Assembly (NCBI GenBank): GCA_017860455.1
Contig: JAGDMF010000006.1
Location: 87,028-151,027 of the forward strand
DNA: 64,000 nt
Source of the DNA: Bacteroidota bacterium
GTDB taxonomy: Bacteria > Bacteroidota > Bacteroidia > Bacteroidales > WCHB1-69
Reading direction: 5' to 3'
This document shows positions 1 through 64,000 of the stretch, piece by piece. The notes under the pieces were generated by a model that was not told the DNA's origin, searched no databases, and saw only the letters and a program-made list of their open reading frames with translations. The position numbers and the translations under genes are program-made. Position 1 is the stretch's first letter, and every line of letters starts with the position of its first letter.

Positions 1-45
1 GGATGCCTGATTGTCATGGTAGATTATAATTTCGTCTTTCATCAT
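1..45 (-). CDS. hypothetical protein, 5' end only (gene continues beyond left edge)
   Basis: ATGATG at 45..40 on the minus strand opens the frame MMKDEIIIYHDNQAS, which runs to the window edge. A -7-type box lies just upstream at 64-71. Confidence 0.3.
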   Translation of the reverse strand, partial: MMKDEIIIYHDNQAS

Positions 46-63
46 ATAGTTAGTTTAGTTGTG

Positions 64-71
64 CAAATATA
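64..71 (-). promoter_or_regulatory. Bacteroidota -7 promoter box (TAnnTTTG)
   Basis: Plus strand reads CAAATATA, which is TATATTTG on the minus strand, ~20 nt upstream of the ATG at 45. Confidence 0.45.
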
Positions 72-104
72 AAAAAAGGTTTTGAATAATCAAGAAAAAA
101 AATA

Positions 105-303
105 GGGCAAAGGGCTAAAGGCAAAGGGCAAAAATGGGACAAGGGGAAAGGAAAAAGTCTGAAGACGGCAGACAGCAGACTGCAGACTTATTTAGAACTT
201 CGAACGTTTATCGTTGAACCGCTTCTGTCACCAGTCTCCTATCTCCCGTCTCTAGTCTGCATTAGGGCGCAGGCTATATACCCCTAAAGTTGAGCTTCTT
301 AGA
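105..303 (+). repeat. composite modular repeat, copy 1 (GGCAAAGG words, GCAGAC words, TCGAACGTT pair, CT-rich CAGTCTCC words, truncated GC-rich core)
   Basis: Same module order as 13289-13617. The core part (259-302, gcattagggcgcagg...cttag) is cut off against the stop codon of 314..751. Confidence 0.8.
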
Positions 304-313
304 ATACTGGTTG

Positions 314-751
314 CTATTCTTTCATTAAATCTTCAAGAATCGTAATTGAGTCTGTAATACACTTTTCGCAGATGGTTTCAAATAGGTTATTTTCCTTTGC
401 GAACCGCTGCCCTTTTTCTGTTTTTAAATCACAGTTTAGGAGTCTTTTGCAGTTTATGGTTCCATGTAATGACACAAAACGATCACTAAATGACTGTATC
501 ATGGAATAGGTATGATCCTTTCTGATTTTATTATCTGCATATTTTTGACAATTGTAAATTCCAAGAACCATAAACGAGCCGGTGACCGCACCACAAGTTT
601 CCTGTAATCGTCCCATTCCGCCACCAAATCCAATCGAAACACTTTTTGCGATGCCGGAATCCAGATGTAAATCCTCTGAAAATGTTGTTAATACTGCCTG
701 AGCACAGTTTAAACCGGACTTAAATAAATCGAGAGCAATTTTTTCTTTCAT
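314..751 (-). CDS. C_GCAxxG_C_C family protein
   Basis: 145-aa ORF. NCAQAV, ETCGAVTG and the C-terminal CEKC cysteines fit the C_GCAxxG_C_C signature. Confidence 0.8.
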   Translation of the reverse strand: MKEKIALDLFKSGLNCAQAVLTTFSEDLHLDSGIAKSVSIGFGGGMGRLQETCGAVTGSFMVLGIYNCQKYADNKIRKDHTYSMIQSFSDRFVSLHGTINCKRLLNCDLKTEKGQRFAKENNLFETICEKCITDSITILEDLMKE

Positions 752-785
752 TGTTATTCTATATCTTTATTTTCAATCAATTGTT

Positions 786-1130
786 TCAATTCTCATCAAC
801 TTTATAATGAGACCAGCTTAATTTGAATTCGTCAGACAGTGTCTGACGTTTTGAATAGGTCAAATAAAACGTTCTCATTTGTTTGAGATTTGTTGTTGAA
901 AACCCTTTCCCATATTCATTTGATAATCTTTCTGATAAGTCAGAAATTAGTTGTTTTCCATATTCAGCACGTTCTTTCCCATTTTGTTCTTCTTCAACAA
1001 TGAGTTTTCCAATTTCGAAGTAGGTTCTTGTCATTGTACTATTAATCGAATGCAAAACATTGTTCCTTGCATTGGATAATAAATCTTTAACTTGGGAATA
1101 TAATCTGTTAATTTGAACCAAATTTGACAT
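786..1130 (-). pseudogene. DUF1016/YhcG-type PD-(D/E)xK nuclease, N-terminal fragment only
   Basis: The 114-aa ORF (YFEIGKLIVEEEQNGKERAEYGKQLI...LSWSHY) matches only the N-terminal domain of ~340-aa family members. The nuclease domain is missing. Confidence 0.55.
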
Positions 1131-1268
1131 AATCTTTTAATTTTTTCACAAAGATAATATATTTTTTATTTTTAAATACATTGGTATCTTGATTTCAAAA
1201 CCTTTAAAAGTGGATACTAAGATCCTTAAATTTTTTAAGATCAAGTGTCGAGTGAGTATTTGTTTTTT

Positions 1269-1664
1269 TTATTTATTTAGAAATTCAAATTCATTAATTG
1301 TAGTTTTTTTGGTTAATTGAACTGAATTTTGATTTTTGTCAGTATAGCCAATGACTACAAAATTTTTAAAAACTAACAATCTAAAATCATTATTAGTCAA
1401 AGAAATTGGTGGTTTAGCAAAAGAAGTATATGAATTTTCCCATCCTTTGGAATTTTTAGCTAACCAATCGTAAAACTTTTTAAATTCTTTTGAATCTTTT
1501 GAAATAATTCTTGTGGATATACTATCTAATTCTGAAGAGCTTTTCATCAAATAATTTATTGTTAAATCAGAATTTAAAAAATTCAGACCTTTGATATCAA
1601 CTGATTGCATACAAGACTGAAATACAATAAAAATAACATTCAACAAGAATAGTAATCTTTTCAT
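1269..1664 (-). CDS. hypothetical lipoprotein
   Basis: 131-aa ORF with a signal peptide ending FQSC. Its start overlaps the upstream stop (ATGA). Confidence 0.6.
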   Translation of the reverse strand: MKRLLFLLNVIFIVFQSCMQSVDIKGLNFLNSDLTINYLMKSSSELDSISTRIISKDSKEFKKFYDWLAKNSKGWENSYTSFAKPPISLTNNDFRLLVFKNFVVIGYTDKNQNSVQLTKKTTINEFEFLNK

Positions 1665-2041
1665 TATTTTCCGTGAGTTAATTTAATTATTTCTCCATTT
1701 TTGGAATTTATTATTATGAGAAATGTACCTCCACGCATCCCTTTAGGTAAAGTTCCCCCAATGATCCAATATTCGTCAATTTTATAAATCTCATAAGGTT
1801 TTTGTTTTTCTATGTTTTTTTGTCCATAGATTTCAAAAAGAATAGTTTCTGCATATTTTACGGCAGTCTCTTGTGTCTTTATAACTGTATCAACCAGTAT
1901 TAATTTTTCTGATGAGTTATGCAGTGCTGAATCTAATTCCTGTTTTGCGTAATCAAATCCCAATTTTGTTCTGCCAGTCTGTGAACAAGAAATCAAAACT
2001 AATGTAAAAATCGTTACTATTAAAATATTGGGTTTCATCAT
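1664..2041 (-). CDS. NTF2-fold immunity-protein-like lipoprotein
   Basis: 125-aa ORF with lipobox LISC. The C-terminal PYEIYKIDEYWIIGGTLPKGMRGGTFLIIINSKNGEIIKLTHGK resembles Imm-NTF2-type immunity proteins (recalled, not searched). Confidence 0.5.
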   Translation of the reverse strand: MMKPNILIVTIFTLVLISCSQTGRTKLGFDYAKQELDSALHNSSEKLILVDTVIKTQETAVKYAETILFEIYGQKNIEKQKPYEIYKIDEYWIIGGTLPKGMRGGTFLIIINSKNGEIIKLTHGK

Positions 2042-2124
2042 TTAGGTATTTTTACTTTTATATATTTTTTAGAGTTATACTTTACGTATAAATAATCATT
2101 CTTGAGATAAGACTCATCTATGCT

Positions 2125-2304
2125 TTAAATGTAACAGGGAATAAAACTGAACTTTTCAACAAGATAAGGTATATCATTTTTTATGTTCCATATTTCTATA
2201 AAAGCCGTTCCATCCGTATAGGCACCTTCTTCACACAGATACCTATCGCCAAATATTTTTGGATATCCGACCAAAGTGTCAATTTTATTGAAAGAAATTT
2301 TCAT
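2125..2304 (-). CDS. small hypothetical protein (59 aa, below ORF-track cutoff)
   Basis: Hand translation gives MKISFNKIDTLVGYPKIFGDRYLCEEGAYTDGTAFIEIWNIKNDIPYLVEKFSFIPCYI. The ATG overlaps the stop of 2301..2807 (ATGA). Confidence 0.3.
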   Translation of the reverse strand: MKISFNKIDTLVGYPKIFGDRYLCEEGAYTDGTAFIEIWNIKNDIPYLVEKFSFIPCYI

Positions 2305-2807
2305 GGTACAATGTCGAACAATGTTTCATTATTGTTTTTAAATAGCTCAATTTGAATCTTTTCTCCTATTCGGGTGATATCATCTAAGGTAGAATTAGTC
2401 TCTATCCGCAAAACAGGTGCTGATTTTTCTGACTTATATTGAGGTTTGTTATTATAAGTTGTCATTGCCCATTTGAAATTATTTGTATTTGCAAAATTTT
2501 TCAATTTGTCTACGAAAGGTATTTGTTCTTCCACCATCGCTTCAAATTCGATGTTAAATTTTCCATTTTCAAAAACAAAGTATATACAATCTATTCCGTT
2601 TGAAGTAATCCCTATAAATGGATATTCAGTGTTCCCATTTTGAAGTTTCATCAATGCATTATGAAGTCCATTGATTTTTATTCTTTCAGCCATCTGAATC
2701 ATAGGTTGGTTTGTATTTGATTCCTTATTCTGACTATTATTTTTATCTTGGATTTGACCACAACTTGTAAGAAGAGTAATCATTATTAGAATTGGGATCG
2801 TTTTCAT
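2301..2807 (-). CDS. hypothetical lipoprotein
   Basis: 168-aa ORF with signal peptide and lipobox LLTSC. Confidence 0.6.
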   Translation of the reverse strand: MKTIPILIMITLLTSCGQIQDKNNSQNKESNTNQPMIQMAERIKINGLHNALMKLQNGNTEYPFIGITSNGIDCIYFVFENGKFNIEFEAMVEEQIPFVDKLKNFANTNNFKWAMTTYNNKPQYKSEKSAPVLRIETNSTLDDITRIGEKIQIELFKNNNETLFDIVP

Positions 2808-2922
2808 TTCAGCTTATTTTTTTAGTTCGTTAGGGTTTTTTACAATGATGTATTCAACCCAGGTATTATTTAATTGGGATTGTTCTAAAATCTGTATCAT
2901 CTTTTTGCAATTTTAGTTCAGG

Positions 2923-3732
2923 TTAGTTGCTGGTATTTGTATTATGTATCGTAAATTTAATTAATTTATGTTTACTAATAAATCCATTTTTTTCAAGAGT
3001 TCTTTGGGATGCAACATTCTCAATTGCACAACCACAAATAGGGATCCAGTTATTTATTATACAAGTTTCCTTTAAATAGGATATGATCATAGTTGCAATT
3101 CCTTGATTTCTAAAATCAGGATTTACCCACATTCCAATATCAAAGTAATTATAATGATCATGAACTTTTATCAAATATCCACATCCCAGCAATTGGGAAT
3201 CCCTGAAAAACATTATAATATTATTTCCATTTACAAATCTTTTAAGTTCCTCAGGTGTTTCATATAATTCACCTTTTTGTTGAAGCAAAAAAATATAATC
3301 TTTCTCCTCAGCAAATCTAATTGTCATATTATCCATTGTAAATTTATCAGTAGTAACATAATTCCTATACAAGGAGCCGATCAATGTATATGGATAAGAA
3401 TTTATAAAACAGCAATTTAACAACAAAGAATCAAAAGACTTACAATAAATAGTTTGAATTGCTAACTCATTAACAATGAATTGAAAAGCATCAGAACAAA
3501 TGGGAACATATTTGTCTATGATATAAAATTCAATCAATATATTATCAACAGTTATTATTGAATAACCTATGAGGTTGCCGTTAAACTCAATTTTATAAAT
3601 TGTAGAATCATCAATAAACATTTCCAAAAACAACTCTTGAAATTCAATTAAAGAATCCAGGTAGTCAAACCGCAATGAACTTATTTCGTTTAATTCTACT
3701 TTTAATATCTGTATCATTTTAATTATTTGCAA
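2923..3732 (-). CDS. GNAT family N-acetyltransferase
   Basis: 269-aa ORF. The C-terminal half carries an acetyl-CoA-binding-type motif (GMWVNPDFRNQGIATMII...LEKNGF). Confidence 0.7.
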   Translation of the reverse strand: MQIIKMIQILKVELNEISSLRFDYLDSLIEFQELFLEMFIDDSTIYKIEFNGNLIGYSIITVDNILIEFYIIDKYVPICSDAFQFIVNELAIQTIYCKSFDSLLLNCCFINSYPYTLIGSLYRNYVTTDKFTMDNMTIRFAEEKDYIFLLQQKGELYETPEELKRFVNGNNIIMFFRDSQLLGCGYLIKVHDHYNYFDIGMWVNPDFRNQGIATMIISYLKETCIINNWIPICGCAIENVASQRTLEKNGFISKHKLIKFTIHNTNTSN

Positions 3733-3745
3733 TTTATAATGGGAC

Positions 3746-4171
3746 TTAAAGTCTGATAAAGGGGTTAATTTGTTTATTATCTAAACATTTTACACCTTTT
3801 GTTGATTTCTTGTTTAGCCATTTTGTCAATATTAGATATGCCATTTCCCATGAACAGATAATAAGAATAAAAAATAAAAAATTAAACAATAAATCTGTTT
3901 CAATTATATCAAAAAAAAGAGGAGAAACCCACCATAAGCCACCAAAGGATATAATTGATAATACCAGCGGTACAATTAATTTAAAAATTGCTTTTGTTTT
4001 TAAAAAAAATAAACCAAAAATATAATGTGGAATTAAATATACAAAAATGTAAAAATCAAAAATTTTAAAATTATGAATACTTAAGAAGAAAGCTAACCAC
4101 ATCAATAAAAAACTAATTGCACTGAATCTTGCATAATATAACAACCTTTTTACAAATGGTATTCTTTGCAT
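3746..4171 (-). CDS. hypothetical membrane protein
   Basis: 141-aa ORF made almost entirely of hydrophobic helices. Confidence 0.55.
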   Translation of the reverse strand: MQRIPFVKRLLYYARFSAISFLLMWLAFFLSIHNFKIFDFYIFVYLIPHYIFGLFFLKTKAIFKLIVPLVLSIISFGGLWWVSPLFFDIIETDLLFNFLFFILIICSWEMAYLILTKWLNKKSTKGVKCLDNKQINPFIRL

Positions 4172-4256
4172 ATTTTCATTGGGTTACCCCTGTTTTTCGG
4201 ACTAGAATTAGTTTAATTTATGGTTGCAAATATACATTTTTTATTAATGTGCTAAT

Positions 4257-4325
4257 TAGGCGAAAGGGACAAGGGGAAAGGGGGAAGGAAGAAGTCGGCA
4301 GACGGCGGTCGGCAGACTTATTTAT
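4257..4325 (+). repeat. partial composite repeat (GGCGAAAGG-type words + GTCGGCAGAC words + ttattta)
   Basis: aggcgaaagggacaaggggaaagg...gtcggcagacggcggtcggcagacttattta matches the first modules of 105-303 and 13289-13617. Confidence 0.75.
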
Positions 4326-4336
4326 AACATAATCCA

Positions 4337-4762
4337 TTAGTTTTTTATTTGTGGAAAATACTCATTTTTATGACCACAATTCAAACAAACTTCTCTATGA
4401 ACACATAATAAGTGACCACACTTTTTACATTTCCATTTTTCTTTCTCCAAATCAATGAATTGTTGTAATCCCATCTCTTTTATTTTCTCCAGGTTTTGAA
4501 TTGGACTTTCCCCATATTTTAAAATATAACGTTTATCCAAATCTTTAATCCGCCTACAAGGAAACTTAATGCACTCATAGCAGAGTAATGCTTCGTTTCC
4601 CTTTTTTTCAGCACATGACTTAATGCTACATACAGTACAATGATATGGCTTATTCCCGGTATTTAAGCATCCGACACATTTATTTTTCTCTCGCTGATAA
4701 CCAAGACAAATATCACAGATAACGCCACAAGGAGCGATACTTAAATGTTTCATCATTTTCAT
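4337..4762 (-). CDS. DUF3795-like cysteine-rich protein
   Basis: 141-aa ORF with clustered CxxC motifs (CGVICDIC, CVGC, CTVCSIKSC, CYECIKFPC, CKKCGH, CLNC). Confidence 0.65.
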   Translation of the reverse strand: MKMMKHLSIAPCGVICDICLGYQREKNKCVGCLNTGNKPYHCTVCSIKSCAEKKGNEALLCYECIKFPCRRIKDLDKRYILKYGESPIQNLEKIKEMGLQQFIDLEKEKWKCKKCGHLLCVHREVCLNCGHKNEYFPQIKN

Positions 4763-4953
4763 TTCAAATTATTTAATATTACTCCGACCATTACTCATTC
4801 ATTTTTAGTTTTATAATACAACGTTTTCTTCTTTGTCAGTCCTTTTTGTAAGTCAATTAAAATTAATGTTTTCATGTTGTAATTTAGGTTTGGTGTATGA
4901 AGTATTACGGCAAATTGTATGAGTAGTGGCAGATTGCGTGGTAGTTACATGTC

Positions 4954-4978
4954 AAACCGCTACGCAGTTTGAGCGGGC
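4954..4978 (-). terminator. weak candidate terminator hairpin downstream of the PIN-like gene
   Basis: The minus strand reads CCGCT-caaactgcgt-AGCGG followed by TTTG. The stem is only 5 bp. Confidence 0.3.
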
Positions 4979-5015
4979 TACAGACCTTGATATTTAGCAC
5001 ATTGCCTGCCATTAC

Positions 5016-6125
5016 TTATACAAAATGTTGTGCATAGTTTTTATTTATTTTATTTATCTGACAACTCTTAACATTTAAATCATTGTCCACTATCAATGAC
5101 ATTGACATCGATACTAAAATTTCAGTTTCTGCAAGCATTACCCATTTATTCCAATCAGAATCTTGAATAGAAATATGTTTGGTATTTTCCATTGACCAAT
5201 ATTCACTTTTTTCTATAAAAAAATCTATCATTGTATTTACGTCAAATTCAACATCTACTAAGAAATCCGTTGCATTCAGTTTTTTTACTGAAATAATTTT
5301 TTCTTCAAAGTCGTCGTAAATACTATTTACAGTCGGTTCGCTAGAATCATATTCACGTTCTTCATCACTTTCGAATAATTCTGAACCAACATATTTATCA
5401 AATAAATAATCAGTTATTACCGTATGTAAATCAAAATTCCAAAGCTCTTTTTGTTTTAATTTCTTTTCGAAGCTTTTAGATTGAGCAAAGAATAGCTTAG
5501 TCTGTTTGTCATTAAACTCACTCAAACTTGGATATACAATAATAGATTTCGAATCATAATCTTCGTTTTCCAATTCAGATATCAAATCGGGATGTAATTC
5601 ATATTCACTGGTTGCAAAATCTTTGTAATTATTTGAAATAAACACAAGTTCAGGTTGAGAAACGGCACTCTCACAGTCAGTCAATAATTCTTTAATATTT
5701 TCCCAAATAAGACAGTCCCTATAACCTTTTTCATTTGAATTGAATGGTTTTATCTTATTGATAGATTTATTGGCTAAAAATTTATGTTCTGTTTTTGGAT
5801 ATTTGATTACAATAATTGAATTATCTTTTACAATCTTTAATAAGTGCTTTTGATAAGTCGAAACAGATTTATCAATCATAGCTTTTGTTAGAGGATTTTT
5901 TTCTTTCTCTCGTGTTAGTTTTTTAAATGCGTTTAATTCTGAATCTATTATTCGTACTGAATCTTCAAGTCTTTTACTGAATTTATTAACAACTTCATCC
6001 AATACAACTTCGGGGATGTAAATAATAACATCTCCCTTTTTCGCGCTTTCAAATAGAAGTTTAAAATTGGTCGTCACTAACCAAAAATCAGCGATTATAA
6101 TATTTGAATCAAGTACTACTTTCAT
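5016..6125 (-). CDS. PIN-like domain protein (DUF4935-type), candidate defence nuclease
   Basis: 369-aa ORF. The N-terminus VVLDSNIIIADF...YIPEVVLDEV, plus GYRDCLIWENI and FISNNYKDF, fit the PIN-like DUF4935 pattern. The C-terminal ~170 aa is unassigned. Confidence 0.7.
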   Translation of the reverse strand: MKVVLDSNIIIADFWLVTTNFKLLFESAKKGDVIIYIPEVVLDEVVNKFSKRLEDSVRIIDSELNAFKKLTREKEKNPLTKAMIDKSVSTYQKHLLKIVKDNSIIVIKYPKTEHKFLANKSINKIKPFNSNEKGYRDCLIWENIKELLTDCESAVSQPELVFISNNYKDFATSEYELHPDLISELENEDYDSKSIIVYPSLSEFNDKQTKLFFAQSKSFEKKLKQKELWNFDLHTVITDYLFDKYVGSELFESDEEREYDSSEPTVNSIYDDFEEKIISVKKLNATDFLVDVEFDVNTMIDFFIEKSEYWSMENTKHISIQDSDWNKWVMLAETEILVSMSMSLIVDNDLNVKSCQINKINKNYAQHFV

Positions 6126-6146
6126 TTTGTCAAATTATGCACAACG

Positions 6147-6492
6147 GTTGGCGGTATGGTTAGTTGCCGATTTCGAAGCACTTTCCTATCAAGTTACAAG
6201 TACTTTTGATACGAGCTGTGCCGCTCGAATACGCACTGCACCGGCAATTAACTATACCGCGTGTTACCGCCTGGTGTTCTGTCCTCCAGTCCTGTAAACC
6301 ATTGTCTTTATTTACTTTACATTTCATTGTCTTGTTACTTTTATCTTTACTGTCGGCTTGTGTGTTTGCGTTTTTTATTTTTTTAAGTGTCGGCAAATTT
6401 TTTAATTCAATTTCTCTTGGTGTGTTGGCTTTGCAAGCTCTTTGACAAAGCTTTGGTTAAAGCGTTGGCTCGTGGGGCTTTGGCAATGTGCT
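6147..6492 (-). promoter_or_regulatory. array of GCCRAC-core motifs in the 415-bp spacer between the 802-aa gene and the PIN-like gene
   Basis: GTYGGC occurs on the plus strand at 6147, 6352, 6389, 6424 and 6464, all in the same orientation, plus GGCAATGTGCT at 6482-6492. The spacer is visibly more GC-rich than its flanks. Confidence 0.5.
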
Positions 6493-6541
6493 TTCAAGTG
6501 AGTAGGCTTATAAAAATATTTATCTTTCATAGCAATACAAA

Positions 6542-8950
6542 TTATTCTTCTTTTTCTTCTTCATCGTTTGTTTTCATTGATAATAAGCGTTTTTTGACAG
6601 CATCTCTTTCTTTTGGGTCTTGCACATCTTTAGAGAGAAAATCAGCCATGAAAGTTTTAAAATATTCATTAAAACGCTTTACATAGTCCTTTGCTTTCTT
6701 AGCTAAACTTTCATCTGTATAATTTATCATTGTTCTTAATGCCAAATAGATTCTATAGAGTAAGTTGAAGTTGTTTTCATCAAAAGCCCTGTTGTATAGG
6801 ATTTCAATTTCATCAGGAATTTGCATAAAACACTTTTGAATTGACTGAACAATTGGTTCAATAATTCCTTCATGACCACTAACTATATGGCCAACTCCAT
6901 CCCAATCAAAACTTTCATAGTGTTTCATGTTTTTTAATGACCTTACATCTGCTCTACGAAGAAAGTGCTTATTAGAACCAACTTCATTAAGAAGATAGAG
7001 GTGGAATGCATAAACGGAATATTCTATATTGCCAACTAATCCCAATGGATAACCAGCTAACTGAGATAAAATTGCATAGGGTAAAAAATCGGAAACAAAA
7101 CCTCCTTCATCCATATCGTCATCAAAATTAATTTGGATGTGTCCGATACCTTCTGAATACATCAACACTTTAGTTCCTTTTCCAATTTTTTCTAAATGTG
7201 GTGGAATTTTTATAAGTTCTTGAACTAATTCGGAGAATAGATTCACTTCACCATTATGGGCTAATTTCATTAAAACACCAGTTGCTACAATATCGCAATA
7301 TGGTATTGGAGTTACAGTATCAATAAGTGTTTTACAAATTTCTTGAATTGGTCTTTTTTCTTTGCCTTCTATTAAAATTATTTCTGTTACCGATTCAATT
7401 GAATGTTTTGCAACAAGTTCTGGAATTTTAGGATAGATGACAGTCATTCCATTTCTTAGTTCCCGTAAGACAACGACTGATGATTTTATGAGCTTTTCAA
7501 AATCATCGGGAAAATTCTTCTTGAAGGTTTCTTTTGAAATTGCACCGCTACCAGATGCCACAATACTTAAATCAGCATCTGCTTTTCTCAATTCAAACTC
7601 AGCAAAAAAACAAGATGCAATTTTGCGATACAAGTCGTGAACTTGTCTTGTATAAGTTTTGTTTTCTGAAATAGTATTCAAAAGGGTGAAGTCGGGAACG
7701 GCAATGACTTTTGTGAATTGCCCTGCTTCAATATCTCCGGTAAGAAGAGAAGCTAAATGTCTTACAATTCTTGGCTCACGATATTCAGGTGTAAAGTGTC
7801 CACCATGTTCAATTAAAACTTGAAATTTGTTTAGCAGTAAATTATTTGTTTCGTTGTATTCATCGTCATCAAGCTCATCCAACTTGACTATTTTACTTTG
7901 CTCACCGATGAGTGTCTTGTATTGCCTGTTTGCAACAAATGCTATTTCCTTGAAATTGAATTCATCTATGCTGTAAAGAGTATGATGATTAACTCCTTTG
8001 AAGATGTCAATAAGCTCAATAATTTCTGCTTTGATTACTTCGGGGATTTCATTATTGAAATTGTCTAAGAGCAAATAGAATTTACTATCAGGTGAATTGC
8101 TTAATGAGTTAATTAGCCATTCTCTAATTTTGTCTTTGTTAATTGAAATTTTAGAACTTTCAGAAAAATGATTTGCTAATTGCTGAAAGATAGAATAGTT
8201 GTGGTCGATACAATCTAAATATAGAATAAAGCTTTTAGCTGATTTAGTTTTTGTAAAAAACTCGTAAAGTAGATTTGTTTTTCCACTAAAAGCAGAACCT
8301 ATTAAACCGACTAATGCAGCTTTATTCGAAAAATGAGTATGAATTTTAGCGACTACTTTTCTATCAATTCTAAAATCAAGGCAAATGGGTTTAGTGAAGT
8401 CGTCAATTGTTCCAAAGAATCTTTCAAATCTTTTTGCACTGATTTGATTAATTACTTGTGAGAATAATTCGGGTTCATTATTCAGTAATAGATTGACTGC
8501 ATCTTTGAAATCATTTGTTGCAAGTTGAAAGGAATTGTCAGTTAGTTTTTGAATAAATTCAAAGTCAAGATTATTGGCTTCAATTTTTTCTTTCGAATAT
8601 GTATTGTAAAACTGATTGTCTATGCCATTTGAAATTAATGTCAGTGGTGGCATTGGATGCAACAATCTTGCATACGAAATTCCTTGGTCAACATCCTCTT
8701 GAGTAAGTTTTAGACCTTCTTTTTTTAATTCAAGCAAAATTGTATTCACATTTCCTATTGTTAATAGAATATCAAATATTGCTCTTGATGGATATTGGGA
8801 GGGTTCTTTCAAATCCACAAGAACATGATGATGTCCAAATTGTATACTGAAGGATTTTTGATGTTCTACTTTTACTTCTTTAAAGGTTGGAAAGACTGAA
8901 GTTAATACTCTATCAATTCTTGCCTCTAGCGTTGCTTCATTTACTGCCAT
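6542..8950 (-). CDS. HsdR-N-like PD-(D/E)xK nuclease domain + P-loop NTPase + large uncharacterised C-terminal region
   Basis: 802-aa ORF. The N-terminus has D60...E74-L-K76...Q84...Y93...SNG(107-109), matching the type I restriction HsdR N-terminal-like pattern. Walker A is GSAFSGKT (aa 218-225, nt 8276-8299) and Walker B-like is FYLLLD (aa 291-296). The gene starts 46 nt after the gajB-like stop. Confidence 0.7.
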   Translation of the reverse strand: MAVNEATLEARIDRVLTSVFPTFKEVKVEHQKSFSIQFGHHHVLVDLKEPSQYPSRAIFDILLTIGNVNTILLELKKEGLKLTQEDVDQGISYARLLHPMPPLTLISNGIDNQFYNTYSKEKIEANNLDFEFIQKLTDNSFQLATNDFKDAVNLLLNNEPELFSQVINQISAKRFERFFGTIDDFTKPICLDFRIDRKVVAKIHTHFSNKAALVGLIGSAFSGKTNLLYEFFTKTKSAKSFILYLDCIDHNYSIFQQLANHFSESSKISINKDKIREWLINSLSNSPDSKFYLLLDNFNNEIPEVIKAEIIELIDIFKGVNHHTLYSIDEFNFKEIAFVANRQYKTLIGEQSKIVKLDELDDDEYNETNNLLLNKFQVLIEHGGHFTPEYREPRIVRHLASLLTGDIEAGQFTKVIAVPDFTLLNTISENKTYTRQVHDLYRKIASCFFAEFELRKADADLSIVASGSGAISKETFKKNFPDDFEKLIKSSVVVLRELRNGMTVIYPKIPELVAKHSIESVTEIILIEGKEKRPIQEICKTLIDTVTPIPYCDIVATGVLMKLAHNGEVNLFSELVQELIKIPPHLEKIGKGTKVLMYSEGIGHIQINFDDDMDEGGFVSDFLPYAILSQLAGYPLGLVGNIEYSVYAFHLYLLNEVGSNKHFLRRADVRSLKNMKHYESFDWDGVGHIVSGHEGIIEPIVQSIQKCFMQIPDEIEILYNRAFDENNFNLLYRIYLALRTMINYTDESLAKKAKDYVKRFNEYFKTFMADFLSKDVQDPKERDAVKKRLLSMKTNDEEEKEE

Positions 8951-8995
8951 ATAAAAGAATGATTATTGTTTATTACACTAAATACATTTCATAAA

Positions 8996-10912
8996 TCATA
9001 AATAAATTACATCCCATTCTTCACTTGCATCAAAATATGCCTTATGGTTTTCAGTGTATCTATCCTTGTGAACTGCTAAACAAATAAAATGTGTTGCCCT
9101 AGTCATTGCAACATAACCAAGTGGTAATCTTTTTTTAAAAGCATCATTAGTACGTTGTCTTGTTCGCTGTCTATCTGTGCTGATAATAAACTCTAAAATT
9201 TTGCTACCAATGTCGTAAACACGGTTGTAGGTTTCAAGATAAAGAGTCGCTGAATGTGTTTCGCCTTTTACTCCATGAATTGTATCAAAATGAATTTGCA
9301 CTTCCTGTCCATTCGTAGTAAAATGGTAAATTCTGTTTTCTACCTTTTCACTTGCTACTTCAACTTCAGGGTTTGTAAAAAATTGTTTTAGGTCGTCATT
9401 TACTTGTCCACCAAAAGTTGCAAGCAAATCTGAAACATAGGTTTCAATTTCCACCTTCAAAATTTCAGTTTTGGAAATTGTTGTAATCCATTTTGTAATG
9501 TTATCATTCATCTTTTTGGAGATACTTAAATCGTCCAACGAATTTAGATATTGATACAATGTAAAAGGCGTAAAGTAAAATCCTGTAACGGGATGCTTGA
9601 CTTTGCAAAGGCGTAAGCATTTGCAAAAAATACTTAGCAATGACTTTCTTACTTCATTAACATTTCTACTTTGTAAAGCCAACTGATTTGCGTTTTCAAG
9701 AAATGAAGTAATGTTTGAGAAATCTTTTTTGTTATAACCACGATTAAACTCATTCCAATAGGAGTTAATATTTAAACGGGAATCACTTAACCTTGCTCCA
9801 ACAGCTTTACATGGTTTTCCCTTATGGAGATTATGTTGGATAAGGAGTTCTCCAAACTTGTCTTTTACTTTTAGAATAGAGTTGTTGTCAAATAAAATGA
9901 TTGTCGGTTTCAAAGGTGTTGGGTTAATCCAACCAGTCATTACTTGAGGAGCAACGCAAATATCTTTTACTACTTGAACAATGTTCTCTGAAATTCTTGT
10001 TGTTTCGGTTAATTGCAAATCTGAATTTATTTTTGGTTGCCATTCATTTTGTTTATCAGATGATGAATAATTGAAAATTGACTGGTTGATGTCACCAATT
10101 TTTTGAACTATAGCAGAAGTGCCATCACACAAATAGCTTATGAGTTCCGATTGGTGAGTTTCCATGTCTTGCATTTCGTCAATAAAAATCAATGGAAATC
10201 TTTTAATGAATAGGTCTTTCAACTGTGGGTTTTCTCTGAGGTATTTGAAAGCAATTGAATATGCCTCATCATATTTAACGAATCCATCTTTTAATAATTT
10301 ATTTTTCGCATCTTCAATTTTTTTATAGTGAATTAGCATCTTGTCTTGGGAGATTCCATCAATTGTAAAAGGGCTTACTTCATTGATTGTCTTTGATACA
10401 CTAAAGTTGTGCATATTAAAAGATAAATAACCAATTTCGTCAACACCCTTTGCACTTAAAAACAAAGCCGTTCCGTAAAGGGACTTGAATTTATTTATCT
10501 CTTTACAGTAAGAATCTGTATCAGTAATATTTGGTGATTGTTTGAACTCATTTTTGTAAGCAGGAATAGTAAAGAATTTATCAACTACAGATTGAATTGT
10601 TCCGAAATGATTTGGATAATTGAAGTAGAAATTAGAAAAGGAATCCAGTTTGCTTTTAATTTCTGCAACTGCAACATTTGTGTGTGTGATTACACACACA
10701 CCTTGTTTAAATGATTTAGGAATTTTATTCGTTAAAATAATAAGTTTAGCAGCAAGAGTTGTTGTTTTGCCACTTCCAGGACAAGCTTGAATGTCGGTGC
10801 TATCCCAAAATCGGATAATCTTTTTTTGCCTTTCATTGAATTTAAAACCAAAATGATTTTCAACGAAAGCAATATCTTCATCGGTAATATTTAATTTTTT
10901 GAAATCAAACAT
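8996..10912 (-). CDS. gajB: UvrD/Rep-family helicase, GajB-like
   Basis: 638-aa ORF with Walker A CPGSGKTT, Walker B LIFIDEMQD, TIHGVKGETH and VAMTRA helicase motifs. It overlaps the upstream OLD-family gene by 8 nt. Confidence 0.85.
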   Translation of the reverse strand: MFDFKKLNITDEDIAFVENHFGFKFNERQKKIIRFWDSTDIQACPGSGKTTTLAAKLIILTNKIPKSFKQGVCVITHTNVAVAEIKSKLDSFSNFYFNYPNHFGTIQSVVDKFFTIPAYKNEFKQSPNITDTDSYCKEINKFKSLYGTALFLSAKGVDEIGYLSFNMHNFSVSKTINEVSPFTIDGISQDKMLIHYKKIEDAKNKLLKDGFVKYDEAYSIAFKYLRENPQLKDLFIKRFPLIFIDEMQDMETHQSELISYLCDGTSAIVQKIGDINQSIFNYSSSDKQNEWQPKINSDLQLTETTRISENIVQVVKDICVAPQVMTGWINPTPLKPTIILFDNNSILKVKDKFGELLIQHNLHKGKPCKAVGARLSDSRLNINSYWNEFNRGYNKKDFSNITSFLENANQLALQSRNVNEVRKSLLSIFCKCLRLCKVKHPVTGFYFTPFTLYQYLNSLDDLSISKKMNDNITKWITTISKTEILKVEIETYVSDLLATFGGQVNDDLKQFFTNPEVEVASEKVENRIYHFTTNGQEVQIHFDTIHGVKGETHSATLYLETYNRVYDIGSKILEFIISTDRQRTRQRTNDAFKKRLPLGYVAMTRATHFICLAVHKDRYTENHKAYFDASEEWDVIYL

Positions 10913-12791
10913 TGGTTACATACTTAATCGCATCTACTAAATATTTTAAGTGAGGGTCTTTCAAAATATCTTCAACATCAACTTTGGAGCTATTCAGAAT
11001 TCTTGAAAAAATTTGTGCGACCACTGCCTTAGATGCTTGCTTGCGTTCTAATGGAGCATAAATCTCTACCGCAATTTCAATATCGCTTATGCCTTCAGTT
11101 TTCCAGCGTTCTAAATCTTCCTCACATTTTTCTGTAATGCCTTTGCAAACTTCTTTGGTTGCATCTTCTTGAAGGTCATTAGTGGCTAATGCTAAGAGAA
11201 CTGATTTATGAATTAGATTGCGAAGACAACTTCTTGCAATCTCATATTCAAGTGTCCAAGTATTCGTAATGAATACCTGAACATCACCACCACTGTATTT
11301 GGCTTTTTTCTTTGAAACTATTTCAGCAATTTCTTGTGTAGAATATTCGTCTTCTGTCTTACGGTTATCACTAAGCAAACTAACTTGTTCAATCTCTCCT
11401 GTAAGACGCCTTTTGATTTCGTAGGTAAATTCCTTTCCTTCTTTTGGTGGAATATCTCTGTCTGTAATGCAGGAAACTTTTATTCCAATACCATTACCAT
11501 CTTTTCTCTGAAATATTTTTGCATATCGCAACAGTGCTGTGCTTCCAACATTTACAACTGAAACGCCATGTTTATGTAATGGAAATCCGATGTATTCAGC
11601 AAGTGTTGGAATAATTAGATTCTCTGCATCACCTTCAACTATTATCACACCGTTTGCGAAAAATAAGTTAGCCTTTGTGTTGTCCAAAAACCTTCTGAGA
11701 AATTCATAATCTCCATTTGCTAATTCGGTTTCGCCTTTTCTTAAAGAGTAGGCATTACTGTCTTTACAAAGAATTAAATTACTGAGGTCAACTTTTGATG
11801 CTAATGAATTACTGTGAGAAGAAATGATACTTTGAAACCCTAAACTTTTTGATTGCTTGTTAAGAAAGTCAATAAGATTTAATTGAGATTGAGGATGCAG
11901 ATGGGCTTCTATTTCTTCAATCAAAGAAAGTTTCAGCCCTACATAACCGCTATCCTTTTTCAGTAGCAACATTTCAGCAGCAATGAATAATAAGTTGTTT
12001 GACCCCAAACCTAAGTTTGATTCGTTTGTCTTTGACAAACCTTGCAATTCAAGTTTTTCAAGTATTCTGCCTAAATCGTTTTGAGCAATTCCAAACTTTG
12101 ATGAAAGTGGATTATTTAATAACGAAAACTCTTTCAGATAGCTTAAATTAATTGTGTCAGATACTTGCTTTCCTTCTTTGTTTTCAAAGTAGTCAGTTAC
12201 TTCAAGGTTTGCTTTATCCATTGTTTCTTCCAATGGATGTCTTGTGCTGTCTTGCTTTTGAAAAATTTCGTAAGCAGCAAGAATCTGAGAAAGCCGTGAA
12301 CCCTTTCTGGGTGCTAATTCAAACTCAGCATCTCTTAATGGTTTTAAGTAAGTTACCTTTAATTTGTTTTTTGCTTCACCGCTTATCATTCCACTTTCTT
12401 CGTCTTCACCAGCTTTCACATCATAATATACCTCTGAAAGAGAATTGCTTTTTTCCTTTCGTCTGCCAGTCAAAGTAAGTTTCAAATAATATTTTTCACC
12501 GCTTATGGATAACCATTCTAAGAATGCAGCCGCTTCATCAGGGTTAAGGTCATAAAATGTGCAAACTATTTTGAGTTCGGTCGCTCTTGTTGTTCCGTCA
12601 GTATAGAAATCATCTTTGTCAAGTTTTATCCAATCGTTGCTGTGAGTGCCAGTAACAAATTTTATAGCATCAATGATTGAAGATTTGCCAGAATCATTTT
12701 CTCCGACAAGAAGATTTAAACCGCTTTGAAATTCTAAATCGACTTTTTTAAATTGTCTAAAGTTTTCAATATGGATTTTCCCTAAATACAT
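10905..12791 (-). CDS. gajA: OLD-family ATP-dependent endonuclease (ABC-type ATPase + Toprim), GajA-like
   Basis: 628-aa ORF with Walker A GENDSGKS, Walker B/H-loop LSLIEEIEAHLHP, and Toprim motifs IIVEGDAENL and CITDRD. Confidence 0.85.
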   Translation of the reverse strand: MYLGKIHIENFRQFKKVDLEFQSGLNLLVGENDSGKSSIIDAIKFVTGTHSNDWIKLDKDDFYTDGTTRATELKIVCTFYDLNPDEAAAFLEWLSISGEKYYLKLTLTGRRKEKSNSLSEVYYDVKAGEDEESGMISGEAKNKLKVTYLKPLRDAEFELAPRKGSRLSQILAAYEIFQKQDSTRHPLEETMDKANLEVTDYFENKEGKQVSDTINLSYLKEFSLLNNPLSSKFGIAQNDLGRILEKLELQGLSKTNESNLGLGSNNLLFIAAEMLLLKKDSGYVGLKLSLIEEIEAHLHPQSQLNLIDFLNKQSKSLGFQSIISSHSNSLASKVDLSNLILCKDSNAYSLRKGETELANGDYEFLRRFLDNTKANLFFANGVIIVEGDAENLIIPTLAEYIGFPLHKHGVSVVNVGSTALLRYAKIFQRKDGNGIGIKVSCITDRDIPPKEGKEFTYEIKRRLTGEIEQVSLLSDNRKTEDEYSTQEIAEIVSKKKAKYSGGDVQVFITNTWTLEYEIARSCLRNLIHKSVLLALATNDLQEDATKEVCKGITEKCEEDLERWKTEGISDIEIAVEIYAPLERKQASKAVVAQIFSRILNSSKVDVEDILKDPHLKYLVDAIKYVTNV

Positions 12792-13013
12792 TTAGCAGTG
12801 TTTTATTATTTTAAATTCATAAACCTTGAAATAAGCGTTGGCAAAAAATGGCTCTTTTGATTTTGCCGAAGGATTGGCTTTGTGTGTCGGGGCAAAAGCA
12901 AATGTGCCATTGTGGGTCGGCAAATGTTTAAAAGAATGTGCAGTTGGCAAAAAATAAAAAACATCAGGTCGGCTTTCTTGTCTTGTCAATATTTCTTTTT
13001 TCTGTCCTTTCAC
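12792..13013 (-). CDS. doubtful 73-aa upstream ORF abutting the gajA-like start
   Basis: Its TAA stop is immediately followed by the gajA ATG (TAAATG). The peptide's LPTAH/LPTH/APTH repeats are simply the translated TTGCCRAC DNA motif, so it may be non-coding. Confidence 0.2.
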   Translation of the reverse strand: MKGQKKEILTRQESRPDVFYFLPTAHSFKHLPTHNGTFAFAPTHKANPSAKSKEPFFANAYFKVYEFKIIKHC

Positions 13014-13064
13014 AATGGTTTACTTTTCAATTTTCTATATCGTTGTCTGTCTCTTACACTTGGC
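12837..13064 (-). promoter_or_regulatory. array of GCCRAC-core motifs in the long leader upstream of the gajA-like gene
   Basis: GTYGGC-type sites occur on the plus strand at 12837, 12873 (ATTGGC), 12886 (GTCGGGGC), 12916, 12943, 12968 and 13059 (CTTGGC), all in the same orientation as in 6147-6492. Confidence 0.5.
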
Positions 13065-13172
13065 GGTAACTTGTTTATAACCGCTACTCTTCCGCCTCTA
13101 TATTACGCTTATCTGCCCAAATGGGTTGGATAACCGTATGTTTTAATTGCATTTTTGTTTTTTTAATAATTA

Positions 13173-13180
13173 CAAAAATA
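13173..13180 (-). promoter_or_regulatory. Bacteroidota -7 promoter box (TAnnTTTG), candidate promoter of the defence cluster
   Basis: Plus strand reads CAAAAATA. This is the only exact TAnnTTTG match I found on the minus strand between 12792 and 13230, ~380 nt upstream of the gajA-like ATG. Confidence 0.4.
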
Positions 13181-13288
13181 AACTGTTTTAAATATTGTCT
13201 AAAGGACTAGTGAAATTCTGAGTAATTCGAGTGTGATAAAATTCGAATGCAAATATAAACAAATTTTTAATATTCAAATAAAAAAATT

Positions 13289-13617
13289 AGGGCGAAGGGC
13301 GAAAGGCAATAGAAAAAGTCGGCAGACGGCGGTCGGCGGTCGGCAGACTTATTTAGAACGTCGAACGTTTAACGTCGAACCGCTCCTGTCTCCCGTCTCC
13401 AGTCTCCCGTCACCAGTCTCCCGTCACCAGTCTCCCATCACCAGTCTCCAGTCTCTAGTCCCCGCATTAGGTCGTAGGCCAGATACCCCGCAAGTTGAGC
13501 TGCTTAGGGGATGACGGTTCGGGCAGAGCGACGGAGGAGCTACTGCCCGGCCGATCAGACCCTGGCAGCGAAACGAGGAGTATGGGCCGGAGACCGACGG
13601 CGAGCCTGCGAGCCGGA
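13289..13617 (+). repeat. composite modular repeat, copy 2 (word modules 13289-13463 + complete GC-rich core 13464-13617)
   Basis: Same module order as 105-303. The core is near-identical to 60387-60543, and the last 41 nt are identical. Confidence 0.85.
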
Positions 13618-14531
13618 GCACACATGTAAATGTAGTCGTGATGACGATAATTTAATACGGAATCTACCGTTGATGTGGCCGGAATACGGATCGGTCCTGG
13701 TGGTAAACCGGTGTACAAATAGGTGTTGTACGGTGAATCGGTCATCAAATGCTCTTCGGTTATTCTGGTAATTCTAAAATCTTGTAAGGCAAATTTTACC
13801 GTCGGATCTGCCTGTAACTTCATCCCCTTTATTAAGCGATTGATATACAATCCTGCGATCAGCCCTTTTTCTACCTCTTTGAAGTTTTCCTCTTCTACAA
13901 TAGAGGCTAAAGTCACCACTTGCGAGCGACTAAGTCCGATCTTTTGCGCCTGTTGATCTCTTTTCTCATTCCAGAATCGGTTGTATTGCTTGTACATCGA
14001 GCTGAAAAACTGTTCTGCAGTGATGTCGTAATATAATTCATACGTATTGGGAATAAAAATGGATATCGTTGTCTCGGGAGTAAGCCCAAAAGTGCTTAGA
14101 AATGTACGATTGTCTAATAAGTTTTCCAGTTCATTCCTTTCAAACAGAAACTTACCATCGAGTTTTTTGACCAGCTGCTCTTTGGTTCTGATGTTGTTAA
14201 AAGTGAAACGTACCGGAACATGTTGCCCTCTTCGTAACATTTTGATTAGGGAAAAGTTACTCTCATTTTCTTTAAAAGTGTATTTCCCCTTTTTGATATT
14301 TCCTTTAAAATCAAGTATTTGTGCAGCAATTCTGAAAGTGAAAAAACTTTTCACCTGTCCGCTTTCCTGAATATCCTGCATGACAGTTTCAAAAGTGGAA
14401 TCTTCGGTAATGATTAGTTTTCTAAAATTTCCTTCACCATTGGGAATGAAAAAAAGGAGGATAACAACAACAATGCCTAAAAATAAAAAGGCACCAATTC
14501 CGCCACCAATCTTTTTCTTACTTAATTTCAT
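13467..14531 (-). CDS. mltG: endolytic murein transglycosylase MltG (YceG-like), 3' end replaced by repeat-derived sequence
   Basis: N-terminal TM helix, ASIVEEE catalytic region and SPYNTYLYTGLPPGPI...DYIYMCA match MltG. The last ~44 codons (PARRLAVGLRPILLVSLPGSDRPGSSSS...) are read out of the GC-rich repeat. Confidence 0.8.
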   Translation of the reverse strand: MKLSKKKIGGGIGAFLFLGIVVVILLFFIPNGEGNFRKLIITEDSTFETVMQDIQESGQVKSFFTFRIAAQILDFKGNIKKGKYTFKENESNFSLIKMLRRGQHVPVRFTFNNIRTKEQLVKKLDGKFLFERNELENLLDNRTFLSTFGLTPETTISIFIPNTYELYYDITAEQFFSSMYKQYNRFWNEKRDQQAQKIGLSRSQVVTLASIVEEENFKEVEKGLIAGLYINRLIKGMKLQADPTVKFALQDFRITRITEEHLMTDSPYNTYLYTGLPPGPIRIPATSTVDSVLNYRHHDYIYMCAPARRLAVGLRPILLVSLPGSDRPGSSSSVALPEPSSPKQLNLRGIWPTT

Positions 14532-15069
14532 TGTTTGGATTTATACATTGAAGCAGATACACATTTTTGAATCCTTCAATCGTTCGTAACCAATCTTTTT
14601 GTATTCCGATCATATCAAATTCGGTGGTTTCAAAAAGGAGGAGACTCGCTTTATTGTCTTGTTGAACATTGCAATAGATCTGATGAATCAATAAGGTTTC
14701 AAAAACATATTTTTTAATCAATTCGATCGCTTCAGTGGCATAACCTTGTCTGCGGAAATCCTGATGAATCAGAATTCCTAATCCAATACGCTGGTTAAAT
14801 GGATCATAATCAAAGAGATCCACAATTCCGATGGTTGTTTTGGGTTCACCCGGAATTTCATTATTCAAATCAATCATCAGACGAATCTGGCGGGTTGTAA
14901 AAATATCATCCGTTGCACAGTCAACAAACATCTGAAGGGTATATTCAGAGTAAGGTTTTAAAGTTTGGCTGATTCTCCAGATGGCAGGATCGTTTTCCCA
15001 AATATAGAGCAATTTAACATCATCTGGCTCAAGAGCTCTTAAACTAATTTTTTCGCCTTGTATAAACAT
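14518..15069 (-). CDS. GNAT family N-acetyltransferase (RimJ/RimL-like)
   Basis: 183-aa ORF with LGILIHQDFRRQGYATEAIELI. Confidence 0.75.
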   Translation of the reverse strand: MFIQGEKISLRALEPDDVKLLYIWENDPAIWRISQTLKPYSEYTLQMFVDCATDDIFTTRQIRLMIDLNNEIPGEPKTTIGIVDLFDYDPFNQRIGLGILIHQDFRRQGYATEAIELIKKYVFETLLIHQIYCNVQQDNKASLLLFETTEFDMIGIQKDWLRTIEGFKNVYLLQCINPNNEIK

Positions 15070-15071
15070 CT

Positions 15072-15878
15072 TTAATTGGATTTAAGGTACCTTTTAATAA
15101 TTCGAAGATTATGGGTATATTTTTCTGTTTCTGTATTTAAAATGCCGGTTTGATTTAGAACATCAATTCTAACAAATCCGGATGCATGTAGTATTTTTCC
15201 TTTTCCGCAAACTATGCCTGTATGAACAATTTTCCCCTCTTCATTATCAAAGAAAGCGACATCGCCCACTTCTGCCTGTTCGAAGAAATCAACCGGTTCA
15301 CCCTGATGAACTTGTTGAGAGGCATCTCTTTCCAACCGGATCCCGATCGCTTTAAAAGCCAACTGCACTAACCCGCTGCAATCGATTCCCAAAGGTGTTC
15401 TGCCACCCCAAAGGTAGGGAGATCTTAAATATCCGGATGCAAATTTGAGTAATTGCACCTGATCTGCTGACAGTTGTGGATGAGATGTAATTTGTTGTTT
15501 TTCAGGAATTTCGACCATGAAAATGACATTTCCCAGAATCAGCATTCCATCATTTGGGAAAGGAAAATGGGAACCCATATAGATTGGGAAAGTGACATTA
15601 GATTCAAATTCCCGGATGAACATCAAATAGTCTGTAACGAAAAAATGTTCCGCCGACAAGTAAGATTCCACATCATCAGGATGCAATGAATTGAATAACT
15701 GAGCATCTATCCATCCTTCATAATTACAGTCTAACGTTTTGATTTTAAGCCATTTTTCTGTTTCTTCGATCACCTGATAGGGATCACCGAAAATCAGTTG
15801 AGAGCACATTTCAGCTCTATGAGAAGGTTCGATTCTCATGGTTATTTGTGCTACATGTGCAATCCCAAACTTTTCCAT
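15072..15878 (-). CDS. NlpC/P60 (C40) family peptidase with N-terminal SH3-like region
   Basis: 268-aa ORF. GIDCSGLVQLAFKAIGIRLERDASQQ contains the catalytic Cys, with ...HTGIV... downstream. Confidence 0.8.
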   Translation of the reverse strand: MEKFGIAHVAQITMRIEPSHRAEMCSQLIFGDPYQVIEETEKWLKIKTLDCNYEGWIDAQLFNSLHPDDVESYLSAEHFFVTDYLMFIREFESNVTFPIYMGSHFPFPNDGMLILGNVIFMVEIPEKQQITSHPQLSADQVQLLKFASGYLRSPYLWGGRTPLGIDCSGLVQLAFKAIGIRLERDASQQVHQGEPVDFFEQAEVGDVAFFDNEEGKIVHTGIVCGKGKILHASGFVRIDVLNQTGILNTETEKYTHNLRIIKRYLKSN

Positions 15879-15890
15879 ATTGATAAATTG

Positions 15891-16274
15891 TTAGAATGGA
15901 AGATCGTCTTGTGAATCATCCACGAAAGTACCTTCAAACTCTTCAGGAAGTGGATTTGCAGCAGGAACGCCGTTTCCGGTTTGAGGAGCATTGGAAGGTG
16001 CAGTAGCAACCGGTTCAATTTTCCAGGCTTTCACATCGGTGTACCATTTGCCGTTAAACTCTCGTGATTCCAGATTGAAAGTCATAATCACCTGATCGCC
16101 AATATTAAGAGCATTTAAGGCATCTGTTTTATCGCCCCACAAATTGGCACATATTTTTTTGGGATATGTTTCGATTGTTTCAATCACAAACTCTTGTTTT
16201 TGCCAGGCTGTTCCGGTTTTCCCGACTCCAGACTGTAACGGTAACTTTTGTATTAATTTTCCTGAAATTTCCAT
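15891..16274 (-). CDS. DUF3127 domain protein
   Basis: MEISGKLIQKLPLQSGVGKTGTAWQKQEFVIET fits DUF3127. The start was moved to the internal ATG at 16274. Confidence 0.65.
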   Translation of the reverse strand: MEISGKLIQKLPLQSGVGKTGTAWQKQEFVIETIETYPKKICANLWGDKTDALNALNIGDQVIMTFNLESREFNGKWYTDVKAWKIEPVATAPSNAPQTGNGVPAANPLPEEFEGTFVDDSQDDLPF

Positions 16275-16286
16275 AAAATATAATCT

Positions 16287-16375
16287 AACATTTAACAATT
16301 AACATTTAACAATTTAGATTTAGCAATTAACATTTAACAATAAAAAAACTAAAACCTAATACCTAAAACCTAATA
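16287..16375. repeat. intergenic word arrays (AACATTTAACAATT units, then CTAAAACCTAAT units)
   Basis: Tandem units read directly between the mlaD-like stop and the DUF3127 start. Confidence 0.8.
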
Positions 16376-16376
16376 T

Positions 16377-17354
16377 CTATTTCTTCTTCTTCCCAAACAC
16401 CGAAACCTGGATATATCTTTCCGGATTCTCTTTGATATCGATCAGCAATTTATTGAGATTATCGGTAGAGTTGGCTAAGTTTTTGTATAATTCTTTATCA
16501 TTCACTAATTTACCAAGATCGCCTTCCCCTTTATTGATCTTTTCGATCACTTGTTGAAGTTCTGTGATGGTTTGATTGGCATTTAAGATCACCTGAGCCA
16601 AATCTTCTTTGGCAATATCGCTGGATATTTTATCAAAATTATCGATAATAGCTTTTAGTTTAGGAGCTTCCGTTTTTAAAGTTAAAGCAAATTCATCCAA
16701 ATTGGTCACAATTTTACCAAATTTAGATCTGTTTTGATTCAATAACAGATTTAATTCGGCCGTTGTAGATTCTAAGTTGGTAAAGATGTTTTTTAATGAG
16801 GATGGACCATTTTCAGAATGTAAAATATCTTTCAATTCTAAGGCAACTGTATCAATTGATGACATAATTGAGCCCAACTGATCTTTAATTCCATCCAATC
16901 CATCCGTAACAGCTGGGATTAGAACAGCGGTCATATTATCCTCATCTTCTGCCATTTTGGTACTGGTTCCCAATTTTAGATTGATAACCAAACCCCCTAA
17001 AATATCTTTTGCACCCAATTCAAATCGGGAATCTGAAGGAATATTAATCTCTTCATAAATATTTAAAGTCGCTTTTACTCTGGCAGGAACCTCATCTGTT
17101 AATTCAATTTTAACCACTTTTCCGATTTTGAAACCATTCACAAAAACTCCCGTTCCTGTAGGTAATCCTTTTGCGTTATCAAAAATCGCATATAAAGTTT
17201 TGTTGTAACCAAACACCTGATTTCCCATTAAAAAATTAGCACCTAAATAAAACACAATCAGTGCTGATAACCCGAACAATCCCACTTTAATTGCTTTTCT
17301 GTTCTTTTTGGTATCAATAGATCTCTTTCCGTTCTCTTTTTCTTCAGATTTCAT
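16377..17354 (-). CDS. MlaD/MCE family protein
   Basis: TM helix, an MCE domain (GLPTGTGVFVNGFKIGKV), and a long coiled C-terminus. The start was set at MKSEEK (17354), downstream of the -7 box at 17380-17387. Confidence 0.8.
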   Translation of the reverse strand: MKSEEKENGKRSIDTKKNRKAIKVGLFGLSALIVFYLGANFLMGNQVFGYNKTLYAIFDNAKGLPTGTGVFVNGFKIGKVVKIELTDEVPARVKATLNIYEEINIPSDSRFELGAKDILGGLVINLKLGTSTKMAEDEDNMTAVLIPAVTDGLDGIKDQLGSIMSSIDTVALELKDILHSENGPSSLKNIFTNLESTTAELNLLLNQNRSKFGKIVTNLDEFALTLKTEAPKLKAIIDNFDKISSDIAKEDLAQVILNANQTITELQQVIEKINKGEGDLGKLVNDKELYKNLANSTDNLNKLLIDIKENPERYIQVSVFGKKKK

Positions 17355-17379
17355 ATTCTTTTCATTAAATTTTAGCCTG

Positions 17380-17387
17380 CAAAAATA
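17380..17387 (-). promoter_or_regulatory. Bacteroidota -7 promoter box
   Basis: Plus strand reads CAAAAATA, ~26 nt upstream of the ATG at 17354. It is preceded (in gene orientation) by GCTTATTA words. Confidence 0.5.
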
Positions 17388-17460
17388 CAAAATAATAAGC
17401 TAATAAGCGAATGTGAAAATAAGCTAATTTTTATTTAACTTTTGGTGTGATTTTTTGGTT

Positions 17461-17468
17461 TATTTTTG
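17461..17468 (+). promoter_or_regulatory. Bacteroidota -7 promoter box
   Basis: TATTTTTG lies 22 nt upstream of the czcD-like ATG. Confidence 0.5.
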
Positions 17469-17489
17469 CATAGTTAAATTGATACAGAA

Positions 17490-18410
17490 ATGGAACATAA
17501 TCATACTCATGCTCACGAAGGGCACCACCATCATACAGATATTCATGGGAAGAATCTCTTTTGGGTTACTTTATTGAATGTCATTATTACAGTAACAGAA
17601 ATCGTGGGCGGATTGATTTCCGGAAGTCTTGCATTGTTATCGGATGCGATTCATAATTTAGGGGATACATTAGCACTGATTTTTGCTTTTATGGCCAATA
17701 AAATGAGTCATAAGGAAGCGGATATGAAACGTACTTTTGGATACAAAAGAGTGGAGATTTTGACGGCTCTTTTTAATGCCCTTATTTTAATTGCGATTTG
17801 TTTGTTTTTATTTAAAGAAGCTTATGATCGGTTTTTTAATCCTGAACCCATCAAAGGGTTATTGATGCTGGTTGTAGCGGTAATTGGATTATTGGCTAAC
17901 GGATTTTCAGTATTGATTTTGCAAAAAGATAAGGACAAAAACATCAATATCAGAGCAGCCTATTTACATTTATTAGGGGATACATTATCTTCCGTTGCAG
18001 TAATTATTGGCGGTTTAGCGATCTGGTTATTTGATATTGTATGGATAGATCCTTTGATCACCATTATTGTAGGGGTTTACATCATATATCATGCCTGGGA
18101 GATTTTGAAACAATCCACTGCAATATTAATGCAATCGGCACCCTCCAATATTAATATTCAGGAAATTGTAGAGGATATTGAAAAAATCAATGAAATTAAA
18201 GACATCCATCACATTCATCTATGGCAGCTTAATGAGGAGCAGCTTCATTTTGAGGCACATATCAATGTACATGATAACATTGACATGATTAAAGTGATGG
18301 AACTGAAAAGGGAGATTGAGCAGATCCTCGAAAGCAAAGGGATAGAACACACCACCTTACAAATGGGATATCAGTGTTGTCAGGGAAAAGAGTTTGTTAT
18401 TGAACAATAA
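17490..18410 (+). CDS. czcD: cation diffusion facilitator family transporter
   Basis: His-rich N-terminus, six TM helices, and HNLGD and HLLGD metal-site motifs. Confidence 0.85.
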   Translation: MEHNHTHAHEGHHHHTDIHGKNLFWVTLLNVIITVTEIVGGLISGSLALLSDAIHNLGDTLALIFAFMANKMSHKEADMKRTFGYKRVEILTALFNALILIAICLFLFKEAYDRFFNPEPIKGLLMLVVAVIGLLANGFSVLILQKDKDKNINIRAAYLHLLGDTLSSVAVIIGGLAIWLFDIVWIDPLITIIVGVYIIYHAWEILKQSTAILMQSAPSNINIQEIVEDIEKINEIKDIHHIHLWQLNEEQLHFEAHINVHDNIDMIKVMELKREIEQILESKGIEHTTLQMGYQCCQGKEFVIEQ

Positions 18411-19806
18411 TTTTTTCTTTGTAGCTTTCCAATCCATTTTCTAGTAAAAGGAAATAGATTCCTTTAGGATATGTAGAAACATCTATTTTAAAATTGGGTT
18501 CCATAATTTTACTTTCAAGAACCAATTTCCCATTCATGTCAAATAATCGATAGCTGTAAGTCTGATAATTATCTTTGTTGATATTAACCGTAACCATGTC
18601 ACTGGAAGGATTAGGGAATAGAGTTACTGAATGAGTTTCCTGGCTGAAATTCTCTACATCAACACTCCCAATATTACAATTAAATGCTGAAGTGGCAACC
18701 AATGTATTATTGCCAAGTTGGCCAATATAATTAGCTCCGGTAGCACAAAGGTTATTTAAAGTAGATCTTATTCCTATAGAATGGTTCCCATATAAGGTTC
18801 CATTATATGCATATCCTTTAGCCCCACTAATGTAGAACCAATCTGTTTCATTGCCAATTTGTACTGGAGAACTTTGAGTTGTTGATACCGGAATTCCTAA
18901 CTGACCAAGTCCATTATACCCCCATCCAAAGAGTTCGTTGTTTTCATTAATAGCAAAACAATAACTTGAACCTGCATTTATATACAACCAATTACTATTC
19001 GTTCCAATTTGAGTTGGACTATTTTGTTGAATAGTATTACCAAGACCCAGTTGTCCATTTCCATTAAAACCCCAACTCCAGATAGTACCGTCATCTTTTC
19101 TTGCTAAAGAAAAAGAAAAACCACCAGAAACTTCAACCCATTTTGAAATTGAATCAATGAGAATAGGATACATACTGTCTTCAGTATATCCACTGCCTAG
19201 TTCACCATTTCCATTAAATCCAAAAGACCATAAAGTACTATCTGATCTAATAGCTAACGTATGAGATGCGCCACACGATATTTGAACATAAGTGTGGGTG
19301 GTATCAACCGGAAGAGGAGTATTGGATTGTGATATTTCACCTAACCCACATTGACCATTCCCATTTAATCCCCAACCCCACATTTTTCCATCCAGTGTAA
19401 GAGCTAATGTATGAGTCAATCCACAAGAAACCGATTTCCAAACTTGATTAGAAGAAATTTGAACCGGTTCATTTCTTTGAATTAAATCACCTAACCCCAA
19501 TTGTCCATTTCCATTTAAACCCCAACTCCATAGGGTTCCATCATTTTTTAAAGCAATAACATGGAAAGATCCTACTTCAAAACTACTCCAATCATTTTGT
19601 TCTCCAATTTGAATAGGTTTTTAATAATTTACGGTATTCCCAGTACCCAGTTGACCGTTCATATTGCTTCCCCAAGACCAAAGGGTTCCATCAGATTTTA
19701 AAGCGACACTAAACTCTGTCCCTGTTCCACATTTTACCCAATCATTTTGAGCAGAAAGAATCATAAAAACTGATAAGCAAAAGAATAAGATTGTAATTTT
19801 TTTCAT
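18397..19806 (-). pseudogene. RCC1-repeat T9SS-sorted protein interrupted by one in-frame TAA (19621-19623)
   Basis: A signal-peptide ORF (19621..19806) and an RCC1-repeat/T9SS CTD ORF (18397..19500) are in the same frame. The intervening 120 nt translate as more RCC1 repeat (KPIQIGEQNDWSSFEVGSFHVIALKNDGTLWSWGLNGNGQ). Confidence 0.7.
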
Positions 19807-19914
19807 ACGTTTTGATTACATTTATTTACACTATGACTTCTTACATTGAAAGATTCATTCATTTCAACGAGGGTTCAAAAATAGATATTTTTTTTTAAAT
19901 AAAGCAAATTTATT

Positions 19915-20826
19915 TTATGGATTCCACTTTTTCCATCGGCAAACATTCCGGAAACCGGTATAGTTATTAGGTAAATCACAGAAAACGGTATCTTTTTCCA
20001 TAATAGATTGATAGGTATCCTTCCAGCTCCCTCCGGCGATATAGTAATCGTTATCCAACCATTCTGCAACATTTCCTCTGATATGAAATAATAGAGGCCT
20101 CCAAGATTGTAAATTCAAATTATAAATCATGGGAACATAAAAAGTATCATTTTGGCAAGGATTTATATCACACCAGACATGTGGATGTTTCAATTGAAAA
20201 TCAGAATAAGATTTTATATCAAAATATCTGTAATTTTTTTGATATAAGGAGTCAGAAACTTTCAAAATCACTTTTCGATCTTCAATAGTGGGAAGTGAAT
20301 AACATGGATAATACGCTAATTTTCCACCAATAACTAATGAATCTAACGCTCCATTATAATATCTTTCAATTGTAAAGCAATCATCAGGTGTTTGATTAGG
20401 ATTATATCTTAGTTTTCCCAATTCTATTAAAAGATGTTCGAAAACCCGATCTGATCTCCATTTGGAATATTGCCTGGCTTGTTCTTGTGATATTCCAATT
20501 ACTGGTAACTCTTTCAATGCCGGATATCTCCAAAATTCAGGAAAAAAATTGATGTAACACGGACCAAAATCAGCAGAATTAAACGAAATAGGAATGCATC
20601 GTTTGCATTCCGGAGAATCTTCACCATAGACATTTATTATCCAATTCGCGTATTCCAGCCAATCTATATTTGAAATTTTATTATAATCACAAAAAAGAGT
20701 GTCATTAATTGGTATAGTTCCGGGTAATGAATATGTTTGGGTGTAGTTATCTTCTTTCAGAGGATGAAAAAATGAACAACTAAAAAATAGTATCAATGTT
20801 AAAAAAAAGATAATCAATTTTTTCAT
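19915..20826 (-). CDS. SUMF1/FGE-sulfatase-domain lipoprotein
   Basis: MKKLIIFF...FFSC signal, then RGNVAEWLDN...GGSW near the C-terminus. The start was moved to the ATG at 20826. Confidence 0.65.
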   Translation of the reverse strand: MKKLIIFFLTLILFFSCSFFHPLKEDNYTQTYSLPGTIPINDTLFCDYNKISNIDWLEYANWIINVYGEDSPECKRCIPISFNSADFGPCYINFFPEFWRYPALKELPVIGISQEQARQYSKWRSDRVFEHLLIELGKLRYNPNQTPDDCFTIERYYNGALDSLVIGGKLAYYPCYSLPTIEDRKVILKVSDSLYQKNYRYFDIKSYSDFQLKHPHVWCDINPCQNDTFYVPMIYNLNLQSWRPLLFHIRGNVAEWLDNDYYIAGGSWKDTYQSIMEKDTVFCDLPNNYTGFRNVCRWKKWNP

Positions 20827-20836
20827 TATAAGGTTC

Positions 20837-21310
20837 TTATTTGGATTCCACTGAAATCCCATTGATCTGGGCATACTCGGTGATCCCCTCTTTGATCTCC
20901 TGAATTAATGCATATTCAAATCCGGTTAAATACATTTTTACAATTTGATCATCTTTTAAATAAAAATCATTAAATTTGGCTTGTAATTCAATTTTCAGGA
21001 TCTGATCAGCCTTTAAAATGACCTCTTTATCATAATTAGAGGTTTTGAATCTGATCTCATCCTCATCAAAAATGAGATATGTCTTTTTTCCAAATAGGTC
21101 TGATACATTTTTACCTAACCCTACTAAAATGTAGATCACTCCCTGAGCAAAGAACAGAAACATAAAAATCCATTGAATAGAACCAATTTCACCATGCTTG
21201 ATCTGGGAATAAATGGGCAATCCTACTGCAAACAAAAGTGCAATAACGCCCAAATAAAGTCTCATTTTTGACTTCTTAGTTACCGGTTGTAACGAGATAC
21301 TTTTTTTCAT
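20837..21310 (-). CDS. hypothetical membrane protein
   Basis: 157-aa ORF with two N-terminal TM helices. Confidence 0.5.
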   Translation of the reverse strand: MKKSISLQPVTKKSKMRLYLGVIALLFAVGLPIYSQIKHGEIGSIQWIFMFLFFAQGVIYILVGLGKNVSDLFGKKTYLIFDEDEIRFKTSNYDKEVILKADQILKIELQAKFNDFYLKDDQIVKMYLTGFEYALIQEIKEGITEYAQINGISVESK

Positions 21311-21343
21311 ATTATTTAAAAATTTAATTTAACAACCCATTCT

Positions 21344-21516
21344 GAGCACATCGAGCACATTGAGCACTCGAGCATTTGAGCATTCGAGCAATCGAGCAAT
21401 CTGAGCATTCGAGCATTCGAGCATTCGAGCATTCGAGCATTCGAGCATTCGAGCATTCGAGCAATCTGAGCATTCGAGCATTCGAGCATTCGAGCATTCG
21501 AGCAATCTGAGCATTA
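21344..21516. repeat. ~21-unit tandem octamer array (GAGCATTC with GAGCAATCT variants)
   Basis: Read directly. It starts right after the stop of 21521..24178 and ends ~30 nt before the start of 20837..21310. Confidence 0.95.
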
Positions 21517-21520
21517 CGAA

Positions 21521-24178
21521 TCAAAGTCCCTTCAAGATCATCTCCCCTGCCCCAATCCGGTACCCTTCCGATTTGGAGGTCAGCTGTCCCTTTTCATTGA
21601 TGATCAACAATAAAGGATACTCATCCTTGAACTCCATTTTAGTATCTTTTAGCAGTTTCTTTAAAAATGCAGACTGTTCATCCACAATAAATTGGGATTG
21701 TTTTGGTAATCCCCATTTTTCAAAATGGAAATTACCGGTATTTTTGGAAGATGGGATCACAAACAAAATGGTGCCACCCCAACTTTCAAACTCTTTTCTA
21801 AGTTCTGCAATATCTTTAAATAGATGTCTGGTCGGTTCTCTGGTTGGATCAATAAAACATAGCACCATCTTTTTTTCTCCCATTACAGATTCTAATGTTT
21901 TTCCTTGTAAGGTGCCGAAAAGGGGTTGTTTTAAATCAATGGACCCAAAATTCTGATCTCTTGGCACTAAATCTCTGATGATAATATCTTTTGTCACCGT
22001 TTTTCCCAGTTCAACGGTGAAAAACTCTAATCTGGAAAGTACGACGCCATCTGAATAGCGATTACCGGTTGACAACATATAATAACCGGGGTCTAACGCT
22101 AATGTTGCAGGGAAATCTGCCATTCTGGGATCATTTTCAAAATCATAGGTAACAAACTCCCCATTTTCAAATCTGGCAATGGTAAAATGGATCCAATAAG
22201 TTAGTTTTAATGATTTTTGTTTTTCTGTGGGTTTAAAATTCAATTCAAGTTTACCCTTTTGCATTGATACTGGTTTTTCAGATGCCTCAAATTGTACATC
22301 TTTCCAGGTACCATTTTCATATACATACAATTTTTCAGTTGCTAAATCGAGGTAAGCCGGAATATTCATGGATCGACAAACAGCCACAAAGAAAATATCT
22401 CTGGAAAGGGGATCCGCGATTCTCAATTCAAAAACACCTCTGGGTGAAATGGGACAATTGTAGTAGTTATCCGTTTTATTAACCACTATATTTTTTTTAA
22501 TCCATTGCATAACGGCATCCACATACGTTTGTGCCCCCAATATCTTACTCATCTCCTCTTTCAGGAATGGGCGCCATGGTCTGATCAACTCATTGGCAAT
22601 ACGGGCTGGCATGATCCCTTTGAAATAGGGATCTTCACTTTTGGGAATGAACTCAACATGTTTGATATTTCCTGAAAAAGAGGTATAATGGGTAACATGT
22701 GCTTCCAGAATATCTGCAGGAGTATCTCTCAAATCTTTGTCGGATAAGGATTTCAAAAAGTCATTCAAAAATAGATAATCCTCTTTTTTGGAATGATTAT
22801 TTAAAAATTTAATTATTTCAGCATAATTTCCTTCACTCCTTAGGATGGCATCGGCAATTTGTTCAGGTGTTAAATTTTCGTTGTGAATGGAACGCGTTTC
22901 CTCTTCGGTCATAAAAGTGGCTACATATTTATTTCTAAGAGAATCTTCATAATGCAGCCTTTTGGCATGTTTATCCTTAACTGCCTGTGGAATATCCCTG
23001 ACCACCTTTTTCTCTACCGGTGGAAAAATATCGAAAGTTTCAGTATAAGTTTCACCCTCTTTTCTACTCATGATGAGGGTAATCTCATTTTGTTTTCTTA
23101 CGTCAATTTTTTGATAATTGTATTTTCCATCTTTAGTTGCCCAAATCAACAGATCTCCCATTCCGGTCGTAATCTGAGCTTCCCCTTTTTCATTACTGTT
23201 TTGTTTGGCAATCGGATAATATTCTGCATAATTGTAAAGTCTGAATGTAACAACAGCATCCTGAACAGGTTTCTTATTTTCATCTAAAACGGTTACTTTA
23301 ATTTTTTTGGTTTCAGTATAATGATTCAACATATTAGAAATCGTATAGAGCGGAGTTACCAGATTTTTTTCATCCGGTAAATCATTTTTACCAAAAACAT
23401 TAGTGTGCACCATCATCGTTCGGGTAGCCGGGGTTGAAAACCATCCCATATTCAATTCAGGATCAGGTTCACAAGCGCCCAGATAATACCATTTTCCATC
23501 AATCCAAACCTCAACCCAGGCATGGTTATCATCAGAATGTGCCCATCTGGGTGTATAGCATTGACGAGCAGGTATTCCTACAGCTCTTAGTGCGGTAACT
23601 GTAAATGTAGATTGTTCTCCGCATCTGCCTAAAGCGGTTCTGACAGTAGCCAAAGGAGCAGATGTTCTTCCATCGGCACCTCGATAGGTCACTTTTTCAT
23701 GACACCAATGGTTCACTTCCAAAGCAGCATCATACATAGACAAGTTTTTCACCCGATCCTTTAATTCGTTAAAAAAAACGATTCTTGCAGTATCCAGATT
23801 TTCATTATTCACTCTATACACCAAAACAAAGTGTCTGAAAATATCTTCCGGAATTGTTTTTCCCCAAGGCATCTCCTCTTTCGCTTTGAAAGCATATTGC
23901 ACTTGTTTTAAAAAGAAATTTCCGTCATAATCAGCTAAATCGCTCAATGGCATATAGGCATATAAAAACTGTAATGCTTCTTTTTCATCTGCACTGATAT
24001 TTTGATCAAAAACTGAAAAAAGCTGGGTTGCTCTTCCTTTCGCAAGCTCTTTCCTGGCTAAAAAATCTTTTTCAACTTGCGCTCTGTATTTGGCATCAGA
24101 AATAAAATGAACTGATTTAAATGAGAATAAGATTGTTAAAAGGGAAGCAATACAAATTAAGGAGATAAATTTTTTCAT
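21521..24178 (-). CDS. transglutaminase-like domain protein with C-terminal thioredoxin-like region
   Basis: GRCGEQSTFTVTALRAVGIPARQ...DNHAWVEVWIDGKWYYL provides the Cys/His/Asp core. The start was set at MKKFISL (24178). Confidence 0.8.
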   Translation of the reverse strand: MKKFISLICIASLLTILFSFKSVHFISDAKYRAQVEKDFLARKELAKGRATQLFSVFDQNISADEKEALQFLYAYMPLSDLADYDGNFFLKQVQYAFKAKEEMPWGKTIPEDIFRHFVLVYRVNNENLDTARIVFFNELKDRVKNLSMYDAALEVNHWCHEKVTYRGADGRTSAPLATVRTALGRCGEQSTFTVTALRAVGIPARQCYTPRWAHSDDNHAWVEVWIDGKWYYLGACEPDPELNMGWFSTPATRTMMVHTNVFGKNDLPDEKNLVTPLYTISNMLNHYTETKKIKVTVLDENKKPVQDAVVTFRLYNYAEYYPIAKQNSNEKGEAQITTGMGDLLIWATKDGKYNYQKIDVRKQNEITLIMSRKEGETYTETFDIFPPVEKKVVRDIPQAVKDKHAKRLHYEDSLRNKYVATFMTEEETRSIHNENLTPEQIADAILRSEGNYAEIIKFLNNHSKKEDYLFLNDFLKSLSDKDLRDTPADILEAHVTHYTSFSGNIKHVEFIPKSEDPYFKGIMPARIANELIRPWRPFLKEEMSKILGAQTYVDAVMQWIKKNIVVNKTDNYYNCPISPRGVFELRIADPLSRDIFFVAVCRSMNIPAYLDLATEKLYVYENGTWKDVQFEASEKPVSMQKGKLELNFKPTEKQKSLKLTYWIHFTIARFENGEFVTYDFENDPRMADFPATLALDPGYYMLSTGNRYSDGVVLSRLEFFTVELGKTVTKDIIIRDLVPRDQNFGSIDLKQPLFGTLQGKTLESVMGEKKMVLCFIDPTREPTRHLFKDIAELRKEFESWGGTILFVIPSSKNTGNFHFEKWGLPKQSQFIVDEQSAFLKKLLKDTKMEFKDEYPLLLIINEKGQLTSKSEGYRIGAGEMILKGL

Positions 24179-24214
24179 AGGGTATATTTTTTTTAGACTA
24201 CGGACAACGGACAA

Positions 24215-24258
24215 TTATTCATTATTCATTATTGATTATTCATTATTCATTATTGATT
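24215..24258. repeat. TTCATTAT/TTGATTAT word array
   Basis: Tandem 8-mers read directly. Confidence 0.8.
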
Positions 24259-24260
24259 TC

Positions 24261-24290
24261 AATAGACCCGAGCTAAAGCTCGGGTCTATT
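24261..24290. terminator. perfect 13-bp palindromic hairpin, candidate terminator after the DUF2156 gene
   Basis: AATAGACCCGAGC-taaa-GCTCGGGTCTATT. The T-tract is weak on the minus strand. Confidence 0.5.
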
Positions 24291-24310
24291 GATTTTTCAT
24301 TCTTCATTTT

Positions 24311-25225
24311 TCATTTTTCATTATATATTGTTAAATGGAAAACTTCATTCATATAATCAGGATGGTACGATTGTTTTGCTTTTCGCAAACCTTCCACTCC
24401 CCCATCTTCAGCACGATTGATATATTGGTATCCGGTTGCGATCTCCTGAGCAAACAGTTTATTGATCATGGTATAGGCGCCTCTTACATTTCGATCCGCT
24501 TTTTCAAACAGCACCAGCCAGGTATCGTCATTCAGTAAAGCGCCAATAGAAAAAGCAACAATCTCCTGATCCACTTTCAAAAGAACTCCGGATAATTGCA
24601 GTTCTGAAAAATATTGAAATGCTTCTTGTAATGCTTCATTTTCCATATTTAGTCTGGAAGTGGCATAAATCTTTTTTTCAGAGTCCCATTTAGAACTAAA
24701 ATATTGAATATCCGGAATATGGTTTTTTGTAATTTTTTCAAAACTCCAGGAATAATTTTTCTCAAAATAGTGAATGTGGTTTCTTTTTGCTTTTAATGAA
24801 TGTCCGTTCAACGTAGCGAGTGCATCGGTCAGATAGATATACTCAAACTCCTCTCGAGAGGGATAAAAAATATAGGAGTATCCTTCCGTTTTTAACAATT
24901 CAGCCCATTCCAGAAGGCGTTCACCATTGACGGCACAAAACTGGAAAAAACGGAGTTTATTCTGATTAGAAAAGGCATACTTTTTGATCTCTTCAAAAAC
25001 TTCAAAATAATCCCCTTCTCCGACCGGAAACAAAAAATAATCTTTATTTTGAATTTGAATTTTGGAAATGATAAAATCTTTATAAACAGCATAACTGAAA
25101 CCGATCACATTTCGATACAAAAACTGCACCACAAAACTATAGTTTAAAAGATTGCAATTCAGAGAGTTGAGTTTATCACCAAGTTTATTTTGATCTTCAA
25201 GTGTAACAGATTTAAAATGGAGCAT
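24311..25225 (-). CDS. DUF2156 (lysyl-phosphatidylglycerol synthase C-terminal-like) protein
   Basis: 304-aa ORF with LKAKRNHINYF-type and INRAEDGGVEGLRKAKQSY motifs. Confidence 0.65.
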   Translation of the reverse strand: MLHFKSVTLEDQNKLGDKLNSLNCNLLNYSFVVQFLYRNVIGFSYAVYKDFIISKIQIQNKDYFLFPVGEGDYFEVFEEIKKYAFSNQNKLRFFQFCAVNGERLLEWAELLKTEGYSYIFYPSREEFEYIYLTDALATLNGHSLKAKRNHIHYFEKNYSWSFEKITKNHIPDIQYFSSKWDSEKKIYATSRLNMENEALQEAFQYFSELQLSGVLLKVDQEIVAFSIGALLNDDTWLVLFEKADRNVRGAYTMINKLFAQEIATGYQYINRAEDGGVEGLRKAKQSYHPDYMNEVFHLTIYNEK

Positions 25226-25323
25226 ACCTACTAAATTGTAAAAAGAAAAATGCGGTACAAAAGTATGAAAAAAACGCCTCTATTTTTTTTAATATAACAA
25301 CATTCCGATTCAAAAATTCGTGT

Positions 25324-25331
25324 ATTTTTGC
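25324..25331 (+). promoter_or_regulatory. Bacteroidota -7 promoter box
   Basis: TATTTTTG upstream of the pepO-like gene. Confidence 0.45.
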
Positions 25332-25394
25332 ATCTTCTAAAAAATTGAGGTTTTAAGTTATATTTTATTAATAACCAAACAATTAACAAAAAAA

Positions 25395-27452
25395 ATGAAA
25401 AACTATTTTAAATTAATCATGATGGGTACTATTATTTTATTTGCATCATGTAAGGAAACCAAACAAGTAACCGTAAAAGAATTGACTTCTGGAATATCCA
25501 AAGCCAATATGGATACAAAGGCTAATCCTGTAAACGATTTTTATCGCTACGCTACCGGTGGCTGGATGGACAAACATCCATTAACTGCTGAATATTCCCG
25601 TTTTGGAACTTTTGACCAATTGGCCGAAAACAACAAAATTCAATTAAAAAGTTTGATTACTGATATTGCAAAAGGGAAACATCAACAAGGGAGTATTAAA
25701 CAAAAAATTGCTGATTTATACAATATGGGTATGGACACTGTAACGATTGAAAAACAGGGTTCCGCTCCAATTCAACCTGAGTTAAATAAGATTGCTCAGT
25801 TAAAAAACATTAAAGATCTTCCATTTATTTTAGGAGAGATGCATCTATCCGGAAATTCTCCATTCTTTGGAATTTTTGGAGAAGCTGATCCAAAAAACAG
25901 TGCTATGAATATTGCCTGGATCTGGCAAACCGGTTTAGGAATTGGGGATAGAGACTACTATTTAGAAAAAGGAATGCAGGATATCAGAAATGAATATATT
26001 ACTTTGTTAACTACAATGTTCAAAATTTCCGGATATTCTAAGATCGTTGGTATGGAAGGAAAAGAGGAACAATTAGCAAAAGATGTTTTAAAACTGGAAA
26101 CAGAAATGGCTAGAGTTTTTGCCCCAAAAGAAGTATTGAGAGATCCTAATGCAACTTACAATATGAAAACTATTGAAGAGTTTCAAAAGTTGTTCCCAAA
26201 CTTTGATGTAAAAGCATACTTAAATACGATTCATCTAGGAACTTTGACTTCTGTTAATGTAGGTCAGGTTGATTATATCAAAGGATTAAACAAAATTTTA
26301 GGTAAAACCGATATTAAAACGATACAAGCATATTTGGCTTGGAATGTGATTAATAGTGCTGCACCTTATTTAAGTAGTGATTTTGTAAAAGCTGATTTCC
26401 ACTTCTATAACAAAGTATTATCCGGAAAAGAAGCAGATAAACCAAGATGGAAAAAAGTGATTGAGACTGTTGATGGTTCATTAGGTGAAGCAGTTGGACA
26501 AATGTATGTTGAAAAACATTTTCCTGCTGAAGCTAAAGTAAGAATGGAAAAATTAGTAGCCAATTTGAAAGTAGCGATGGAGCTTCGTTTTAAAGAACTT
26601 ACATGGATGTCAGATTCAACAAAAGTGAAAGCTATTGACAAACTACATGCCATTGTTGTAAAAGTGGGTTATCCTGACAAATGGAGAGATTATTCTGCCT
26701 TAGAGATCAAAAATGATAGTTATTATGCCAACATTTTAAGATCCAGAATTTTTGAAAACAACTATCAATTAAGCAAAATCGGAAAACCGGTAGATCCAAC
26801 TTTATGGGGAATGACTCCACAAACCGTTAATGCATACTACAATCCATCAACCAACGAGATCTGTTTCCCTGCAGGAATCCTACAACCTCCATTTTTTGAT
26901 ATGAATGCTGATGATGCTGTAAATTATGGTGCTATTGGAGTTGTTATCGGACATGAAATGACTCATGGTTTTGATGATGCCGGAAGATATTATGACAAAA
27001 AAGGTAATTTAACAGACTGGTGGAGTGAAGCAGATAGCAAAAATTTTGCTGAACGTTCTAAGATTTTGGTTGACTTTTACAATAACATTACTGTTCTTCC
27101 TAATGTTCAAGCCAATGGTGTGTTTACATTAGGTGAAAATATTGCAGATAATGGTGGTTTGAATATCTCTTTTGTGGCTTTACAAAAAGCTATTCAAGAT
27201 TCTACTGTACAACAAGTTGCGATGGATGGTTTTACTCCTGAACAAAGATTTTTCATAGCTTATGCTATGGTTTGGGGTGGAAATATCCGTGATGCAGAAA
27301 TGTTACGTCGCACCAAAGAGGATCCACATTCATTAGGTAAATGGAGAGTAAATGGAGCACTTCCTCATATCACCCCATTTATTGAAGCATTTAAAGTAAA
27401 AGAGGGTGACGCCATGTGGTTAGCACCTGAAAAAAGAGCACAAATCTGGTAA
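25395..27452 (+). CDS. pepO: M13 family metalloendopeptidase (PepO-like)
   Basis: 685-aa ORF with VIGHEMTHGFDD (HExxH), GENIADNGG and a lipoprotein signal. Confidence 0.9.
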   Translation: MKNYFKLIMMGTIILFASCKETKQVTVKELTSGISKANMDTKANPVNDFYRYATGGWMDKHPLTAEYSRFGTFDQLAENNKIQLKSLITDIAKGKHQQGSIKQKIADLYNMGMDTVTIEKQGSAPIQPELNKIAQLKNIKDLPFILGEMHLSGNSPFFGIFGEADPKNSAMNIAWIWQTGLGIGDRDYYLEKGMQDIRNEYITLLTTMFKISGYSKIVGMEGKEEQLAKDVLKLETEMARVFAPKEVLRDPNATYNMKTIEEFQKLFPNFDVKAYLNTIHLGTLTSVNVGQVDYIKGLNKILGKTDIKTIQAYLAWNVINSAAPYLSSDFVKADFHFYNKVLSGKEADKPRWKKVIETVDGSLGEAVGQMYVEKHFPAEAKVRMEKLVANLKVAMELRFKELTWMSDSTKVKAIDKLHAIVVKVGYPDKWRDYSALEIKNDSYYANILRSRIFENNYQLSKIGKPVDPTLWGMTPQTVNAYYNPSTNEICFPAGILQPPFFDMNADDAVNYGAIGVVIGHEMTHGFDDAGRYYDKKGNLTDWWSEADSKNFAERSKILVDFYNNITVLPNVQANGVFTLGENIADNGGLNISFVALQKAIQDSTVQQVAMDGFTPEQRFFIAYAMVWGGNIRDAEMLRRTKEDPHSLGKWRVNGALPHITPFIEAFKVKEGDAMWLAPEKRAQIW

Positions 27453-27507
27453 ATCTAAAATTTAAAACAAATATTATCGTTTAAAAAACTAAAAAGAGAA
27501 ACTTTTT

Positions 27508-28458
27508 ATGAAGAAATTAGCAATGGTTGCCTTTGGCGGAAATGCGTTATTGAGAAGTAATCAAAAAGGCACATATCAGGTACAGTTGGATAATGTAATG
27601 GAAACTTGCAAGTCCCTGAACAAATTGTATGAACAGGATTATGATTTAGTAATTGGTCACGGAAACGGTCCACAAGTTGGAAATGTAATGCTTCAACATG
27701 ATGCAGGATTAAAAACTTATGGAATCGAAGCGATGCCTATGGATGTTTGTGTTGCTGAAACACAAGGATCTATTGGATATATGATTGAATTAGCATTCAG
27801 AAACATCTTTTTTAAAGGTGGAATTCGCAAACACGTGATCACATTGGTTACACAAGTAGTAGTAGATGAAAATGATCCTGCTTTTCAAAAACCAACCAAA
27901 CCTGTAGGCCCTTATTATACAAAGGAACAAGCTGACCATTTTGCAGCTGAAACAGGTGCGAAATTTGCAGAAGATCCTAAAGGTAATGGCTGGAGAAAAA
28001 TCGTTGCATCCCCAAAACCTCTTCATATAAGTAATATTGATGTAGTTCAAAGATTAGCAACTTCCGGTTATGTTGTGATCACATGTGGTGGTGGTGGTAT
28101 TCCGGTTGTTCGTAATCAACATGGTGGAAAAGGGATGGAAGCTGTAATTGATAAAGATTTAGCTTCTGCACTTGCTGCAGTTGAAATGAAAGCAGATGAG
28201 TTTTATATTCTTACTGATGTTCCTAAAGTATATATCAACTTCAGAAAAGAAAATGAACAAGCCCTTGATGTCATCACTGTAAACGATGCTAAAAGATATT
28301 TAGAAGAGGGTCATTTTACAGAAGGGTCCATGGCTCCAAAAATTCGTGCTGCGCTCTATTTCGTTGAAAATGGGGGAAAAGAGTGTATTATTACAGAAGC
28401 TGGACAGTTAGGAAATCCAACTTGTGGAACCAGAATTGTAAGAAATCCACAAATCTAA
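27508..28458 (+). CDS. arcC: carbamate kinase
   Basis: 316-aa ORF with VIGHGNGPQVG and ITCGGGGIPV. Confidence 0.9.
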   Translation: MKKLAMVAFGGNALLRSNQKGTYQVQLDNVMETCKSLNKLYEQDYDLVIGHGNGPQVGNVMLQHDAGLKTYGIEAMPMDVCVAETQGSIGYMIELAFRNIFFKGGIRKHVITLVTQVVVDENDPAFQKPTKPVGPYYTKEQADHFAAETGAKFAEDPKGNGWRKIVASPKPLHISNIDVVQRLATSGYVVITCGGGGIPVVRNQHGGKGMEAVIDKDLASALAAVEMKADEFYILTDVPKVYINFRKENEQALDVITVNDAKRYLEEGHFTEGSMAPKIRAALYFVENGGKECIITEAGQLGNPTCGTRIVRNPQI

Positions 28459-28497
28459 AAAAAACACCTGTTTTATACAGGAATCTTCTTAAAAAAA

Positions 28498-28537
28498 ACA
28501 GATTATTGCATATTTTTTACAATAATCTGTTTTTTTT
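28498..28537 (+). terminator. rho-independent terminator after arcC
   Basis: ACAGATTATTG-loop-CAATAATCTGT followed by T7. Confidence 0.8.
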
Positions 28538-28847
28538 CTAACATTTTTGGTCAAAAATAAGACGTTTTTTTTCAATGTATCACTTTTTTCTTAAAAATTG
28601 ATAAAAATTTGGTTATTTTCAAAATTCGTTATAATTTTGGTCTCGAATAAAAAAGTTATACTCATTGAGGTACAATAAAGTGCCAATATGGCAACCCTCA
28701 TGCAGAGAAATAAAAAAAATATTTCAATACTTTTCCAAAAAGTTTCTTTTTACCCCTTAAAATCGATTTTTGGACACCAAAATCTGTTAAAAATGGAGGC
28801 TGAAGTAGGGTTCAAAAATGCACGATTTTTAACTTTAAATGCAAATT

Positions 28848-28905
28848 CTTAACATTTTTGACATAAAATCATGCGCTCGTTCAGAATTTTGGACTAAAAT
28901 GTTAA
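28848..28905 (+). other. conserved 30-nt block + 9-bp inverted repeat (copy 1 of 2)
   Basis: cttaacatttttgacataaaatcatgcgct is identical to 36140-36169. TTAACATTT (28849-57) pairs with AAATGTTAA (28897-905). Confidence 0.6.
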
Positions 28906-28985
28906 AATTTACCCTTTTTTTTGACTTTAAAAAAAATTAGATATAATTTTGAATCCTCATAAAAAATTGACTACAATTTTGTCCC

Positions 28986-29053
28986 GCATGTATGTTGTAG
29001 CCACTAAGAATCACAGAGAGACCTATTTCATTAGTGGCTACAATTGCATGTAT
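28986..29053. mobile_element. MITE-like 52-bp palindromic insert flanked by 8-bp direct repeats
   Basis: GCATGTAT | g-TTGTAGCCACTAA-23 nt-TTAGTGGCTACAA-tt | GCATGTAT. Confidence 0.35.
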
Positions 29054-29101
29054 TCTTTCTCAAAAAAAAAATTCTTAAAATTTCAGCTTTAAACTTTTAT
29101 T

Positions 29102-29109
29102 TATTTTTG
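29102..29109 (+). promoter_or_regulatory. Bacteroidota -7 promoter box
   Basis: TATTTTTG lies 26 nt upstream of the ATG at 29135. Confidence 0.5.
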
Positions 29110-29134
29110 CATTCCAATAATAAAATTAAAAATT

Positions 29135-30094
29135 ATGAAAAAAATTCTTGCAACTATTATTTTATCGTTTTTCTCACTCAGCATGTTTGCGCAATGGGGT
29201 TCAATCACGATCTCTTCTCAAAACTTTAACCAAAGATTTTGGGTGTTTGTTGATGATGTTTTACAAAACCAATACTCTGTTAATTCTATAAGAGTTCAAG
29301 GAATGAATATCCAACAACAATACCGGGTAAGAATTGAGATGGATAACTTTGATCAAAATATTTTAGGTCAAAATATTTCTATTAACGCACAACCTCGTTT
29401 TAATAATTATGAAATTAAATTTATAAATGGGGCTTATTTGTTTAAGTCAACCAATATGAATATTAATCCCATGTTAACAATGTCTATCATATATCCGAAT
29501 TATAGTTATTATAACGACTACTATTCCTATTTGAATCCTGGTTTTGGAAACTATGGGAATTATTGGGGAAATAGTGGAAAAAAATATAATAATCAAACCA
29601 TTCCTTCTGATTGTCATCCTAATAATGGAAATAATTATCCCGGAGGAAATAACTATGGCAACCAAGGAAATAATGGAAATTATGGCAACCCAGGTAATAA
29701 TGGAAATAACGGGAATTATGGGAATAATAATAACCAAGGAAACCATGGAAATAATGGAAACAATGGAAATCATGGGAATAACGGGAATAACGGACATCAA
29801 GGAAACAACACCCCTTGTATGTCTAATAACGAGTTTAATACCGCTTTAAATTCCATTAGAAGCGATAGTTTTGAATCCGGTAAATTGACCAAAGCTAAAC
29901 AAATTGTATCCAGAAACAGAATGTGTACTGCTCAAATTGTTCAGATTGTCAGATTATTCTCTTTTGAAAGTAATAAATTAGAGTTTGCTAAATATGCATA
30001 TCAGTTTTGTAACGACAAAAACAACTATTATCAGGTAACTGATGCTTTCTCGTTCCAATCTTCAAAAGACGAATTAATGAAATTTATAAATTAA
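29135..30094 (+). CDS. DUF4476 domain protein with Asn/Gly-rich low-complexity linker
   Basis: Signal peptide, a central GNNGN tract, and a C-terminal region (FESGKLTKAKQIV...FESNKLEFAKYAY) typical of DUF4476. Confidence 0.7.
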   Translation: MKKILATIILSFFSLSMFAQWGSITISSQNFNQRFWVFVDDVLQNQYSVNSIRVQGMNIQQQYRVRIEMDNFDQNILGQNISINAQPRFNNYEIKFINGAYLFKSTNMNINPMLTMSIIYPNYSYYNDYYSYLNPGFGNYGNYWGNSGKKYNNQTIPSDCHPNNGNNYPGGNNYGNQGNNGNYGNPGNNGNNGNYGNNNNQGNHGNNGNNGNHGNNGNNGHQGNNTPCMSNNEFNTALNSIRSDSFESGKLTKAKQIVSRNRMCTAQIVQIVRLFSFESNKLEFAKYAYQFCNDKNNYYQVTDAFSFQSSKDELMKFIN

Positions 30095-30514
30095 TCAGGA
30101 TCTCCTCATTCGGTGAGGATCTGAAGAATCCCACGACTGGAATAAGAGCTGGTCGTGGATGGTTCTGATTAAAAAAACAAAAACATCCAAATTATTATCA
30201 ACAAACCACTTAATCGCTTGATCCTCTTTGCGACACGCAGCCGCAAAGAGGGACATCAAGTGAAAATTGTATTTTTCCAGCCATTGAATAGCGTTATCTT
30301 CCCCATCAATGGCATTACTTAAAATCGCAAATTCAGGATATCCGTTTTTTAACAGCCAATCCAAAGCTTCCGTATTGGAATGAACTGCTGCAGAAAATGC
30401 GGATAATTCAGGAAATCCATTATGCAATAGAAAATCAGAGAATTTTTTATTCCCTTTTAAACTTTCATTTAAGGCCAATAAAACCTTTACTTCATAATCA
30501 GACAAACAAGCCAT
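30095..30514 (-). CDS. hypothetical protein with three A-x2-W-[LF]-x2-N-x3-[FV]-type internal repeats
   Basis: 139-aa ORF starting 2 nt after the glnS stop. The repeats are ALDWLLKNGYPEF, AIQWLEKYNF and AIKWFVDNNLDVF. Confidence 0.5.
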   Translation of the reverse strand: MACLSDYEVKVLLALNESLKGNKKFSDFLLHNGFPELSAFSAAVHSNTEALDWLLKNGYPEFAILSNAIDGEDNAIQWLEKYNFHLMSLFAAACRKEDQAIKWFVDNNLDVFVFLIRTIHDQLLFQSWDSSDPHRMRRS

Positions 30515-30515
30515 A

Positions 30516-32141
30516 TTAACTTTTCAATCCAACGGTTTTGTTAAACACTAATTTTTGAGATGTTGAATCTTTATCAATACAGAAATAACCGGTTCTTTCA
30601 AATTGATAGTAAGGATGGGTATTTTCCAAAGACATGGTTTCTTCCACAAAACCGTCAATCACTACCATTGAATTGGGATTGATATAATCTAAGAAGGTTT
30701 TTCCTTCTTCAGTATTATCAGGTTCAGGAACAGTAAACAATTTATCAAACAAGCGCACTTCTGCTTGTTGAGCATGCTCCACCGACAACCAATGGATCGT
30801 TGCTTTCACTTTACGGTTACTTTGCTCCATTCCACTTTTGGTTTCAGGATCATAAGTAGCATGGATTTCAAGAATATTTCCTGCATCATCTTTAACAATA
30901 TGGGTACATTTGATGATATAAGCGTATTTTAAGCGCACTTCGCCACCAATGGTTAACCGGAAGAACTTTTTATCAGCATCCTCTTTAAAATCGGCTCTTT
31001 CTATCCATAATTCTTTAGCAAAATGCACTTGTCTGGTTCCCCCTTCAGGATCTTCAGGATTATTGACAGCATTCATCAGTTCCACTTGCCCATCAGGATA
31101 GTTATCGATAATCAGTTTAACAGGATCCAGAACGGCCATTCTGCGTTGAGCCACTTTATTCAAATGTTCTCTGGCACAAAACTCCAACAGATTCACATCA
31201 ATAATATTTTCTCTTTTAGCCACACCTACAGTTTCCGCAAAATTACGGATTGATTCAGGAGAGTAACCTCTTCTTCTTAACCCTGAAATGGTGGGCATTC
31301 TGGGATCATCCCAACCCATCACATATTTTTCCTGAACCAATAACATCAATTTGCGTTTGCTCATGATGGTATAGTTCAGATTTAAACGGGCAAACTCAAT
31401 TTGTTGAGGATGATGGATTTTTAAAGTATCACAAAACCAGTCATATAAAGGACGGTGCACTTCAAACTCTAAGGTACAGATAGAATGGGTAATCCCTTCT
31501 ATCGAGTCACTTTGACCATGTGCGTAATCGTACATAGGATAAATACACCATTTATTTCCGGTTCTGTGGTGTTCAGCATGAAGGATTCTGTACAAAATGG
31601 GATCTCTCATGTGCATATTAGGGGAAGCCATATCCACTTTTGCGCGAAGTACTTTAGAGCCTTCAGCAAATTCACCCGCTCTCATTCTACGGAAAATGTC
31701 GAGATTTACCTCAACAGTTCTATTTCTATATGGACTTTCGGTTCCGGGTTTAGTAGGAACGCCACGGCCCAAACTGATCTCTTCCTGTGTAGAATCATCT
31801 ACATAAGCGAGATTGTTTTGAATAAGCCATTCAGCCCATTGATACAATTGATCGAAATAATCGGAAGCATAATATTCTGCAGCCCACTGGAAACCTAACC
31901 ATTGAATATCCTCTTTGATAGAATCAACATATTCAACATCCTCTTTTGTTGGATTGGTATCATCCAAACGAAGATTGCACTGGCCATTATACTTCTGAGC
32001 TAATCCAAAATTCAAACAGATTGATTTAGCATGTCCAATGTGCAGGTAACCATTAGGTTCCGGAGGAAAACGGGTATGTACTTTGGTTCCGTTTTTGCCA
32101 TTTTTTAGGTCCTCTTCGATAATTTCTTCAATAAAATTCAT
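30516..32141 (-). CDS. glnS: glutamine--tRNA ligase
   Basis: HIGH motif (LHIGHAKS) and KMSKS-type motif (IMSKRK). The start was set at MNFIEE (32141), downstream of the -7 box at 32170-32177. Confidence 0.95.
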
Positions 32142-32169
32142 AGCTTTAGCTTTAATAAAAAACAAGCTA

Positions 32170-32177
32170 CAAAATTA
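32170..32177 (-). promoter_or_regulatory. Bacteroidota -7 promoter box for glnS
   Basis: Plus strand reads CAAAATTA. In gene orientation it is preceded by GTTACCTGT-type words and ACTTTATTTCG. Confidence 0.5.
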
Positions 32178-32186
32178 CGAAATAAA

Positions 32187-32299
32187 GTAACAGGTTAGAG
32201 GTTACAGGTAACAATTTTTTTGAAAAATACTAAATAAAGTAACAGGTTAGAGGTGACAGGTTACAGGTAACAGGTTAGAGGTGACAGGTTACAGGTAAC
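32187..32299. repeat. ACAGGTTAGAGGT/ACAGGTAAC word arrays (two blocks) with duplicated promoter-like module
   Basis: Blocks at 32187-32212 and 32239-32299. aaataaagtaacaggttagagg occurs twice (32180 and 32232). Confidence 0.85.
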
Positions 32300-32354
32300 A
32301 AATTATTTTGAAAAACACGAGATTGGTTGAAAAATGTGTCAAAAGAAAAAATTA

Positions 32355-32714
32355 TTAATTTTTATTTTTTTGTTTAAGACTTTTGATTGATGAAATTAAC
32401 ATTTTAATTATTTCATAATTTGATGAATAATAAAAATTGAATTTATCAGAATGTAAATATCCAGTTTTATAGAGGATTATTAGCCAATATTTAGTTTCAT
32501 TTGCTTCTTTTAATGCAACAGATTGCTTATGGATAAAATCTGCATTACTTTCGGCAAACTCACCTTCTGAAAGCATTGCACCAATTGCAGTTCCAGATCT
32601 CAATAATTGATTAGTTAAAATAAATTCCTTTTGATTTTGTTGAATATCTTTTATCAAATTTACAATTTGAATAGCAAATGATATACTTTTTTCTTGCATA
32701 ATGGTAGTTTTCAT
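32355..32714 (-). CDS. four-helix-bundle protein (23S rRNA intervening-sequence protein family)
   Basis: SFAIQIVNL...LRSGTAIGAMLSEGEFAESNADFIHKQSVALKEANETKYWL fits the family signature. Confidence 0.8.
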   Translation of the reverse strand: MKTTIMQEKSISFAIQIVNLIKDIQQNQKEFILTNQLLRSGTAIGAMLSEGEFAESNADFIHKQSVALKEANETKYWLIILYKTGYLHSDKFNFYYSSNYEIIKMLISSIKSLKQKNKN

Positions 32715-32857
32715 AAGTTCGATTTTAGAATAAGTAGCATATTTTTCAATCGCAAATATATAATAAAAATTCTCTATTTTTATTTTTTCAAAAAAATTTT
32801 TATTTGTATTTTGTTATCATTCAAGAAATTTTATCATATATCCTTTATTTACAAAAT

Positions 32858-32930
32858 GTTACCTGTTACCTATTACCTGTTACCTGCTACTTGCTACTTG
32901 CTACCTGCTACCTATTACCTGTTACCTGTT
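32858..32930. repeat. GTTACCTGT/CTACCTGCT word array (inverse orientation of 32187-32299)
   Basis: Read directly. It is followed by actttatttag + TATTTTTG. Confidence 0.85.
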
Positions 32931-32941
32931 ACTTTATTTAG

Positions 32942-32949
32942 TATTTTTG
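32942..32949 (+). promoter_or_regulatory. Bacteroidota -7 promoter box for rfbA
   Basis: TATTTTTG lies 17 nt upstream of the ATG at 32966. Confidence 0.55.
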
Positions 32950-32965
32950 TAAAAATTTACAAGTT

Positions 32966-33826
32966 ATGAAAGGTATTGTTTTAGCCGGTGGATCCGGAAC
33001 CCGTTTACATCCTATTACGTTGGCCATGAGCAAACAGCTGATGCCCATTTATGATAAACCGATGATCTACTACCCTATTTCCACATTGATGCAAGCAGGT
33101 ATTAATGAGATTTTGATTATTTCTACCCCTCATGATTTGCCCCATTTTGAAAGATTATTGGGTGATGGTTCCAGATTGGGATGCCGGTTTGAATATGTGG
33201 TGCAACATGTTCCGAATGGTTTAGCTCAAGCTTTCGTTTTAGGAGCGGATTTTATTGGACGAGATAAAGCATCACTCATTTTGGGCGATAATATTTTTTA
33301 TGGAGCTGATTTTGAAGAGAATCTGATCAGCAACAACAATCCGGATGGTGGTATTGTTTTTGCCTACCACGTATCGGATCCTGAAAGATATGGAGTTGTT
33401 GAATTTGACAAGGAAATGAATGCTGTTTCCATAGAAGAGAAGCCGTTACAACCCAAATCCAACTATGCGGTTCCCGGATTATATTTTTATGATAATTCTG
33501 TAGTGGATGTTGCCCGAAATATTCAACCTAGTAAAAGAGGAGAATACGAGATCACTGATGTGAACCGCTATTATCTGGAAAACAAAAAACTAAAAGTTTC
33601 CAAAATGGCTCGTGGAACAGCCTGGCTGGATACCGGAACATTCAAATCATTAATCGATGCCACACAATTTGTTCAGGTTATTGAAGATCGTCAGGGACAA
33701 AAAATTGGATGTATTGAGGAGGTTGCTTATAAAAGGGGTTTTATCAATAGTGCTCAATTGGAAGAGATTGCACAACCCCTGTTAAAAAGTGGATATGGTC
33801 AATATTTGATCAACCTTTTAAAATAA
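32966..33826 (+). CDS. rfbA: glucose-1-phosphate thymidylyltransferase
   Basis: [11 protein letters not shown] motif. 286 aa, collinear with RmlA. Confidence 0.95.
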
Positions 33827-33853
33827 AAAAAGCCGGTTTAAAACCGGCTTTTA
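33826..33853. terminator. bidirectional rho-independent terminator
   Basis: A-run, GCCGGTT-taa-AACCGGC, T-run, between convergent rfbA and the TlpA-like gene. Confidence 0.8.
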
Positions 33854-33856
33854 TAT

Positions 33857-34363
33857 TTATTTTGCACCAAATATTTTTTCTAATGCTTGTTCTAAAGCTG
33901 CGCCCCTTAAATTAAGGGCAATAATTTTTCCATCTTTATCCACTAATACAGTTGAAGGAATACTTCTAACGCCATAAATACGAGCCCCTTCTGAATTCCA
34001 GTATTGCAAATCACTCACATGGTTAGGCCAAATCAAACCATCTGTTTTAATCGCGTTTTCCCAGGAAGCTTTATCTTTATCTAAAGAAACACTATAAATT
34101 TCAAATCCTTTATCATGGTATTTGTTGTACATAGCCACTACATTTGGGTTTTCCATTCTGCAAGGACGACACCAGGAAGCCCAAAAATCGATCAAAACCA
34201 CTTTGCCTTTAAGGTCAGATAATTTCATGGTTTTACCTTGTGGGTTTTGGAATGCTAACTCAGGCGCTTTTTGTCCGATGGTTGGCACTGCAGGTGCAGC
34301 TTGTTGAGCAAAAGTGAAGCTAAAGAATGCACTTAACAAAGTAACTAAAACAATTTTTTTCAT
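33857..34363 (-). CDS. TlpA-family thiol:disulfide oxidoreductase
   Basis: Signal peptide plus WASWCRPC thioredoxin motif. Confidence 0.85.
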   Translation of the reverse strand: MKKIVLVTLLSAFFSFTFAQQAAPAVPTIGQKAPELAFQNPQGKTMKLSDLKGKVVLIDFWASWCRPCRMENPNVVAMYNKYHDKGFEIYSVSLDKDKASWENAIKTDGLIWPNHVSDLQYWNSEGARIYGVRSIPSTVLVDKDGKIIALNLRGAALEQALEKIFGAK

Positions 34364-34583
34364 ACGTTTTTATTATTTTTTATTTTTTAAAAAGATTATT
34401 CAACAAATTTGAACATTTTTCAATATTCTGATGCAAAAATACACTATTTCTTGAAACGAAAAGTGATCTAAATACCGGTATTGATTTTTTCAATAGTAAT
34501 GGATTAAACGACAAATCTGTTTGCTTATTATATTTCATAAAATACAATTAATCAGAAGTTAACGAAAATACGAAGAATTTTTG

Positions 34584-34591
34584 TACCTTTG
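34584..34591 (+). promoter_or_regulatory. Bacteroidota -7 promoter box
   Basis: TACCTTTG lies ~78 nt upstream of the argF ATG. Confidence 0.4.
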
Positions 34592-34668
34592 CACCTCGAT
34601 ACAGAGTCCCACTATTTGGACATGTATTCTTTTGATTTAGTATAACTTAACATTAAAAAAATACAATT

Positions 34669-35670
34669 ATGGCATTCAATTTAAGAAACAGAAATTTCCT
34701 AAAATTGTTGGATTTTACTCCAGCGGAGATCAAGTATTTATTAAAACTTTCAGCAGATTTAAAAGCTGCTAAATATGCAGGTACAGAACAACCTACATTA
34801 ACAGGTAAAAACATTGTACTTCTTTTCGAAAAAGATTCAACACGTACTCGTTGCGCATTTGAAGTAGCTGCTTTAGATCAAGGTGCACATGTAACTTATT
34901 TAGGACCAGCTGGTTCTCAAATGGGAAAAAAAGAATCCATGAAAGACACTGCCCGTGTTTTAGGTAGAATGTATGATGGTATTGAGTATCGCGGATATGC
35001 TCAGGAGATTGTGGAAACTTTAGGTGCTTATGCCGGTGTTCCTGTTTGGAACGGATTAACCACTGAATTTCACCCAACTCAAATTTTAGCTGACTTTTTA
35101 ACCATGATGGAACACAGTGATAAACCTTTACACCAAGTTTCATTTGCTTATTTAGGAGATGCAAAAAACAACATGGGTAATAGTTTGATGGTTGGTGCTG
35201 CAAAAATGGGAATGGATTTCCGCGCAGTAGCTCCAAAACAATGCTGGCCGGAAGAAGCATTAGTAGCCAAATGTAGAGAGATCGCTAAAGAAACCGGTGC
35301 AACCATCACTTTAACTGAAAATGTTTCTGAGGGTGTTAAAGGTGTAGATTTCTTATACACAGATGTTTGGGTATCTATGGGAGAACCTGCAGCAGTTTGG
35401 GAAGAGAGAATCAAATTGTTAACTCCTTACCAAATCAATATGAATGTTGTGAAAGCAACTCAAAATCCAAATGTTAAATTTATGCATTGCTTACCAGCAT
35501 TCCACAACTTAGAAACTGAAGTGGGTAGAGATATCTATGCTAAATTTGGTTTAGAATCTATGGAAGTTTCTGAAGATGTATTCGAATCACCAATGTCAAT
35601 CGTTTTTGACGAAGCTGAAAACCGTTTACATACGATTAAAGCGGTTATGGTAGCGACGTTAGGGAAATAG
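34669..35670 (+). CDS. argF: ornithine carbamoyltransferase
   Basis: [13 protein letters not shown] and HCLPA motifs. Confidence 0.95.
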
Positions 35671-35745
35671 GCGAAGGGCGAAAGGCAAAGGGCGAAAGGC
35701 AAAGGGCGAAAGGCGAAGGGCGAAAGGTGAAAGGCGAATGGCAAA
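35669..35745 (+). repeat. GGCGAAAGG-type word array starting in the argF stop codon
   Basis: taGGCGAAGGGCGAAAGGCAAAGGGCGAAAGG... read directly. Confidence 0.9.
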
Positions 35746-35785
35746 TTGGGACGGAATTCAGAGATGGATTGGTCCCAATTTTTTT
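35745..35785 (+). terminator. rho-independent terminator (repeat-family member)
   Basis: ATTGGGAC-loop-GTCCCAAT followed by T7. It is followed by a conserved 35-nt block (35786-35820) also seen at 40943-40977. Confidence 0.75.
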
Positions 35786-36139
35786 GTTTGGAGCGTGAAG
35801 ATATGTTAAGAAAAACGAAGTTTCTCAAAGTAGTGTTTAATAAATAATACCTTTGTGAAAACCTTGTGTAAACTTCATTTTTCTTAGTGAAACAGACTAA
35901 TTATATGTTTTTAATATCTCAATTTTAAAAATAAAATAGTTCTTTTAAATCTTAACACTCACATTTAGTGTTTATTATAAAAAGTATTTCATGAATAATA
36001 TTCAATTATTCACTTTTGGTAAAAAAATCCTAAAAACTTCCAAATTTAGACTTTTGAACCTAATTTTTGTTCTTTATTTAGTTTAAAAACCAATTATTTT
36101 GGATTTTTTTATACTAAAATTCTTAATTTTTTAAAAAAA

Positions 36140-36197
36140 CTTAACATTTTTGACATAAAATCATGCGCTTGTTTGGGAAAAGAGGGTTAAATGTTAA
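36140..36197 (+). other. conserved 30-nt block + 9-bp inverted repeat (copy 2 of 2)
   Basis: 36140-36169 is identical to 28848-28877. TTAACATTT pairs with AAATGTTAA (36189-36197), followed by TTTTT. Confidence 0.6.
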
Positions 36198-36286
36198 TTT
36201 TTCGATATTTTGATATTTATTCAATTTTTATTTGTAATGTTGTTGCCTAATAATGAACAACAAACATTCATTAAAATAATATTCTT

Positions 36287-37315
36287 ATGAAAAAGTCAAT
36301 TTTTATTAAATTATTTTCGATTGTTTTACTGCTTTTTATGACAATTTCTGTTTTTGCACAAAATATTTCTTCAGAATCAGTTAAATTTTCAAACTCGACT
36401 TATAAACCATTTAAATCAAATTCATTGTGGTCTGTTAGTGATATGAAATATATGACTTTTGGAGATACTATTATTAATTCAAAAGAATATATGAAAGTGT
36501 ATAAACAGACTCAACATCAGCCTTTTGAATTTGATATTGATCATTCTAGCTATTATGCTGCCATTAGAAATGATTCAATAAATAAAAAAGTATTTGTTAT
36601 TTTTAAAGATCAGGAATTGGTGTTTGATATATATGGGTATCAAATTCCTTGTAATGCTGATGATGAATTTCTATTATACGATTTTTCACTAAATATAGGG
36701 GATACTGCTATAGTAATTGACGACTATTACCACTCTTTAAATCTTTACACAGTAAAAAGGGTAAATAATATTGAAACTATAGAAAATTCAGATTCTTTAA
36801 TTGTATTGTCTAATTCTGATACAGTAAAAAGAATTTTACTACAAGCTCATAATCCGAATGTTGGTTTAGTAGTAAGTTCATATTATATTTTAGAGAGTAT
36901 TGGAAGTAGTAGTGGCCTCTTCCAACAATTTCCATGTTCCTTTTTTTACGATGGGGGATGTTGGGAATTAATTTGTTATTCACATAATAATGAGTTACTT
37001 TATAGTAGTTCAAGTAATCTGAATAATGATTGTTTTCAACCGGTTACCGGTGTAAAAGTAGAAGAATTTGAAAGCGGTTCACAAAATATTATTTATCCTA
37101 ATCCTTCAAATGGGATTGTATCAATTAACGGTGTTGATTTTGAAAATAGATCCATAATCCTAAAAATATATGATATTCAAGGAAGGGAAATGGTAAACAA
37201 ACCAATTTATACTAATACACTAGATTTTAATTGGTTAGAAAATGGAATTTATATGTATTCTCTTTTTGAAAATGGTATTAAAATAATATCAAACAAATTA
37301 ATCATATCAAAATAA
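36287..37315 (+). CDS. T9SS C-terminal-domain secreted protein
   Basis: Signal peptide. The C-terminal IYPNPSNGIVSI...GIYMYSLFENGIKIISNKLIISK is a T9SS CTD-type tail. Confidence 0.7.
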   Translation: MKKSIFIKLFSIVLLLFMTISVFAQNISSESVKFSNSTYKPFKSNSLWSVSDMKYMTFGDTIINSKEYMKVYKQTQHQPFEFDIDHSSYYAAIRNDSINKKVFVIFKDQELVFDIYGYQIPCNADDEFLLYDFSLNIGDTAIVIDDYYHSLNLYTVKRVNNIETIENSDSLIVLSNSDTVKRILLQAHNPNVGLVVSSYYILESIGSSSGLFQQFPCSFFYDGGCWELICYSHNNELLYSSSSNLNNDCFQPVTGVKVEEFESGSQNIIYPNPSNGIVSINGVDFENRSIILKIYDIQGREMVNKPIYTNTLDFNWLENGIYMYSLFENGIKIISNKLIISK

Positions 37316-37322
37316 ATACCAT

Positions 37323-40300
37323 ATGAGATTTACATTTTTTATTTTTTCATTATTTTTAACCTTAAGTTTAACAGGTCAAAATTGTAATAGAACCAAACCA
37401 ATAAATAATCAAGATATTGAATTACTTCAAGAAAACTATATTCCTAATGACACAACACCAATTTTAACAATAAAATTAGCATTTCATGTATGGAGAGATG
37501 ATAACGGTAATGGAAATTATTGGTTAGATACTCCTCAATATCGAGATACATTACAATAAGTAGTGCAGTTAGTTAATCAGATTTATCAAACAAATGAACA
37601 GTTTAGTGATCCAATTGATGGTGCAGTATATATTCCTGATACTAAAGTAAGATTTGAAATTGATACAATCTATTATTACAATAAATCAATTTTAGTGAAT
37701 AGTTCTTATGAATATAGTATTACGAATTATTTCAATAGCCCAAATCTTTTTAAAGAAAGGAAAAAGATATTTGCATGCCATTTAACGCCTCAACTTCATC
37801 CTGATAATGCATCGGGTTCTTCATTTAATGATTCAGGACTTGAACAAATAGTTGAATTTAAACAACAACCTGATAGTGTAAATATTTTATGTTTAGCACA
37901 AAATATTGCACATGAATTTGCTCATAATTTTAAATTAAAACATACATATTCTAGTAGATCCCCAGAAGATACTCTGATAAATGGAATTGATTTTTTATGG
38001 GATATCTTTGGAAATCAAACTCAAAGTTGGTGTAATAGTCCTCAAGGTTATGTATGTTTACATGATGCCGGTTGGACAATAGATCCATTTTTACCCGACT
38101 CAATTAACACAGCGACTAACAATATAATGAGTGGAACTAACTCAAAATTTCATTTTTCAGCATTACAAATGGGGAGGATACATCGTTCATTATCAACAGC
38201 AAATATTAGAAACTTTGCCTATGGATATTCTGATATTCCATATATTGTTTCTGATATCAAAACAATTGATTTTACCAGAAAATTTTATCAAAATGTTATC
38301 ATTGAAAATGGTGGCTGCTTAACCTTGAAATGTACAACAGAGTTTGTTCCTGAAGCATCAATAATAGTTAAACCGGGCGGAAAACTTATTATTGATGGAG
38401 GTAAAATTACTAAGTCATTTAACTGCAATTATTGGCAGGGTATTATTGTTGAAGGTACTCCTTCAGAAACCCAAATGGGAGTTACGCCAAATCAAGGGAT
38501 TGTAATATTAAATGGTGCTATAATTGAAAATGCTATTTGTGGAGTTAAAGTTGGTGATCAATTAGATCCATCGAAAAATGGAGGGATTGTATATGCTTAC
38601 AACACAGATTTTAAAAACTGTAAGAATGCTATTTTATTTGCTCCATACAAAAATATGAATGGTAGTTTGGAGTTAGCCAACAGCTCAAAATTTACTGATT
38701 GTGAGTTTATTGTTGATAATGCTTTCGATAATACAGGATTAACTTTTGATTCCCATGTCGAACTATTAGGAGTAAATGGGATAACCTTTACTGGCTGCCG
38801 TTTTACAAATTCAAGAACTAATTATAATCCTCCAGCACATAGATATGCATCAACTGGAATCTCTGCTTTTAATTCAGGTTTTACTGTACAACCTAAATGT
38901 TTATCAAATCTAATAACTGGTGAGGTTTGTGATCTAAACGATTTGGATATTGAATCTATATTTACAGGACTTGATTATGGGATTGTGGCACAAGGAAGTG
39001 ACGATTTTCACAAAGTATCTGTACTTTCAACAAAATTTATTTCAAATGACTATGGTATCTACCTTTCAGGCGTAAATAATGCGAAAATTCTTAACAACTC
39101 TTTCACCATTGCTAAAAACAACAACAATCTTGCATCCAGTCCTGTCGGACTCTACATTCTTGGTGGTTCAGGATTTAGAATAGAAGAAAATGAATTTTTA
39201 AATAATTCATTTTCTTCTTTGGATAAAATCGGAATTCAAGTTAAAAACACTGGAAAAGAAAACAATCAAATATACAAAAATCAATTTGTTAACTTAACCT
39301 ATGGACAGATTTTTGAAGGAATAAACTATTCTACAAGAAATCCATCAGAAGGTTTAGTAAGTTTGTGCAATGAAAACCAAAATAATGTAAAAGATGATTT
39401 TTGGGTTCGTGAAATTAATGGATTTGATTTCAATGGCATCAATCAGCATCAAGGAGTAATGTTAAATACTGGGAGCATGATGCAAATTGTCTCTTGTGCT
39501 GGAAATACATTCTCCACTTCACCTTTTTATCAATATCAAAACGATGGGAACTATATATATTATTTACAAGACCCAAATTATTCAAGTCAAATCTTAAGTA
39601 TTTACTCTTCAAATATTGATGTGATCAATGCTCCTGAAAATTCTTGTCCTTCAAAAATCAATGCATTAAATATTCAAACAATTGAATCTGAATTAACAAA
39701 TATTACTTTAAATTATGCCAATTTAAAGTATAATTATAATGAATTAATTGATGCAGGTAATACGGAAGAATTGCTTCAATTAATTCAGGGAGAATGGTCT
39801 GAAGATGTTTGGAAATTAAGAACTGAATTGTTAGGTGAATCTCCATATTTATCCCAAGAAGCAATTGAATCTGTTGCTATGGAAAATTTCTTACCCCCAG
39901 CCTTACTTCTTGAAATCTGTATCGCTAACCCTGACGCAACAAAAGATCAAGGATTTTTGGATCTATTACGTTATGAAATTCCAACTCCACTACCTGAATT
40001 TATGATAGATTTAATTATCGCAAGTTGGGATGAAAGAACTTTGAGAACAGAAATGGAAGAACAACTCGCTGCTTTTAAAACGTATAAAGATGAATACCAT
40101 AACTATAAAACAGAGTTTTTATTATCAGATACCATCTATAACTATTCTGATATCATCAATCATTTGGGAAGCAGAGGCTCATATAGTGATTACTTCTCCT
40201 TATCCGAAATTGCATTAAATCAGGAGGATTTTATTCAGACAAATCTTTATCTTGATATTCTTGAATACAATACAGAAAAACTTAGTAGTGAAGAAGTTGC

Positions 40301-40811
40301 TGAAATTTCAAGTTTTAGAGATTATATTGCGATCAGAGAATCCATTTTACTTGATAGTACAACCATTTATAATTTAGATAGTACTCAAATTGCTACTTTA
40401 GAAGCTTATGCATCTTCCAATAACTACAGAGGTGCAGTCTTAGCTAGAAATATATTGTGTTTCTTATACGATATTTGCATTGATGATGTTCCTGCTCCTC
40501 CTAAAATGGTAAGAGTTGGTTCAAATACGAATTCTAATAAAAATACAACCCCTTACATTGCATCAGTAAAAGTGTTGCCAAATCCTGCCAATACTTATGC
40601 TTCCTTTATCTGGGATATGAAATCATACAATCAACCTGCAATCCTTCAAATCTTTGATCAATCAGGAAAAGAAATGGTTTCAAAACCAATCGAAAACCAA
40701 CAAGGTCAATGGATTTGGGATCTCAGAGACATACCCAGCGGTGTGTATGTTTTTACTTTGAAATCGGATCAGTTGGTTCTGTTTTCAGGAAAAGTGATTG
40801 TGAATAAATAG
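37323..40811 (+). pseudogene. zinc-metalloprotease-like T9SS-sorted protein interrupted by one in-frame TAA (37557-37559)
   Basis: The signal-peptide ORF 37323..37559 and the ORF 37563..40811 share one frame. Features are HExxH (AHEFAHNFKLKH), beta-helix-like repeats and a T9SS CTD (LPNPANTYASF...GVYVFTL). Confidence 0.7.
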
Positions 40812-40877
40812 GGCGAATGGTGAAAGGCGAAGGGCGAAAAGAATTAGCAAATTAGCAAATTTGTGAATTAGCAAATT
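40811..40877 (+). repeat. GGCGAA-type word array followed by TTAGCAAA word array
   Basis: The array starts at the last base of the stop codon (40809-40811). The same two-module order is seen at 46199-46272 and 63040-63093. Confidence 0.9.
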
Positions 40878-40899
40878 ATAAAATTTATAGTGTAGTATT

Positions 40900-40942
40900 A
40901 TTGGGGCAAAATTCATGGATGGATTTTGTCCCAATTTTTTTT
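40900..40942 (+). terminator. rho-independent terminator (repeat-family member)
   Basis: ATTGGGGCAAAA-loop-TTTTGTCCCAAT (one G:U pair) followed by T8, then a conserved 35-nt block at 40943-40977. Confidence 0.75.
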
Positions 40943-40987
40943 GTTTGTAGCGTGAAGATATGCTAAGAAAAACGAAGCCACTTAAAG

Positions 40988-41078
40988 CACATCAGCACAT
41001 TAGCACAATAGCTTTTTAGCACATTAGCACATCAACACATTAGCACATTAGCTTATTAGCACATTAGCACATTAGCTC
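40988..41078 (+). repeat. ATTAGCAC word array directly upstream of a -7 box
   Basis: The units are the reverse complement of the GTGCTAAT array at 62950-63037. Confidence 0.9.
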
Positions 41079-41088
41079 ATTTTTTTTA

Positions 41089-41096
41089 TATCTTTG
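41089..41096 (+). promoter_or_regulatory. Bacteroidota -7 promoter box
   Basis: TATCTTTG lies 28 nt upstream of the ATG at 41124. Confidence 0.5.
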
Positions 41097-41123
41097 TGCA
41101 TTGTATTCCTAATACTGTGCGCC

Positions 41124-42716
41124 ATGAAAATAGTACTTAAAATTTGTATCTTATTGATTGGATTCACATTCCAACTCAATGCTCAGGTACCACAAATTAA
41201 ATGGTGGTATGATGTAAATGACGCCTCATTTGGACAATCTGCTGCCGGCGATATTGACGGAGACGGATTTCTGGAAGTGGTTTTTGGATGCTATCGGAAT
41301 GATAGTACTGTTTATGCCCTGAATGGCAATAATGGCACGCTTCTTTGGAAATATAACACCCATTCTGCTTCTGCTGAAGGGTGTAATGATGTTGCGCCTC
41401 TCATATACAATGTGGATGATGATGCCATCGTTGAAGTGATTGTCCCCAGCTCCTGTAACCCCAAAACTTTTTGTTTTAACGGATCAACCGGAACCATTAA
41501 ATGGGAATCTAATACCAGAGGTAGCGATTCTCCTCCTGTCATTGCGGATATTGATCAAGATGGAATACCTGAAATCTTACATGGTGAATTCGGGGGTTAT
41601 GTGAAATGTATCAATGCTTTAAACGGTGCAGAAAAATGGGAACTTCCGGTTGATCTCAATTCGTGGATCCAAACAGCACCCACTGTAGTGGATTTAGATC
41701 AGAATGGAGTGTTGGATTTTGTAGTTGGAACATGGAATTTTGATGGAAATGATAGTGTATATGCCTTCCGGGGTGATAATCAGTCCCGATTGTGGGCATA
41801 CCCGATTCATGATTATATGTATCATGGAACTGCTGTTGCCGATCTCGATATGGATCAAAAACCGGAACTGGTGATTGGATCTTATAATGATACCCTCTAT
41901 TGCATTAATGGGGAAAACGGTACCACCAAGTGGACCTATAAAGCGAATGGCGGATATATCGGATCTCCGGCAACTATAGCAGATATTGATAACGATGGGA
42001 TTTGTGAGGTCGTATTTGTTAGCGCTTATAAAGTGATTGTTTTAACCAATTCAGGTACTTTAAAATGGCAATATTCGATTCCCAATTATGAACAATCATT
42101 TAGAGGAGTGGCTATTGCAGATATTAATGACGACAACTATCCTGATATCATCTTTGGAACTACAGGAGGTAAAGTGATCACATTAAATGGTAATAATGGC
42201 TCATTGATATGGTCTTTAGATCTTGCAACTCATATAGGAAATAGTAATTTTGAATTTGACCATGCTCCTCTTGTTGCAGATTTTGACCAGGATGATACCC
42301 TTGATATTTTTATTGTGGGTGGGCATGCTGAATATCCAGATTTCCAAAATAATTATGGAAGAGCCTATATGATTTCTGCCGGAAAAGGGAAAGGCCCAGA
42401 TTGGTTAATGTTTCAAAAAAATCGTTTTAGAGATTCTTCATTATGTCCATTTACCCCCAATTCCATTGAAGAAACTACCAAAAATCAATCTTTTTCAATC
42501 TTTCCAAACCCCTCTTCCGGTTTTATAACAGTAACCATTCCCAACGAAGATCATTTTCAGATAGAAATTGTGAATAACCTGGGGCAGGTTGTTTACCAAG
42601 CTGATGGGAATAAAACTCTGAATATTGATATCTCCTTTTTTAGTAAAGGGCTCTATTTCATTCGCATACAAACAGAACAGCAAAATTATAGGGTTCAAAA
42701 AATGATAGTTCAATAA
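41124..42716 (+). CDS. FG-GAP/VCBS-repeat T9SS-sorted protein
   Basis: Seven DxDxDG-type repeats (DIDGDGFLEVV, DIDQDGIPEIL, DLDQNGVLDFV...) and a T9SS CTD (FPNPSSGFITV...GLYFIRI). The start was set at MKIVLK. Confidence 0.75.
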   Translation: MKIVLKICILLIGFTFQLNAQVPQIKWWYDVNDASFGQSAAGDIDGDGFLEVVFGCYRNDSTVYALNGNNGTLLWKYNTHSASAEGCNDVAPLIYNVDDDAIVEVIVPSSCNPKTFCFNGSTGTIKWESNTRGSDSPPVIADIDQDGIPEILHGEFGGYVKCINALNGAEKWELPVDLNSWIQTAPTVVDLDQNGVLDFVVGTWNFDGNDSVYAFRGDNQSRLWAYPIHDYMYHGTAVADLDMDQKPELVIGSYNDTLYCINGENGTTKWTYKANGGYIGSPATIADIDNDGICEVVFVSAYKVIVLTNSGTLKWQYSIPNYEQSFRGVAIADINDDNYPDIIFGTTGGKVITLNGNNGSLIWSLDLATHIGNSNFEFDHAPLVADFDQDDTLDIFIVGGHAEYPDFQNNYGRAYMISAGKGKGPDWLMFQKNRFRDSSLCPFTPNSIEETTKNQSFSIFPNPSSGFITVTIPNEDHFQIEIVNNLGQVVYQADGNKTLNIDISFFSKGLYFIRIQTEQQNYRVQKMIVQ

Positions 42717-42718
42717 AT

Positions 42719-43666
42719 TTATAGTTTCACAATCTTTTTCACAACATGTTCATTTTTAGAAATTTGGAATTCTAACAGGTAGATTCCATTGGGCAGGTGT
42801 GACATATCAATTGTTGAATTATTGGGAGAGATCTCAAATTTTTGGATTTCTGTTCCGAATATAGAGTAAAGCACAATAGTATAATTTTCAGTAATTGAAG
42901 TATTTATATTAACAATTCCCCCCGTAGGATTTGGGTAACAAAACAACTCTTTTTTAGAATGATGTTGAATTCCAACATGATCCAAAAGGGCTTCACAATC
43001 CTCCCCTACAACATTGAATAATGGGAACGATTGATCTTCGAAACATCTGAATTGATACATTGAAAATTCAACTTCAAAAGGGAGTGAATCACATTGATAT
43101 TCTGACGGAAAAAGAGTTTGTAAATCGCCTGTTCCTGTACTGATGCATCCTATTCTTTCAATATATTTTCCTTTTAGTCCAACAAATGAGTTTGGAGTTG
43201 GTCTTAAATTAATGTATCGAAGAGAGATTCCATTAATCATCATGGTACCTGTTCCCGTCACTTCAACAGATGATGTATCATTACAATAGCCTAATTCGTT
43301 AGTTGTTGAAACAATCCAGGTATCCCCAACAGATGCCCCAAAATTATACATTACAAAAAATTGATCATCCCGATAATAAAAAACAGTATCTCCGGATACG
43401 TAGGTGAAATTTGTTTCACCTTTTGTTTCACCCCAATAATGAAGGATGCCATTTATATCAAAATAAAAATCCATACTAGATTTGGTAATCTTTTGGCACA
43501 ATTTATTCAGAATCAATGTATCTTTTTCATACATATACTTAACATATCCACCAGTAGCCAGATTGGAATAATCATAATGCCATACAGCTCCGGAATCGAC
43601 CCAAACCTGCGCATTTGATGATATTGCGATTAAAAACAAACTGATCAGAATTATACCTTTTCTCAT
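42719..43666 (-). CDS. T9SS C-terminal-domain secreted protein
   Basis: Signal peptide plus C-terminal YPNPTGGIVNI...GIYLLEFQ. Confidence 0.7.
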   Translation of the reverse strand: MRKGIILISLFLIAISSNAQVWVDSGAVWHYDYSNLATGGYVKYMYEKDTLILNKLCQKITKSSMDFYFDINGILHYWGETKGETNFTYVSGDTVFYYRDDQFFVMYNFGASVGDTWIVSTTNELGYCNDTSSVEVTGTGTMMINGISLRYINLRPTPNSFVGLKGKYIERIGCISTGTGDLQTLFPSEYQCDSLPFEVEFSMYQFRCFEDQSFPLFNVVGEDCEALLDHVGIQHHSKKELFCYPNPTGGIVNINTSITENYTIVLYSIFGTEIQKFEISPNNSTIDMSHLPNGIYLLEFQISKNEHVVKKIVKL

Positions 43667-43724
43667 AGCGTTTTATTTAAAAATTTGATTTAACAAAAAT
43701 AGAAAAAAATAACATATTTTGTAT

Positions 43725-43732
43725 TATATTTG
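43725..43732 (+). promoter_or_regulatory. Bacteroidota -7 promoter box
   Basis: TATATTTG lies ~86 nt upstream of the histidine kinase ATG. Confidence 0.4.
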
Positions 43733-43817
43733 CAATTAATTTGAAACCTAAAAAAGTTAGGTTAAGTTTCCAACTCTAAGTGCTTCTCCAAAACGTAATC
43801 ATTTAAAGAGCTTTGAC

Positions 43818-46205
43818 ATGAAAACTTCAGACAAAACCAGGCAACAGTTATTCGAAGAGTTGCAGGAATTGGAGCAAGAAAACAATTCTTTAAAGGAAAC
43901 TCTCGAAAAAAATACAGTGTTACTTCATAGAACTGAGGAGGCTTTACATGAAAGTGAAGAGCACCTCCAACTATTGTTTAATAAATCTCCATTTGGATAT
44001 CAATCTTTGGATATTAATGGATTTTTTATTGAAGTAAACCAGCAATGGTTGGATACTTTAGGCTATGAAAGAGAGGAAGTTATAGGAAAATGGTTTGGAG
44101 ATTTTTTGACTCCTGTTTATCAAAACGGGTTTCGTGAAAGATTTCCGATCTTTAAGGCACAAGGGAAAATTCATAGCGAGTTTGAAATGATTCATAAAAA
44201 CGGATCCGTTAAATTTATTGCATTTGATGGTAGAATCGGGTACAATATTTCTGGTGATTTTCTTCAAACACATTGTATTTTGCAAGATATTACTGAAAAA
44301 AAGAGAAGTGAACATGCTTTACAAGAGAGTGCAAAAGAGTATAAAAATTTAATCGAGATCTCTCCGATAGGTATGTGTATTATCAAAGATTGGCATACAA
44401 TCTATTTTAATCCGGCTGCTATTCAATTGTTTGGAGCAGAAACTGAAAAAGAAATATTAGGTAAACACATTTTTGAGTTAGTTCATCCTGATTTTCATGA
44501 ACTCATAAACGAAAATGCTAAATATCTTGCAGAAAATGGGTATGTCAATATGCAAGAGCAAAAGTACATAAAGCTAGATGGAACCATTTTGGATGTTGAA
44601 ACTCAAGCAAAATCGATTCGATTTAACGATACGAATGCCACTTTAGTTGTCATTAAAGATATTACGGAGCGAAAAAGGGCTGAAAGGGAATTGAAAGAGA
44701 GTGAAGAACGGTTTAAAGCATTACACAATGCATCTTTTGGAGGGATTGTAATTCACGATAAAGGAAAAATTCTGGAATGCAACAAAGGTTTATCTGAAAT
44801 AACCGGGTATAGTTATGACGAACTAATTGGAATGGATGGGTTATTGCTCATTGATGATAGCACTAGAGATTTAGTTTTAAACAATATTATGGCAGGCTAT
44901 GAAAAACCCTATGAGGCAGTTGGAATTAGAAAAAATGGTGCATTATATCCTGTAAGATTAGAGGCTCGGAATATACCTTACAAAGGAAAAAATGTCAGAA
45001 CCGTTGAATTTCGGGACATAACTGAACGTAAAGCAGCAGAACAGGAGCTTATAGAAGCAAAATTGCATGCTGAAGAGAGTGATCGGCTTAAATCTGCATT
45101 TTTAGCGAATATGAGTCATGAAATCAGAACCCCAATGAATGGTATTCTGGGATTTGCTGAACTGTTAAAAGAACCGGATTTATCTGAAAAGGAACTTCAA
45201 AAATATATCAAAATCATTGAAAAAAGTGGCATCCGTATGCTTAACATTATCAATGATATTGTTGACATTTCAAAAATTGAAGCCGGATTGATGAAACTAA
45301 ATATTTCAGAAACCAATATTAATGATCAAATTGAATATATTTACACATTTTTTAAACCTGAAGTGGAAGCGAGAGGATTAACACTTAGTAAATTCACTCC
45401 ATTACCTGCAAAAAAAGCGAATATAATTACTGATCGTGAAAAAGTTTATGCTATACTTACAAATTTAGTCAAAAATAGTATAAAATACACTGATAATGGA
45501 TCTATTGAATTTGGATATCGACTAATTGAAAACCAAAATAATACATCGTACCTTGAATTTTTTGTCAGAGATACCGGTATTGGAATATCAAAAGATCGAA
45601 TAGAAGCCATATTTGAACGATTTATTCAAGCTGATATTTCAGATGCCAAAGCCAAGCAGGGAGCCGGTTTGGGATTGTCAATAACTAAGGCTTACGTGGA
45701 GATGCTTGGTGGAACTATCTGGGTAGAAAGCGAAGAAGGAGTTGGATCAACTTTTTATTTTACCTTACCATTTCATGTTCAATCAGAAGAAATTGAAGAT
45801 CATCTAAAATCACCACATTCAACGAATAAACTGTTTGATATAAAATTAAAAATTCTGATTGCTGAAGACGATGAAGTATCTGAATTATTATTAGGGGAAA
45901 CAGTAAAATTGTACAGTCGAGAGATCCTAAAAGCAAGGACTGGAGTTGAAGCAGTTGAAGCATGTAGATTAAATCCTGATATTGACTTGATTTTGATGGA
46001 TATCAGAATGCCCGAGTTAGGTGGATATGAAGCTACGAGAAAAATCAGAGAATTTAATAAATCTGTTTATATATTGGCACAAACTGCCTTTGGATTATCA
46101 GGAGACCGAGAAAAAGCAATTGAGGCAGGGTGCAATGAATATATCTCAAAACCTATTCGTAAAGAGGAGCTCATGGAACTTCTATATCAATACTTTAAGG
46201 GCTAA
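43818..46205 (+). CDS. PAS-domain hybrid sensor histidine kinase/response regulator
   Basis: Three PAS-like segments, H-box MSHEIRTPMNGI, a G-box GAGLGLSI, and a receiver domain (LIAEDDE...ILMDIRMPELGG...K). Confidence 0.9.
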   Translation: MKTSDKTRQQLFEELQELEQENNSLKETLEKNTVLLHRTEEALHESEEHLQLLFNKSPFGYQSLDINGFFIEVNQQWLDTLGYEREEVIGKWFGDFLTPVYQNGFRERFPIFKAQGKIHSEFEMIHKNGSVKFIAFDGRIGYNISGDFLQTHCILQDITEKKRSEHALQESAKEYKNLIEISPIGMCIIKDWHTIYFNPAAIQLFGAETEKEILGKHIFELVHPDFHELINENAKYLAENGYVNMQEQKYIKLDGTILDVETQAKSIRFNDTNATLVVIKDITERKRAERELKESEERFKALHNASFGGIVIHDKGKILECNKGLSEITGYSYDELIGMDGLLLIDDSTRDLVLNNIMAGYEKPYEAVGIRKNGALYPVRLEARNIPYKGKNVRTVEFRDITERKAAEQELIEAKLHAEESDRLKSAFLANMSHEIRTPMNGILGFAELLKEPDLSEKELQKYIKIIEKSGIRMLNIINDIVDISKIEAGLMKLNISETNINDQIEYIYTFFKPEVEARGLTLSKFTPLPAKKANIITDREKVYAILTNLVKNSIKYTDNGSIEFGYRLIENQNNTSYLEFFVRDTGIGISKDRIEAIFERFIQADISDAKAKQGAGLGLSITKAYVEMLGGTIWVESEEGVGSTFYFTLPFHVQSEEIEDHLKSPHSTNKLFDIKLKILIAEDDEVSELLLGETVKLYSREILKARTGVEAVEACRLNPDIDLILMDIRMPELGGYEATRKIREFNKSVYILAQTAFGLSGDREKAIEAGCNEYISKPIRKEELMELLYQYFKG

Positions 46206-46357
46206 GGGCAAAAGGCGAAAGGCGAAGGGCGAAATGGAATTAGCAAATTAGTGAATTTGTAAATTAGCAAATGATCATAAATTATGAATTATTATAATTT
46301 CGAGCAATCGAGCATTCGAAATGAATATTGTGATTATGAAGTCTGCAGTCGGCAGAC
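46199..46357 (+). repeat. concatenated word modules (GGCGAA, TTAGCAAA, GAGCAATC, GTCTGC..GCAGAC)
   Basis: Read directly. The array starts inside the kinase stop codon region. Confidence 0.85.
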
Positions 46358-46378
46358 TAAAAAAATATAATTTCTTTT

Positions 46379-47161
46379 TTATCTATTAAAAAATAACGTT
46401 AATTGATTAGTTAAATAATCGAATTGTATTATAACTTTTTCATTATTAAATAATCGCAACCCAAATTTTTTCAAGTAGATAATGTTTAAAGGATCGTTTT
46501 CGTAATTTAATTCAATAATATTTTCACCGTTGAAACAAGCTATATCATCAATTTCATTTAGAAAATTATATGTTAAATCTTTACTTTTTTTAATTATCGA
46601 AATATTAATAATATTATCAGGATAACCATATCTGCATGGTTCAAGCCATCCATAATCTTTTTCTTCTGTTACTAAAAGACCAATATTAAATGACCCTCCA
46701 TAAAAACAAATAACAGTATCAGAAATGGGTTTGTTTATGATTTCGAATTTAATTTTTCCAAATTGCAAAAGTGCTGGATAAATGGTGTCATAAGCATCAT
46801 TAGTATTAGTTGAATATAGAATAGTCATTTCTTCAACATAATCTTTAGTAATAAGATCAAATCCAACGTCACAACAACCCAGATTCATTATTAATTGAGT
46901 TTTATTAGGAATTCTGGAATAAATAGTATCAAAATAAGTTTTATTGTTTATAGTTTCCTGAAAAAAAATGGTATCGATACTTTTTTTATGAGGATAAATA
47001 ATTATTTCATCATCAGAAGGAGTATAAGTAATTCCATTTATTGTCCAGTGCAAATTTCTTTCAGGTAAATTCAATATATCATTACCAAATTTTATTTTAG
47101 ATTGACCTGAAACGGAAAATCCAATTAATATAATACTTAATAGTAATAAAAAATATTTCAT
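46379..47161 (-). CDS. hypothetical secreted protein
   Basis: 260-aa ORF with a signal peptide. Confidence 0.5.
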   Translation of the reverse strand: MKYFLLLLSIILIGFSVSGQSKIKFGNDILNLPERNLHWTINGITYTPSDDEIIIYPHKKSIDTIFFQETINNKTYFDTIYSRIPNKTQLIMNLGCCDVGFDLITKDYVEEMTILYSTNTNDAYDTIYPALLQFGKIKFEIINKPISDTVICFYGGSFNIGLLVTEEKDYGWLEPCRYGYPDNIINISIIKKSKDLTYNFLNEIDDIACFNGENIIELNYENDPLNIIYLKKFGLRLFNNEKVIIQFDYLTNQLTLFFNR

Positions 47162-47222
47162 TTTAATTTAAAAATAATATACTGATGAATCAATCCGCAA
47201 ATATAATAAATAAAAAATTAAT

Positions 47223-47259
47223 CAAAAAAAAATCCCTGTGTCTTTCGAATCAGGGATTT
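47223..47259 (-). terminator. rho-independent terminator immediately after rpsE
   Basis: The minus strand reads AAATCCCTG-attcgaaagaca-CAGGGATTT followed by a T-run. Confidence 0.8.
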
Positions 47260-47280
47260 CATATAGATTAATGAAAGTTA

Positions 47281-47799
47281 TTATCCATTAAATACGGTAT
47301 CGAGTGATACTCCGCGAACTTGAGCCACTGAATAAGCATCTCTTAATTGAGCAAGAGCATGAACGGTTGCTTTAACCACTGAGTGAGGGTTAGAAGATCC
47401 TTTAGATTTTGCTAACACGTTGTGGATACCAACAGTTTCAAGAACAGCACGCATAGCACCGCCGGCGATAATACCGGTACCGGGAGCAGCTGGTTTCATA
47501 AATACTAATGAACCACTGTATCTGCCTTCCTGAGCATGAGGAATAGTTCCTTTAAGGATAGAAACGCGGATTAAGTTTTTCTTAGCGTCATCGATTCCTT
47601 TTGCGATAGCAGAAGAAACCTCTTTTGCTTTACCTAAACCGAAACCAACGATTCCGTTTTCATTACCAACGACAACGATAGCTGAGAAGCTGAAAGTACG
47701 TCCCCCTTTGGTAACTTTAGTAACTCTATTTACTGCAACCAATCTATCTTTTAGTTCGATATCTGTTGCTTTGATTCTTTTTAAATTTTTATTTGACAT
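47281..47799 (-). CDS. rpsE: 30S ribosomal protein S5
   Basis: Full-length collinear S5 sequence. Confidence 0.97.
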
Positions 47800-47811
47800 A
47801 GACGCTCCTTA

Positions 47812-48171
47812 TTAGAAAATTAAACCACCTTCTCTAGCAGCATCTGCTAAAGATTTCACTCTACCATGATATAAATAACCGTTACGGTCGAAAACAACCT
47901 GAGTTACACCTGCTTCGATTGCTTTTTGGGCAAGAAGTTTTCCAACTAAAGCTGATTTTTCAATTTTAGTAACTTTTTGGTCATTGATTTCTGCGATTCT
48001 GGATGAAGCGGAAACTACAGTTATACCGGCAGCATCATCAATAATTTGAGCATAGATATCGCGATTACTTCTGTAAACCGACAATCTTGGACGTTCTGGA
48101 GATCCGTGAACATGTTTACGGACTCTCATTTTAATCCTACTTCTTCTAAATTCTTTCTTATTATAAGCCAT
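47812..48171 (-). CDS. rplR: 50S ribosomal protein L18
   Basis: Collinear L18 sequence. Confidence 0.97.
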
Positions 48172-48189
48172 TTCCTTAAATTTACAATG

Positions 48190-48750
48190 TTATTTTTCTG
48201 CTGATTTACCGGCTTTCTTTCTAACGATTTCTCCAACGAATCGAATACCTTTTCCTTTATAAGGTTCTGGTTTTCTATAAGATCTGATCTTATTAGCGAT
48301 TTGTCCAAGTAATTGTTTATCGATACCTTTTAAAATGATGATTGGGTTTTTCCCTTTTTCAGTAATAGTTTCAACAGTAACTTCAGGACAAAGTTCGAAA
48401 AGGATACTGTGAGAATAACCAAGGGCTAATTCCAATTGGTTACCTGGTTTAGCTTCAGCTTTATAACCAACACCGACAACTTCTTGTTTAATAATGAAGC
48501 CTTCGGTAACACCTTTGATCATATTTGCTAATAAAGCTCTATATAACCCATGCATTGCTTTATGGCGTTTTTGTTCAGTTGGTCTGATAAGGGTAAGGTG
48601 ACCATCTTCCATAGTGTAGGTAATATCTCCATCAACGTATTGAGTAAGTTGACCTTTAGGACCTTTAACGGTCACGATATTACTTTTTTCATCTCTTGTA
48701 ATCTCCACCCCGGCAGGGATTGTGATTGGTAATTTTCCTATTCTTGACAT
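48190..48750 (-). CDS. rplF: 50S ribosomal protein L6
   Basis: Collinear L6 sequence. Confidence 0.97.
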   Translation of the reverse strand: MSRIGKLPITIPAGVEITRDEKSNIVTVKGPKGQLTQYVDGDITYTMEDGHLTLIRPTEQKRHKAMHGLYRALLANMIKGVTEGFIIKQEVVGVGYKAEAKPGNQLELALGYSHSILFELCPEVTVETITEKGKNPIIILKGIDKQLLGQIANKIRSYRKPEPYKGKGIRFVGEIVRKKAGKSAEK

Positions 48751-48765
48751 AACTCTTTCCTCCTA

Positions 48766-49164
48766 TTAACTGATGAAACAAATAACTTCGCCACCCACAT
48801 TTTGTTGTCTTGCTTCTTTATCGGTCATCATACCATGAGAGGTAGAAACGATAGCAATACCAAGGCCATTAAGAACGGAAGGCATATTTTCAACACCCAC
48901 ATATTTACGTAAACCTGGTTTACTAACGCGTTTCAATTCGCTAATAGCAGATTGTTTAGTAACTGGGTGATATTTAAGAGCTATTTTAATGATTCCTGGG
49001 TTAGTATCATCAATAAATTTATAATTAAGGATATACCCTTTATCGAATAAAATTTTTGTAATCTCTTTTTTGGTTTTAGAGGTAGGGATCTCTACCATTT
49101 TATGATTTGCCGCAATTGCGTTTCGCATACGGGTCAAATAATCTGAAATTGGATCTGTATTCAT
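48766..49164 (-). CDS. rpsH: 30S ribosomal protein S8
   Basis: Collinear S8 sequence. Confidence 0.97.
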
Positions 49165-49189
49165 AACTTCTTCTCTTACTTTTTAAATG

Positions 49190-49489
49190 TTACCAACTTG
49201 CTTTTTTAACTCCGGGGATTAAACCAGCCAAGGCCATTTCTCTGAAGTTGATACGAGAGATACCGAATTGACGGATATAACCTTTAGGACGACCTGTTAG
49301 CATACAACGGTTGTGCATTCTAATAGGGTTTGAATTGGGTGGCAATTTTTGCATAGCAACAATCGCAGCTTGTTTAGCTTCATAATCATCACTATTGATG
49401 ATTTTCTTCAACTCAGCACGTTTAGCAGCATATTTTGCAGCCATTTTTGCTCTTTTAATTTCTCTTGCTTTTAACGATTCTTTTGCCAT
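49190..49489 (-). CDS. rpsN: 30S ribosomal protein S14
   Basis: Ends ...[34 protein letters not shown]. Confidence 0.95.
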
Positions 49490-49492
49490 GTT

Positions 49493-50047
49493 TTATTTTT
49501 GATTTTTAAATGGTAATCCAAATTGTTTTAATAATGCCAAGCACTCTTTATCATTATGTGCAGTGGTAACGAAAGTGATATCCATACCATTGATTTTTGC
49601 TACTTTATCAAGGTCGATTTCTGGGAATATAATTTGTTCAGGAACACCTAAAGTATAATTACCTCTACCATCGAATCCTTTATCGCTGATTCCTTTAAAA
49701 TCGCGGATACGAGGGATAGAAACAGAAACTAAACGATCTAAGAATTCGTACATTTTATCACCTCTTAGTGTAACGCGAACTCCGATAGGCATACCGCGTC
49801 TCAATTTGAAGTTAGAAATATCTTTTTTAGATTTAGTAGGAACAGCTTTTTGACCTGTAATAAGGGTCATTTCCTGAACACCAACATCTACTAATTTTTT
49901 GTCAGCGATTCCAAATTTTCCGAGTCCTTGGTTCAAACAAATTTTTGTAATTTTAGGTACTCTCATCACTGATTTGAAGCCAAACTGTTCTTTAAGAGCA
50001 GGAATAACTTCTTTATCGTATTTTTCTTTATATCTTGGCACGTACAT
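49493..50047 (-). CDS. rplE: 50S ribosomal protein L5
   Basis: Collinear L5 sequence. Confidence 0.97.
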
Positions 50048-50361
50048 TACTTAATCTCCTCTCCTGATTTTTTTGAATATCTAACTAATTTACCTTTTTC
50101 GCCGATTCTTCTACCAATTTTAGTAGCTTTACCTTTGTTATCAACAACCATAAGGTTAGAGATATGGATAGAACCCTCTTTTTTAACGATTCCACCATTA
50201 GGGGTTTTGGCATTAGCTTTGGTATGTTTAGATACCAAATTTACTCCTTCTACTAAGGCTCTGTACTTGTCAACGATAACCTCCAGGACTTTTCCTTGTT
50301 GTCCTTTAGCATCGCCGGCTATAACTTTAACTGTGTCGCCTTTTTTAATGTGAATTTTCAT
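50047..50361 (-). CDS. rplX: 50S ribosomal protein L24
   Basis: KOW motif ([20 protein letters not shown]). Confidence 0.95.
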
Positions 50362-50412
50362 TTGCTTTGTTTTTTTAAATTTATCAATTGGTCTTTGTCA
50401 ATTGTTCCTTAA

Positions 50413-50781
50413 TTATAATACTTCGGGAGCCAAAGAAACAATTTTCATATATTGTTTCTCACGTAATTCACGGGCTACTGGTCCGAAGATACGGGTTCCG
50501 CGCATTTCTTCATTAGCATTAAGAAGAACTACAGCGTTATCATCAAATTTGATGTAAGAGCCATCATTACGACGTACATGTTTTTTAGTACGAACAACTA
50601 CGGCTTTGGAAACAGTACCTTTTTTTACATTTCCGGATGGGATTGCACTTTTAATAGTAACAATTACTTTATCACCAACGCCGGCATAGCGTTTTTTAGT
50701 TCCGCCAAGTACACGGATCACTAGGACTTCTTTAGCGCCACTGTTATCAGCAACGGCTAATCTTGATTCTTGTTGTACCAT
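50413..50781 (-). CDS. rplN: 50S ribosomal protein L14
   Basis: [17 protein letters not shown]... Confidence 0.97.
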
Positions 50782-50783
50782 AA

Positions 50784-51044
50784 TTATTTTGCTCTTTCAA
50801 TGATTTCTACTAATCTCCAGCATTTATTTTTGCTTAGAGGTCTGGTTTCCATTACTTTTACTTTGTCACCCATGTTGCATGAATTTTGTTCATCATGAGC
50901 CATTAATTTGGTAGTTCTTTTTAAGAATTTACCATATTTAGGGTGTTTTAGTTTACGTTCTACGCTAACAACGATAGATTTTTCCATCTTGTTGCTGGTA
51001 ACAAGACCCTCTCTTACTTTTCTTTTTTTTCTAACTTCTTCCAT
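50784..51044 (-). CDS. rpsQ: 30S ribosomal protein S17
   Basis: Collinear S17 sequence. Confidence 0.95.
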
Positions 51045-51055
51045 AATATCTAATG

Positions 51056-51250
51056 TTATGCGTTAATTTCACGTTTACGTAATTCTGTAAGCATTCTAGC
51101 TATTGTTCTTCTTTGTTCGGTAATCTTATTAGGATTTTCGATGGGGGAGATTGAGTGATTCAACACTAATTTTACAAGGTGTTGTCTCTCTTCCACTAAT
51201 CTTTCTTTTAATTCAGCAGTAGAAAGTTCTGCTACGACTTGCTGTTTCAT
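51056..51250 (-). CDS. rpmC: 50S ribosomal protein L29
   Basis: 64-aa L29-like sequence in the conserved operon position. Confidence 0.9.
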
Positions 51251-51257
51251 CTTTCTA

Positions 51258-51683
51258 TTAAATTTCTTCTGAATAATCTCTTCTAACTACAAATTTGGTT
51301 TGAACAGGAAGTTTTTGAGCTCCTAAACGTAAAGCTTCTTTAGCTACTTCGTAAGGAACGCCTTCTGCTTCGAATAATATTCTGCCCGGACTTACTCTGG
51401 CAACAAAATATTCTGGAGATCCTTTACCTTTACCCATACGAACTTCGGCTGGTTTTTTGGTAACAGGTTTATCGGGGAATATGCGGATCCAAAGTTGTCC
51501 TTCACGTTTCATATAACGTGTAATAGCCTGACGAGCAGCTTCTATTTGACGACCTGTAATCCAATGTTCTTCAAGGGTCTTTATTGCGAAAGAACCGAAA
51601 GAGATCTCAGCGCCACGTTTGGTGATCGCTTTCATCCTACCCTTTTGGGGTCTTCTGTATTTGGTCTTTTTAGGTTGTAACAT
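51258..51683 (-). CDS. rplP: 50S ribosomal protein L16
   Basis: [19 protein letters not shown]... Confidence 0.97.
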
Positions 51684-51705
51684 TGTTATCTATTTTTGAC
51701 AATTA

Positions 51706-52434
51706 TTAATTCTTGTTATTATTTCTTCTTCCACCACCACGTTGAGTTCTTTTTGGTTGACCACCTTTTTGTTCTTTAGCTTCGGGTACAATGTTAAAAA
51801 GGTCTCTCTTACCATAAACTAAACCTTTACAGATCCATACTTTTAGACCGATACGGCCATAAGTTGTATGTGCTTCTGCGGTAGCATAGTCGATATCAGC
51901 TCTAAGGGTATGAAGTGGAGTTCTTCCTTCTTTGAAATGCTCACTTCTTGCCATTTCAGCACCACTTAAACGACCTGATACAGAAATTTTAATTCCTTCT
52001 GCATTTGAACGCATTGTAGCTGCGATAGCAGTTTTTACCGCTTTTCTATAAGAAACTCTACCTTCAATTTGTTTCGCAACATTTTGAGCAACAAGAACAG
52101 CTTCTAAATCAGGACGTTTCACTTCTGAAATGTTGATTTGAATATCCTTGTTTGTGATTTTCTTTAATTCTTCTTTTAGTTTGTCAACTTCTGCACCACC
52201 TTTACCGATAATTAAACCCGGACGAGCAGTGTTAATCGTAACTGTTACTAACTTTAGTGTTCTTTCAATGTAAATTTTTGCGATTCCGGCTTTGAACAAT
52301 CTCGCGTTCAAATAGCGTCTAATTTTGTCGTCTTCGACTAACTTACTGGCGAATTTTCTGCCGCCATACCAATTAGAATCCCATCCTCTGATAATTCCTA
52401 ATCTTAAACCTACCGGATTTACTTTTTGACCCAT
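51706..52434 (-). CDS. rpsC: 30S ribosomal protein S3
   Basis: [14 protein letters not shown]... with a basic C-terminal tail. Confidence 0.97.
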
Positions 52435-52445
52435 AAATGATTTTT

Positions 52446-52856
52446 TTATTCGTTACTGTTATTTAATTTATCATCTATAATGATGGTAACGTGATTTGAA
52501 CGTTTTCTAACTCTGTTAGCTCTCCCTTGTGGAGCTGTTCTGATTCTCTTTAACATACGTCCACTATCAACTACGATAGATTTAACATATAATTGAGCAT
52601 CTTCCAAACGTTGACCTTCATTTTTAACTTGCCAGTTTGCTATTGCTGATTTTAAAAGCTTCAATAACTTCTCAGCTGATTCTTTTTGGCTAAATTTAAG
52701 AACGTTCATTGCATAGTCAACATTTTTACCTCTAATTACGTCTGCCATGATTCTGGTTTTTCTTGGAGAGGTAGGATTGTCAACTAAACGTGCCATATAA
52801 ACACTTTTTTTTGCTTCTTTACGCGCTTCTGCCGCTAATCTTTTTCTTGCACCCAT
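52446..52856 (-). CDS. rplV: 50S ribosomal protein L22
   Basis: ...[18 protein letters not shown]... Confidence 0.95.
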
Positions 52857-52951
52857 TGTATTTTAGTTTAATTTTGCCAATAAAATAATTGATTGACAGA
52901 GGTTTAAGCATTTTTTTTGTCTAAATCACTCCTTTTCAATCAAATTGGCGG

Positions 52952-52959
52952 CAAAAATA
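52952..52959 (-). promoter_or_regulatory. Bacteroidota -7 promoter box, candidate promoter of the rplV-rpsE block
   Basis: Plus strand reads CAAAAATA, ~95 nt upstream of the rplV ATG. Confidence 0.4.
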
Positions 52960-53131
52960 GAGATTTTTTTAATACAAAAATCACTTTTTACAATTTTTTT
53001 TTAAAAAAATGTGATTTTATTGATTTTCTTGCAGATAACATCTCTTGGAAGTGTATTTATCAACAAGCTATTGTTAACCTTTTTCAGATGACAACTATAA
53101 TTTTGGAAATAAAATAAGCACTTATTGTATT

Positions 53132-53863
53132 TTAGAATGGAGATATGGTGATCCCTATACTCATAGGAGCAATTTGGGGACCTTTTCCATCTACAAATAG
53201 CTTTGTTAGCTGATAACTATAGAACAAATCTAACCCCTTCCAACCGATTCTGGCATAAAAATCGAAGTGGTAATTAATTTTATTGAAGATTTGATAATTG
53301 GTAAAATTAACATTTTGGTCTCTACCTGTCAGATCTTGTCCATCATATCTTTGATTCAAATTCAATATGTAACCTAATCTTGCTCCCACAGACACTTTAA
53401 AGCCACTGGAGTGACGATATCTGAATTCTAATGGCAAATACAAGCTAACCATATTAAGTCGGCACGTATTGATTGAATCAGTGTAAGTGATAATTTTATA
53501 AACTGTATTTCCGGTAGGGTTATCGTATCCTAAAATAGCATCAGAATTTTGGGTGTGGTACATCACACCTCCACCAATTCCAAAAGAGAATGGACTTTTA
53601 GGTCCTCTTTTAATATCCCATAAAATGGAAGTGTTAATTCCAGGATTAAATTTCATAGAACTCACATTGGAAGGCATTCCCAACCAGAAACTTTGATATA
53701 CATCAATCAACAATCTATCTCTAAAAACCTCCACTGATCTGTTTTTGTTTTTAGCATCTTTATCTTTGTTTTCATAATTGTTTTTATCTAAAACATTTTG
53801 AGCCACAACTAGTTGTCCTAACCCTAAAAGAATAATTGTGATGATAAGTCCTGTTTTTTTCAT
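53132..53863 (-). CDS. outer-membrane beta-barrel protein (porin-family-like)
   Basis: Signal peptide MKKTGLIITIILLGLGQLVVAQ, alternating beta-strand pattern, and a C-terminal ...GITISPF. The start was set at 53863, downstream of the -7 box at 53882-53889. Confidence 0.6.
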   Translation of the reverse strand: MKKTGLIITIILLGLGQLVVAQNVLDKNNYENKDKDAKNKNRSVEVFRDRLLIDVYQSFWLGMPSNVSSMKFNPGINTSILWDIKRGPKSPFSFGIGGGVMYHTQNSDAILGYDNPTGNTVYKIITYTDSINTCRLNMVSLYLPLEFRYRHSSGFKVSVGARLGYILNLNQRYDGQDLTGRDQNVNFTNYQIFNKINYHFDFYARIGWKGLDLFYSYQLTKLFVDGKGPQIAPMSIGITISPF

Positions 53864-53881
53864 TGAATTTATTTTGAATTG

Positions 53882-53889
53882 CAAAGATA
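53882..53889 (-). promoter_or_regulatory. Bacteroidota -7 promoter box
   Basis: Plus strand reads CAAAGATA, 19 nt upstream of the ATG at 53863. Confidence 0.5.
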
Positions 53890-53953
53890 CAATTTTAATT
53901 AATAAAGTTAAATAGGGTAATTTTTTTTGATTAATGCCCAAAACTACCTGAAA

Positions 53954-54532
53954 TTATTTCCTATAAACGCCCATATCTTCAATATATTGTTGCACTTTTT
54001 CAGGCAATAGATAATGAATTTTTTTCCCTTCTTTTATAGCATTGCGGATTTGAGTTGCTGAGATCTCCATCATGGGAGCATTAATAAATGTTACATGAGG
54101 ATGATTTTTTAGTTCACCACCTTGACAACCCGGTCTTGGATAAACCATAATTTGAAAATTTTCTAAAATATACTCGTAATTGCGCCATTTGTAAAAATTT
54201 TGAAGGTTATCTTCCCCCATTAAAATCAGAAATTGGTGTTCAGGATATAATTCCGTTAATTTAGCTAATGTAATAGCAGTAAAGGAAGGAATAGGAAGTT
54301 TGAATTCAATGTCACATACTTTAAATCTGGGATCATCTTCAATGGCAATCTGGGTCATATAATAGCGCTGTGCACTATTCAACAACGTTTCTTTTTTCTT
54401 TAGAGGATTTGAAGGTGAAATTACAAACCATAAATCATCCACATCACTGTTTTCTACCACATATTCAGCAATGATTAAATGGCCAATATGAATGGGATTA
54501 AAAGATCCGAAATAGAGTGCTGTTTTTTTCAT
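53954..54532 (-). CDS. nadD: nicotinate-nucleotide adenylyltransferase
   Basis: GSFNPIHIGHL (HxGH) and ISATQIR motifs. Confidence 0.9.
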   Translation of the reverse strand: MKKTALYFGSFNPIHIGHLIIAEYVVENSDVDDLWFVISPSNPLKKKETLLNSAQRYYMTQIAIEDDPRFKVCDIEFKLPIPSFTAITLAKLTELYPEHQFLILMGEDNLQNFYKWRNYEYILENFQIMVYPRPGCQGGELKNHPHVTFINAPMMEISATQIRNAIKEGKKIHYLLPEKVQQYIEDMGVYRK

Positions 54533-55095
54533 CAGGCAATAAAATTCTGAATAATCAATCGGGCTTCTTCTTTCGCTTCTTCAATATTATCATTAATAAT
54601 GGTGATATCAAACTGATCTTCAAAGGTAAGTTCATATTCCGCTTTTCCGATACGGGTATTTAACGTTTCCTCTGATTCTGTATTTCTTATTTTGAGTCTT
54701 TCCTTTAGAACCTCAATAGAAGGTGGTTTTACAAAAATAGCTAAGGCTTGAACTCCATAATTTTTTTTAATATTTAGAGCTCCTTTGACATCAATATCAA
54801 AGAGAATATTTTTACCAAGAGACAATTCTCTATCCACTTCAGATTTTAGAGTTCCGTAATAATTACCTGAATACACTTCTTCCCATTCAAGAAAACAATT
54901 TTGAGTTATTTTATTTTTAAAATTTTCTAAAGAGAGGAAAAAATAATCTTCACCATCCACTTCATTATCTCGTTTAGGACGGGTGGTAGCAGATATGGAA
55001 AAACTAAGATTTAAGCCTAATTCTAAGAGATATTTAACAATAGTGGTTTTGCCAGAACCTGATGGAGCCGCAAAAATGATCAATTTTCCTTGCAT
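54532..55095 (-). CDS. gmk: guanylate kinase
   Basis: P-loop APSGSGKTT, ...TTRPKR..E..G.DYFF. Confidence 0.9.
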   Translation of the reverse strand: MQGKLIIFAAPSGSGKTTIVKYLLELGLNLSFSISATTRPKRDNEVDGEDYFFLSLENFKNKITQNCFLEWEEVYSGNYYGTLKSEVDRELSLGKNILFDIDVKGALNIKKNYGVQALAIFVKPPSIEVLKERLKIRNTESEETLNTRIGKAEYELTFEDQFDITIINDNIEEAKEEARLIIQNFIA

Positions 55096-55109
55096 TATAA
55101 TATTTTTTG

Positions 55110-55117
55110 CAAAAATA
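55110..55117 (-). promoter_or_regulatory. Bacteroidota -7 promoter box
   Basis: Plus strand reads CAAAAATA, 15 nt upstream of the gmk ATG. Confidence 0.5.
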
Positions 55118-55135
55118 CTAAAAATTGTATCCGGA

Positions 55136-55819
55136 TTAAAATGCCAGAATACCTATTCCTAATTTAGTTCCAAAGAAATAAGTTCCAAAAATCCTATTTT
55201 TAGCAAAATTATCAATAGAACTTGGAGACAATCCCAGTTCCAGTGTTTCATACTCATCCATTTCAATAAAACAACCTGAGGTTGTTCCGCCAATAGCCAC
55301 AGACCAAGTTAGTCTAAGTATATCAAAAAGCAGATAATTATATCCTAATTCGAGTTGAAATGCATAAGTTCCTCCGTTTCCATTGTTATAAATATCTGAT
55401 GTATAATTATAAAATAATTTATAGGCACTTAGCATTATATATGTTCCATAAGGGGCATAGGAAGTGGAGAAATTATCAAAATATTTTTTATAATGAATTC
55501 CAACACCTTGGATAAATAAATCAGGATAAAGAATAGAATGAGGAAAAAGATCTGTAGTGGTATTGAATTGAGTTTTACTATACACATAAGATGCACTTAT
55601 GGTTCTTTTCTTTCCAACAATATATTCAAAGCCGGGTTCAAATCTGCAATTAAAGTACAAGAAACCACTATTTCCATCAAAATTGGGAGCAAAATAGGAA
55701 GGTGAAAATGTACAATCCAAATTGAAAAGAGCTCTTTTTCCTAAGTGACCTTTACTTTGAGCATTGGCGTGTAGACAAAAGAATCCCAAAACAACAAATA
55801 AAACTATTTTAGATCTCAT
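55136..55819 (-). CDS. hypothetical outer-membrane beta-barrel-like protein
   Basis: Signal peptide, aromatic-rich alternating pattern, and a terminal ...GIGILAF. Its start overlaps the upstream stop (ATGA). Confidence 0.5.
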   Translation of the reverse strand: MRSKIVLFVVLGFFCLHANAQSKGHLGKRALFNLDCTFSPSYFAPNFDGNSGFLYFNCRFEPGFEYIVGKKRTISASYVYSKTQFNTTTDLFPHSILYPDLFIQGVGIHYKKYFDNFSTSYAPYGTYIMLSAYKLFYNYTSDIYNNGNGGTYAFQLELGYNYLLFDILRLTWSVAIGGTTSGCFIEMDEYETLELGLSPSSIDNFAKNRIFGTYFFGTKLGIGILAF

Positions 55820-57996
55820 TTCTTTTCTCCTTTCTTTAAATTGTGAAAAATTGAATAAATATAATTGTTGATAAATGCGTGATTATTGTACCCATTAACT
55901 TGTTCGTCATAAAAAATCTGATCGCCTGTTTTAGTATTCAAAATGGAAACACCCACCCAACAACTTCGATTAGGTGCAAAAATATGAACTAAAGTAACCG
56001 GTGCAATAAAGGGAACTAATGGTGCAACCAGTATGATTTCAATCCTCCCAGAAGTAAAGTCACGGGGAGCAATAATCGCATCCACAAATGAAATATAGGA
56101 CGTTCCAAAATAGTCTAAGGTTTTTTGAATATATGCACCTGTGTAATTGACCATTTTTACATCCTCAGCATAATTACGATCATAATTCAGAGATTGCATA
56201 TTGCAATAGTGATTATATTGCTCCGTATCGAAATTATTAAAACTTGAATTATCCATAACTGTAATAGCAACACTAGTTTCTTTTGTAATCGCAGTCATTG
56301 CATTTTTGAGTCTTTGAGGTTTATTTGAATAATCATTATACCCTTTAACAATATATAAATTTGGATTCCAAACTAATATTTTCTGGCAATCTTGAAGTTT
56401 TTTATTTATGAGTTCTTCTTCAGTTGTGTCACCCTCCGGTTGATATTTGTTTTTCTGAATAGCTATCCATTGCACAAATTGTGGATCAGTTAAAAGCTCT
56501 TTTAGCATTTTGTATTGGAGTACATCACTTTCATTAAACTTTAATGTTGGTTTTTTTGCATATTGAAATTGTGATTCAACCCCTTTCTTTTTAGGTTCTT
56601 CATAAAGTTGACCCTGAGGTGCTCTGTTTTCAGTTCGTTGAGACTCTTCAGTTTCATCATCTTCAACAGTAACCTCTTTAATTTTAATATTGACATCAAC
56701 AGAATCGATATTAAAACCAGGGTCTAACATGGCCATAATATGTTCCTTATTAAATAAAAAAGTGGAAATATCTTCAGCTATTTGATAAAAATATGGATTA
56801 TCGGGAAATTGTTGACTATTTTTCCATGCAAATCTAAGAGCCAAAATGGAGAGCTCCTCCTTTTTAATTTTCTTAAAGAAATAGTTAGTTTGTTGAATTT
56901 CCCCTTCATTGAGTTTGTAATCTGTCACTACATCGGAAAAACTGGAATATTGTTTATGTCTGCTAATACCGTACAACGATGCAACTAAAAACGACTGAAG
57001 GGTTTCACTCTCCGGATATTTTTGAAGCATAATAAAGGTATTATAAAAAGCATTTCCATAATCGTGAACTATGAGTAGTTTTCTGATCGCTTCACATCGT
57101 GCAATATCTCTGATTTTGTAGAAAAGTTCTTCAGATTGAATAAAAGTGGCACCGGGATCCCCTTCAAATTTTGAAACTAAATTATCAATCACGATTCTTC
57201 TTTTTGCAATATTGGGATGTGTGCTTAGAGTATCAATATAATCCTCTCTACTTCTAATGGGTGTCAGGTTGACTAAAAAATACTCCTTAGGAAATGAATA
57301 ATATTTATTTTCGACAAAAGATTTATTAAAAGTTATTTCATCAAAAGGAAGGTATGAGTATAATAACACATCAAAAACACCATCAACCGCATTTACATCA
57401 TAGCCACTATTTTTATAAAACTTTTCAAAACCCACTTTATCTGATTCAAACTCATGTTCTCTGGATCTATAGTGATAAGACATAAACTGATCTTTATAAA
57501 CATCTTTTGTTGATTGTGTTTTATCATTCTTTTTGGATCTTTTTTTCTCCGTTTTTCGTTTTTCGGAGTGTTTATTAACAATATGGATCATCTCATGAGA
57601 GAGAATAAAAGCCAGTTCACTTTCATTTTGAACTTGTGCTAACAATCCGGTATTGACAATTATTATAAAATCATCAAAAGCCATAGCATTGACTACCGGT
57701 GAGTTATAAATATAAACCCTCATTTTTTTTCTAATTTCAGGTTCATCTTTCAAAATAAGATCCATGATATGATCTAAATAATCATTCAATTCAGTTCCAT
57801 ACAAAATAAACCCACTTTTAAATAAATATTGCAGTGTTGTATTTTCGTATTTAGAATTGTTAATATATTTTGAAAAATCTTTGGGGATGGGTCCTTTTGA
57901 CTCTAATCTTGGAAAGTCGTTATTAAAATTTTGTGTATAACTATAACTAAAAGTTAAGATCAAAAAATGAATTAAAATAAAAATCTTCAATTTCAT
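55816..57996 (-). CDS. M48-family-like zinc metallopeptidase
   Basis: Signal peptide plus HEMIHIVNKH (HExxH) in the N-terminal third. 726 aa. Confidence 0.65.
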   Translation of the reverse strand: MKLKIFILIHFLILTFSYSYTQNFNNDFPRLESKGPIPKDFSKYINNSKYENTTLQYLFKSGFILYGTELNDYLDHIMDLILKDEPEIRKKMRVYIYNSPVVNAMAFDDFIIIVNTGLLAQVQNESELAFILSHEMIHIVNKHSEKRKTEKKRSKKNDKTQSTKDVYKDQFMSYHYRSREHEFESDKVGFEKFYKNSGYDVNAVDGVFDVLLYSYLPFDEITFNKSFVENKYYSFPKEYFLVNLTPIRSREDYIDTLSTHPNIAKRRIVIDNLVSKFEGDPGATFIQSEELFYKIRDIARCEAIRKLLIVHDYGNAFYNTFIMLQKYPESETLQSFLVASLYGISRHKQYSSFSDVVTDYKLNEGEIQQTNYFFKKIKKEELSILALRFAWKNSQQFPDNPYFYQIAEDISTFLFNKEHIMAMLDPGFNIDSVDVNIKIKEVTVEDDETEESQRTENRAPQGQLYEEPKKKGVESQFQYAKKPTLKFNESDVLQYKMLKELLTDPQFVQWIAIQKNKYQPEGDTTEEELINKKLQDCQKILVWNPNLYIVKGYNDYSNKPQRLKNAMTAITKETSVAITVMDNSSFNNFDTEQYNHYCNMQSLNYDRNYAEDVKMVNYTGAYIQKTLDYFGTSYISFVDAIIAPRDFTSGRIEIILVAPLVPFIAPVTLVHIFAPNRSCWVGVSILNTKTGDQIFYDEQVNGYNNHAFINNYIYSIFHNLKKGEKK

Positions 57997-58005
57997 AATG
58001 TGTTT

Positions 58006-58506
58006 TTAATATTTATATTTTCCATTTATATCTGCAACAAAGGTAAATCCTTCATCTGTAATAACATAAGTTAACATGATTTCTGTAATATTTAATAAAT
58101 AATAATCTTCATTTACTAGAATTCCAGCACAAAAATTAGGAGTTGCATATCCATATTCATCAAAATTAATTGGGGGTAATTGATTCACACTAACCCCCTG
58201 GTTGATTTTGGATTTCAATTGTTCAACGGTAGAAATATTATCATATTCCGATAGATCAAATACCACCACTTTAGTAGCATATTCATTATAAAAAACGAGC
58301 CCGTCATCAACCATATTTGATCGGGTAACAAGTCCAAAATTGGATAAATAATTAGAAGCTAGAGGAGGAACAGTTGTTCTAAAGACTTCAGATTCTTTTA
58401 AAAGTTCCTTTTCACAACTCAAAAAAGTAATCGAAATAAAAACGAAAAGTAATAATGATGAACAATATGTAATCTTTCTTTTCCATTTATAAATTTGCAA
58501 ATTCAT
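58006..58506 (-). CDS. hypothetical lipoprotein
   Basis: 166-aa ORF with FLSC lipobox. Confidence 0.45.
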   Translation of the reverse strand: MNLQIYKWKRKITYCSSLLLFVFISITFLSCEKELLKESEVFRTTVPPLASNYLSNFGLVTRSNMVDDGLVFYNEYATKVVVFDLSEYDNISTVEQLKSKINQGVSVNQLPPINFDEYGYATPNFCAGILVNEDYYLLNITEIMLTYVITDEGFTFVADINGKYKY

Positions 58507-58572
58507 AGGCCAAAATTTTGATTGAAAATGGTTATCTGTTGATGGAACAAAAGTATAAAAAAAAATCAGAAA

Positions 58573-59610
58573 TTACAATGACCCCATTATTTTCCAATAT
58601 CCGGTTTTATCGCTTCCTATTCTTTCAATTAAGCCGCGATCTTTCAATAGTTTAATTCTTCTTTTGGCAGTACTTAAACTAATATTTAAAAAGGTGCTGA
58701 TTTCAATTGCTGTTATTTGATTGTTTTCTTTTATCAAAGAAAATAGAGGTTCATTTACAGTGTCATTTTTAAGTTTTACAGTGTCATTTTGATAATGATT
58801 AAAATGAATATGTAATTCTCTATTTTTAAGAATATTATTTTCATGAAGGAGTAAGTTCCTCAAAAAACGGATAAGATAGATCTCGTTTTTATAAATATTT
58901 TTTGATAAATCTTCATAATTTGCTCTTACTAATGCATTTCGAAAAAACCATGAATAGGAAGCAAACATTTCATTATTAACATCTTTATAACCCAGTTTTC
59001 TTAAATATTTGATTAGGAAAATTGCAGTTGTTCTGGTATTTCCTTCACCAAAAACATGAATTTGCCATAGATAAGAGATAAAATGTGCTAAATGTTCAAT
59101 AATTTCAAATTGATTTAGACCTCTATAGTTAAATTGTTTCTCTTGTTTAAAGTCGAATTCTAAAGTAGCATTAAGACTTTCAGCTGTAGCATACAAAACG
59201 GTTTCCCCATTTAAAACCCATTCTTGTTTTGTAATATTATAATCTCTGATTTTTCCTGCATGGTTATAAATATCCTTAAACAATCTTCTGTGAATCGTCA
59301 GATATTCCGATGGTGAAAAAGTAAATGTTTTTTCACTCAAAATTTCAGTAATCCGAGCAGATACTTTATCAGCTTCTTCTGTTCTGTTTTCATTATCAGT
59401 TGATGGGTGTTGCTTATAGTAACTTTCTATTCTTAGTTTTACTTCCTGAATTGAAATTTCTCCTTCAATATTTTGTTTGGCAGTTTCAATGAGATAACCA
59501 GAGGGTTTTAAACCATCTATTTGTTGTAATCCAATTGCGGTTTTCCAGTCTTTAGCTTTTTCCGCTTTGCTTGGTTCCCCTTGTCTCAAATATTCATCAA
59601 AGTTATTCAT
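58573..59610 (-). CDS. Fic/DOC family protein with VbhA-like N-terminal segment and C-terminal wHTH
   Basis: Fic motif variant HVFGEGNTRTTA, N-terminal WKTAIGLQQIDGLKPSGYL...NIEGEISI, and C-terminal LSTAKRRIKLLKDRGLIERIGSDKTGYWKI. Confidence 0.85.
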   Translation of the reverse strand: MNNFDEYLRQGEPSKAEKAKDWKTAIGLQQIDGLKPSGYLIETAKQNIEGEISIQEVKLRIESYYKQHPSTDNENRTEEADKVSARITEILSEKTFTFSPSEYLTIHRRLFKDIYNHAGKIRDYNITKQEWVLNGETVLYATAESLNATLEFDFKQEKQFNYRGLNQFEIIEHLAHFISYLWQIHVFGEGNTRTTAIFLIKYLRKLGYKDVNNEMFASYSWFFRNALVRANYEDLSKNIYKNEIYLIRFLRNLLLHENNILKNRELHIHFNHYQNDTVKLKNDTVNEPLFSLIKENNQITAIEISTFLNISLSTAKRRIKLLKDRGLIERIGSDKTGYWKIMGSL

Positions 59611-59666
59611 TGTATAGATGTTGCGTTAGTATTTTTTCAGATTTATTTTTAGTTTTAATGATATTG

Positions 59667-59674
59667 CAAATATA
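59667..59674 (-). promoter_or_regulatory. Bacteroidota -7 promoter box for the Fic gene
   Basis: Plus strand reads CAAATATA. Confidence 0.45.
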
Positions 59675-59748
59675 GAAAATTGTTTCAAATATTTTATAAT
59701 GCTACATTACATTTTTCATTTTTTTATTATTTAATTCAATTATTTGAT

Positions 59749-59756
59749 TATATTTG
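59749..59756 (+). promoter_or_regulatory. Bacteroidota -7 promoter box
   Basis: TATATTTG lies 36 nt upstream of the ATG at 59792. Confidence 0.45.
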
Positions 59757-59791
59757 CAGAAAAATCAAGACTCATAAAAAACAGAAAAAAA

Positions 59792-59947
59792 ATGAATTAT
59801 TACACCCTGCCTTTAGTCGTTGTAGCTTTAGGAAGTAGAATAAAAACTGTGTTCAATGCTATTAAAGCCAAAGAAAATATTTCGATGGAAGTTGTACTAT
59901 TTATAATCGTACTTAGCTTGAGTGTTTTTGTACTTTTATATCCATAA
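59792..59947 (+). CDS. small hypothetical membrane protein (51 aa)
   Basis: MNYYTLPLVVVALGS... has two hydrophobic segments. The start was moved to the first ATG after the -7 box. Confidence 0.35.
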   Translation: MNYYTLPLVVVALGSRIKTVFNAIKAKENISMEVVLFIIVLSLSVFVLLYP

Positions 59948-60017
59948 ACAATTCTGAAAAAAGTCGCGGTTTTAGTAATCAGAAGATAATTTAAAAAAAA
60001 TCTAAACTAAATTAAAA

Positions 60018-60362
60018 ATGAAAGATATGCCAACCTGGATTATTATTACATTTATATCAGCTCCAATTGTCGCCATTGGATTGAATCTAATTTTGAGAAA
60101 ACCATTAAATGAATCCGTTAAGAAAAGGAGACTTATTAGTACAATAGTATTCTTTGCTCTAATTTTTATTATTGCCTGTTTATCAATTTATTATAGTTTA
60201 AGTCTTTATGGTAATTTAACCGGTGTTTCTGCTACCTTAAAAGAAATGTTTTCTAATTGGGCTATCATATTTCAACTTCTTTTGTTCGTTTTATTATTCT
60301 TTTATCAATTTTTCAGAAAAGATAAAAAGAGACAAGAGACAAGTTACCAGAACCCAAAGTAA
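60018..60362 (+). CDS. hypothetical membrane protein
   Basis: 114-aa ORF with three or four TM helices. Confidence 0.45.
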   Translation: MKDMPTWIIITFISAPIVAIGLNLILRKPLNESVKKRRLISTIVFFALIFIIACLSIYYSLSLYGNLTGVSATLKEMFSNWAIIFQLLLFVLLFFYQFFRKDKKRQETSYQNPK

Positions 60363-60386
60363 ATACGGGATCACTATCTGTTCCGT

Positions 60387-60543
60387 GCATTAGGGCGAAG
60401 GCCAGGTACCCCGCAAGTTTTTTTGCTTAGGGGATGTTGGATCGGGCAGAGCGACCTTGGGAGCTACTGCCCGGCCGATCAGACCCTTAGCATAAAAAAC
60501 GCGGAGTATGGGCCGGAGACCGACGGCGAGCCTGCGAGCCGGA
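60387..60543 (+). repeat. GC-rich structured core repeat, copy 3
   Basis: Aligns end to end with 13464-13617. Differences are confined to predicted hairpin loops. Confidence 0.85.
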
Positions 60544-60550
60544 ATGCCCA

Positions 60551-60725
60551 AATTAATAAGCTAATGAGCTAATGAGATAATAAGCTAATTATTAATGAAT
60601 AATGAATAATGAAACAAGTGTAGAAAGATTGCAGGATTTTAAAGCGATTCAACCTTTCAACTTTCAACAGCGCAGCGTTCAACTTTCAACTTTAAACAGC
60701 GAAGCGTTCAACCTTTAAACAGCTA
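60551..60725. repeat. word arrays (TAAGCTAA/TGAGCTAA, AATGAATA, TTCAACTT with CAGCGNAGCG spacers)
   Basis: Read directly between the GC-rich core and the DPP-IV stop codon. Confidence 0.8.
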
Positions 60726-60729
60726 ATAG

Positions 60730-62916
60730 CTACAAATTCTTCAAAATAAAATCCGTCAACTTAGTATAGAGATGCAACCTCGTATTGCCCCCCATGATAA
60801 AGTGATTTTTATTGGGATAAAAGAACTGTTCATATTGAAAGCCTGCTTCATTTAAAGCAGTTACTAGTTCCATCGAATTTTGAAAATGGACATTGTCATC
60901 AGCAGTACCATGAACCAATAAGTAATTTCCGGTTGCTTTGTTGGCAAAGAAAATAGGCGAATTATCATCATAACCTTTTGGGTTTTGAGCAGGAGTAGTC
61001 AAAAAACGTTCGGTGTAGATATTGTCGTAATAGCGCCAGTTGGTCACAGGGGCTACGGCCATCACCGTTTTGAAGATCCCCTCCCCTTTCATCATCGATA
61101 AAGTGGAAAGATAACCACCAAAACTCCATCCCCAGATCCCGATTCTTTGAGGATCTACATAAGGTAATGATTGTAAATATTTTGCTGTATTGATCTGATC
61201 TTCAGATTCCATTTTTCCCATATTCCGATACACTTGCTTTTTGAAATCTGCTCCACGGGCAGCAGTTCCTCTTCCATCCACGCAAACCACTATGTACCCT
61301 TTTTGAGCCAACATCTGGTACCACAAATCATCATTCATCCTCCGCATTCCATTCATCACCTCCTGAGAACCGGGACCGCCGTAACAATAGATCAACACAG
61401 GGTACTTTTGATTTGAATTAAAATTGGCCGGTTTGAGCATCCAACCATATAAAGTTACATTATCTTTGGTAACGAAACTGATCATCTCTTTTTTAGAGAA
61501 ATGGTAATCTTCCATTTTCTTTTTGAGGTTGGCATTATCGGCCAAAACTCTCAATTGTTTCCCTTTTTTATCATAAATAGCGTGAACGGGAGGCGTATTC
61601 ATGTCAGAAGTTGACAATTTATAATAACTGCCTGTGGTGCTAAATTCTGCTGTTGACCAGCCATTTCCGGAAGATAAAAGCTGTTTTTTCTTGCCATCGA
61701 AGCTTATCACGTAAAGATCTCGGTTGTAGATTCCTGATTCGTTAGATAGATAATAGATTTTTTGCTCTTTCTGATCGATATATACAATAGAAGCCACTTC
61801 CCAGTTTCCGGTTGTAAGTTGGGTGATTTTATTGTTGTAATCAGAGAAATAGATATGTCTGAACCCATCTTTTTCTGATGTAAATAAGAATCTTTTTTGA
61901 TCTTTCAGGAATAAAATCTCTTCCGGTAAATCGATCCAAACGGGCAATTTCTCGACATAAATAACTTTCTTATCTGTTTTGGGGAGATCCATCGCAAATA
62001 ACTCCATTCGGGTTTGATCGCGGTTTAGTTTTACAACCACCAGTTGATTGGGAATCGCACTCCACATCATCCTTGGGTAGTAACAATCTTCAATGGTATC
62101 AAAACCCAGATCGTAGGATTTTTGTGTATTTAAGTCGTAATAGAAAAGCTGGATTTTAGAGTTTGCTTCTCCCGGTTTTGGATATTTGTATTTGTATTGT
62201 TCAGGATAAAGTTCTCCCCAAAGGTTCATTGAAAACTCTTTCACCTGAGACTCATCAAAGCGGTGATATCCAATTTTAGTTCCATCGGGTGACCAAACAA
62301 ACGCTTGAGAAAGTTCCAGTTCCTCTTCATACACCCAATCTGCCATTCCGTTAATGATGTTGTTTTGTTTGCCGTCTGTAGTGATTTGAGTTTCTTTTCC
62401 CGATGTTAAATCAGCTATAAAAAGGTTATTATCTCTCACAAAAGCCACTTTATCCCCTTGAGGAGAGAAGGTTGCAAAAGATTGTTTTCCTTTGGTCGTA
62501 TCGGTAACTAAAATCAACGTATCCTTAGCGATATCATAAACATAAAAGAATGCTTTAGAACTTCTCCGATAGATCATCTCCTGTTGGGTAGCTATCATGA
62601 TTTTTTGCTCTTTGTCATCAAAATAATACTCATCGATATCTCTGACTGAAAGTTTCCCTTTTGACAATTCGCTTAATCGGGTACTTTTCAAAATGGTAGC
62701 TACCAATTCACCGGTTGAGAACTGATGTTTATCGATGCCGGAACGAGAGATCATCGTATAACAATCGGAGACAGGCATAGATTGGAAACCCGGCACATAA
62801 TCGGGTCTGAAAGTTCCGTTTTTCCAGATATCTTCGAGTGTAATCTGTTTATTTTGAGCGAAAGTGACCAATATCGATAGTCCAAAAACCAATAACAAAG
62901 CGAGTTTTTTCATCAT
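60730..62916 (-). CDS. S9 family peptidase, dipeptidyl-peptidase IV-like
   Basis: N-terminal DPP-IV beta-propeller region, catalytic GWSFGGY, and HGTADDNVH. Confidence 0.9.
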   Translation of the reverse strand: MMKKLALLLVFGLSILVTFAQNKQITLEDIWKNGTFRPDYVPGFQSMPVSDCYTMISRSGIDKHQFSTGELVATILKSTRLSELSKGKLSVRDIDEYYFDDKEQKIMIATQQEMIYRRSSKAFFYVYDIAKDTLILVTDTTKGKQSFATFSPQGDKVAFVRDNNLFIADLTSGKETQITTDGKQNNIINGMADWVYEEELELSQAFVWSPDGTKIGYHRFDESQVKEFSMNLWGELYPEQYKYKYPKPGEANSKIQLFYYDLNTQKSYDLGFDTIEDCYYPRMMWSAIPNQLVVVKLNRDQTRMELFAMDLPKTDKKVIYVEKLPVWIDLPEEILFLKDQKRFLFTSEKDGFRHIYFSDYNNKITQLTTGNWEVASIVYIDQKEQKIYYLSNESGIYNRDLYVISFDGKKKQLLSSGNGWSTAEFSTTGSYYKLSTSDMNTPPVHAIYDKKGKQLRVLADNANLKKKMEDYHFSKKEMISFVTKDNVTLYGWMLKPANFNSNQKYPVLIYCYGGPGSQEVMNGMRRMNDDLWYQMLAQKGYIVVCVDGRGTAARGADFKKQVYRNMGKMESEDQINTAKYLQSLPYVDPQRIGIWGWSFGGYLSTLSMMKGEGIFKTVMAVAPVTNWRYYDNIYTERFLTTPAQNPKGYDDNSPIFFANKATGNYLLVHGTADDNVHFQNSMELVTALNEAGFQYEQFFYPNKNHFIMGGNTRLHLYTKLTDFILKNL

Positions 62917-62932
62917 TTTTAATTTTAGGATG

Positions 62933-62940
62933 CAAAAATA
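62933..62940 (-). promoter_or_regulatory. Bacteroidota -7 promoter box for the DPP-IV gene
   Basis: Plus strand reads CAAAAATA, 17 nt upstream of the ATG. In gene orientation it is preceded by ATTAGCAC words. Confidence 0.5.
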
Positions 62941-62949
62941 CGAAATAAT

Positions 62950-63093
62950 GTGCTAATGTGCTAATGTGCTGATGTGCTAATGTGCTAATGTGCTAATGTG
63001 CTGATGTGCTAATGTGCTAATGTGCTGATGTGCTAATTAGGCGAAGGGCGAAAGAAAATTAGCAAATTAGCAAATTTGTAATTTAGCAAATTA
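62950..63093 (+). repeat. GTGCTAAT x11 array, then GGCGAAGG words, then TTAGCAAA words
   Basis: 62950-63037 is exactly 11 octamers (GTGCTAAT/GTGCTGAT). Further words follow at 63040-63054 and 63059-63093. Confidence 0.95.
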
Positions 63094-63123
63094 GGAAATA
63101 TCAATTTGGAGTTTGGTTTAAAA

Positions 63124-63960
63124 TTATGAAATTTTCATAAGATCTATAAGTTTAATAAAATATTCTTGTGACCAAATATCTAATGGTTGCTGATTCTTGA
63201 TAAAAGGTCGAACATCATTTTTGACTAAATTAATATCTGTCCTTTCAATGCGCTCTTTCATCATAGATTTAAAGATTTCAATCGAAAAATCATCTGTTGG
63301 TATTTTGTTGATTTGCTGTGTTCTATTTTGAAGATGTTTAAAATTTAAGGGAATTTGATTTCTACAATACCATTCAAAATCATACCAATCCCGCCCTTTA
63401 ACACGCTTATTCCATTTTCTGAATAAAAAAGCATGAATTTTTCCTGCGAATAAATTTGGTAAAGTATAACAATTGACCATAAAAGAAAATGGCAAAAGCA
63501 ATAATTTATAATCGGTTTCAAACCCTAATGGAGGGTTTTTGTCAATTTCAATTTTTATTTTTATTTGTTTTTCTGTTGTAAAAGAAAGATCATATATCTC
63601 AGTATTATCTTTAAGAAATGCCGATTCAACATTCGTTTCTGATTTTTTTTCCTTTTTTGATATGGCTACTTTTCTTCCATGAAGAGAAAATTCATCCATA
63701 ATAGAATCAAAATAGTTTTCCAGATGAAATGAATCATCTGTTTCTAGTAAAGAAAAATCCATATCTTCTGAAAAGCGATCTAATCCATAAAAGATTCTTA
63801 AACAAGTACCTCCATAAAAAGCAGCTTTACTAAAAAATCCACCTCTATAAAGTCCTGCTAATACAATTTGTTGCATCACTTCGTGAGTAGCATTGATTTG
63901 ATCTTCTCTGGTTGTAATAGAATAACGAGACATCATTTGTGAAAAAAGTGTAGTGTTCAT
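63124..63960 (-). CDS. nucleotidyltransferase AbiEii/AbiGii toxin family protein
   Basis: FYGGTCLRIFYGLDRFSEDMDFS and GKIHAFLFRKWNKRVKGRDWYDF fit the AbiEii (DUF1814) pattern. Confidence 0.8.
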   Translation of the reverse strand: MNTTLFSQMMSRYSITTREDQINATHEVMQQIVLAGLYRGGFFSKAAFYGGTCLRIFYGLDRFSEDMDFSLLETDDSFHLENYFDSIMDEFSLHGRKVAISKKEKKSETNVESAFLKDNTEIYDLSFTTEKQIKIKIEIDKNPPLGFETDYKLLLLPFSFMVNCYTLPNLFAGKIHAFLFRKWNKRVKGRDWYDFEWYCRNQIPLNFKHLQNRTQQINKIPTDDFSIEIFKSMMKERIERTDINLVKNDVRPFIKNQQPLDIWSQEYFIKLIDLMKIS

Positions 63961-64000
63961 AAGTTTTTGTTTATTAGTTGGTAGTAAGTTATTACTTGCG
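63957..64000 (-). CDS. 3' end of an upstream ORF overlapping the AbiEii start (possible AbiEi-type antitoxin)
   Basis: The frame ...QVITYYQLINKNL stops at a TGA that overlaps the AbiEii ATG (ATGA). Only 14 codons are visible. Confidence 0.3.
   Translation of the reverse strand, partial: QVITYYQLINKNL

Follow-up and report, generated by a model that had tools for sequence, protein, structure and literature searches.

The spacer between the 802-aa gene and the PIN gene

All genes located at 1-12.8 kb of the window (the whole stretch of 64 kb of Bacteroidota DNA that was analysed) are encoded on the minus strand. According to PADLOC, the Gabija genes gajA and gajB are intact and adjacent. They are followed by a gene for an 802-aa HsdR_N-like and ATPase protein, in which the N-terminal HsdR_N-like part is a weak Pfam match, and by a gene for a 369-aa protein with a PIN_12 domain (Table 1). 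With the end of the 802-aa ORF at 6542 and the start of the PIN_12 ORF at 6125, the gap between them comprises 416 nt (6126-6541). The 802-aa protein belongs to a family of approximately 135 proteins, mostly from Bacteroidota; it has no match in NCBIfam, and in PADLOC there is a weak match to MTase_II only (E=0.0015). For the PIN protein and for a small Cys-rich ORF in the gap, no match was found in PADLOC and NCBIfam.

The initial annotation had described the gap as a long, GC-rich spacer with overlapping ORFs only, and this description is accurate. The GC content is 0.39-0.41 in comparison to 0.26-0.33 in the flanking genes, and the ORFs we found have 76, 78, 93, 41, 99 and 42 aa and are distributed over both strands. 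The five same-strand GCCRAC motifs that had been reported are all on the minus strand (6147-6152, 6352-6357, 6389-6394, 6424-6429 and 6464-6469), while shuffled sequences predict approximately 0.065-0.07 of them per 416 nt and strand. In the entire 64-kb window, GCCRAC occurs 31 times on both strands, and the shuffle mean is 20. In line with the earlier description, TAnnTTTG is absent from the gene strand of the spacer; the single occurrence (TACTTTTG) is on the plus strand at 6201-6208.

Several local stems had also been proposed. The stem CGAGC/GCTCG at 6212-6227 and the palindrome CAAAGCTTTG at 6446-6455 are present, and TATCAA/TTGATA was located at 6187-6211, at most 2 nt away from where it had been placed. 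The stem CACC(A)GGC/GCCGGTG exists at 6239-6276, but it is not conserved in the family of elements described below and it competes with their long-range helix. A scan of positions 4500-14000 with Rfam 15 at E-values up to 10 revealed nothing inside 6126-6541 or 12792-13082.

Table 1. Features of the spacer and its surroundings, in the order of the minus strand. Slashes in sequences mark the junction; E-values of the CM searches are rough.
Feature	Position	Strand	Basis and remarks
attI-like junction GGTTATAAACAAG/TTACCGCC	13062-13082	minus	Putative start of cassette 1; R'' match and L146 alignment
Hairpin module, better-conserved copy	12837-12915	minus	5' leader of cassette 1, just upstream of gajA; CM R2 78.6 bits
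gajA	10905-12791	minus	PADLOC GajA, E=5e-205; cargo of cassette 1 (cargo 6542-12791)
gajB	8996-10912	minus	PADLOC GajB, E=7e-149; cargo of cassette 1
802-aa gene (HsdR_N-like and ATPase protein)	6542-8950	minus	Pfam; cargo of cassette 1
Covarying hairpin of ~75 nt (GCCRAC module)	6424-6500	minus	CM R2 31.1 bits, E=5e-5; nhmmer module B
Second half of the non-coding tail of cassette 1, A-rich	6287-6423	minus	blastn, nhmmer, alignment
attC-like site closing cassette 1	6123-6286	minus	~150 nt; CM R1 142 bits, E ~1e-25
R'' box GGCGGTAAC	6263-6271	minus	Part of the attC-like site 6123-6286
5' arm	6241-6260	minus	Same site; pairs with 6151-6170
Variable terminal structure	6171-6240	minus	Same site; holds two small hairpins described earlier
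3' arm	6151-6170	minus	Same site
R' box GTTGTGCAT	6137-6145	minus	Same site; putative crossover within CGTT
Cassette 2 with the PIN gene	6144 to ~4908	minus	Bounded by the two attC-like sites
First 19 nt of the PIN cassette, TTGTGCATAATTTGACAAA	6126-6144	minus	Right half of the R' box and short leader before the ATG
PIN_12-domain gene, 369 aa	5016-6125	minus	Pfam PF16289, E=2.8e-26; cargo of cassette 2
Second attC-like site, closing the PIN cassette	4886-5050	minus	CM R1 152 bits; directly after the PIN gene
R'' box ATGCACAAC	5027-5035	minus	Second attC-like site
Helix arms	5005-5023 and 4915-4933	minus	Second attC-like site
R' box CCGTAATAC	4902-4910	minus	Second attC-like site; GTA instead of GTT

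An attC-like element with a covarying long-range helix

Matches of approximately 150 nt to the minus strand of window positions ~6130-6280 were found after the stop codon of 802-aa homologues at three other loci (L005 from Ancylomarina, L006, and L007 from Microbacter), and a diverged copy is present at the same place in L001 from Sediminibacterium. In L005 and L007 the element exists also upstream of the 802-aa gene. The first six copies share a long-range helix with compensatory changes in 13 of 30 pairs. This helix, which dominates the structure of the spacer, had been missed by the initial annotation, as had the second copy of the element behind the PIN gene. The two small hairpins that had been noticed are located in the variable tip, where the CM alignment is gappy (CM-fitted alignments are biased towards the structure of the model).

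CM R1 gives weaker copies after neighbouring genes, too, and a 23-nt pattern of the element revealed 3 contigs of a viral collection and at least 120 metagenome contigs. Altogether the family comprises about 260 copies or more in at least 130 loci, in which one subfamily is over-represented because the metagenome loci were fished with this single pattern.

In an alignment of 150 copies, pairing of the 17-bp outer helix reaches 94%, and compensatory changes occur at each of the pairs. The helix uses all four types of Watson-Crick pairs, several of them at each pair, and in 16 of the 17 pairs G-U accounts for approximately 1% of the cells. None of 500 shuffles reached these values, and sliding the 3' partners by 1-3 columns lowered the pairing from 87% to 30-40%. 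Thus, alignment and covariation, which had been suggested as a check of the spacer, gave a strongly positive result and revealed a conserved, structured, non-coding sequence. The site length from box to box is 125-166 nt, and the sequences of the arms vary freely while their complementarity is kept.

The boxes beside the helix are nearly invariant, with AAC-A on the 5' side (144-147 of 150 copies) and C-GTT-R on the 3' side (145-148 of 150). By column, A, A and C of the R'' box are conserved in 145, 146 and 144 copies and G, T and T of the R' box in 148, 148 and 145 copies; the first base after GTT is a purine in 148 copies and is the sole constrained base there. The extended consensus RYYYAAC fits 17 of 131 R'' boxes and GTTRRRY fits 12 of 131 R' boxes, where approximately 8 are expected by chance. 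The consensus helix has no bulged extrahelical bases. It contains two near-invariant 1x1 oppositions, in which A (138 and 146 of 150 copies) faces C (134 and 145 of 150), and a third A/C opposition (A42/C300) is found beside the boxes. By analogy, these oppositions may act like the bulged extrahelical bases of attC sites.

In the second site of the window, the R' box reads GTA instead of GTT, which marks it as degenerate, and the last codons of the PIN gene extend into its R'' box and 5' arm. The indels between copies of the element have lengths not divisible by three, and a stop-free frame is present in only 48 of 239 copies. What is conserved is base-pairing and not codons, and the proposal that the spacer is a decayed gene is not tenable.

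Tandem arrays and the boundaries of the cassettes

The element follows unrelated genes of many kinds and often occurs in tandem, for example with 10 copies in 14.6 kb in L124 and 7 copies in 5.5 kb in L129. Among the matches listed, there are 68 loci with at least two copies, and none of them has copies on both strands. The units between two sites (n=124 among the matches listed) have a median length of 1190 nt, and in 117 of them the longest ORF is co-oriented with the sites. We compared the 5 nt preceding AAC of each site with the 5 nt following GTT of the previous site and found on average 4.09 of 5 positions complementary, with perfect complementarity in 61 of 88 cases, whereas the comparison to the site's own GTT flank gave 2.23 of 5 and a random control gave 1.72 (Wilcoxon P=4e-12). 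Complementarity of R'' to the flank of the previous site is expected if the units circularise and recombine inside GTT in an integron-like manner (cassette-circle rule). With a crossover in GTT, each cassette starts with the right half of R', as it does in integrons.

In the window, the PIN gene is the cargo of such a cassette. The start of this cassette (GTTGTGCAT, 6137-6145) is the complement of its own R'' box (ATGCACAAC, 5027-5035). Window positions 6147-4907 are 94% identical to positions 5979-7219 of L157, where the PIN cassette lies among entirely different neighbours and between unrelated flanks. CCG/TTGTGCAT marks the start of the homology and CCGT of the next site marks its end, and these homology edges at CGTT boxes are direct evidence for the cassette boundaries. 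The PIN gene copy in this other array (L157-L160) is 95% identical and is accompanied neither by Gabija nor by the 802-aa gene. Further, none of 28 loci of the 802-aa family encodes a PIN relative according to tblastn. The premise that all four genes form a single cluster, on which the initial annotation was based, is contradicted by these findings.

A putative start of the preceding cassette was located by its R'' box. The sequence TTACCGCC complements the R'' box at 6263-6271 exactly, and GTTACCGCC is found in the 64-kb window only at 13062-13070 on the minus strand and, as the reverse complement of R'' GGCGGTAAC, at 6263-6271. The region 13062-13082 aligns with the sequence directly downstream of the recombinase gene in L146, and a junction of the form TATA(A/T)AC(A/G)AG/TT is common to the window, L146, L152 and L153. 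In the latter three loci it comes after the recombinase gene, and the complement of R'' of the first cassette comes next. Based on the R'' match and the attI-like junction, we read the DNA from ~13069 to ~6145 as one cassette of ~6.9 kb, which would contain gajA, gajB, the 802-aa gene and a non-coding tail of 255 nt. Multi-gene cassettes exist at other loci, too: in L152, the first cassette extends over ~6 kb, from the junction at 11236 to the first site (17300-17461).

A length of ~6.9 kb is unusually large for a cassette. In L005 the 802-aa gene alone is located between two attC-like sites and constitutes a single-gene cassette, while in the close relative L001 gajB and the 802-aa gene are separated by a 771-aa gene, and the cassette that comes next is a different one. 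Approximately 190 nt upstream of the attI-like junction, at 13250-13278 on the minus strand, the sequence TTTG...TATATTTG resembles a Bacteroidetes-type promoter, as judged from its match to the consensus alone, and is a candidate for an integron-type Pc that would drive the array.

Folded DNA strand or RNA

Based on these observations, the spacer is very probably not an RNA gene; rather, a large mobile cassette of an integron-like array would end here in a non-coding 3' tail. According to this model, an imperfect hairpin of ~130 nt between the boxes ...AAC(A) and (C)GTT... would be recognised as a folded single strand by a related tyrosine recombinase. The substrate would likely be the strand antisense to the genes, on which the three conserved A/C oppositions turn into G.T wobbles, and strand exchange would occur inside CGTT. 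Recombination between two attC-like sites would excise a circular cassette, and recombination with the attI-like site at 13062-13082 would insert it.

Alternatively, the element could function as an RNA of the gene strand, be it as a structure in the 3'-UTR, as a terminator or stabiliser, or as a small RNA of the defence system. Strong covariation would be in line with an RNA, and the element has the same orientation as the genes, with which it would be co-transcribed. In addition, a T-run follows the smaller hairpin module in some copies. We consider such a function of the whole element very improbable, because the antisense (bottom) strand is the more stable one in 125 of 146 informative copies (P=3e-19), with a mean difference of 2.1 kcal/mol under DNA parameters. 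The fixed A/C oppositions cannot pair in the sense strand but form G.T wobbles in the antisense strand, the only one in which they pair; G-U pairs are nearly absent from the main helix, as described above. Moreover, an RNA function predicts neither the exact breakpoints of horizontal exchange nor the cassette-circle rule, the element is found behind many kinds of unrelated genes, and the Rfam scan gave no match at E-values up to 10.

In the inner helices the situation is different: sense-strand G-U pairs are frequent there in the CM alignment, for which the underlying structure had itself been taken from the sense strand. They could mean that the tip has a role on the sense strand or at the level of RNA. 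For the main element, antisense stability, the A/C asymmetry, the near absence of G-U and the exchange breakpoints together speak for a site of folded single-stranded DNA rather than for a sense RNA. The stability bias and the asymmetry between G.T and A.C point indirectly to use of the bottom strand in recombination, as far as this can be predicted from the sequence. The initial annotation had proposed the spacer as a candidate ncRNA embedded in the gene cluster; the main element is no ncRNA of an operon of Gabija, the 802-aa gene and the PIN gene but a cassette boundary, at which homology ends in the CGTT boxes, the R'' box matches the beginning of its own cassette and the antisense strand folds better.

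Recombinases adjacent to the arrays and comparison to known systems

The 64-kb window harbours no tyrosine recombinase gene, and therefore its sites may be relics. They may be inactive at present, given the absent recombinase gene and the GTA in the second site. At six other loci (L007, L146, L050, L086, L152 and L153), a co-oriented Xer/IntI-like recombinase gene is located directly upstream of an array, which in L007 contains the 802-aa gene. The adjacency suggests that enzymes of this kind act on the attC-like sites. In L007 the match coincides with the 3' terminus of an upstream attC-like hit of low score (4986-5151), and thus it represents a cassette junction rather than an attI match. 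A further recombinase, in L099, is associated with IS91 and was excluded.

The recombinases belong to a very large family, for which a search at E<1e-20 gave at least 8000 members; these come from Bacteroidia, Flavobacteriales, Cyclobacteriaceae and Ignavibacteria. Their best match is NF040815 (XerA/'integron integrase'), with 229.7 bits for L146 at a cut-off of 220, while the scores for TIGR02249 (integron integrase) are 170-220 bits at a cut-off of 265 and the match is in two pieces. In comparison to VchIntIA (PDB 2a3v), there are 21 residues in the recombinase where IntI has 63 (residues 179-241), and all six recombinases are approximately 41 aa short at the position of the IntI additional domain, near patch III, when aligned to the IntI1 sequence. 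They keep the catalytic residues R-K-H-R-H-Y and share an N-terminal domain of ~90 aa, for which AlphaFold predicts a beta-beta-alpha-beta-beta-alpha-beta fold. The entire model (pLDDT 80) matches IntI and XerA about equally.

In their logic, the arrays correspond to integrons. Tandem, co-oriented and mostly promoterless cassettes each end in a long imperfect hairpin site, the core triplets are AAC and GTT, with R'' preceding R' on the coding strand, and the sites are homogeneous within a family. The cargo includes defence systems and GNAT-type and toxin-like genes (compare bioRxiv 10.1101/2024.07.02.601686). With its two sites and no recombinase, the window itself resembles a CALIN. In contrast to integrons, the recombinase lacks the IntI additional domain (I2 helix), carries the extra N-terminal domain of ~90 aa and is encoded in the same direction as the cassettes; the sites deviate from the extended R-box consensus and have three fixed A/C (G.T) oppositions where bulged extrahelical bases would be expected, and the hosts are Bacteroidota.

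It could be argued that this is nevertheless an ordinary integron with canonical attC sites, whose canonical IntI is encoded elsewhere in the genome, and that the adjacent Xer-like recombinases are bystanders. Architecture, polarity, AAC/GTT boxes, arrays and the cassette-circle rule would all fit, integrons have been reported in Bacteroidota (PMC8618304), and the NCBI name of the recombinase family, 'site-specific tyrosine recombinase/integron integrase', includes the integron integrase. Still, we regard this as very improbable, since six of six array-adjacent recombinases are short at the additional domain and below the TIGR02249 cut-off, and in L146, L152 and L153 the attI-like junction matching the first R'' lies directly after the recombinase gene. 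Further, the boxes fit RYYYAAC and GTTRRRY about as often as expected by chance, and the consensus structure is free of bulged bases. The phylum is regarded as nearly free of integrons (PMC9024848; bioRxiv 10.1101/2024.07.02.601686): IntegronFinder 2.0 is almost empty for Bacteroidetes, where it gave only integrases without cassettes and one complete integron in Salinibacter (PMC9024848), and the preprint names Bacteroidota as a clade 'previously found without any integrons'. The additional domain of IntI is regarded as key to the recombination of folded single-stranded sites (PMC7790495, PMC4792948).

Other systems share single features with the proposed integron-like cassettes. In sequence, the recombinase is closest to archaeal XerA (PDB 5hxy, 4a8e; NF040815), to which it aligns from end to end. 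The pdif modules of Acinetobacter are likewise gene units bounded by Xer sites. Sites of the dif and pdif type used by XerC/D are double-stranded, have ~28 bp and consist of two 11-bp arms, whereas the hairpins described here have ~130 nt and covarying arms; in further contrast to Xer/dif and pdif, each array has a single site orientation and obeys the cassette-circle rule. In Treponema-type integrons the integrase is co-oriented with the cassettes, and it is a true IntI with the additional domain. The position of the recombinase gene upstream of the array and in the same direction is thus similar to that in our arrays (see also PMC3607928). The spacer is not a part of Gabija, which is here cargo together with the 802-aa gene. 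The literature covered by our search, which was incomplete, contained no description of such a cassette system.

Finally, a dispersed REP- or MITE-like palindromic repeat or a small gene (the Cys-rich ORF of 55 to 78 aa at 6160-6396) can be dismissed as extremely improbable, for although the element is palindromic and repeated, the 78-aa ORF overlaps it and the public annotation apparently numbers H6Q25_588 there, between _587 and _589, its copies never occupy both strands of one locus, stand behind co-oriented ORFs at cassette-size spacing and have flanks that match the flank of the previous copy, which is not a product of transposition, while the ORF (6160-6326 or 6160-6396), rejected as a gene, has no PADLOC match and has an open frame of any kind in just the 48 of 239 copies mentioned above, the copies also differing by the indels described.

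A second hairpin module with GCCRAC motifs

The part of the spacer closest to the 802-aa gene contains a smaller hairpin, which has a better-conserved copy in the 5' leader of cassette 1 (Table 1). Its consensus consists of a stem with GGCACATTTG, the loop CCGACACACAAAGCCAAC, then CAAAAGAGCC and then ..TTGCCAAC; outer and inner stems surround the loop, and GCCAAC follows the 3' arm. With CM R2, the two copies of the window and 19 other places were detected. In these 21 copies, 93% of the cells are paired, nearly all of them as Watson-Crick pairs, and compensatory changes are found in 13 of 17 pairs.

The module accounts for two of the five GCCRAC motifs and contains the palindrome CAAAGCTTTG. 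Two further motifs, both GCCGAC, are in the adjacent A-rich tail (6287-6423), which is homologous to the sequence directly before attC-like sites in L128, L001 and L131, and the fifth (6147-6152) is part of the attC-like consensus ..CCGCC-AAC-CGTT. Four more GCCRAC motifs are present at 12837-12973. A direct-repeat relationship of the 255-nt tail to the sequence upstream of gajA was also considered, but their common content is limited to the hairpin module and the motifs, and there is no long repeat.

Usually the module stands at a cassette start, 0-100 nt behind an attC-like or attI-like site, and often in cassettes that carry defence genes; some copies, including that of the spacer, are found just before a site. 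The ORFs behind it include those for HsdR, HsdM, DNA methylases, a KAP NTPase, XRE-type regulators and Gabija. A promoter was looked for by eye, and the -33/-7 arrangement of Bacteroidetes is not present in the module. Most likely, the module is a cassette-borne element for expression or stability, an assignment that we make with low confidence; alternatively, it may be an accessory binding site of the recombinase. Of the entire spacer, only this hairpin (6424-6500) could still be an RNA element.

Implications for cassette-borne defence genes in Bacteroidota

The gene model of the locus changes in two respects. Gabija and the 802-aa gene constitute one mobile unit, and since the PIN gene has a cassette of its own, the locus should not be taken for a four-gene 'system'. 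Most likely, the ORF inside the spacer is spurious.

With regard to the phylum, it is tempting to speculate that Bacteroidota carry an abundant, hitherto undescribed integron-like system. It would combine an enzyme of the Xer/IntI clade, without I2 and with a conserved N-terminal domain of ~90 aa, with hairpins of ~130 nt containing fixed G.T wobbles in place of bulged extrahelical bases and with a second conserved hairpin module, and it would carry whole defence operons as single cassettes, the cargo comprising Gabija with the 802-aa nuclease/ATPase gene, restriction-modification, GmrSD and KAP NTPases. For this proposal as a whole, we see the chances of being right or wrong as evenly balanced. 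In current models, the I2 additional domain is the innovation that enabled recombination of single-stranded attC sites. If our proposal is true, a recombinase without this domain would represent either an independent solution or a surviving intermediate on the way from Xer to IntI, and the evolution of the integron reaction would become directly testable. Last but not least, a large unmined reservoir of cassette-borne defence genes would then exist in a major bacterial phylum.

A GC-rich repeated element in the window

A GC-rich element is present in three copies in the window (see the table). Read on the minus strand, it begins with tandem units of approximately 14 nt (GGGAGACTGGTGAC), which are followed by GTCTGCCGACCGCC..., a pyrimidine run and finally an AT-rich stretch ending in TATATTTGCA, a -7 box of the Bacteroidetes type. 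Five further matches to the GCCGAC form of the spacer motif are explained by this element. One copy is located directly upstream of the attI-like site, at the position expected for a recombinase gene.

Features of the window and of the loci used for comparison
Feature	Locus	Position	Strand
GC-rich element	window	13285-13466	minus
GC-rich element	window	4254-4328	minus
GC-rich element	window	124-258	minus
Small gene	window	314-751	minus
Small gene	window	786-1130	minus
DUF3795 gene	window	4337-4762	minus
802-aa gene	window	6542-8950	minus
Spacer	window	6126-6541	
TACTTTTG	window	6201-6208	plus
771-aa gene	L001	3673-5988	
Tandem repeats	L006	8530-8800	
Xer-like recombinase gene	L099	691-1533	
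Defence cargo	L152	17457-21134	

Possible continuation of the array

The two small genes of the window have homologues within cassette arrays of other loci, with 36% identity in L153 and L154 and 44% in L135, and the DUF3795 gene belongs to the same family as cassette genes in L153. No attC-like site (hairpin recombination site) of the described family was detected between these three genes. The presence of homologues of cassette genes without such intervening sites suggests that the array in the window may extend further with decayed or different sites.

Annotation and assembly of the spacer region

In the public annotation of the source MAG, the locus tags on either side of the spacer are H6Q25_587 (the PIN gene) and H6Q25_589 (the 802-aa gene), and thus a feature numbered _588 is presumably annotated within the spacer. 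It probably corresponds to the 78-aa ORF, which extends into the recombination site and is most likely spurious. Opposite to the gene strand, TACTTTTG fits the -7 box TAnnTTTG, probably by chance; this sequence lies within the attC-like site, in its variable tip.

An identical PIN gene was found in a public assembly contig of 1172 nt (L156), which begins 44 nt before the ATG and stops 18 nt past the stop codon. These ends indicate that the assembly was broken at both attC-like repeats, and arrays of this kind are likely under-assembled in short-read metagenomes.

Cassettes and defence genes at other loci

Cassettes in L152 encode a GmrSD_N protein as defence cargo, as well as an HTH gene accompanied by a type IIG-like restriction-modification gene. 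In L006, near-perfect tandem repeats of approximately 40 nt (AAAAACATTGCAGGAGGCATCCTAAAATTTACCAGGCACCC) lie directly downstream of an attC-like site. At the array end in L099, a shorter Xer-like recombinase of 280 aa that lacks the N-terminal domain is encoded, followed by an IS91-family transposase; this recombinase is part of a different element and distinct from the array recombinase.

Members of the 802-aa protein family share an HsdR_N-like nuclease N-terminus, in some relatives together with a P-loop/AAA_22 domain. PADLOC returned only a weak match for the 802-aa protein (MTase_II, E=0.0015). Defence cargo is also carried in L001, where an inserted 771-aa gene, whose product looks dynamin-like by eye, separates gajB from the 802-aa gene. 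Since the family is represented by a single-gene cassette in L005 and adjoins varied partners in other loci, we consider the 802-aa gene a candidate stand-alone defence gene.

Follow-up and report, generated by a model that had tools for sequence, protein, structure and literature searches.

A bacterial protein family joining an HsdR-N-type nuclease to a STAND-like NTPase and a C-terminal domain with no structural match, found beside Gabija in a Bacteroidota genome

Introduction

The closest described counterparts of the protein reported here are single-gene antiviral receptors of the STAND group. In Avs3 and Avs4 (PDB 8dgc, 8dgf), an N-terminal Cap4/Mrr-type PD-(D/E)xK nuclease is followed by a central STAND NTPase with helical and winged-helix parts and by a C-terminal region. 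These proteins are encoded in defense islands, reach 1,500–2,000 aa and have large TPR-like sensors for terminase or portal. Avs5 (AVAST type 5; PDB 9nc9, 767 aa) is a tripartite single protein with a SIR2 NADase effector, an nSTAND3 NTPase and a sensor of TPR/Sel1/PPR repeats (bioRxiv 10.1101/2025.07.08.663546). A census of STAND proteins distinguished 589 clades, 198 of them defense-associated, and named Avs7–24; most of the sensors reported there are TPR-like, WD40 or FGE-sulfatase domains with a length of 400 aa or more (Lee et al., 2026, Nature; PMC13581612).

Two other systems are relevant. The PD-(D/E)xK motifs I–III together with QxxxY form the RecB-family signature, described for the type I restriction subunit HsdR of EcoR124I (PMC2475608). 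Canonical Gabija comprises GajA and GajB; a "GajC" has been published for type II Gabija and is MazF-like (PMC13069673).

Here we describe ORF X, which lies next to gajA and gajB in the window, the whole 64,000-nucleotide stretch of Bacteroidota contig JAGDMF010000006.1 that was analyzed. It belongs to a large bacterial family for which we found no study, in which a nuclease is fused to an ATP switch resembling that of NLR and Avs proteins and to a tail that matches no fold in the databases searched.

Results

The Gene and Its Family

A preliminary description of this DNA had placed an 802-aa ORF at 6542–8950. That gene is real and lies on the minus strand, which had not been specified (Table 1), and the residue numbers given for it are exact (A57, D60, E74, K76, Q89, Y93, N108-G109, Walker A at 218–225 and Walker B at 291–296). 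Its N-terminus is collinear with those of homologues, and thus the start codon is right. Searches recovered 135 close homologues and 1,168 distant ones; almost all of these proteins are full length, with 750–820 aa. The distant set counts cluster representatives at E<1e-3, with at least 323 at E<1e-30 (clusters at 50% identity). Because nearly all representatives are full length, the three parts of the protein evolve as one unit. Members occur in Bacteroidota, Proteobacteria, Firmicutes, Myxococcota and Planctomycetota.

PADLOC and NCBIfam profile searches assigned no family to ORF X, and a literature search by member accessions and by the name "HsdR N-terminal domain-containing" returned no study of the family. 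NCBI labels the homologues "type I restriction endonuclease" or "HsdR N-terminal domain-containing protein", the first of which is misleading. No homologues were found in phage GenBank records or IMG/VR viral contigs, which is neutral as to defense, and an Rfam search of the window gave no matches. Residue conservation was taken from 235 full-length relatives (20–92% identity) aligned with MAFFT.

Table 1. Features of ORF X and the adjoining Gabija genes (positions in the window).
Feature	Residues	Positions	Strand	Evidence or detail
ORF X, complete, ATG-to-stop, nuclease + NTPase (NOD) + C-terminal domain	802 aa	6542..8950	minus	ORF list/translation
HsdR-N/RecB-type PD-(D/E)xK nuclease domain, putative effector	1-125	8576..8950	minus	Pfam HSDR_N_2/HSDR_N
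Catalytic core	D60 ... E74-L-K76 ... Q89-xxx-Y93	8672..8773	minus	alignment: invariant 235/235
Two long helices, nuclease-NTPase linker	126-195	8366..8575	minus	AF2: H130-158, H160-176
P-loop nucleotide-binding domain (NBD), five beta-strands, AAA+/STAND type	196-385	7796..8365	minus	AF2, Foldseek, Pfam
Walker A	G218-SAFSGKT-225	8276..8299	minus	G223 235/235, K224 224/235 (95%), T/S225 235/235
Walker B, then N297 instead of D/E	F291-YLLLD-296	8063..8080	minus	D296 234/235
Helical domain + winged helix, completes NOD	386-530	7361..7795	minus	AF2 secondary structure
C-terminal alpha/beta domain, fold without match, putative sensor/regulatory	531-802	6545..7360	minus	AF2 model
GajB-X spacer, 45 bp		8951..8995	minus	terminator-like hairpin scan negative on that strand
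GajB (UvrD-like helicase)	638 aa	8996..10912	minus	PADLOC GajB 6.8e-149; Pfam UvrD-helicase
GajA (ABC/OLD-type ATPase + TOPRIM nuclease)	628 aa	10905..12791	minus	PADLOC GajA 5.3e-205; Pfam AAA_15 + OLD-like_TOPRIM
6.7-kb block: leader, gajA, gajB, X, 154 bp 3' sequence		6388..13078	minus	blastn vs L001, L023, L062, L063

Domain Architecture

The N-terminal domain is the most conserved part of the protein (mean pairwise identity 0.44, versus 0.25–0.30 elsewhere), and D60, E74, K76, Q89 and Y93 are each present in all 235 full-length relatives. Pfam HSDR_N_2 matches residues 57–124 of ORF X (E=3.5e-5) at 24.3 bits, just missing its gathering score of 25 bits; across diverse relatives it matches 26 of 29, and HSDR_N 16 of 29. 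These matches and the motif invariance uphold the HsdR-N-like nuclease that had been proposed and show that its motifs are no chance resemblance. HsdR of EcoR124I itself ranks 37 among Foldseek matches of the ORF X model. SF2 domains (DEAD/ResIII plus Helicase_C) gave no Pfam match in ORF X or its 29 relatives, no hsdM or hsdS lies near it within 1–16 kb of the window, and N6_Mtase occurs in just 2 of 123 neighbor proteins.

The central P-loop NTPase is likewise supported, by conserved Walker residues, by the predicted fold and by Pfam matches to STAND and AAA families. Across the family these are AAA_14, AAA_22, nSTAND_NTPase5, AAA_16, nSTAND3 (weakly, in two members) and NB-ARC. The nSTAND_NTPase5 profile (PF25199) matches 9 of 29 relatives with a best E of 1.2e-5, and the window protein has no match to it at E<=0.1. 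A PDB sequence profile search returned P-loop-level matches only (NB-ARC 9h2l, E 0.35). Position 297, directly after Walker B, is variable (N in 128, G in 68, D in 14 and H in 10 of 235), and most members show hhhhD-N/G versus the canonical STAND hhhhDD/E; the E. coli homologue has DD. A Walker B of the D-N form would predict ATP binding with slow hydrolysis. Predicted strand 4 ends in D329, where STAND sensor 1 is an Arg, and R342 is kept in 174 of 235. Thus, the STAND signatures of ORF X appear weak as far as sequence goes. The nuclease and Walker motifs are invariant or near-invariant among the 235 relatives, a point on which the preliminary description had left room for the opposite outcome.

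That description could assign none of the last ~500 aa. For residues 386–530 this no longer holds, as they form the helical and winged-helix part of the NTPase: AF2 predicts helices over 388–465, then a helix at 473–490 and a beta-hairpin at 493–507, and the region carries the motif E389-Y-R391-x-P393-R-x-x-R397 (R391 in 230, R397 in 227 and P393 in 218 of 235). For residues 531–802, ~270 aa, it stands. Modeled alone, they give a pLDDT of 90 and a pTM of 0.87, with no Foldseek match in the PDB (best E 0.35) or BFVD and none in a PDB profile search. The domain is mixed alpha/beta and non-repeat, free of TPR-like or WD40 repeat-type sensor elements. Residues P584, G695, E698 and R733 are near-invariant among the 235 relatives and the acidic tail is variable; overall the domain diverges at a rate similar to that of the NBD and is not hypervariable. 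As a non-solenoid domain of ~270 aa that is not hypervariable, it may not be a sensor of protein patterns.

Structural Kinship

The full-length AlphaFold model (pLDDT 83.5, pTM 0.76) was searched with Foldseek, as the preliminary description had suggested, and falls beside STAND/NLR receptors. The top PDB matches, all at probability 1.00, are CED-4 (E 4e-7), Avs4 with portal (7e-7), Avs3, AVAST5, NLRC4, NLRP7, ZAR1 and MalT. The Avs4 alignment spans 842 columns and therefore reaches well past the NTPase. The matches to CED-4, Avs4, Avs3, Avs5 and NLRC4, along with the Pfam nSTAND matches, agree with the effector–NTPase–sensor layout first suggested from the sequence, and neither structure nor profile searches found a well-characterized non-defense family for the protein. 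At the sequence level, PADLOC Avs models do not match ORF X or its E. coli, Ti-plasmid and distant homologues, although the Avs4 model does detect genes neighboring family members (1e-127 to 1e-140), and the hhalign alignment with an Avs4 homologue was limited to the P-loop, at a probability of 9%.

Matches to the AAA+ proteins ORC/Cdc6 are interleaved with the STANDs in the Foldseek ranking and score almost as well. These DNA-binding initiators, together with the winged helix that follows the NTPase, raise the alternative of a restriction-like endonuclease (type IV-like or ORC/Cdc6-like) that senses DNA and depends on NTP. In this reading, the AAA+/winged-helix and C-terminal regions of ORF X would themselves bind DNA structures or DNA that is foreign or modified, the NTPase would license HsdR-type cleavage, and no phage protein would be sensed. 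The nuclease is of the DNA-cutting HsdR/RecB type, restriction-modification or DNA-modification systems often adjoin the gene, and a C-terminal domain as conserved as the NTPase, with near-invariant E698 and R733, is easier to reconcile with an unvarying ligand, for instance DNA, than with a diversity of phage proteins. However, the top structural matches are STAND immune receptors, the nuclease-bearing Avs3 and Avs4 included, ORF X has neither a methyltransferase nor a specificity partner as a conserved neighbor, and PDB searches gave residues 531–802 no known DNA-binding fold. We consider this alternative unlikely.

A more specific proposal, which we regard as speculative and quite unlikely, takes up the same constancy of the C-terminal domain. 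This domain would represent a sensor fold not seen before, compact and free of repeats, whose near-invariant E698/R733 site reads a constant non-protein cue (a DNA end or structure, or a nucleotide), making ORF X a DNA- or small-molecule-sensing STAND nuclease and not a receptor for phage-protein patterns. Within the cassette described below, it could be functionally coupled to Gabija, for example by firing when Gabija generates or detects DNA ends or nucleotide changes.

Association With Gabija

The genes gajA and gajB lie upstream of ORF X on the same strand, and both products are full-length, canonical PADLOC matches. The 45-bp gap between gajB and ORF X recurs at other loci (L023 and L062/L063); at a further locus (L001) a complete 771-aa nuclease-dynamin gene takes the place of the spacer. 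By blastn, the 6.7-kb gajA-gajB-X block is common to relatives whose flanks are unrelated. Judged from these sequence comparisons, the block is a mobile cassette, and the three genes move together in the window clade. ORF X is its last gene and is probably co-transcribed with gajB. GC content is 27–33% from position 1 to ~11,000, 35% in 11,001–13,000 and 33–40% in the chromosome beyond. A sigma-70 promoter scan, which is not applicable to Bacteroidota, stayed at background level. The regions upstream of the gene at the different loci showed no motif in common, save a TATAAT/GGAGG-like stretch shared by three Clostridia-type loci.

GajA and GajB are encoded upstream only in the closest relatives (81–92% identity), where the gajA-gajB-X order occurs in five contexts (the window, L001, L023, L062 and L063), and in one distant lineage (L048), in which the X protein is 28% identical, GajA and GajB score 5e-224 and 1.5e-182, and the gap is 149 bp. 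At ~50 other loci the gene occurs without them. The operonic link with Gabija reported earlier is thus correct for the window and its closest relatives, which share one cassette, and does not extend to the family.

These data bear on whether Gabija here is a three-gene variant with ORF X as its third, accessory subunit. In that case ORF X would bind GajAB or be under its control, serving for example as a further effector or as a guard set off by inhibition of Gabija. The same-strand position 45 bp 3' of gajB without a terminator, the gene order in five contexts with homology confined to that block, and the second, very distant pairing all speak for it. We nevertheless find it distinctly improbable, given the ~50 loci without GajAB and an X protein, at 71–76% identity to and collinear with that of the Gabija clade, that is solitary or follows Avs4. 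In addition, the nuclease-dynamin gene separates gajB from the X gene in one context, the X gene follows Lamassu likewise, and GajA and GajB match their canonical forms in full. Two independent adjacencies among ~45 lineages are what random packing in defense islands would give. The name "GajC" was considered and rejected, as the GajC of type II Gabija is MazF-like and unrelated to ORF X. With ~50 loci lacking GajAB and no conserved partner, ORF X is best regarded as a module in its own right that does not form part of Gabija.

Genomic Context Across the Family

Across 58 loci, no neighbor gene is conserved. Known defense genes lie within a few kb in at least 12 independent lineages. They include Gabija (window clade and L048), Lamassu (L016/L049), Avs4 (L037, L064), PDC-S06 (L034), PDC-S39 (L047), an SNF2/DrmD-like gene with a type IIG restriction-modification system (L002), SIR2-pAgo (L009), DpdF (L013), PDC-M58A (L003) and, on pTiAch5 (L060), AbiE, a PD-Lambda-3_B-like gene and ABC-3C. 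Other neighbors include integrases, resolvases, Mrr and GmrSD. The PD-Lambda-3_B-like gene (1.8e-84), 3' of the Ti-plasmid homologue, was rejected as a general partner because it is confined to Ti plasmids and absent from the window and other loci.

The distribution is patchy. Homologues occur in 236 of 5,426 E. coli genomes, O26:H11 STEC included, where IS elements border the copies (native homologue WP_000839828.1), and on Agrobacterium Ti plasmids of the octopine type; of 16 plasmid matches, 13 belong to plasmids typed as conjugative. Several of the copies are split or truncated. Such mobility, patchiness and frequent pseudogenization are typical of defense genes. They and the defense genes of at least 12 lineages, with conserved replication, partition and repair partners absent, make it very improbable that ORF X is a maintenance or addiction module of mobile elements or a DNA repair or recombination factor of plasmids and islands, even though the gene sits on Ti and other, mostly conjugative plasmids beside IS elements and integrases, and nuclease plus AAA+ combinations are also known in repair proteins.

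Discussion

From this context and architecture, we think it fairly likely that ORF X acts against phages on its own, as a single protein of the STAND/NLR (Avs-like) kind that unites sensor and effector. In its resting state, the protein would be monomeric, closed and autoinhibited. The C-terminal domain (531–802), possibly jointly with the helical/winged-helix part, would recognize a cue derived from the phage, and recognition would lead to nucleotide-dependent opening and oligomerization of the central NTPase (K224, D296). Oligomerization may then bring together the N-terminal RecB/HsdR-type nuclease domains (D60/E74/K76/Q89/Y93), whose clustering would result in indiscriminate DNA cutting and aborted infection. 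ORF X would act alongside Gabija and not as a part of it.

If this is correct, a widespread single-gene immune receptor (323 or more clusters at 50% identity) is added to those described, and its sensor, unlike the repeat solenoids of Avs and NLR proteins, widens the range of structures used for STAND sensing. The compact gajA-gajB-X cassette would combine Gabija with another nuclease system that differs from it in mechanism. Native homologues in 236 complete E. coli genomes and on octopine-type Ti plasmids make ORF X immediately testable.

Comparison With Known Systems

Although ORF X is co-mobile with Gabija in the window clade, it matches no Gabija component; canonical Gabija lacks it, and it is mostly found without Gabija. 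PD-Lambda-3 pairs a PDDEXK_5 nuclease (A) with a TIGR02391/HEPN-like protein (B), and ORF X does not match the A model. With HsdR of type I restriction-modification systems (EcoR124I, PDB 4xjx) it shares the N-terminal nuclease with D...ExK...QxxxY. However, it lacks the SF2 translocase of HsdR and the HsdM/HsdS partners, and its NTPase is of the AAA+/STAND type.

Avs3 and Avs4, ranks 2–4 in Foldseek against the ORF X model, resemble it in the order of their domains, in being single-gene systems and in their place in defense islands. They differ in length, in having TPR-like sensors where ORF X, at 802 aa, has a 270-aa non-repeat domain, and in their nuclease, that of ORF X being of the HsdR-N/RecB (QxxxY) type; sequence kinship with an Avs4 homologue is limited to the P-loop. 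The protein had been thought much shorter than Avs-type proteins, which is no distinction because Avs5 has ~770 aa. Avs5, a top-5 structural match, is like ORF X in size (~770–800 aa) and in its tripartite single-protein design. The effector of ORF X, however, is a nuclease, and its NTPase is nearer nSTAND_NTPase5, AAA_22 and AAA_14 than the nSTAND3 of Avs5. The family could be one of the uncharacterized clades of the STAND census (PMC13581612), set apart from its mostly repeat-type or larger sensors by a compact, non-repeat tail.

A conserved nuclease-NTPase family

Translation of the open reading frame for the 802-aa protein X reproduced exactly the frame and residue numbers proposed in the preliminary description, both for the nuclease motif (D60, E74-L-K76, Q89, Y93, N108-G109) and for Walker A (residues 218-225, GSAFSGKT) and Walker B (residues 291-296, FYLLLD). 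The D...ExK...QxxxY pattern is a RecB-family signature that matters for DNA cleavage in EcoR124I HsdR (PMC2475608). Pfam HSDR_N_2 matches residues 57-124 (E=3.5e-5) with 24.3 bits, slightly under the gathering score of 25 bits, and AAA_14 weakly matches residues 214-297. Across 29 relatives, Pfam matches were to HSDR_N_2 (26), AAA_14 (17), HSDR_N (16), AAA_22 (12), and nSTAND_NTPase5 (9), and more rarely to AAA_35 and AAA_16 (5 each), nSTAND3 (2), and NB-ARC (1).

A word-indexed search recovered 135 homologues, most of 770-820 aa and most from Bacteroidota, and among 1.84 billion cluster representatives searched with a profile, 1,168 scored E<1e-3 and 323 of these E<1e-30. Nearly all profile matches cover the whole profile; the three-part protein is thus an ancient and stable unit. 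When 235 full-length members were aligned (identity 20-92%, median 30%), the nuclease and Walker motifs first recognized in X proved conserved: D60, E74, K76, Q89, Y93, and G223 occur in every member, K224 in 224, and D296 in 234, and E364, R391, R397, P584, G695, E698, and R733 are near-invariant. Mean pairwise identity is highest in the nuclease (0.44), and the nucleotide-binding (0.30) and C-terminal (0.28) domains diverge at similar rates. Residues 29-58 (window 8777-8866) are strongly conserved (HQKSFSIKFGHH; G39 in 233/235) despite the lowest AlphaFold confidence of the model (pLDDT 33-41); the segment could serve as a flexible element for regulation, DNA contact, or oligomerisation. Some distant members (P0120; L018:9938-12406) have a SEC-C zinc-binding motif added at the C terminus, detected by Pfam SEC-C (2e-10) and PADLOC E2/PDC-S12 tail matches.

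Features of X, its window, and related loci (L numbers are other loci carrying X homologues)
Feature	Position or locus	Strand	Evidence or remark
X, ATG to stop, 802 aa	window 6542-8950	minus	ORF listing and translation
GajB	window 8996-10912	minus	PADLOC 7e-149
GajA	window 10905-12791	minus	PADLOC 5e-205
369-aa PIN_12 protein, DUF3795 protein, double GNAT protein, NTF2-fold immunity protein (Imm-NTF2-2), DUF1016_N fragment	window 5016-6125 and 300-4800		low-GC island
X nuclease core	strands 60-75, helix 84-95, strands 103-116		AlphaFold2
X, two long linker helices	after nuclease core		AlphaFold2
X P-loop domain, five strands	residues 196-385		AlphaFold2
X helical bundle and winged helix	residues 386-507		AlphaFold2
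X C-terminal region, mixed alpha/beta			AlphaFold2
DUF4365 PD-(D/E)xK nuclease-dynamin-like GTPase fusion, 771 aa	L001:7673-9988		LeoA/LeoBC-like in PADLOC
Gabija beside X	window clade, L048
Lamassu LmuA-MC2-LmuB beside X	L016/L049		ends 48 bp upstream of X
Avs4 beside X	L037; L064		46-bp gap in L064
PDC-S06 and DUF4238 beside X	L034
PDC-S39 beside X	L047
SNF2/DrmD-like and type IIG R-M beside X	L002
SIR2-pAgo beside X	L009
DpdF beside X	L013
PDC-M58A beside X	L003

Predicted structure and mode of action

The AlphaFold2 model of X was built from a 101-sequence alignment (pLDDT 83.5, pTM 0.76). Its closest Foldseek matches in the PDB are CED-4 (4e-7) and Avs4 with portal (7e-7; 842 aligned columns), followed by Avs3, the AVAST5 filament, NLRC4, NLRP7, ZAR1, and MalT; EcoR124I HsdR ranks 37th. 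No search placed X in a well-characterised non-defence family. We lean toward X being an Avs-like single-protein sensor-effector. An infection cue would be sensed by the C-terminal domain, the NTPase would switch and oligomerise, the N-terminal RecB/HsdR-type nucleases would be activated through proximity, and the ensuing DNA degradation would abort infection. The data establish the architecture, the invariance of the catalytic and P-loop residues, the structural relationship with STAND receptors, the autonomy of X, and its genomic context; the dynamic steps are all inferred.

A DNA-sensing, restriction-like protein is an unlikely alternative, kept alive by four weak points of the Avs-like reading: ORC/Cdc6 proteins are interleaved with the STANDs and match X almost equally; the sensor-1 position is D329, not Arg; the C-terminal domain lacks repeats and hypervariability and is small; and in most members N or G comes after the Walker B Asp. 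This last feature hints that nucleotide is bound but hydrolysed slowly; in the E. coli homologue the motif is a canonical DD.

Relationship to Gabija

A canonical Gabija pair lies directly upstream of X on the same strand, and the 45-bp gajB-X gap lacks a terminator-like hairpin on the minus strand; X is probably co-transcribed with the Gabija genes in the window. The gajA-gajB-X order recurs in L001 (a Sediminibacterium relative; X 87% identical), L023 (81%), and L062/L063 (90%), and the 45-bp gap in L023 and L062/L063. In the window clade the three genes move as a single 6.7-kb cassette, because blastn homology between these loci is restricted to the block at window 13078-6388, with unrelated sequence on either side. 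The 3' end of X in L062 has been invaded by an IS66 element.

An accessory role of X in Gabija is nevertheless improbable, and less likely than DNA sensing. X homologues at 71-76% identity either stand alone or come after Avs4, and cassette-borne and solitary X proteins are collinear. In L001 a complete 771-aa gene, a candidate second nuclease-NTPase defence gene, separates gajB from X, leaving 16 bp and 12 bp on its two sides. Among about 45 lineages, independent adjacencies number two each for Gabija, Lamassu, and Avs4, the second Gabija case being the distant L048 (X 28% identical; GajA-GajB upstream, 149-bp gap); two are what defence-island packing would give. For these reasons we regard X as a module of its own that sits behind Gabija. 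The architecture in the preliminary description largely stands, but the dependence on Gabija does not; this linkage is not a property of the X family. X does not qualify as a Gabija component, and the protein named 'GajC' in the literature is MazF-like (PMC13069673).

Between position 1 and about 11,000 the GC content is 27-33%; it is 35% in 11,001-13,000 and 33-40% in the chromosome beyond. The low-GC island extends downstream of X, where its contents (Table) indicate further conflict-type genes. A 17-nt direct repeat, GTCGGCAAAT(T/G)TTT(T/A)AA, flanks the cassette (window 6389-6405 and 12916-12932) and may be its recombination site; homology to L062 ends exactly at the 6389 copy. Abutting the gajA start codon is a small ORF or leader (window 12792-13013), and L001 and L063 share the 3' half of it (…NGTF.FA…KEPFFANAYFK.YE.KI..H*). 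The element could represent a conserved leader or promoter, or else a fourth, small gene of the cassette. Inside gajB (window 10679-10700) lies a perfect palindrome, TGTGTGTGTGATTACACACACA, which the terminator scan picked up on the opposite strand. About six copies of a 14-nt tandem repeat, CCAGTCTCCCGTCA (window 13371-13468), lie directly 3' of a YceG/MltG gene, between chromosome and cassette. Elsewhere, a 1,082-aa ORF (window 37563-40811) had no Pfam match at E<=1e-5; its surroundings are otherwise ordinary Bacteroidota chromosome with T9SS-sorted proteins, peptidases, and GlnS.

Genomic neighbourhoods

The neighbourhood comparison drew on 58 loci found in genome and metagenome scans, together with loci from plasmids, from E. 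coli, and from look-ups. No partner gene common to several lineages emerged when neighbouring ORFs were clustered all against all, and the genes directly beside X vary in strand, size, and spacing. Pfam matches among 123 flanking proteins were most often to phage integrases (4), followed by UvrD and AAA_21 (3 each), N6_Mtase, resolvase, Mrr_cat, and GmrSD_N (2 each), and single BsuBI/PstI RE and IS21 matches. Defence systems within a few kb, counted by independent lineage, are listed in the Table. No X homologue was found in GenBank phages or IMG/VR. Split or truncated copies (e.g., 412+146 aa, 301+271 aa, a 165-aa stub) in several genomes and metagenomes (L012, L020, L021, L052, L056) indicate frequent decay. 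Defence-gene neighbours without a set partner, absence from phages, and decay form the textbook profile of a gene that is autonomous within defence islands. A non-defence role is very improbable, and likewise less likely than DNA sensing.

Of 5,426 complete E. coli genomes, 236 (O26:H11 strains among them) carry a 786-aa homologue (WP_000839828.1). In strain E2865 (L061:9062-11422) it stands alone between IS66/IS3 elements, adjoining a prophage integrase; the STEC411 copy, unannotated and matching over 73% of the query only, may be decayed. On pTiAch5 (NZ_CP011249.1, L060:5974-9107) a 778-aa homologue, annotated 'type I restriction endonuclease', sits between AbiEi/AbiEii and an ABC-3C/Lamassu-like operon, and a TIGR02391 gene (PADLOC PD-Lambda-3_B, 1.8e-84) overlaps its stop by 4 bp. 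This overlap is seen in octopine-type Agrobacterium Ti plasmids; the pair may be a two-gene variant with X in place of the PDDEXK_5 partner of PD-Lambda-3.

Comparison with known systems

With neither an SF2 motor nor hsdM/S partners, X does not qualify as an HsdR. Membership in a named Avs family was rejected by the available tests (PADLOC, hhalign, sensor type): PADLOC gave no Avs match to X, its Avs4 model detecting neighbouring genes at 1e-127 or better, and hhalign against an Avs4 homologue gave a probability of 9%. We found no literature mention of the X family or its accessions. STAND proteins are a familiar class that has been surveyed intensively; a 2026 census counts 589 STAND clades, 198 defence-associated, and names Avs7-24 (PMC13581612), and the X clade may already be catalogued there. 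We conclude that X is best seen as a nuclease sensor of the STAND type, with a compact tail domain whose fold is unmatched; it comes from a large family with members in E. coli and on Ti plasmids. As a nuclease-STAND it would work like Avs3 and Avs4, and it is of the same size as Avs5, whereas in place of the repeat-type sensor of known Avs proteins it carries this orphan domain.

Follow-up and report, generated by a model that had tools for sequence, protein, structure and literature searches.

Dispersed repeats derived from the ends of insertion sequences (IS) are common, and bacterial MITEs of this origin include Correia/NEMIS of Neisseria, RUP of Streptococcus pneumoniae and Nezha of cyanobacteria. 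The repeat described here resembles them in being 160-210 bp long, non-coding, multi-copy and intergenic, in its relationship to the ends of an element that encodes a transposase in the same genomes, in folding as a long hairpin and in breaking metagenome assemblies. It differs from them in that a solo copy corresponds to one end of the parent rather than to two ends joined, in its short terminal inverted repeat of ~5-8 bp (GCATT..GGC), in that no target-site duplication was found, and in a GC content of 61-68% within a 33% GC genome, covariation of an RNA-like kind and a variable-length hairpin. The parent element shares with the IS1595 family (ISfinder; NF033547, PF12762) an N-terminal zinc ribbon, whole-profile alignment, a single open reading frame (ORF) and inverted ends. 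It departs from that family in scoring under the curated cutoffs (58 vs. 75 bits), in a 50-aa N-terminal extension and in showing no 8-bp duplication of the kind that IS1595 elements normally make at their targets, while its structured, GC-rich terminal modules of 160-210 bp set it apart from more distant IS1595 relatives, which lack them. ERIC/IRU and the Rickettsia palindromic elements (RPE) are likewise dispersed multi-copy imperfect palindromes, of ~100-150 bp, and structure-preserving substitutions have been reported for ERIC and RPE, for neither of which we know of a parent transposase. The module has zero sequence similarity to these elements and, whereas RPEs insert in frame into genes, its one genic overlap appears to be a deletion artefact.

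Structured RNAs at transposon ends form another group of comparators, including the omega/reRNA of TnpB, the bridge RNA of IS110, RNA-OUT of IS10 and the 5′-UTR structure of IS200. The module has in common with these a conserved structure at an IS end on the outward strand, and the downstream-end module occupies the same place relative to the protein gene as omega RNA does, a resemblance of position only. However, its partner is a DDE transposase, a class for which no RNA partner is known to us; none of the TnpB, IscB or IS110-type genes was seen in module loci, none of its variable segments was found to match the flanks in the manner of a guide and, unlike IS10 RNA-OUT, the module does not overlap the transposase start. 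A literature search on IS1595 in combination with MITEs, secondary structure or non-coding RNA returned nothing relevant. What distinguishes the module from common IS-end repeats is its compensatory helices, conserved unpaired junctions, variable-length hairpin and steady strand preference; to our knowledge, no requirement for RNA or for single-strand structure has been described in DDE transposons, and should the fold prove to act in transposition or in its control, the module would be a type of cis element or RNA encoded by transposons that is new and missing from Rfam.

The repeat was first noticed in a 64,000-nt stretch of DNA from a Bacteroidota bacterium (GCA_017860455.1 JAGDMF010000006.1:87028-151027), referred to here as the window. 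It probably represents the terminal module of an insertion sequence that belongs to the IS1595 family and resides in uncultured Bacteroidales, and it is present mostly as solo, MITE-like copies. Three copies lie in the window, at 13464-13617, at 60387-60549 and, as a 44-nt fragment, at 259-302, and exactly these three were recovered by nhmmer with a profile built from 71 copies (E 5e-47, 4e-43, and 1e-7, respectively). An earlier note on this sequence had reported a GC-rich structured repeat in an AT-rich genome, and its coordinates and quoted sequences were reproduced with one exception, the end of the second copy, which it placed at 60543 and which lies at 60549, at ...GGAATGCCC. The GC content of the two long copies is 0.65 and 0.61 (61-65%), against 33.3% for the window; their last 41 nt are identical, as had been stated, and correspond to repeat pair D19. 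Relative to shuffled sequences, the plus strands of the long copies fold with z-scores of -5.4 and -4.8 and the minus strands with -4.0 and -3.4. The repeat-finder pairs (D14, D15, and D19), the profile matches, the GC content and the fold scores together establish that the repeat is genuine rather than a product of chance.

The most complete window copy, 60387-60549 on the plus strand, is a full-length solo module of 163 nt (GCATTAGGGCG...GAGCCGGAATGCCC) of the short-P2 class, 88% identical to the family consensus. It begins 25 nt past the stop of a plus-strand ORF of 114 aa and ends 181 nt from the stop of a minus-strand DPP-IV gene. Its 5′ end (60387-60391) is the P0 strand GCATT, which pairs with AATGC at 60543-60547 (five pairs, 99.7% paired); P1, a long irregular hairpin bounded by GGCC...GGCC, spans 60400-60514, with its apical part AGAGCGAC..GGAGCT starting at 60448; the junction GGAGACCGAC occupies 60515-60524; and the variable hairpin P2, here in its short form GGCGAGCCTGCGAGCCGG, lies at 60525-60542, a place taken in other copies by forms of ~34 or ~65 nt (all on the plus strand). 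The 3′ flank at 60550-60729 consists of 8-nt and 7-nt tandem arrays (TAATAAGC, TAATGAA, TTCAACT), as it does at most family members. The plus-strand solo module at 13464-13617 (154 nt) lacks the last 6-9 nt (AATGCCC) and is read through by a truncated mltG ORF on the opposite strand, and the plus-strand fragment at 259-302 comprises the 5′ 44 nt of the module at 82-84% identity and abuts the stop of a C_GCAxxG_C_C gene (314-751, minus strand). The window copies are intergenic, non-coding solos with sharp bounds, two of the three damaged by deletion, and zero transposase genes are present in the 64 kb; they probably have no host role beyond providing a stable structure between convergent genes. 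More generally, this family accounts for local peaks in GC content, for breaks in assemblies and for small deletions, such as the one that truncates mltG here, in these AT-rich Bacteroidales genomes.

Further copies were sought in several ways. Scanning one genome per species for an exact 20-mer gave 57 loci, 48 of which were chance matches in GC-rich actinobacteria; the nine true copies came from two AT-rich assemblies, the closed 3.47-Mb metagenome chromosome OW818690.1 and a Bacteroidales MAG. A gapped pattern scan of metagenome contigs contributed 80 further loci, and zero copies were found in the viral contigs, plasmids and phages scanned. BLAST across all loci yielded 107 matches representing 71 distinct full-length copies, many of them at contig ends, as expected of repeats. 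Because copies were gathered with words taken from the module itself, conservation at those positions is inflated or forced, and the covariation falls outside them; for the junction GGAGACCGAC, invariance is forced by the collection patterns except at its last two bases (GAC at 60522-60524 in the window copy), which are the sole free observation. The earlier note could not match the element to tRNA, tmRNA, RNase P, SRP RNA or a hammerhead core. Rfam 15 at gathering thresholds (the whole window and 16 loci) contained no family that matches the module, and at E<=10 the locus returned noise only (MIR391, E 4.2; sR39, E 9.9).

The same architecture emerges from folds of single sequences and from RNAalifold runs on 10 and on 71 copies, in the order P0 stem (GCAUU/AAUGC), P1 long hairpin, junction, P2 hairpin and end GGAAUGCCC. 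In the 71-copy alignment, standard pairs occupy 97.3% of cells, compared with 27-42% when the partners are slid, and stem-preserving substitutions are abundant, with 26 of the 54 pairs changed on both sides (236 cells); the observed pairing values were reached by none of 500 shuffles. P1 helices 3 and 4 contribute 40 pairs, 22 of them changed on both sides, and P0 covaries at position 3/212, which is A-U in 62 copies (GCAUU/AAUGC) and G-C in seven (GCGUU/AACGC). Two divergent copies at ~60-70% identity (L089:7844 and L091:1286) keep the helices through compensatory changes. P2 takes three forms, of ~18, 34, and 65 nt between fixed flanks, giving elements of 160, 177 or 208 nt. That the element is structured, as the earlier note held, is strongly supported, though with another fold than the three local hairpins it proposed. 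Its second stem (GGGCAGAGC/GCUaCUGCCC) survives as the apical part of P1; its first and third show zero compensatory pairs, all variants break them, and the pair counts rule them out. Nor is variation confined to loops, since the segments that differ between copies are the two covarying sides of one long helix, P1. A coding reading was ruled out by indels of 17 and 48 nt and by substitutions that are compensatory rather than codon-like, and an apparent base-pairing match of the core end CTCCGTCG to the apical loop CGACGGAG was dropped when it did not track the loop variants.

The two strands of the module are not equivalent. Minimum free energy is lower on the plus strand in all 70 copies compared, by 9-13 kcal/mol on average, and the consensus structure has an energy of -63.1 kcal/mol on the plus strand vs. 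-48.9 kcal/mol on the minus strand, again lower on the plus strand in 70 of 70. The energy comparison was preferred for choosing the strand because counts of G-U vs. A-C in the consensus helices (69 vs. 29) are dominated by one column each way and become 19 vs. 16 without one dominant column per side. The P2 interior is rich in G+U on the plus strand (G 931 vs. C 422). This strand is the one that reads outward from the element interior, in the transposase sense at the downstream end. As it folds better in all copies, a single-strand fold, most likely of RNA, is inferred for that strand, and the modelled energies suggest that the outward-reading strand acts as RNA or as a single strand.

The parent element was recognized from at least seven loci (L015, L154, L152/L153, L089, L069, L067, and a degraded example in L044) in which a gene for a 341-aa transposase lies between two inverted modules, their ...GGAATGCCC ends facing outward. 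The modules, 160-210 bp each, form the outermost tips of a transposase-bearing element of ~1.9-2.0 kb; whole units align end to end at ~68% nucleotide identity with homology ending at GGAATGCCC, which is also where the sequence common to recent copies ends. The repeat does match an IS end, an outcome that the earlier note had named as contrary to its account, and of the origins it had suggested the mobile element has held up while RPE-like in-frame insertion and a 3′-UTR rule have not. The 341-aa protein scores 43.6-47.3 bits against NF050000 (IS1/IS1595 zinc domain, cutoff 28) and matches NF033547 (IS1595 transposase) at 1e-15 over positions 6-210 of 215, at the sub-cutoff score given above; in Pfam it shows a weak zinc ribbon alone and no DDE_Tnp_IS1595 match, and PF12762 is carried by homologs at 30-35% identity. 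It was assigned to a divergent IS1595-family clade on the basis of the zinc domain above its cutoff, the full-profile match below cutoff and the presence of PF12762 in homologs. One complete two-module element (L154, 1065-3075, OW818690.1) lies directly downstream of rpsS (ribosomal protein S19); rplV is normally the next gene in the S10 operon.

A sister clade with a 335-aa transposase, 45% identical to the 341-aa protein, has a module, itself diverged, at just one of its ends, the one downstream of the transposase gene. Its unit of 1,757 nt is 87.6% identical between two unrelated genomic contexts and has a 20-nt inverted repeat at one end and, at the opposite end, the matching repeat, 52 nt, a small hairpin and the diverged module ...GCCGGCACGCCC. 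The closing stem of this module has changed compensatorily to GCGUG/CACGC. Its fold is not better than that of shuffled sequences (z -0.6), and the homology claim is therefore restricted to the 3′ part of the module. IS1595 relatives at 33-35% identity carry no module, for which reason it is regarded as a clade-specific part of these elements.

The core ends (CCGACGGAGC...) carry 57-nt inner inverted repeats, to which the outer tip GGGCATTCC is not similar. All module pairs less than 3.5 kb apart are oriented with tips outward, and some of them enclose ordinary genes. One-module elements also occur (L155, L117, and L148/L149), L155 beginning exactly at the inner core end, and the left module of L117 is reduced to 21 nt. 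L087 (~470-495) and L103 (5′ flank of the module at 901) contain a 25-nt mini-module GGGCATTCCGGCTTCGCCCTAATGC, i.e., GGGCATTCCGGCTTC(G/T)CCCTAATGC, which consists of the two module boundaries joined, apparently through deletion between the short repeats GCGAAG and GCGAG; the L087 example terminates an element with a transposase gene and shows that loss of the folded interior can occur at such a position. The one-end modules and the dissimilarity of tip and core ends imply that the transposase may act on the core ends, with the module as passenger or target. Neither at module tips nor at core ends was a target-site duplication seen.

Solo copies predominate, a transposase gene standing beside the module in only 11 of 89 loci. 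Their boundaries are sharp, at G1 of GCATT and at GCCC, and the inverted match between them is limited to GCATT/AATGC plus ..GGC (~5-8 bp), a stem that covaries. Direct repeats of 3-8 nt in the flanks, allowing any boundary offset, were in no excess over permuted flanks among 69 distinct copies. The solos would have arisen from the IS, because each has the element tip at one boundary and the similar GCATTNNGGC inverted at the other, and they may be moved in trans by its transposase. A simple MITE model does not predict that solos have at least four different conserved 5′ extensions: the element interior (class a), a small AAAACCG..CGGTTTT hairpin (class b), an unrelated conserved element of ~130 nt (class c), and GTCGAACGTTTAACGTCGAAC with heptamer arrays (class d). 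Class d accounts for window copies 1 and 3 and thereby for window repeat D12, in which 13297-13419 is 80% identical to 136-258. The extension of the longer of these copies (13297-13463, plus strand; repeats D9, D10, and D12) comprises GGCAGAC-type heptamers, TTATTTAGAAC, GTCGAACGTTTAACGTCGAAC and GTCTCCC-type heptamers, and that of the fragmentary copy lies at 136-258 on the plus strand. The class d motif was also found 5′ of modules in L005, L057, L061, L082, L102, L132, and L137, and one occurrence of the class d composite repeat in the window, at 4254-4328, has no module. Upstream of the class c element, L094 (2350-2570; also L079, L034/L114, and L116) has ~10 tandem 21-nt units (TGGCAGTTATCAAATAAGTGA) that are iteron-like and have no Rfam match. 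TTCCACACTTTCCCGGAATAAG, found near several solos (5′ flanks in L137, L127, L120, and L062), matches the inverted ends of a module-less IS1595-type element (L164); these intergenic regions thus collect remnants of more than one insertion-sequence family.

Among ~100 copies examined in context, all are intergenic except for the mltG overlap in the window. Relative to the module, the gene on its 3′ side lies on the opposite strand 51 times and on the same strand 31 times, in a sample that includes repeated loci, and the gene on its 5′ side divides 36 vs. 34 by strand. The rule that copies always lie 3′ of minus-strand genes, which had been drawn from the window, holds for its three copies, but across the family it is no more than a weak tendency. 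The module occupies the same site in two strains 91-96% identical to the window (L083 and L125), whereas DPP-IV relatives at 80-86% protein identity have no module downstream; one of these retains the convergent 114-aa gene, and the site differs by an extra gene, so that it does not make a clean empty site. On these comparisons, the module appears to be dispersed rather than syntenic. The mltG (YceG family) ORF at 13467-14531 on the minus strand lacks the 33 codons at its end and instead continues for 49 codons into the module, with the Pfam YceG match ending at 255 of 275. L125, which is 95.6% identical, has an intact 336-aa mltG, ~150 nt of tandem arrays and a full module, in comparison with which the window has lost ~255 nt (the 33 codons, the spacer and the module tip) at the junction CATGTGTGC|TCCGGCTCGC. 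Judged from this alignment, the overlap could be a deletion that is either real in the strain or an assembly error; RPE-like in-frame insertion into mltG, bypass and an intron were ruled out by the intact L125 ortholog, which shows the 255-nt deletion.

The explanation that we favor overall, and hold to be quite probable, is that the repeat is an IS-end module, that the solos derive from the IS and that the module is kept for its single-strand fold. The module would be retained since it must fold as a single strand, with the closing stem joining both boundaries and followed by P1, the junction and P2. The folded species would most likely be RNA, produced by transcription running out through the element end, because the best-folding strand is the one read outward, and such an RNA might act in cis on transposase expression, stabilize the transposase transcript or be bound by the transposase. 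A bolder version, which we regard as unlikely, is that a DDE IS clade has acquired, and depends on, a structured tip RNA of ~160-210 nt that is read outward and that the transposase binds, with a part in transposition or in its regulation, serving as scaffold, end-marker or flank-reading RNA. Were it true, functional RNAs of transposons, so far tied to TnpB/IscB and IS110, would extend to a DDE transposase, and the abundant solos would be stand-alone RNA genes or decoys. That the fold instead matters in DNA only, as a hairpin or cruciform at the element end recognized by the transposase with no RNA involved, strikes us as unlikely. Watson-Crick covariation fits DNA as well as RNA, the G-U and A-C counts are nearly balanced once the two dominant columns are dropped, no conserved promoter was seen upstream of modules, and the AAAACCG..CGGTTTT hairpin directly 5′ of the module in class b and in the 335-aa clade could stop transcription from inside. 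A cruciform, however, needs both strands, while the plus strand is favored in 70 of 70 copies by 9-14 kcal/mol, and the strand asymmetry is due to juxtaposed G-A and U-G and to the G+U-rich P2 interior, as is typical of RNA; moreover, we are aware of no DDE transposase that needs pre-folded single-stranded ends.

The other alternatives detach the module from the parent or assign it elsewhere. If it were an independent repeat of REP/BIME or ERIC type beside which the IS1595-type element preferentially inserts, the observations that core ends bearing inverted repeats of their own lie 13-52 nt inside the modules, that L155 starts at the core end with no module and that solos far outnumber transposase-linked copies would be readily accommodated, and REP-targeting insertion sequences are known. 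We nevertheless judge this distinctly unlikely: the junction at which the core end meets the module is conserved too, in inverted orientation at the two ends of the element (including class a), module and transposase diverge together, the 335-aa clade having a variant of its own with 94% conservation across two contexts, the core ends have no flanking duplication, and the empty target that is required, a head-to-head pair with a short spacer, was not seen, the closest pair being 244 nt apart. The truncated and collapsed remnants kept in L117 and L087 further indicate that modules have been lost rather than never having been there. A host-beneficial structured RNA, stabilizing 3′ ends or forming a transcription barrier between convergent genes, would suit the intergenic location, the convergent 3′-side gene in 51 of 82 cases, the retention of the module at one site in strains 91-96% identical and the position of all three window copies beside gene 3′ ends. 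It is very unlikely in view of an orientation bias that is weak, drawn from a sample with repeated loci and absent on the 5′ side, the lack of the module at the orthologous site in 80-86% relatives, its tie to a transposase clade and the frequency of truncated and collapsed copies; in addition, no U-run follows the structure on either strand, the plus strand being followed by A-runs. An intrinsic terminator was rejected for related reasons: the plus strand continues into A-runs and AT-rich arrays, and on the minus strand a T-run precedes the structure with no U-run after the hairpin. Membership of a known class is highly improbable, even though an imperfect palindrome near gene 3′ ends recalls an integron attC, a transposon end downstream of a transposase gene recalls the omega RNA of TnpB/IscB, and two hairpins with internal loops recall the IS110 bridge RNA; self-cleaving ribozymes and tRNA-like elements belong to the same set. 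No Rfam match appeared at gathering thresholds or at E<=10, the hammerhead core is absent, and the partner is a DDE IS1595-type transposase rather than TnpB, IscB, an IS110 recombinase or an integrase. The GTTRRRY-like sequence is also at the wrong end for attC. Read in the same direction as its cassette gene, an attC site has RYYYAAC at the 5′ end and GTTRRRY at the 3′ end, and the module, with (A/G)TTAGG(G/T) at its 5′ end on the plus strand and the complement at the 3′ end on the minus strand, has the reverse orientation.

Several further features of these loci were recorded. About 20 intergenic sites in the window carry tandem arrays of 7-nt or 8-nt units (GAGCATTC, TAATGTGC, GGCGAAA/GGCAAAG, GTAACAG, and AGCACATT), often as inverted pairs, examples being 21338-21515, 32239-32300, 32857-32932, 35669-35745, 40986-41081, and 62946-63037. 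The arrays beside the mltG module are wholly different in the window and in L125 despite flanks that are 95% identical. Just beyond that module locus, 10905-12791 (minus strand) encodes a 628-aa OLD-family protein (AAA_15 ATPase and TOPRIM), presumably a typical anti-phage defense gene. On the side matching the OLD gene, L125 instead carries another gene, of 179 aa, together with a DUF805 RNA motif (2130-2197); the window has no DUF805 match. Near the second module, 58573-59610 (minus strand) encodes a Fic/DOC-domain protein with a C-terminal winged-helix domain, and at 29630-29826 a repeat with 9-nt and 27-nt periodicity (GGAAATAAT...) falls within a reading frame, where it specifies a low-complexity stretch rich in Asn and Gly.
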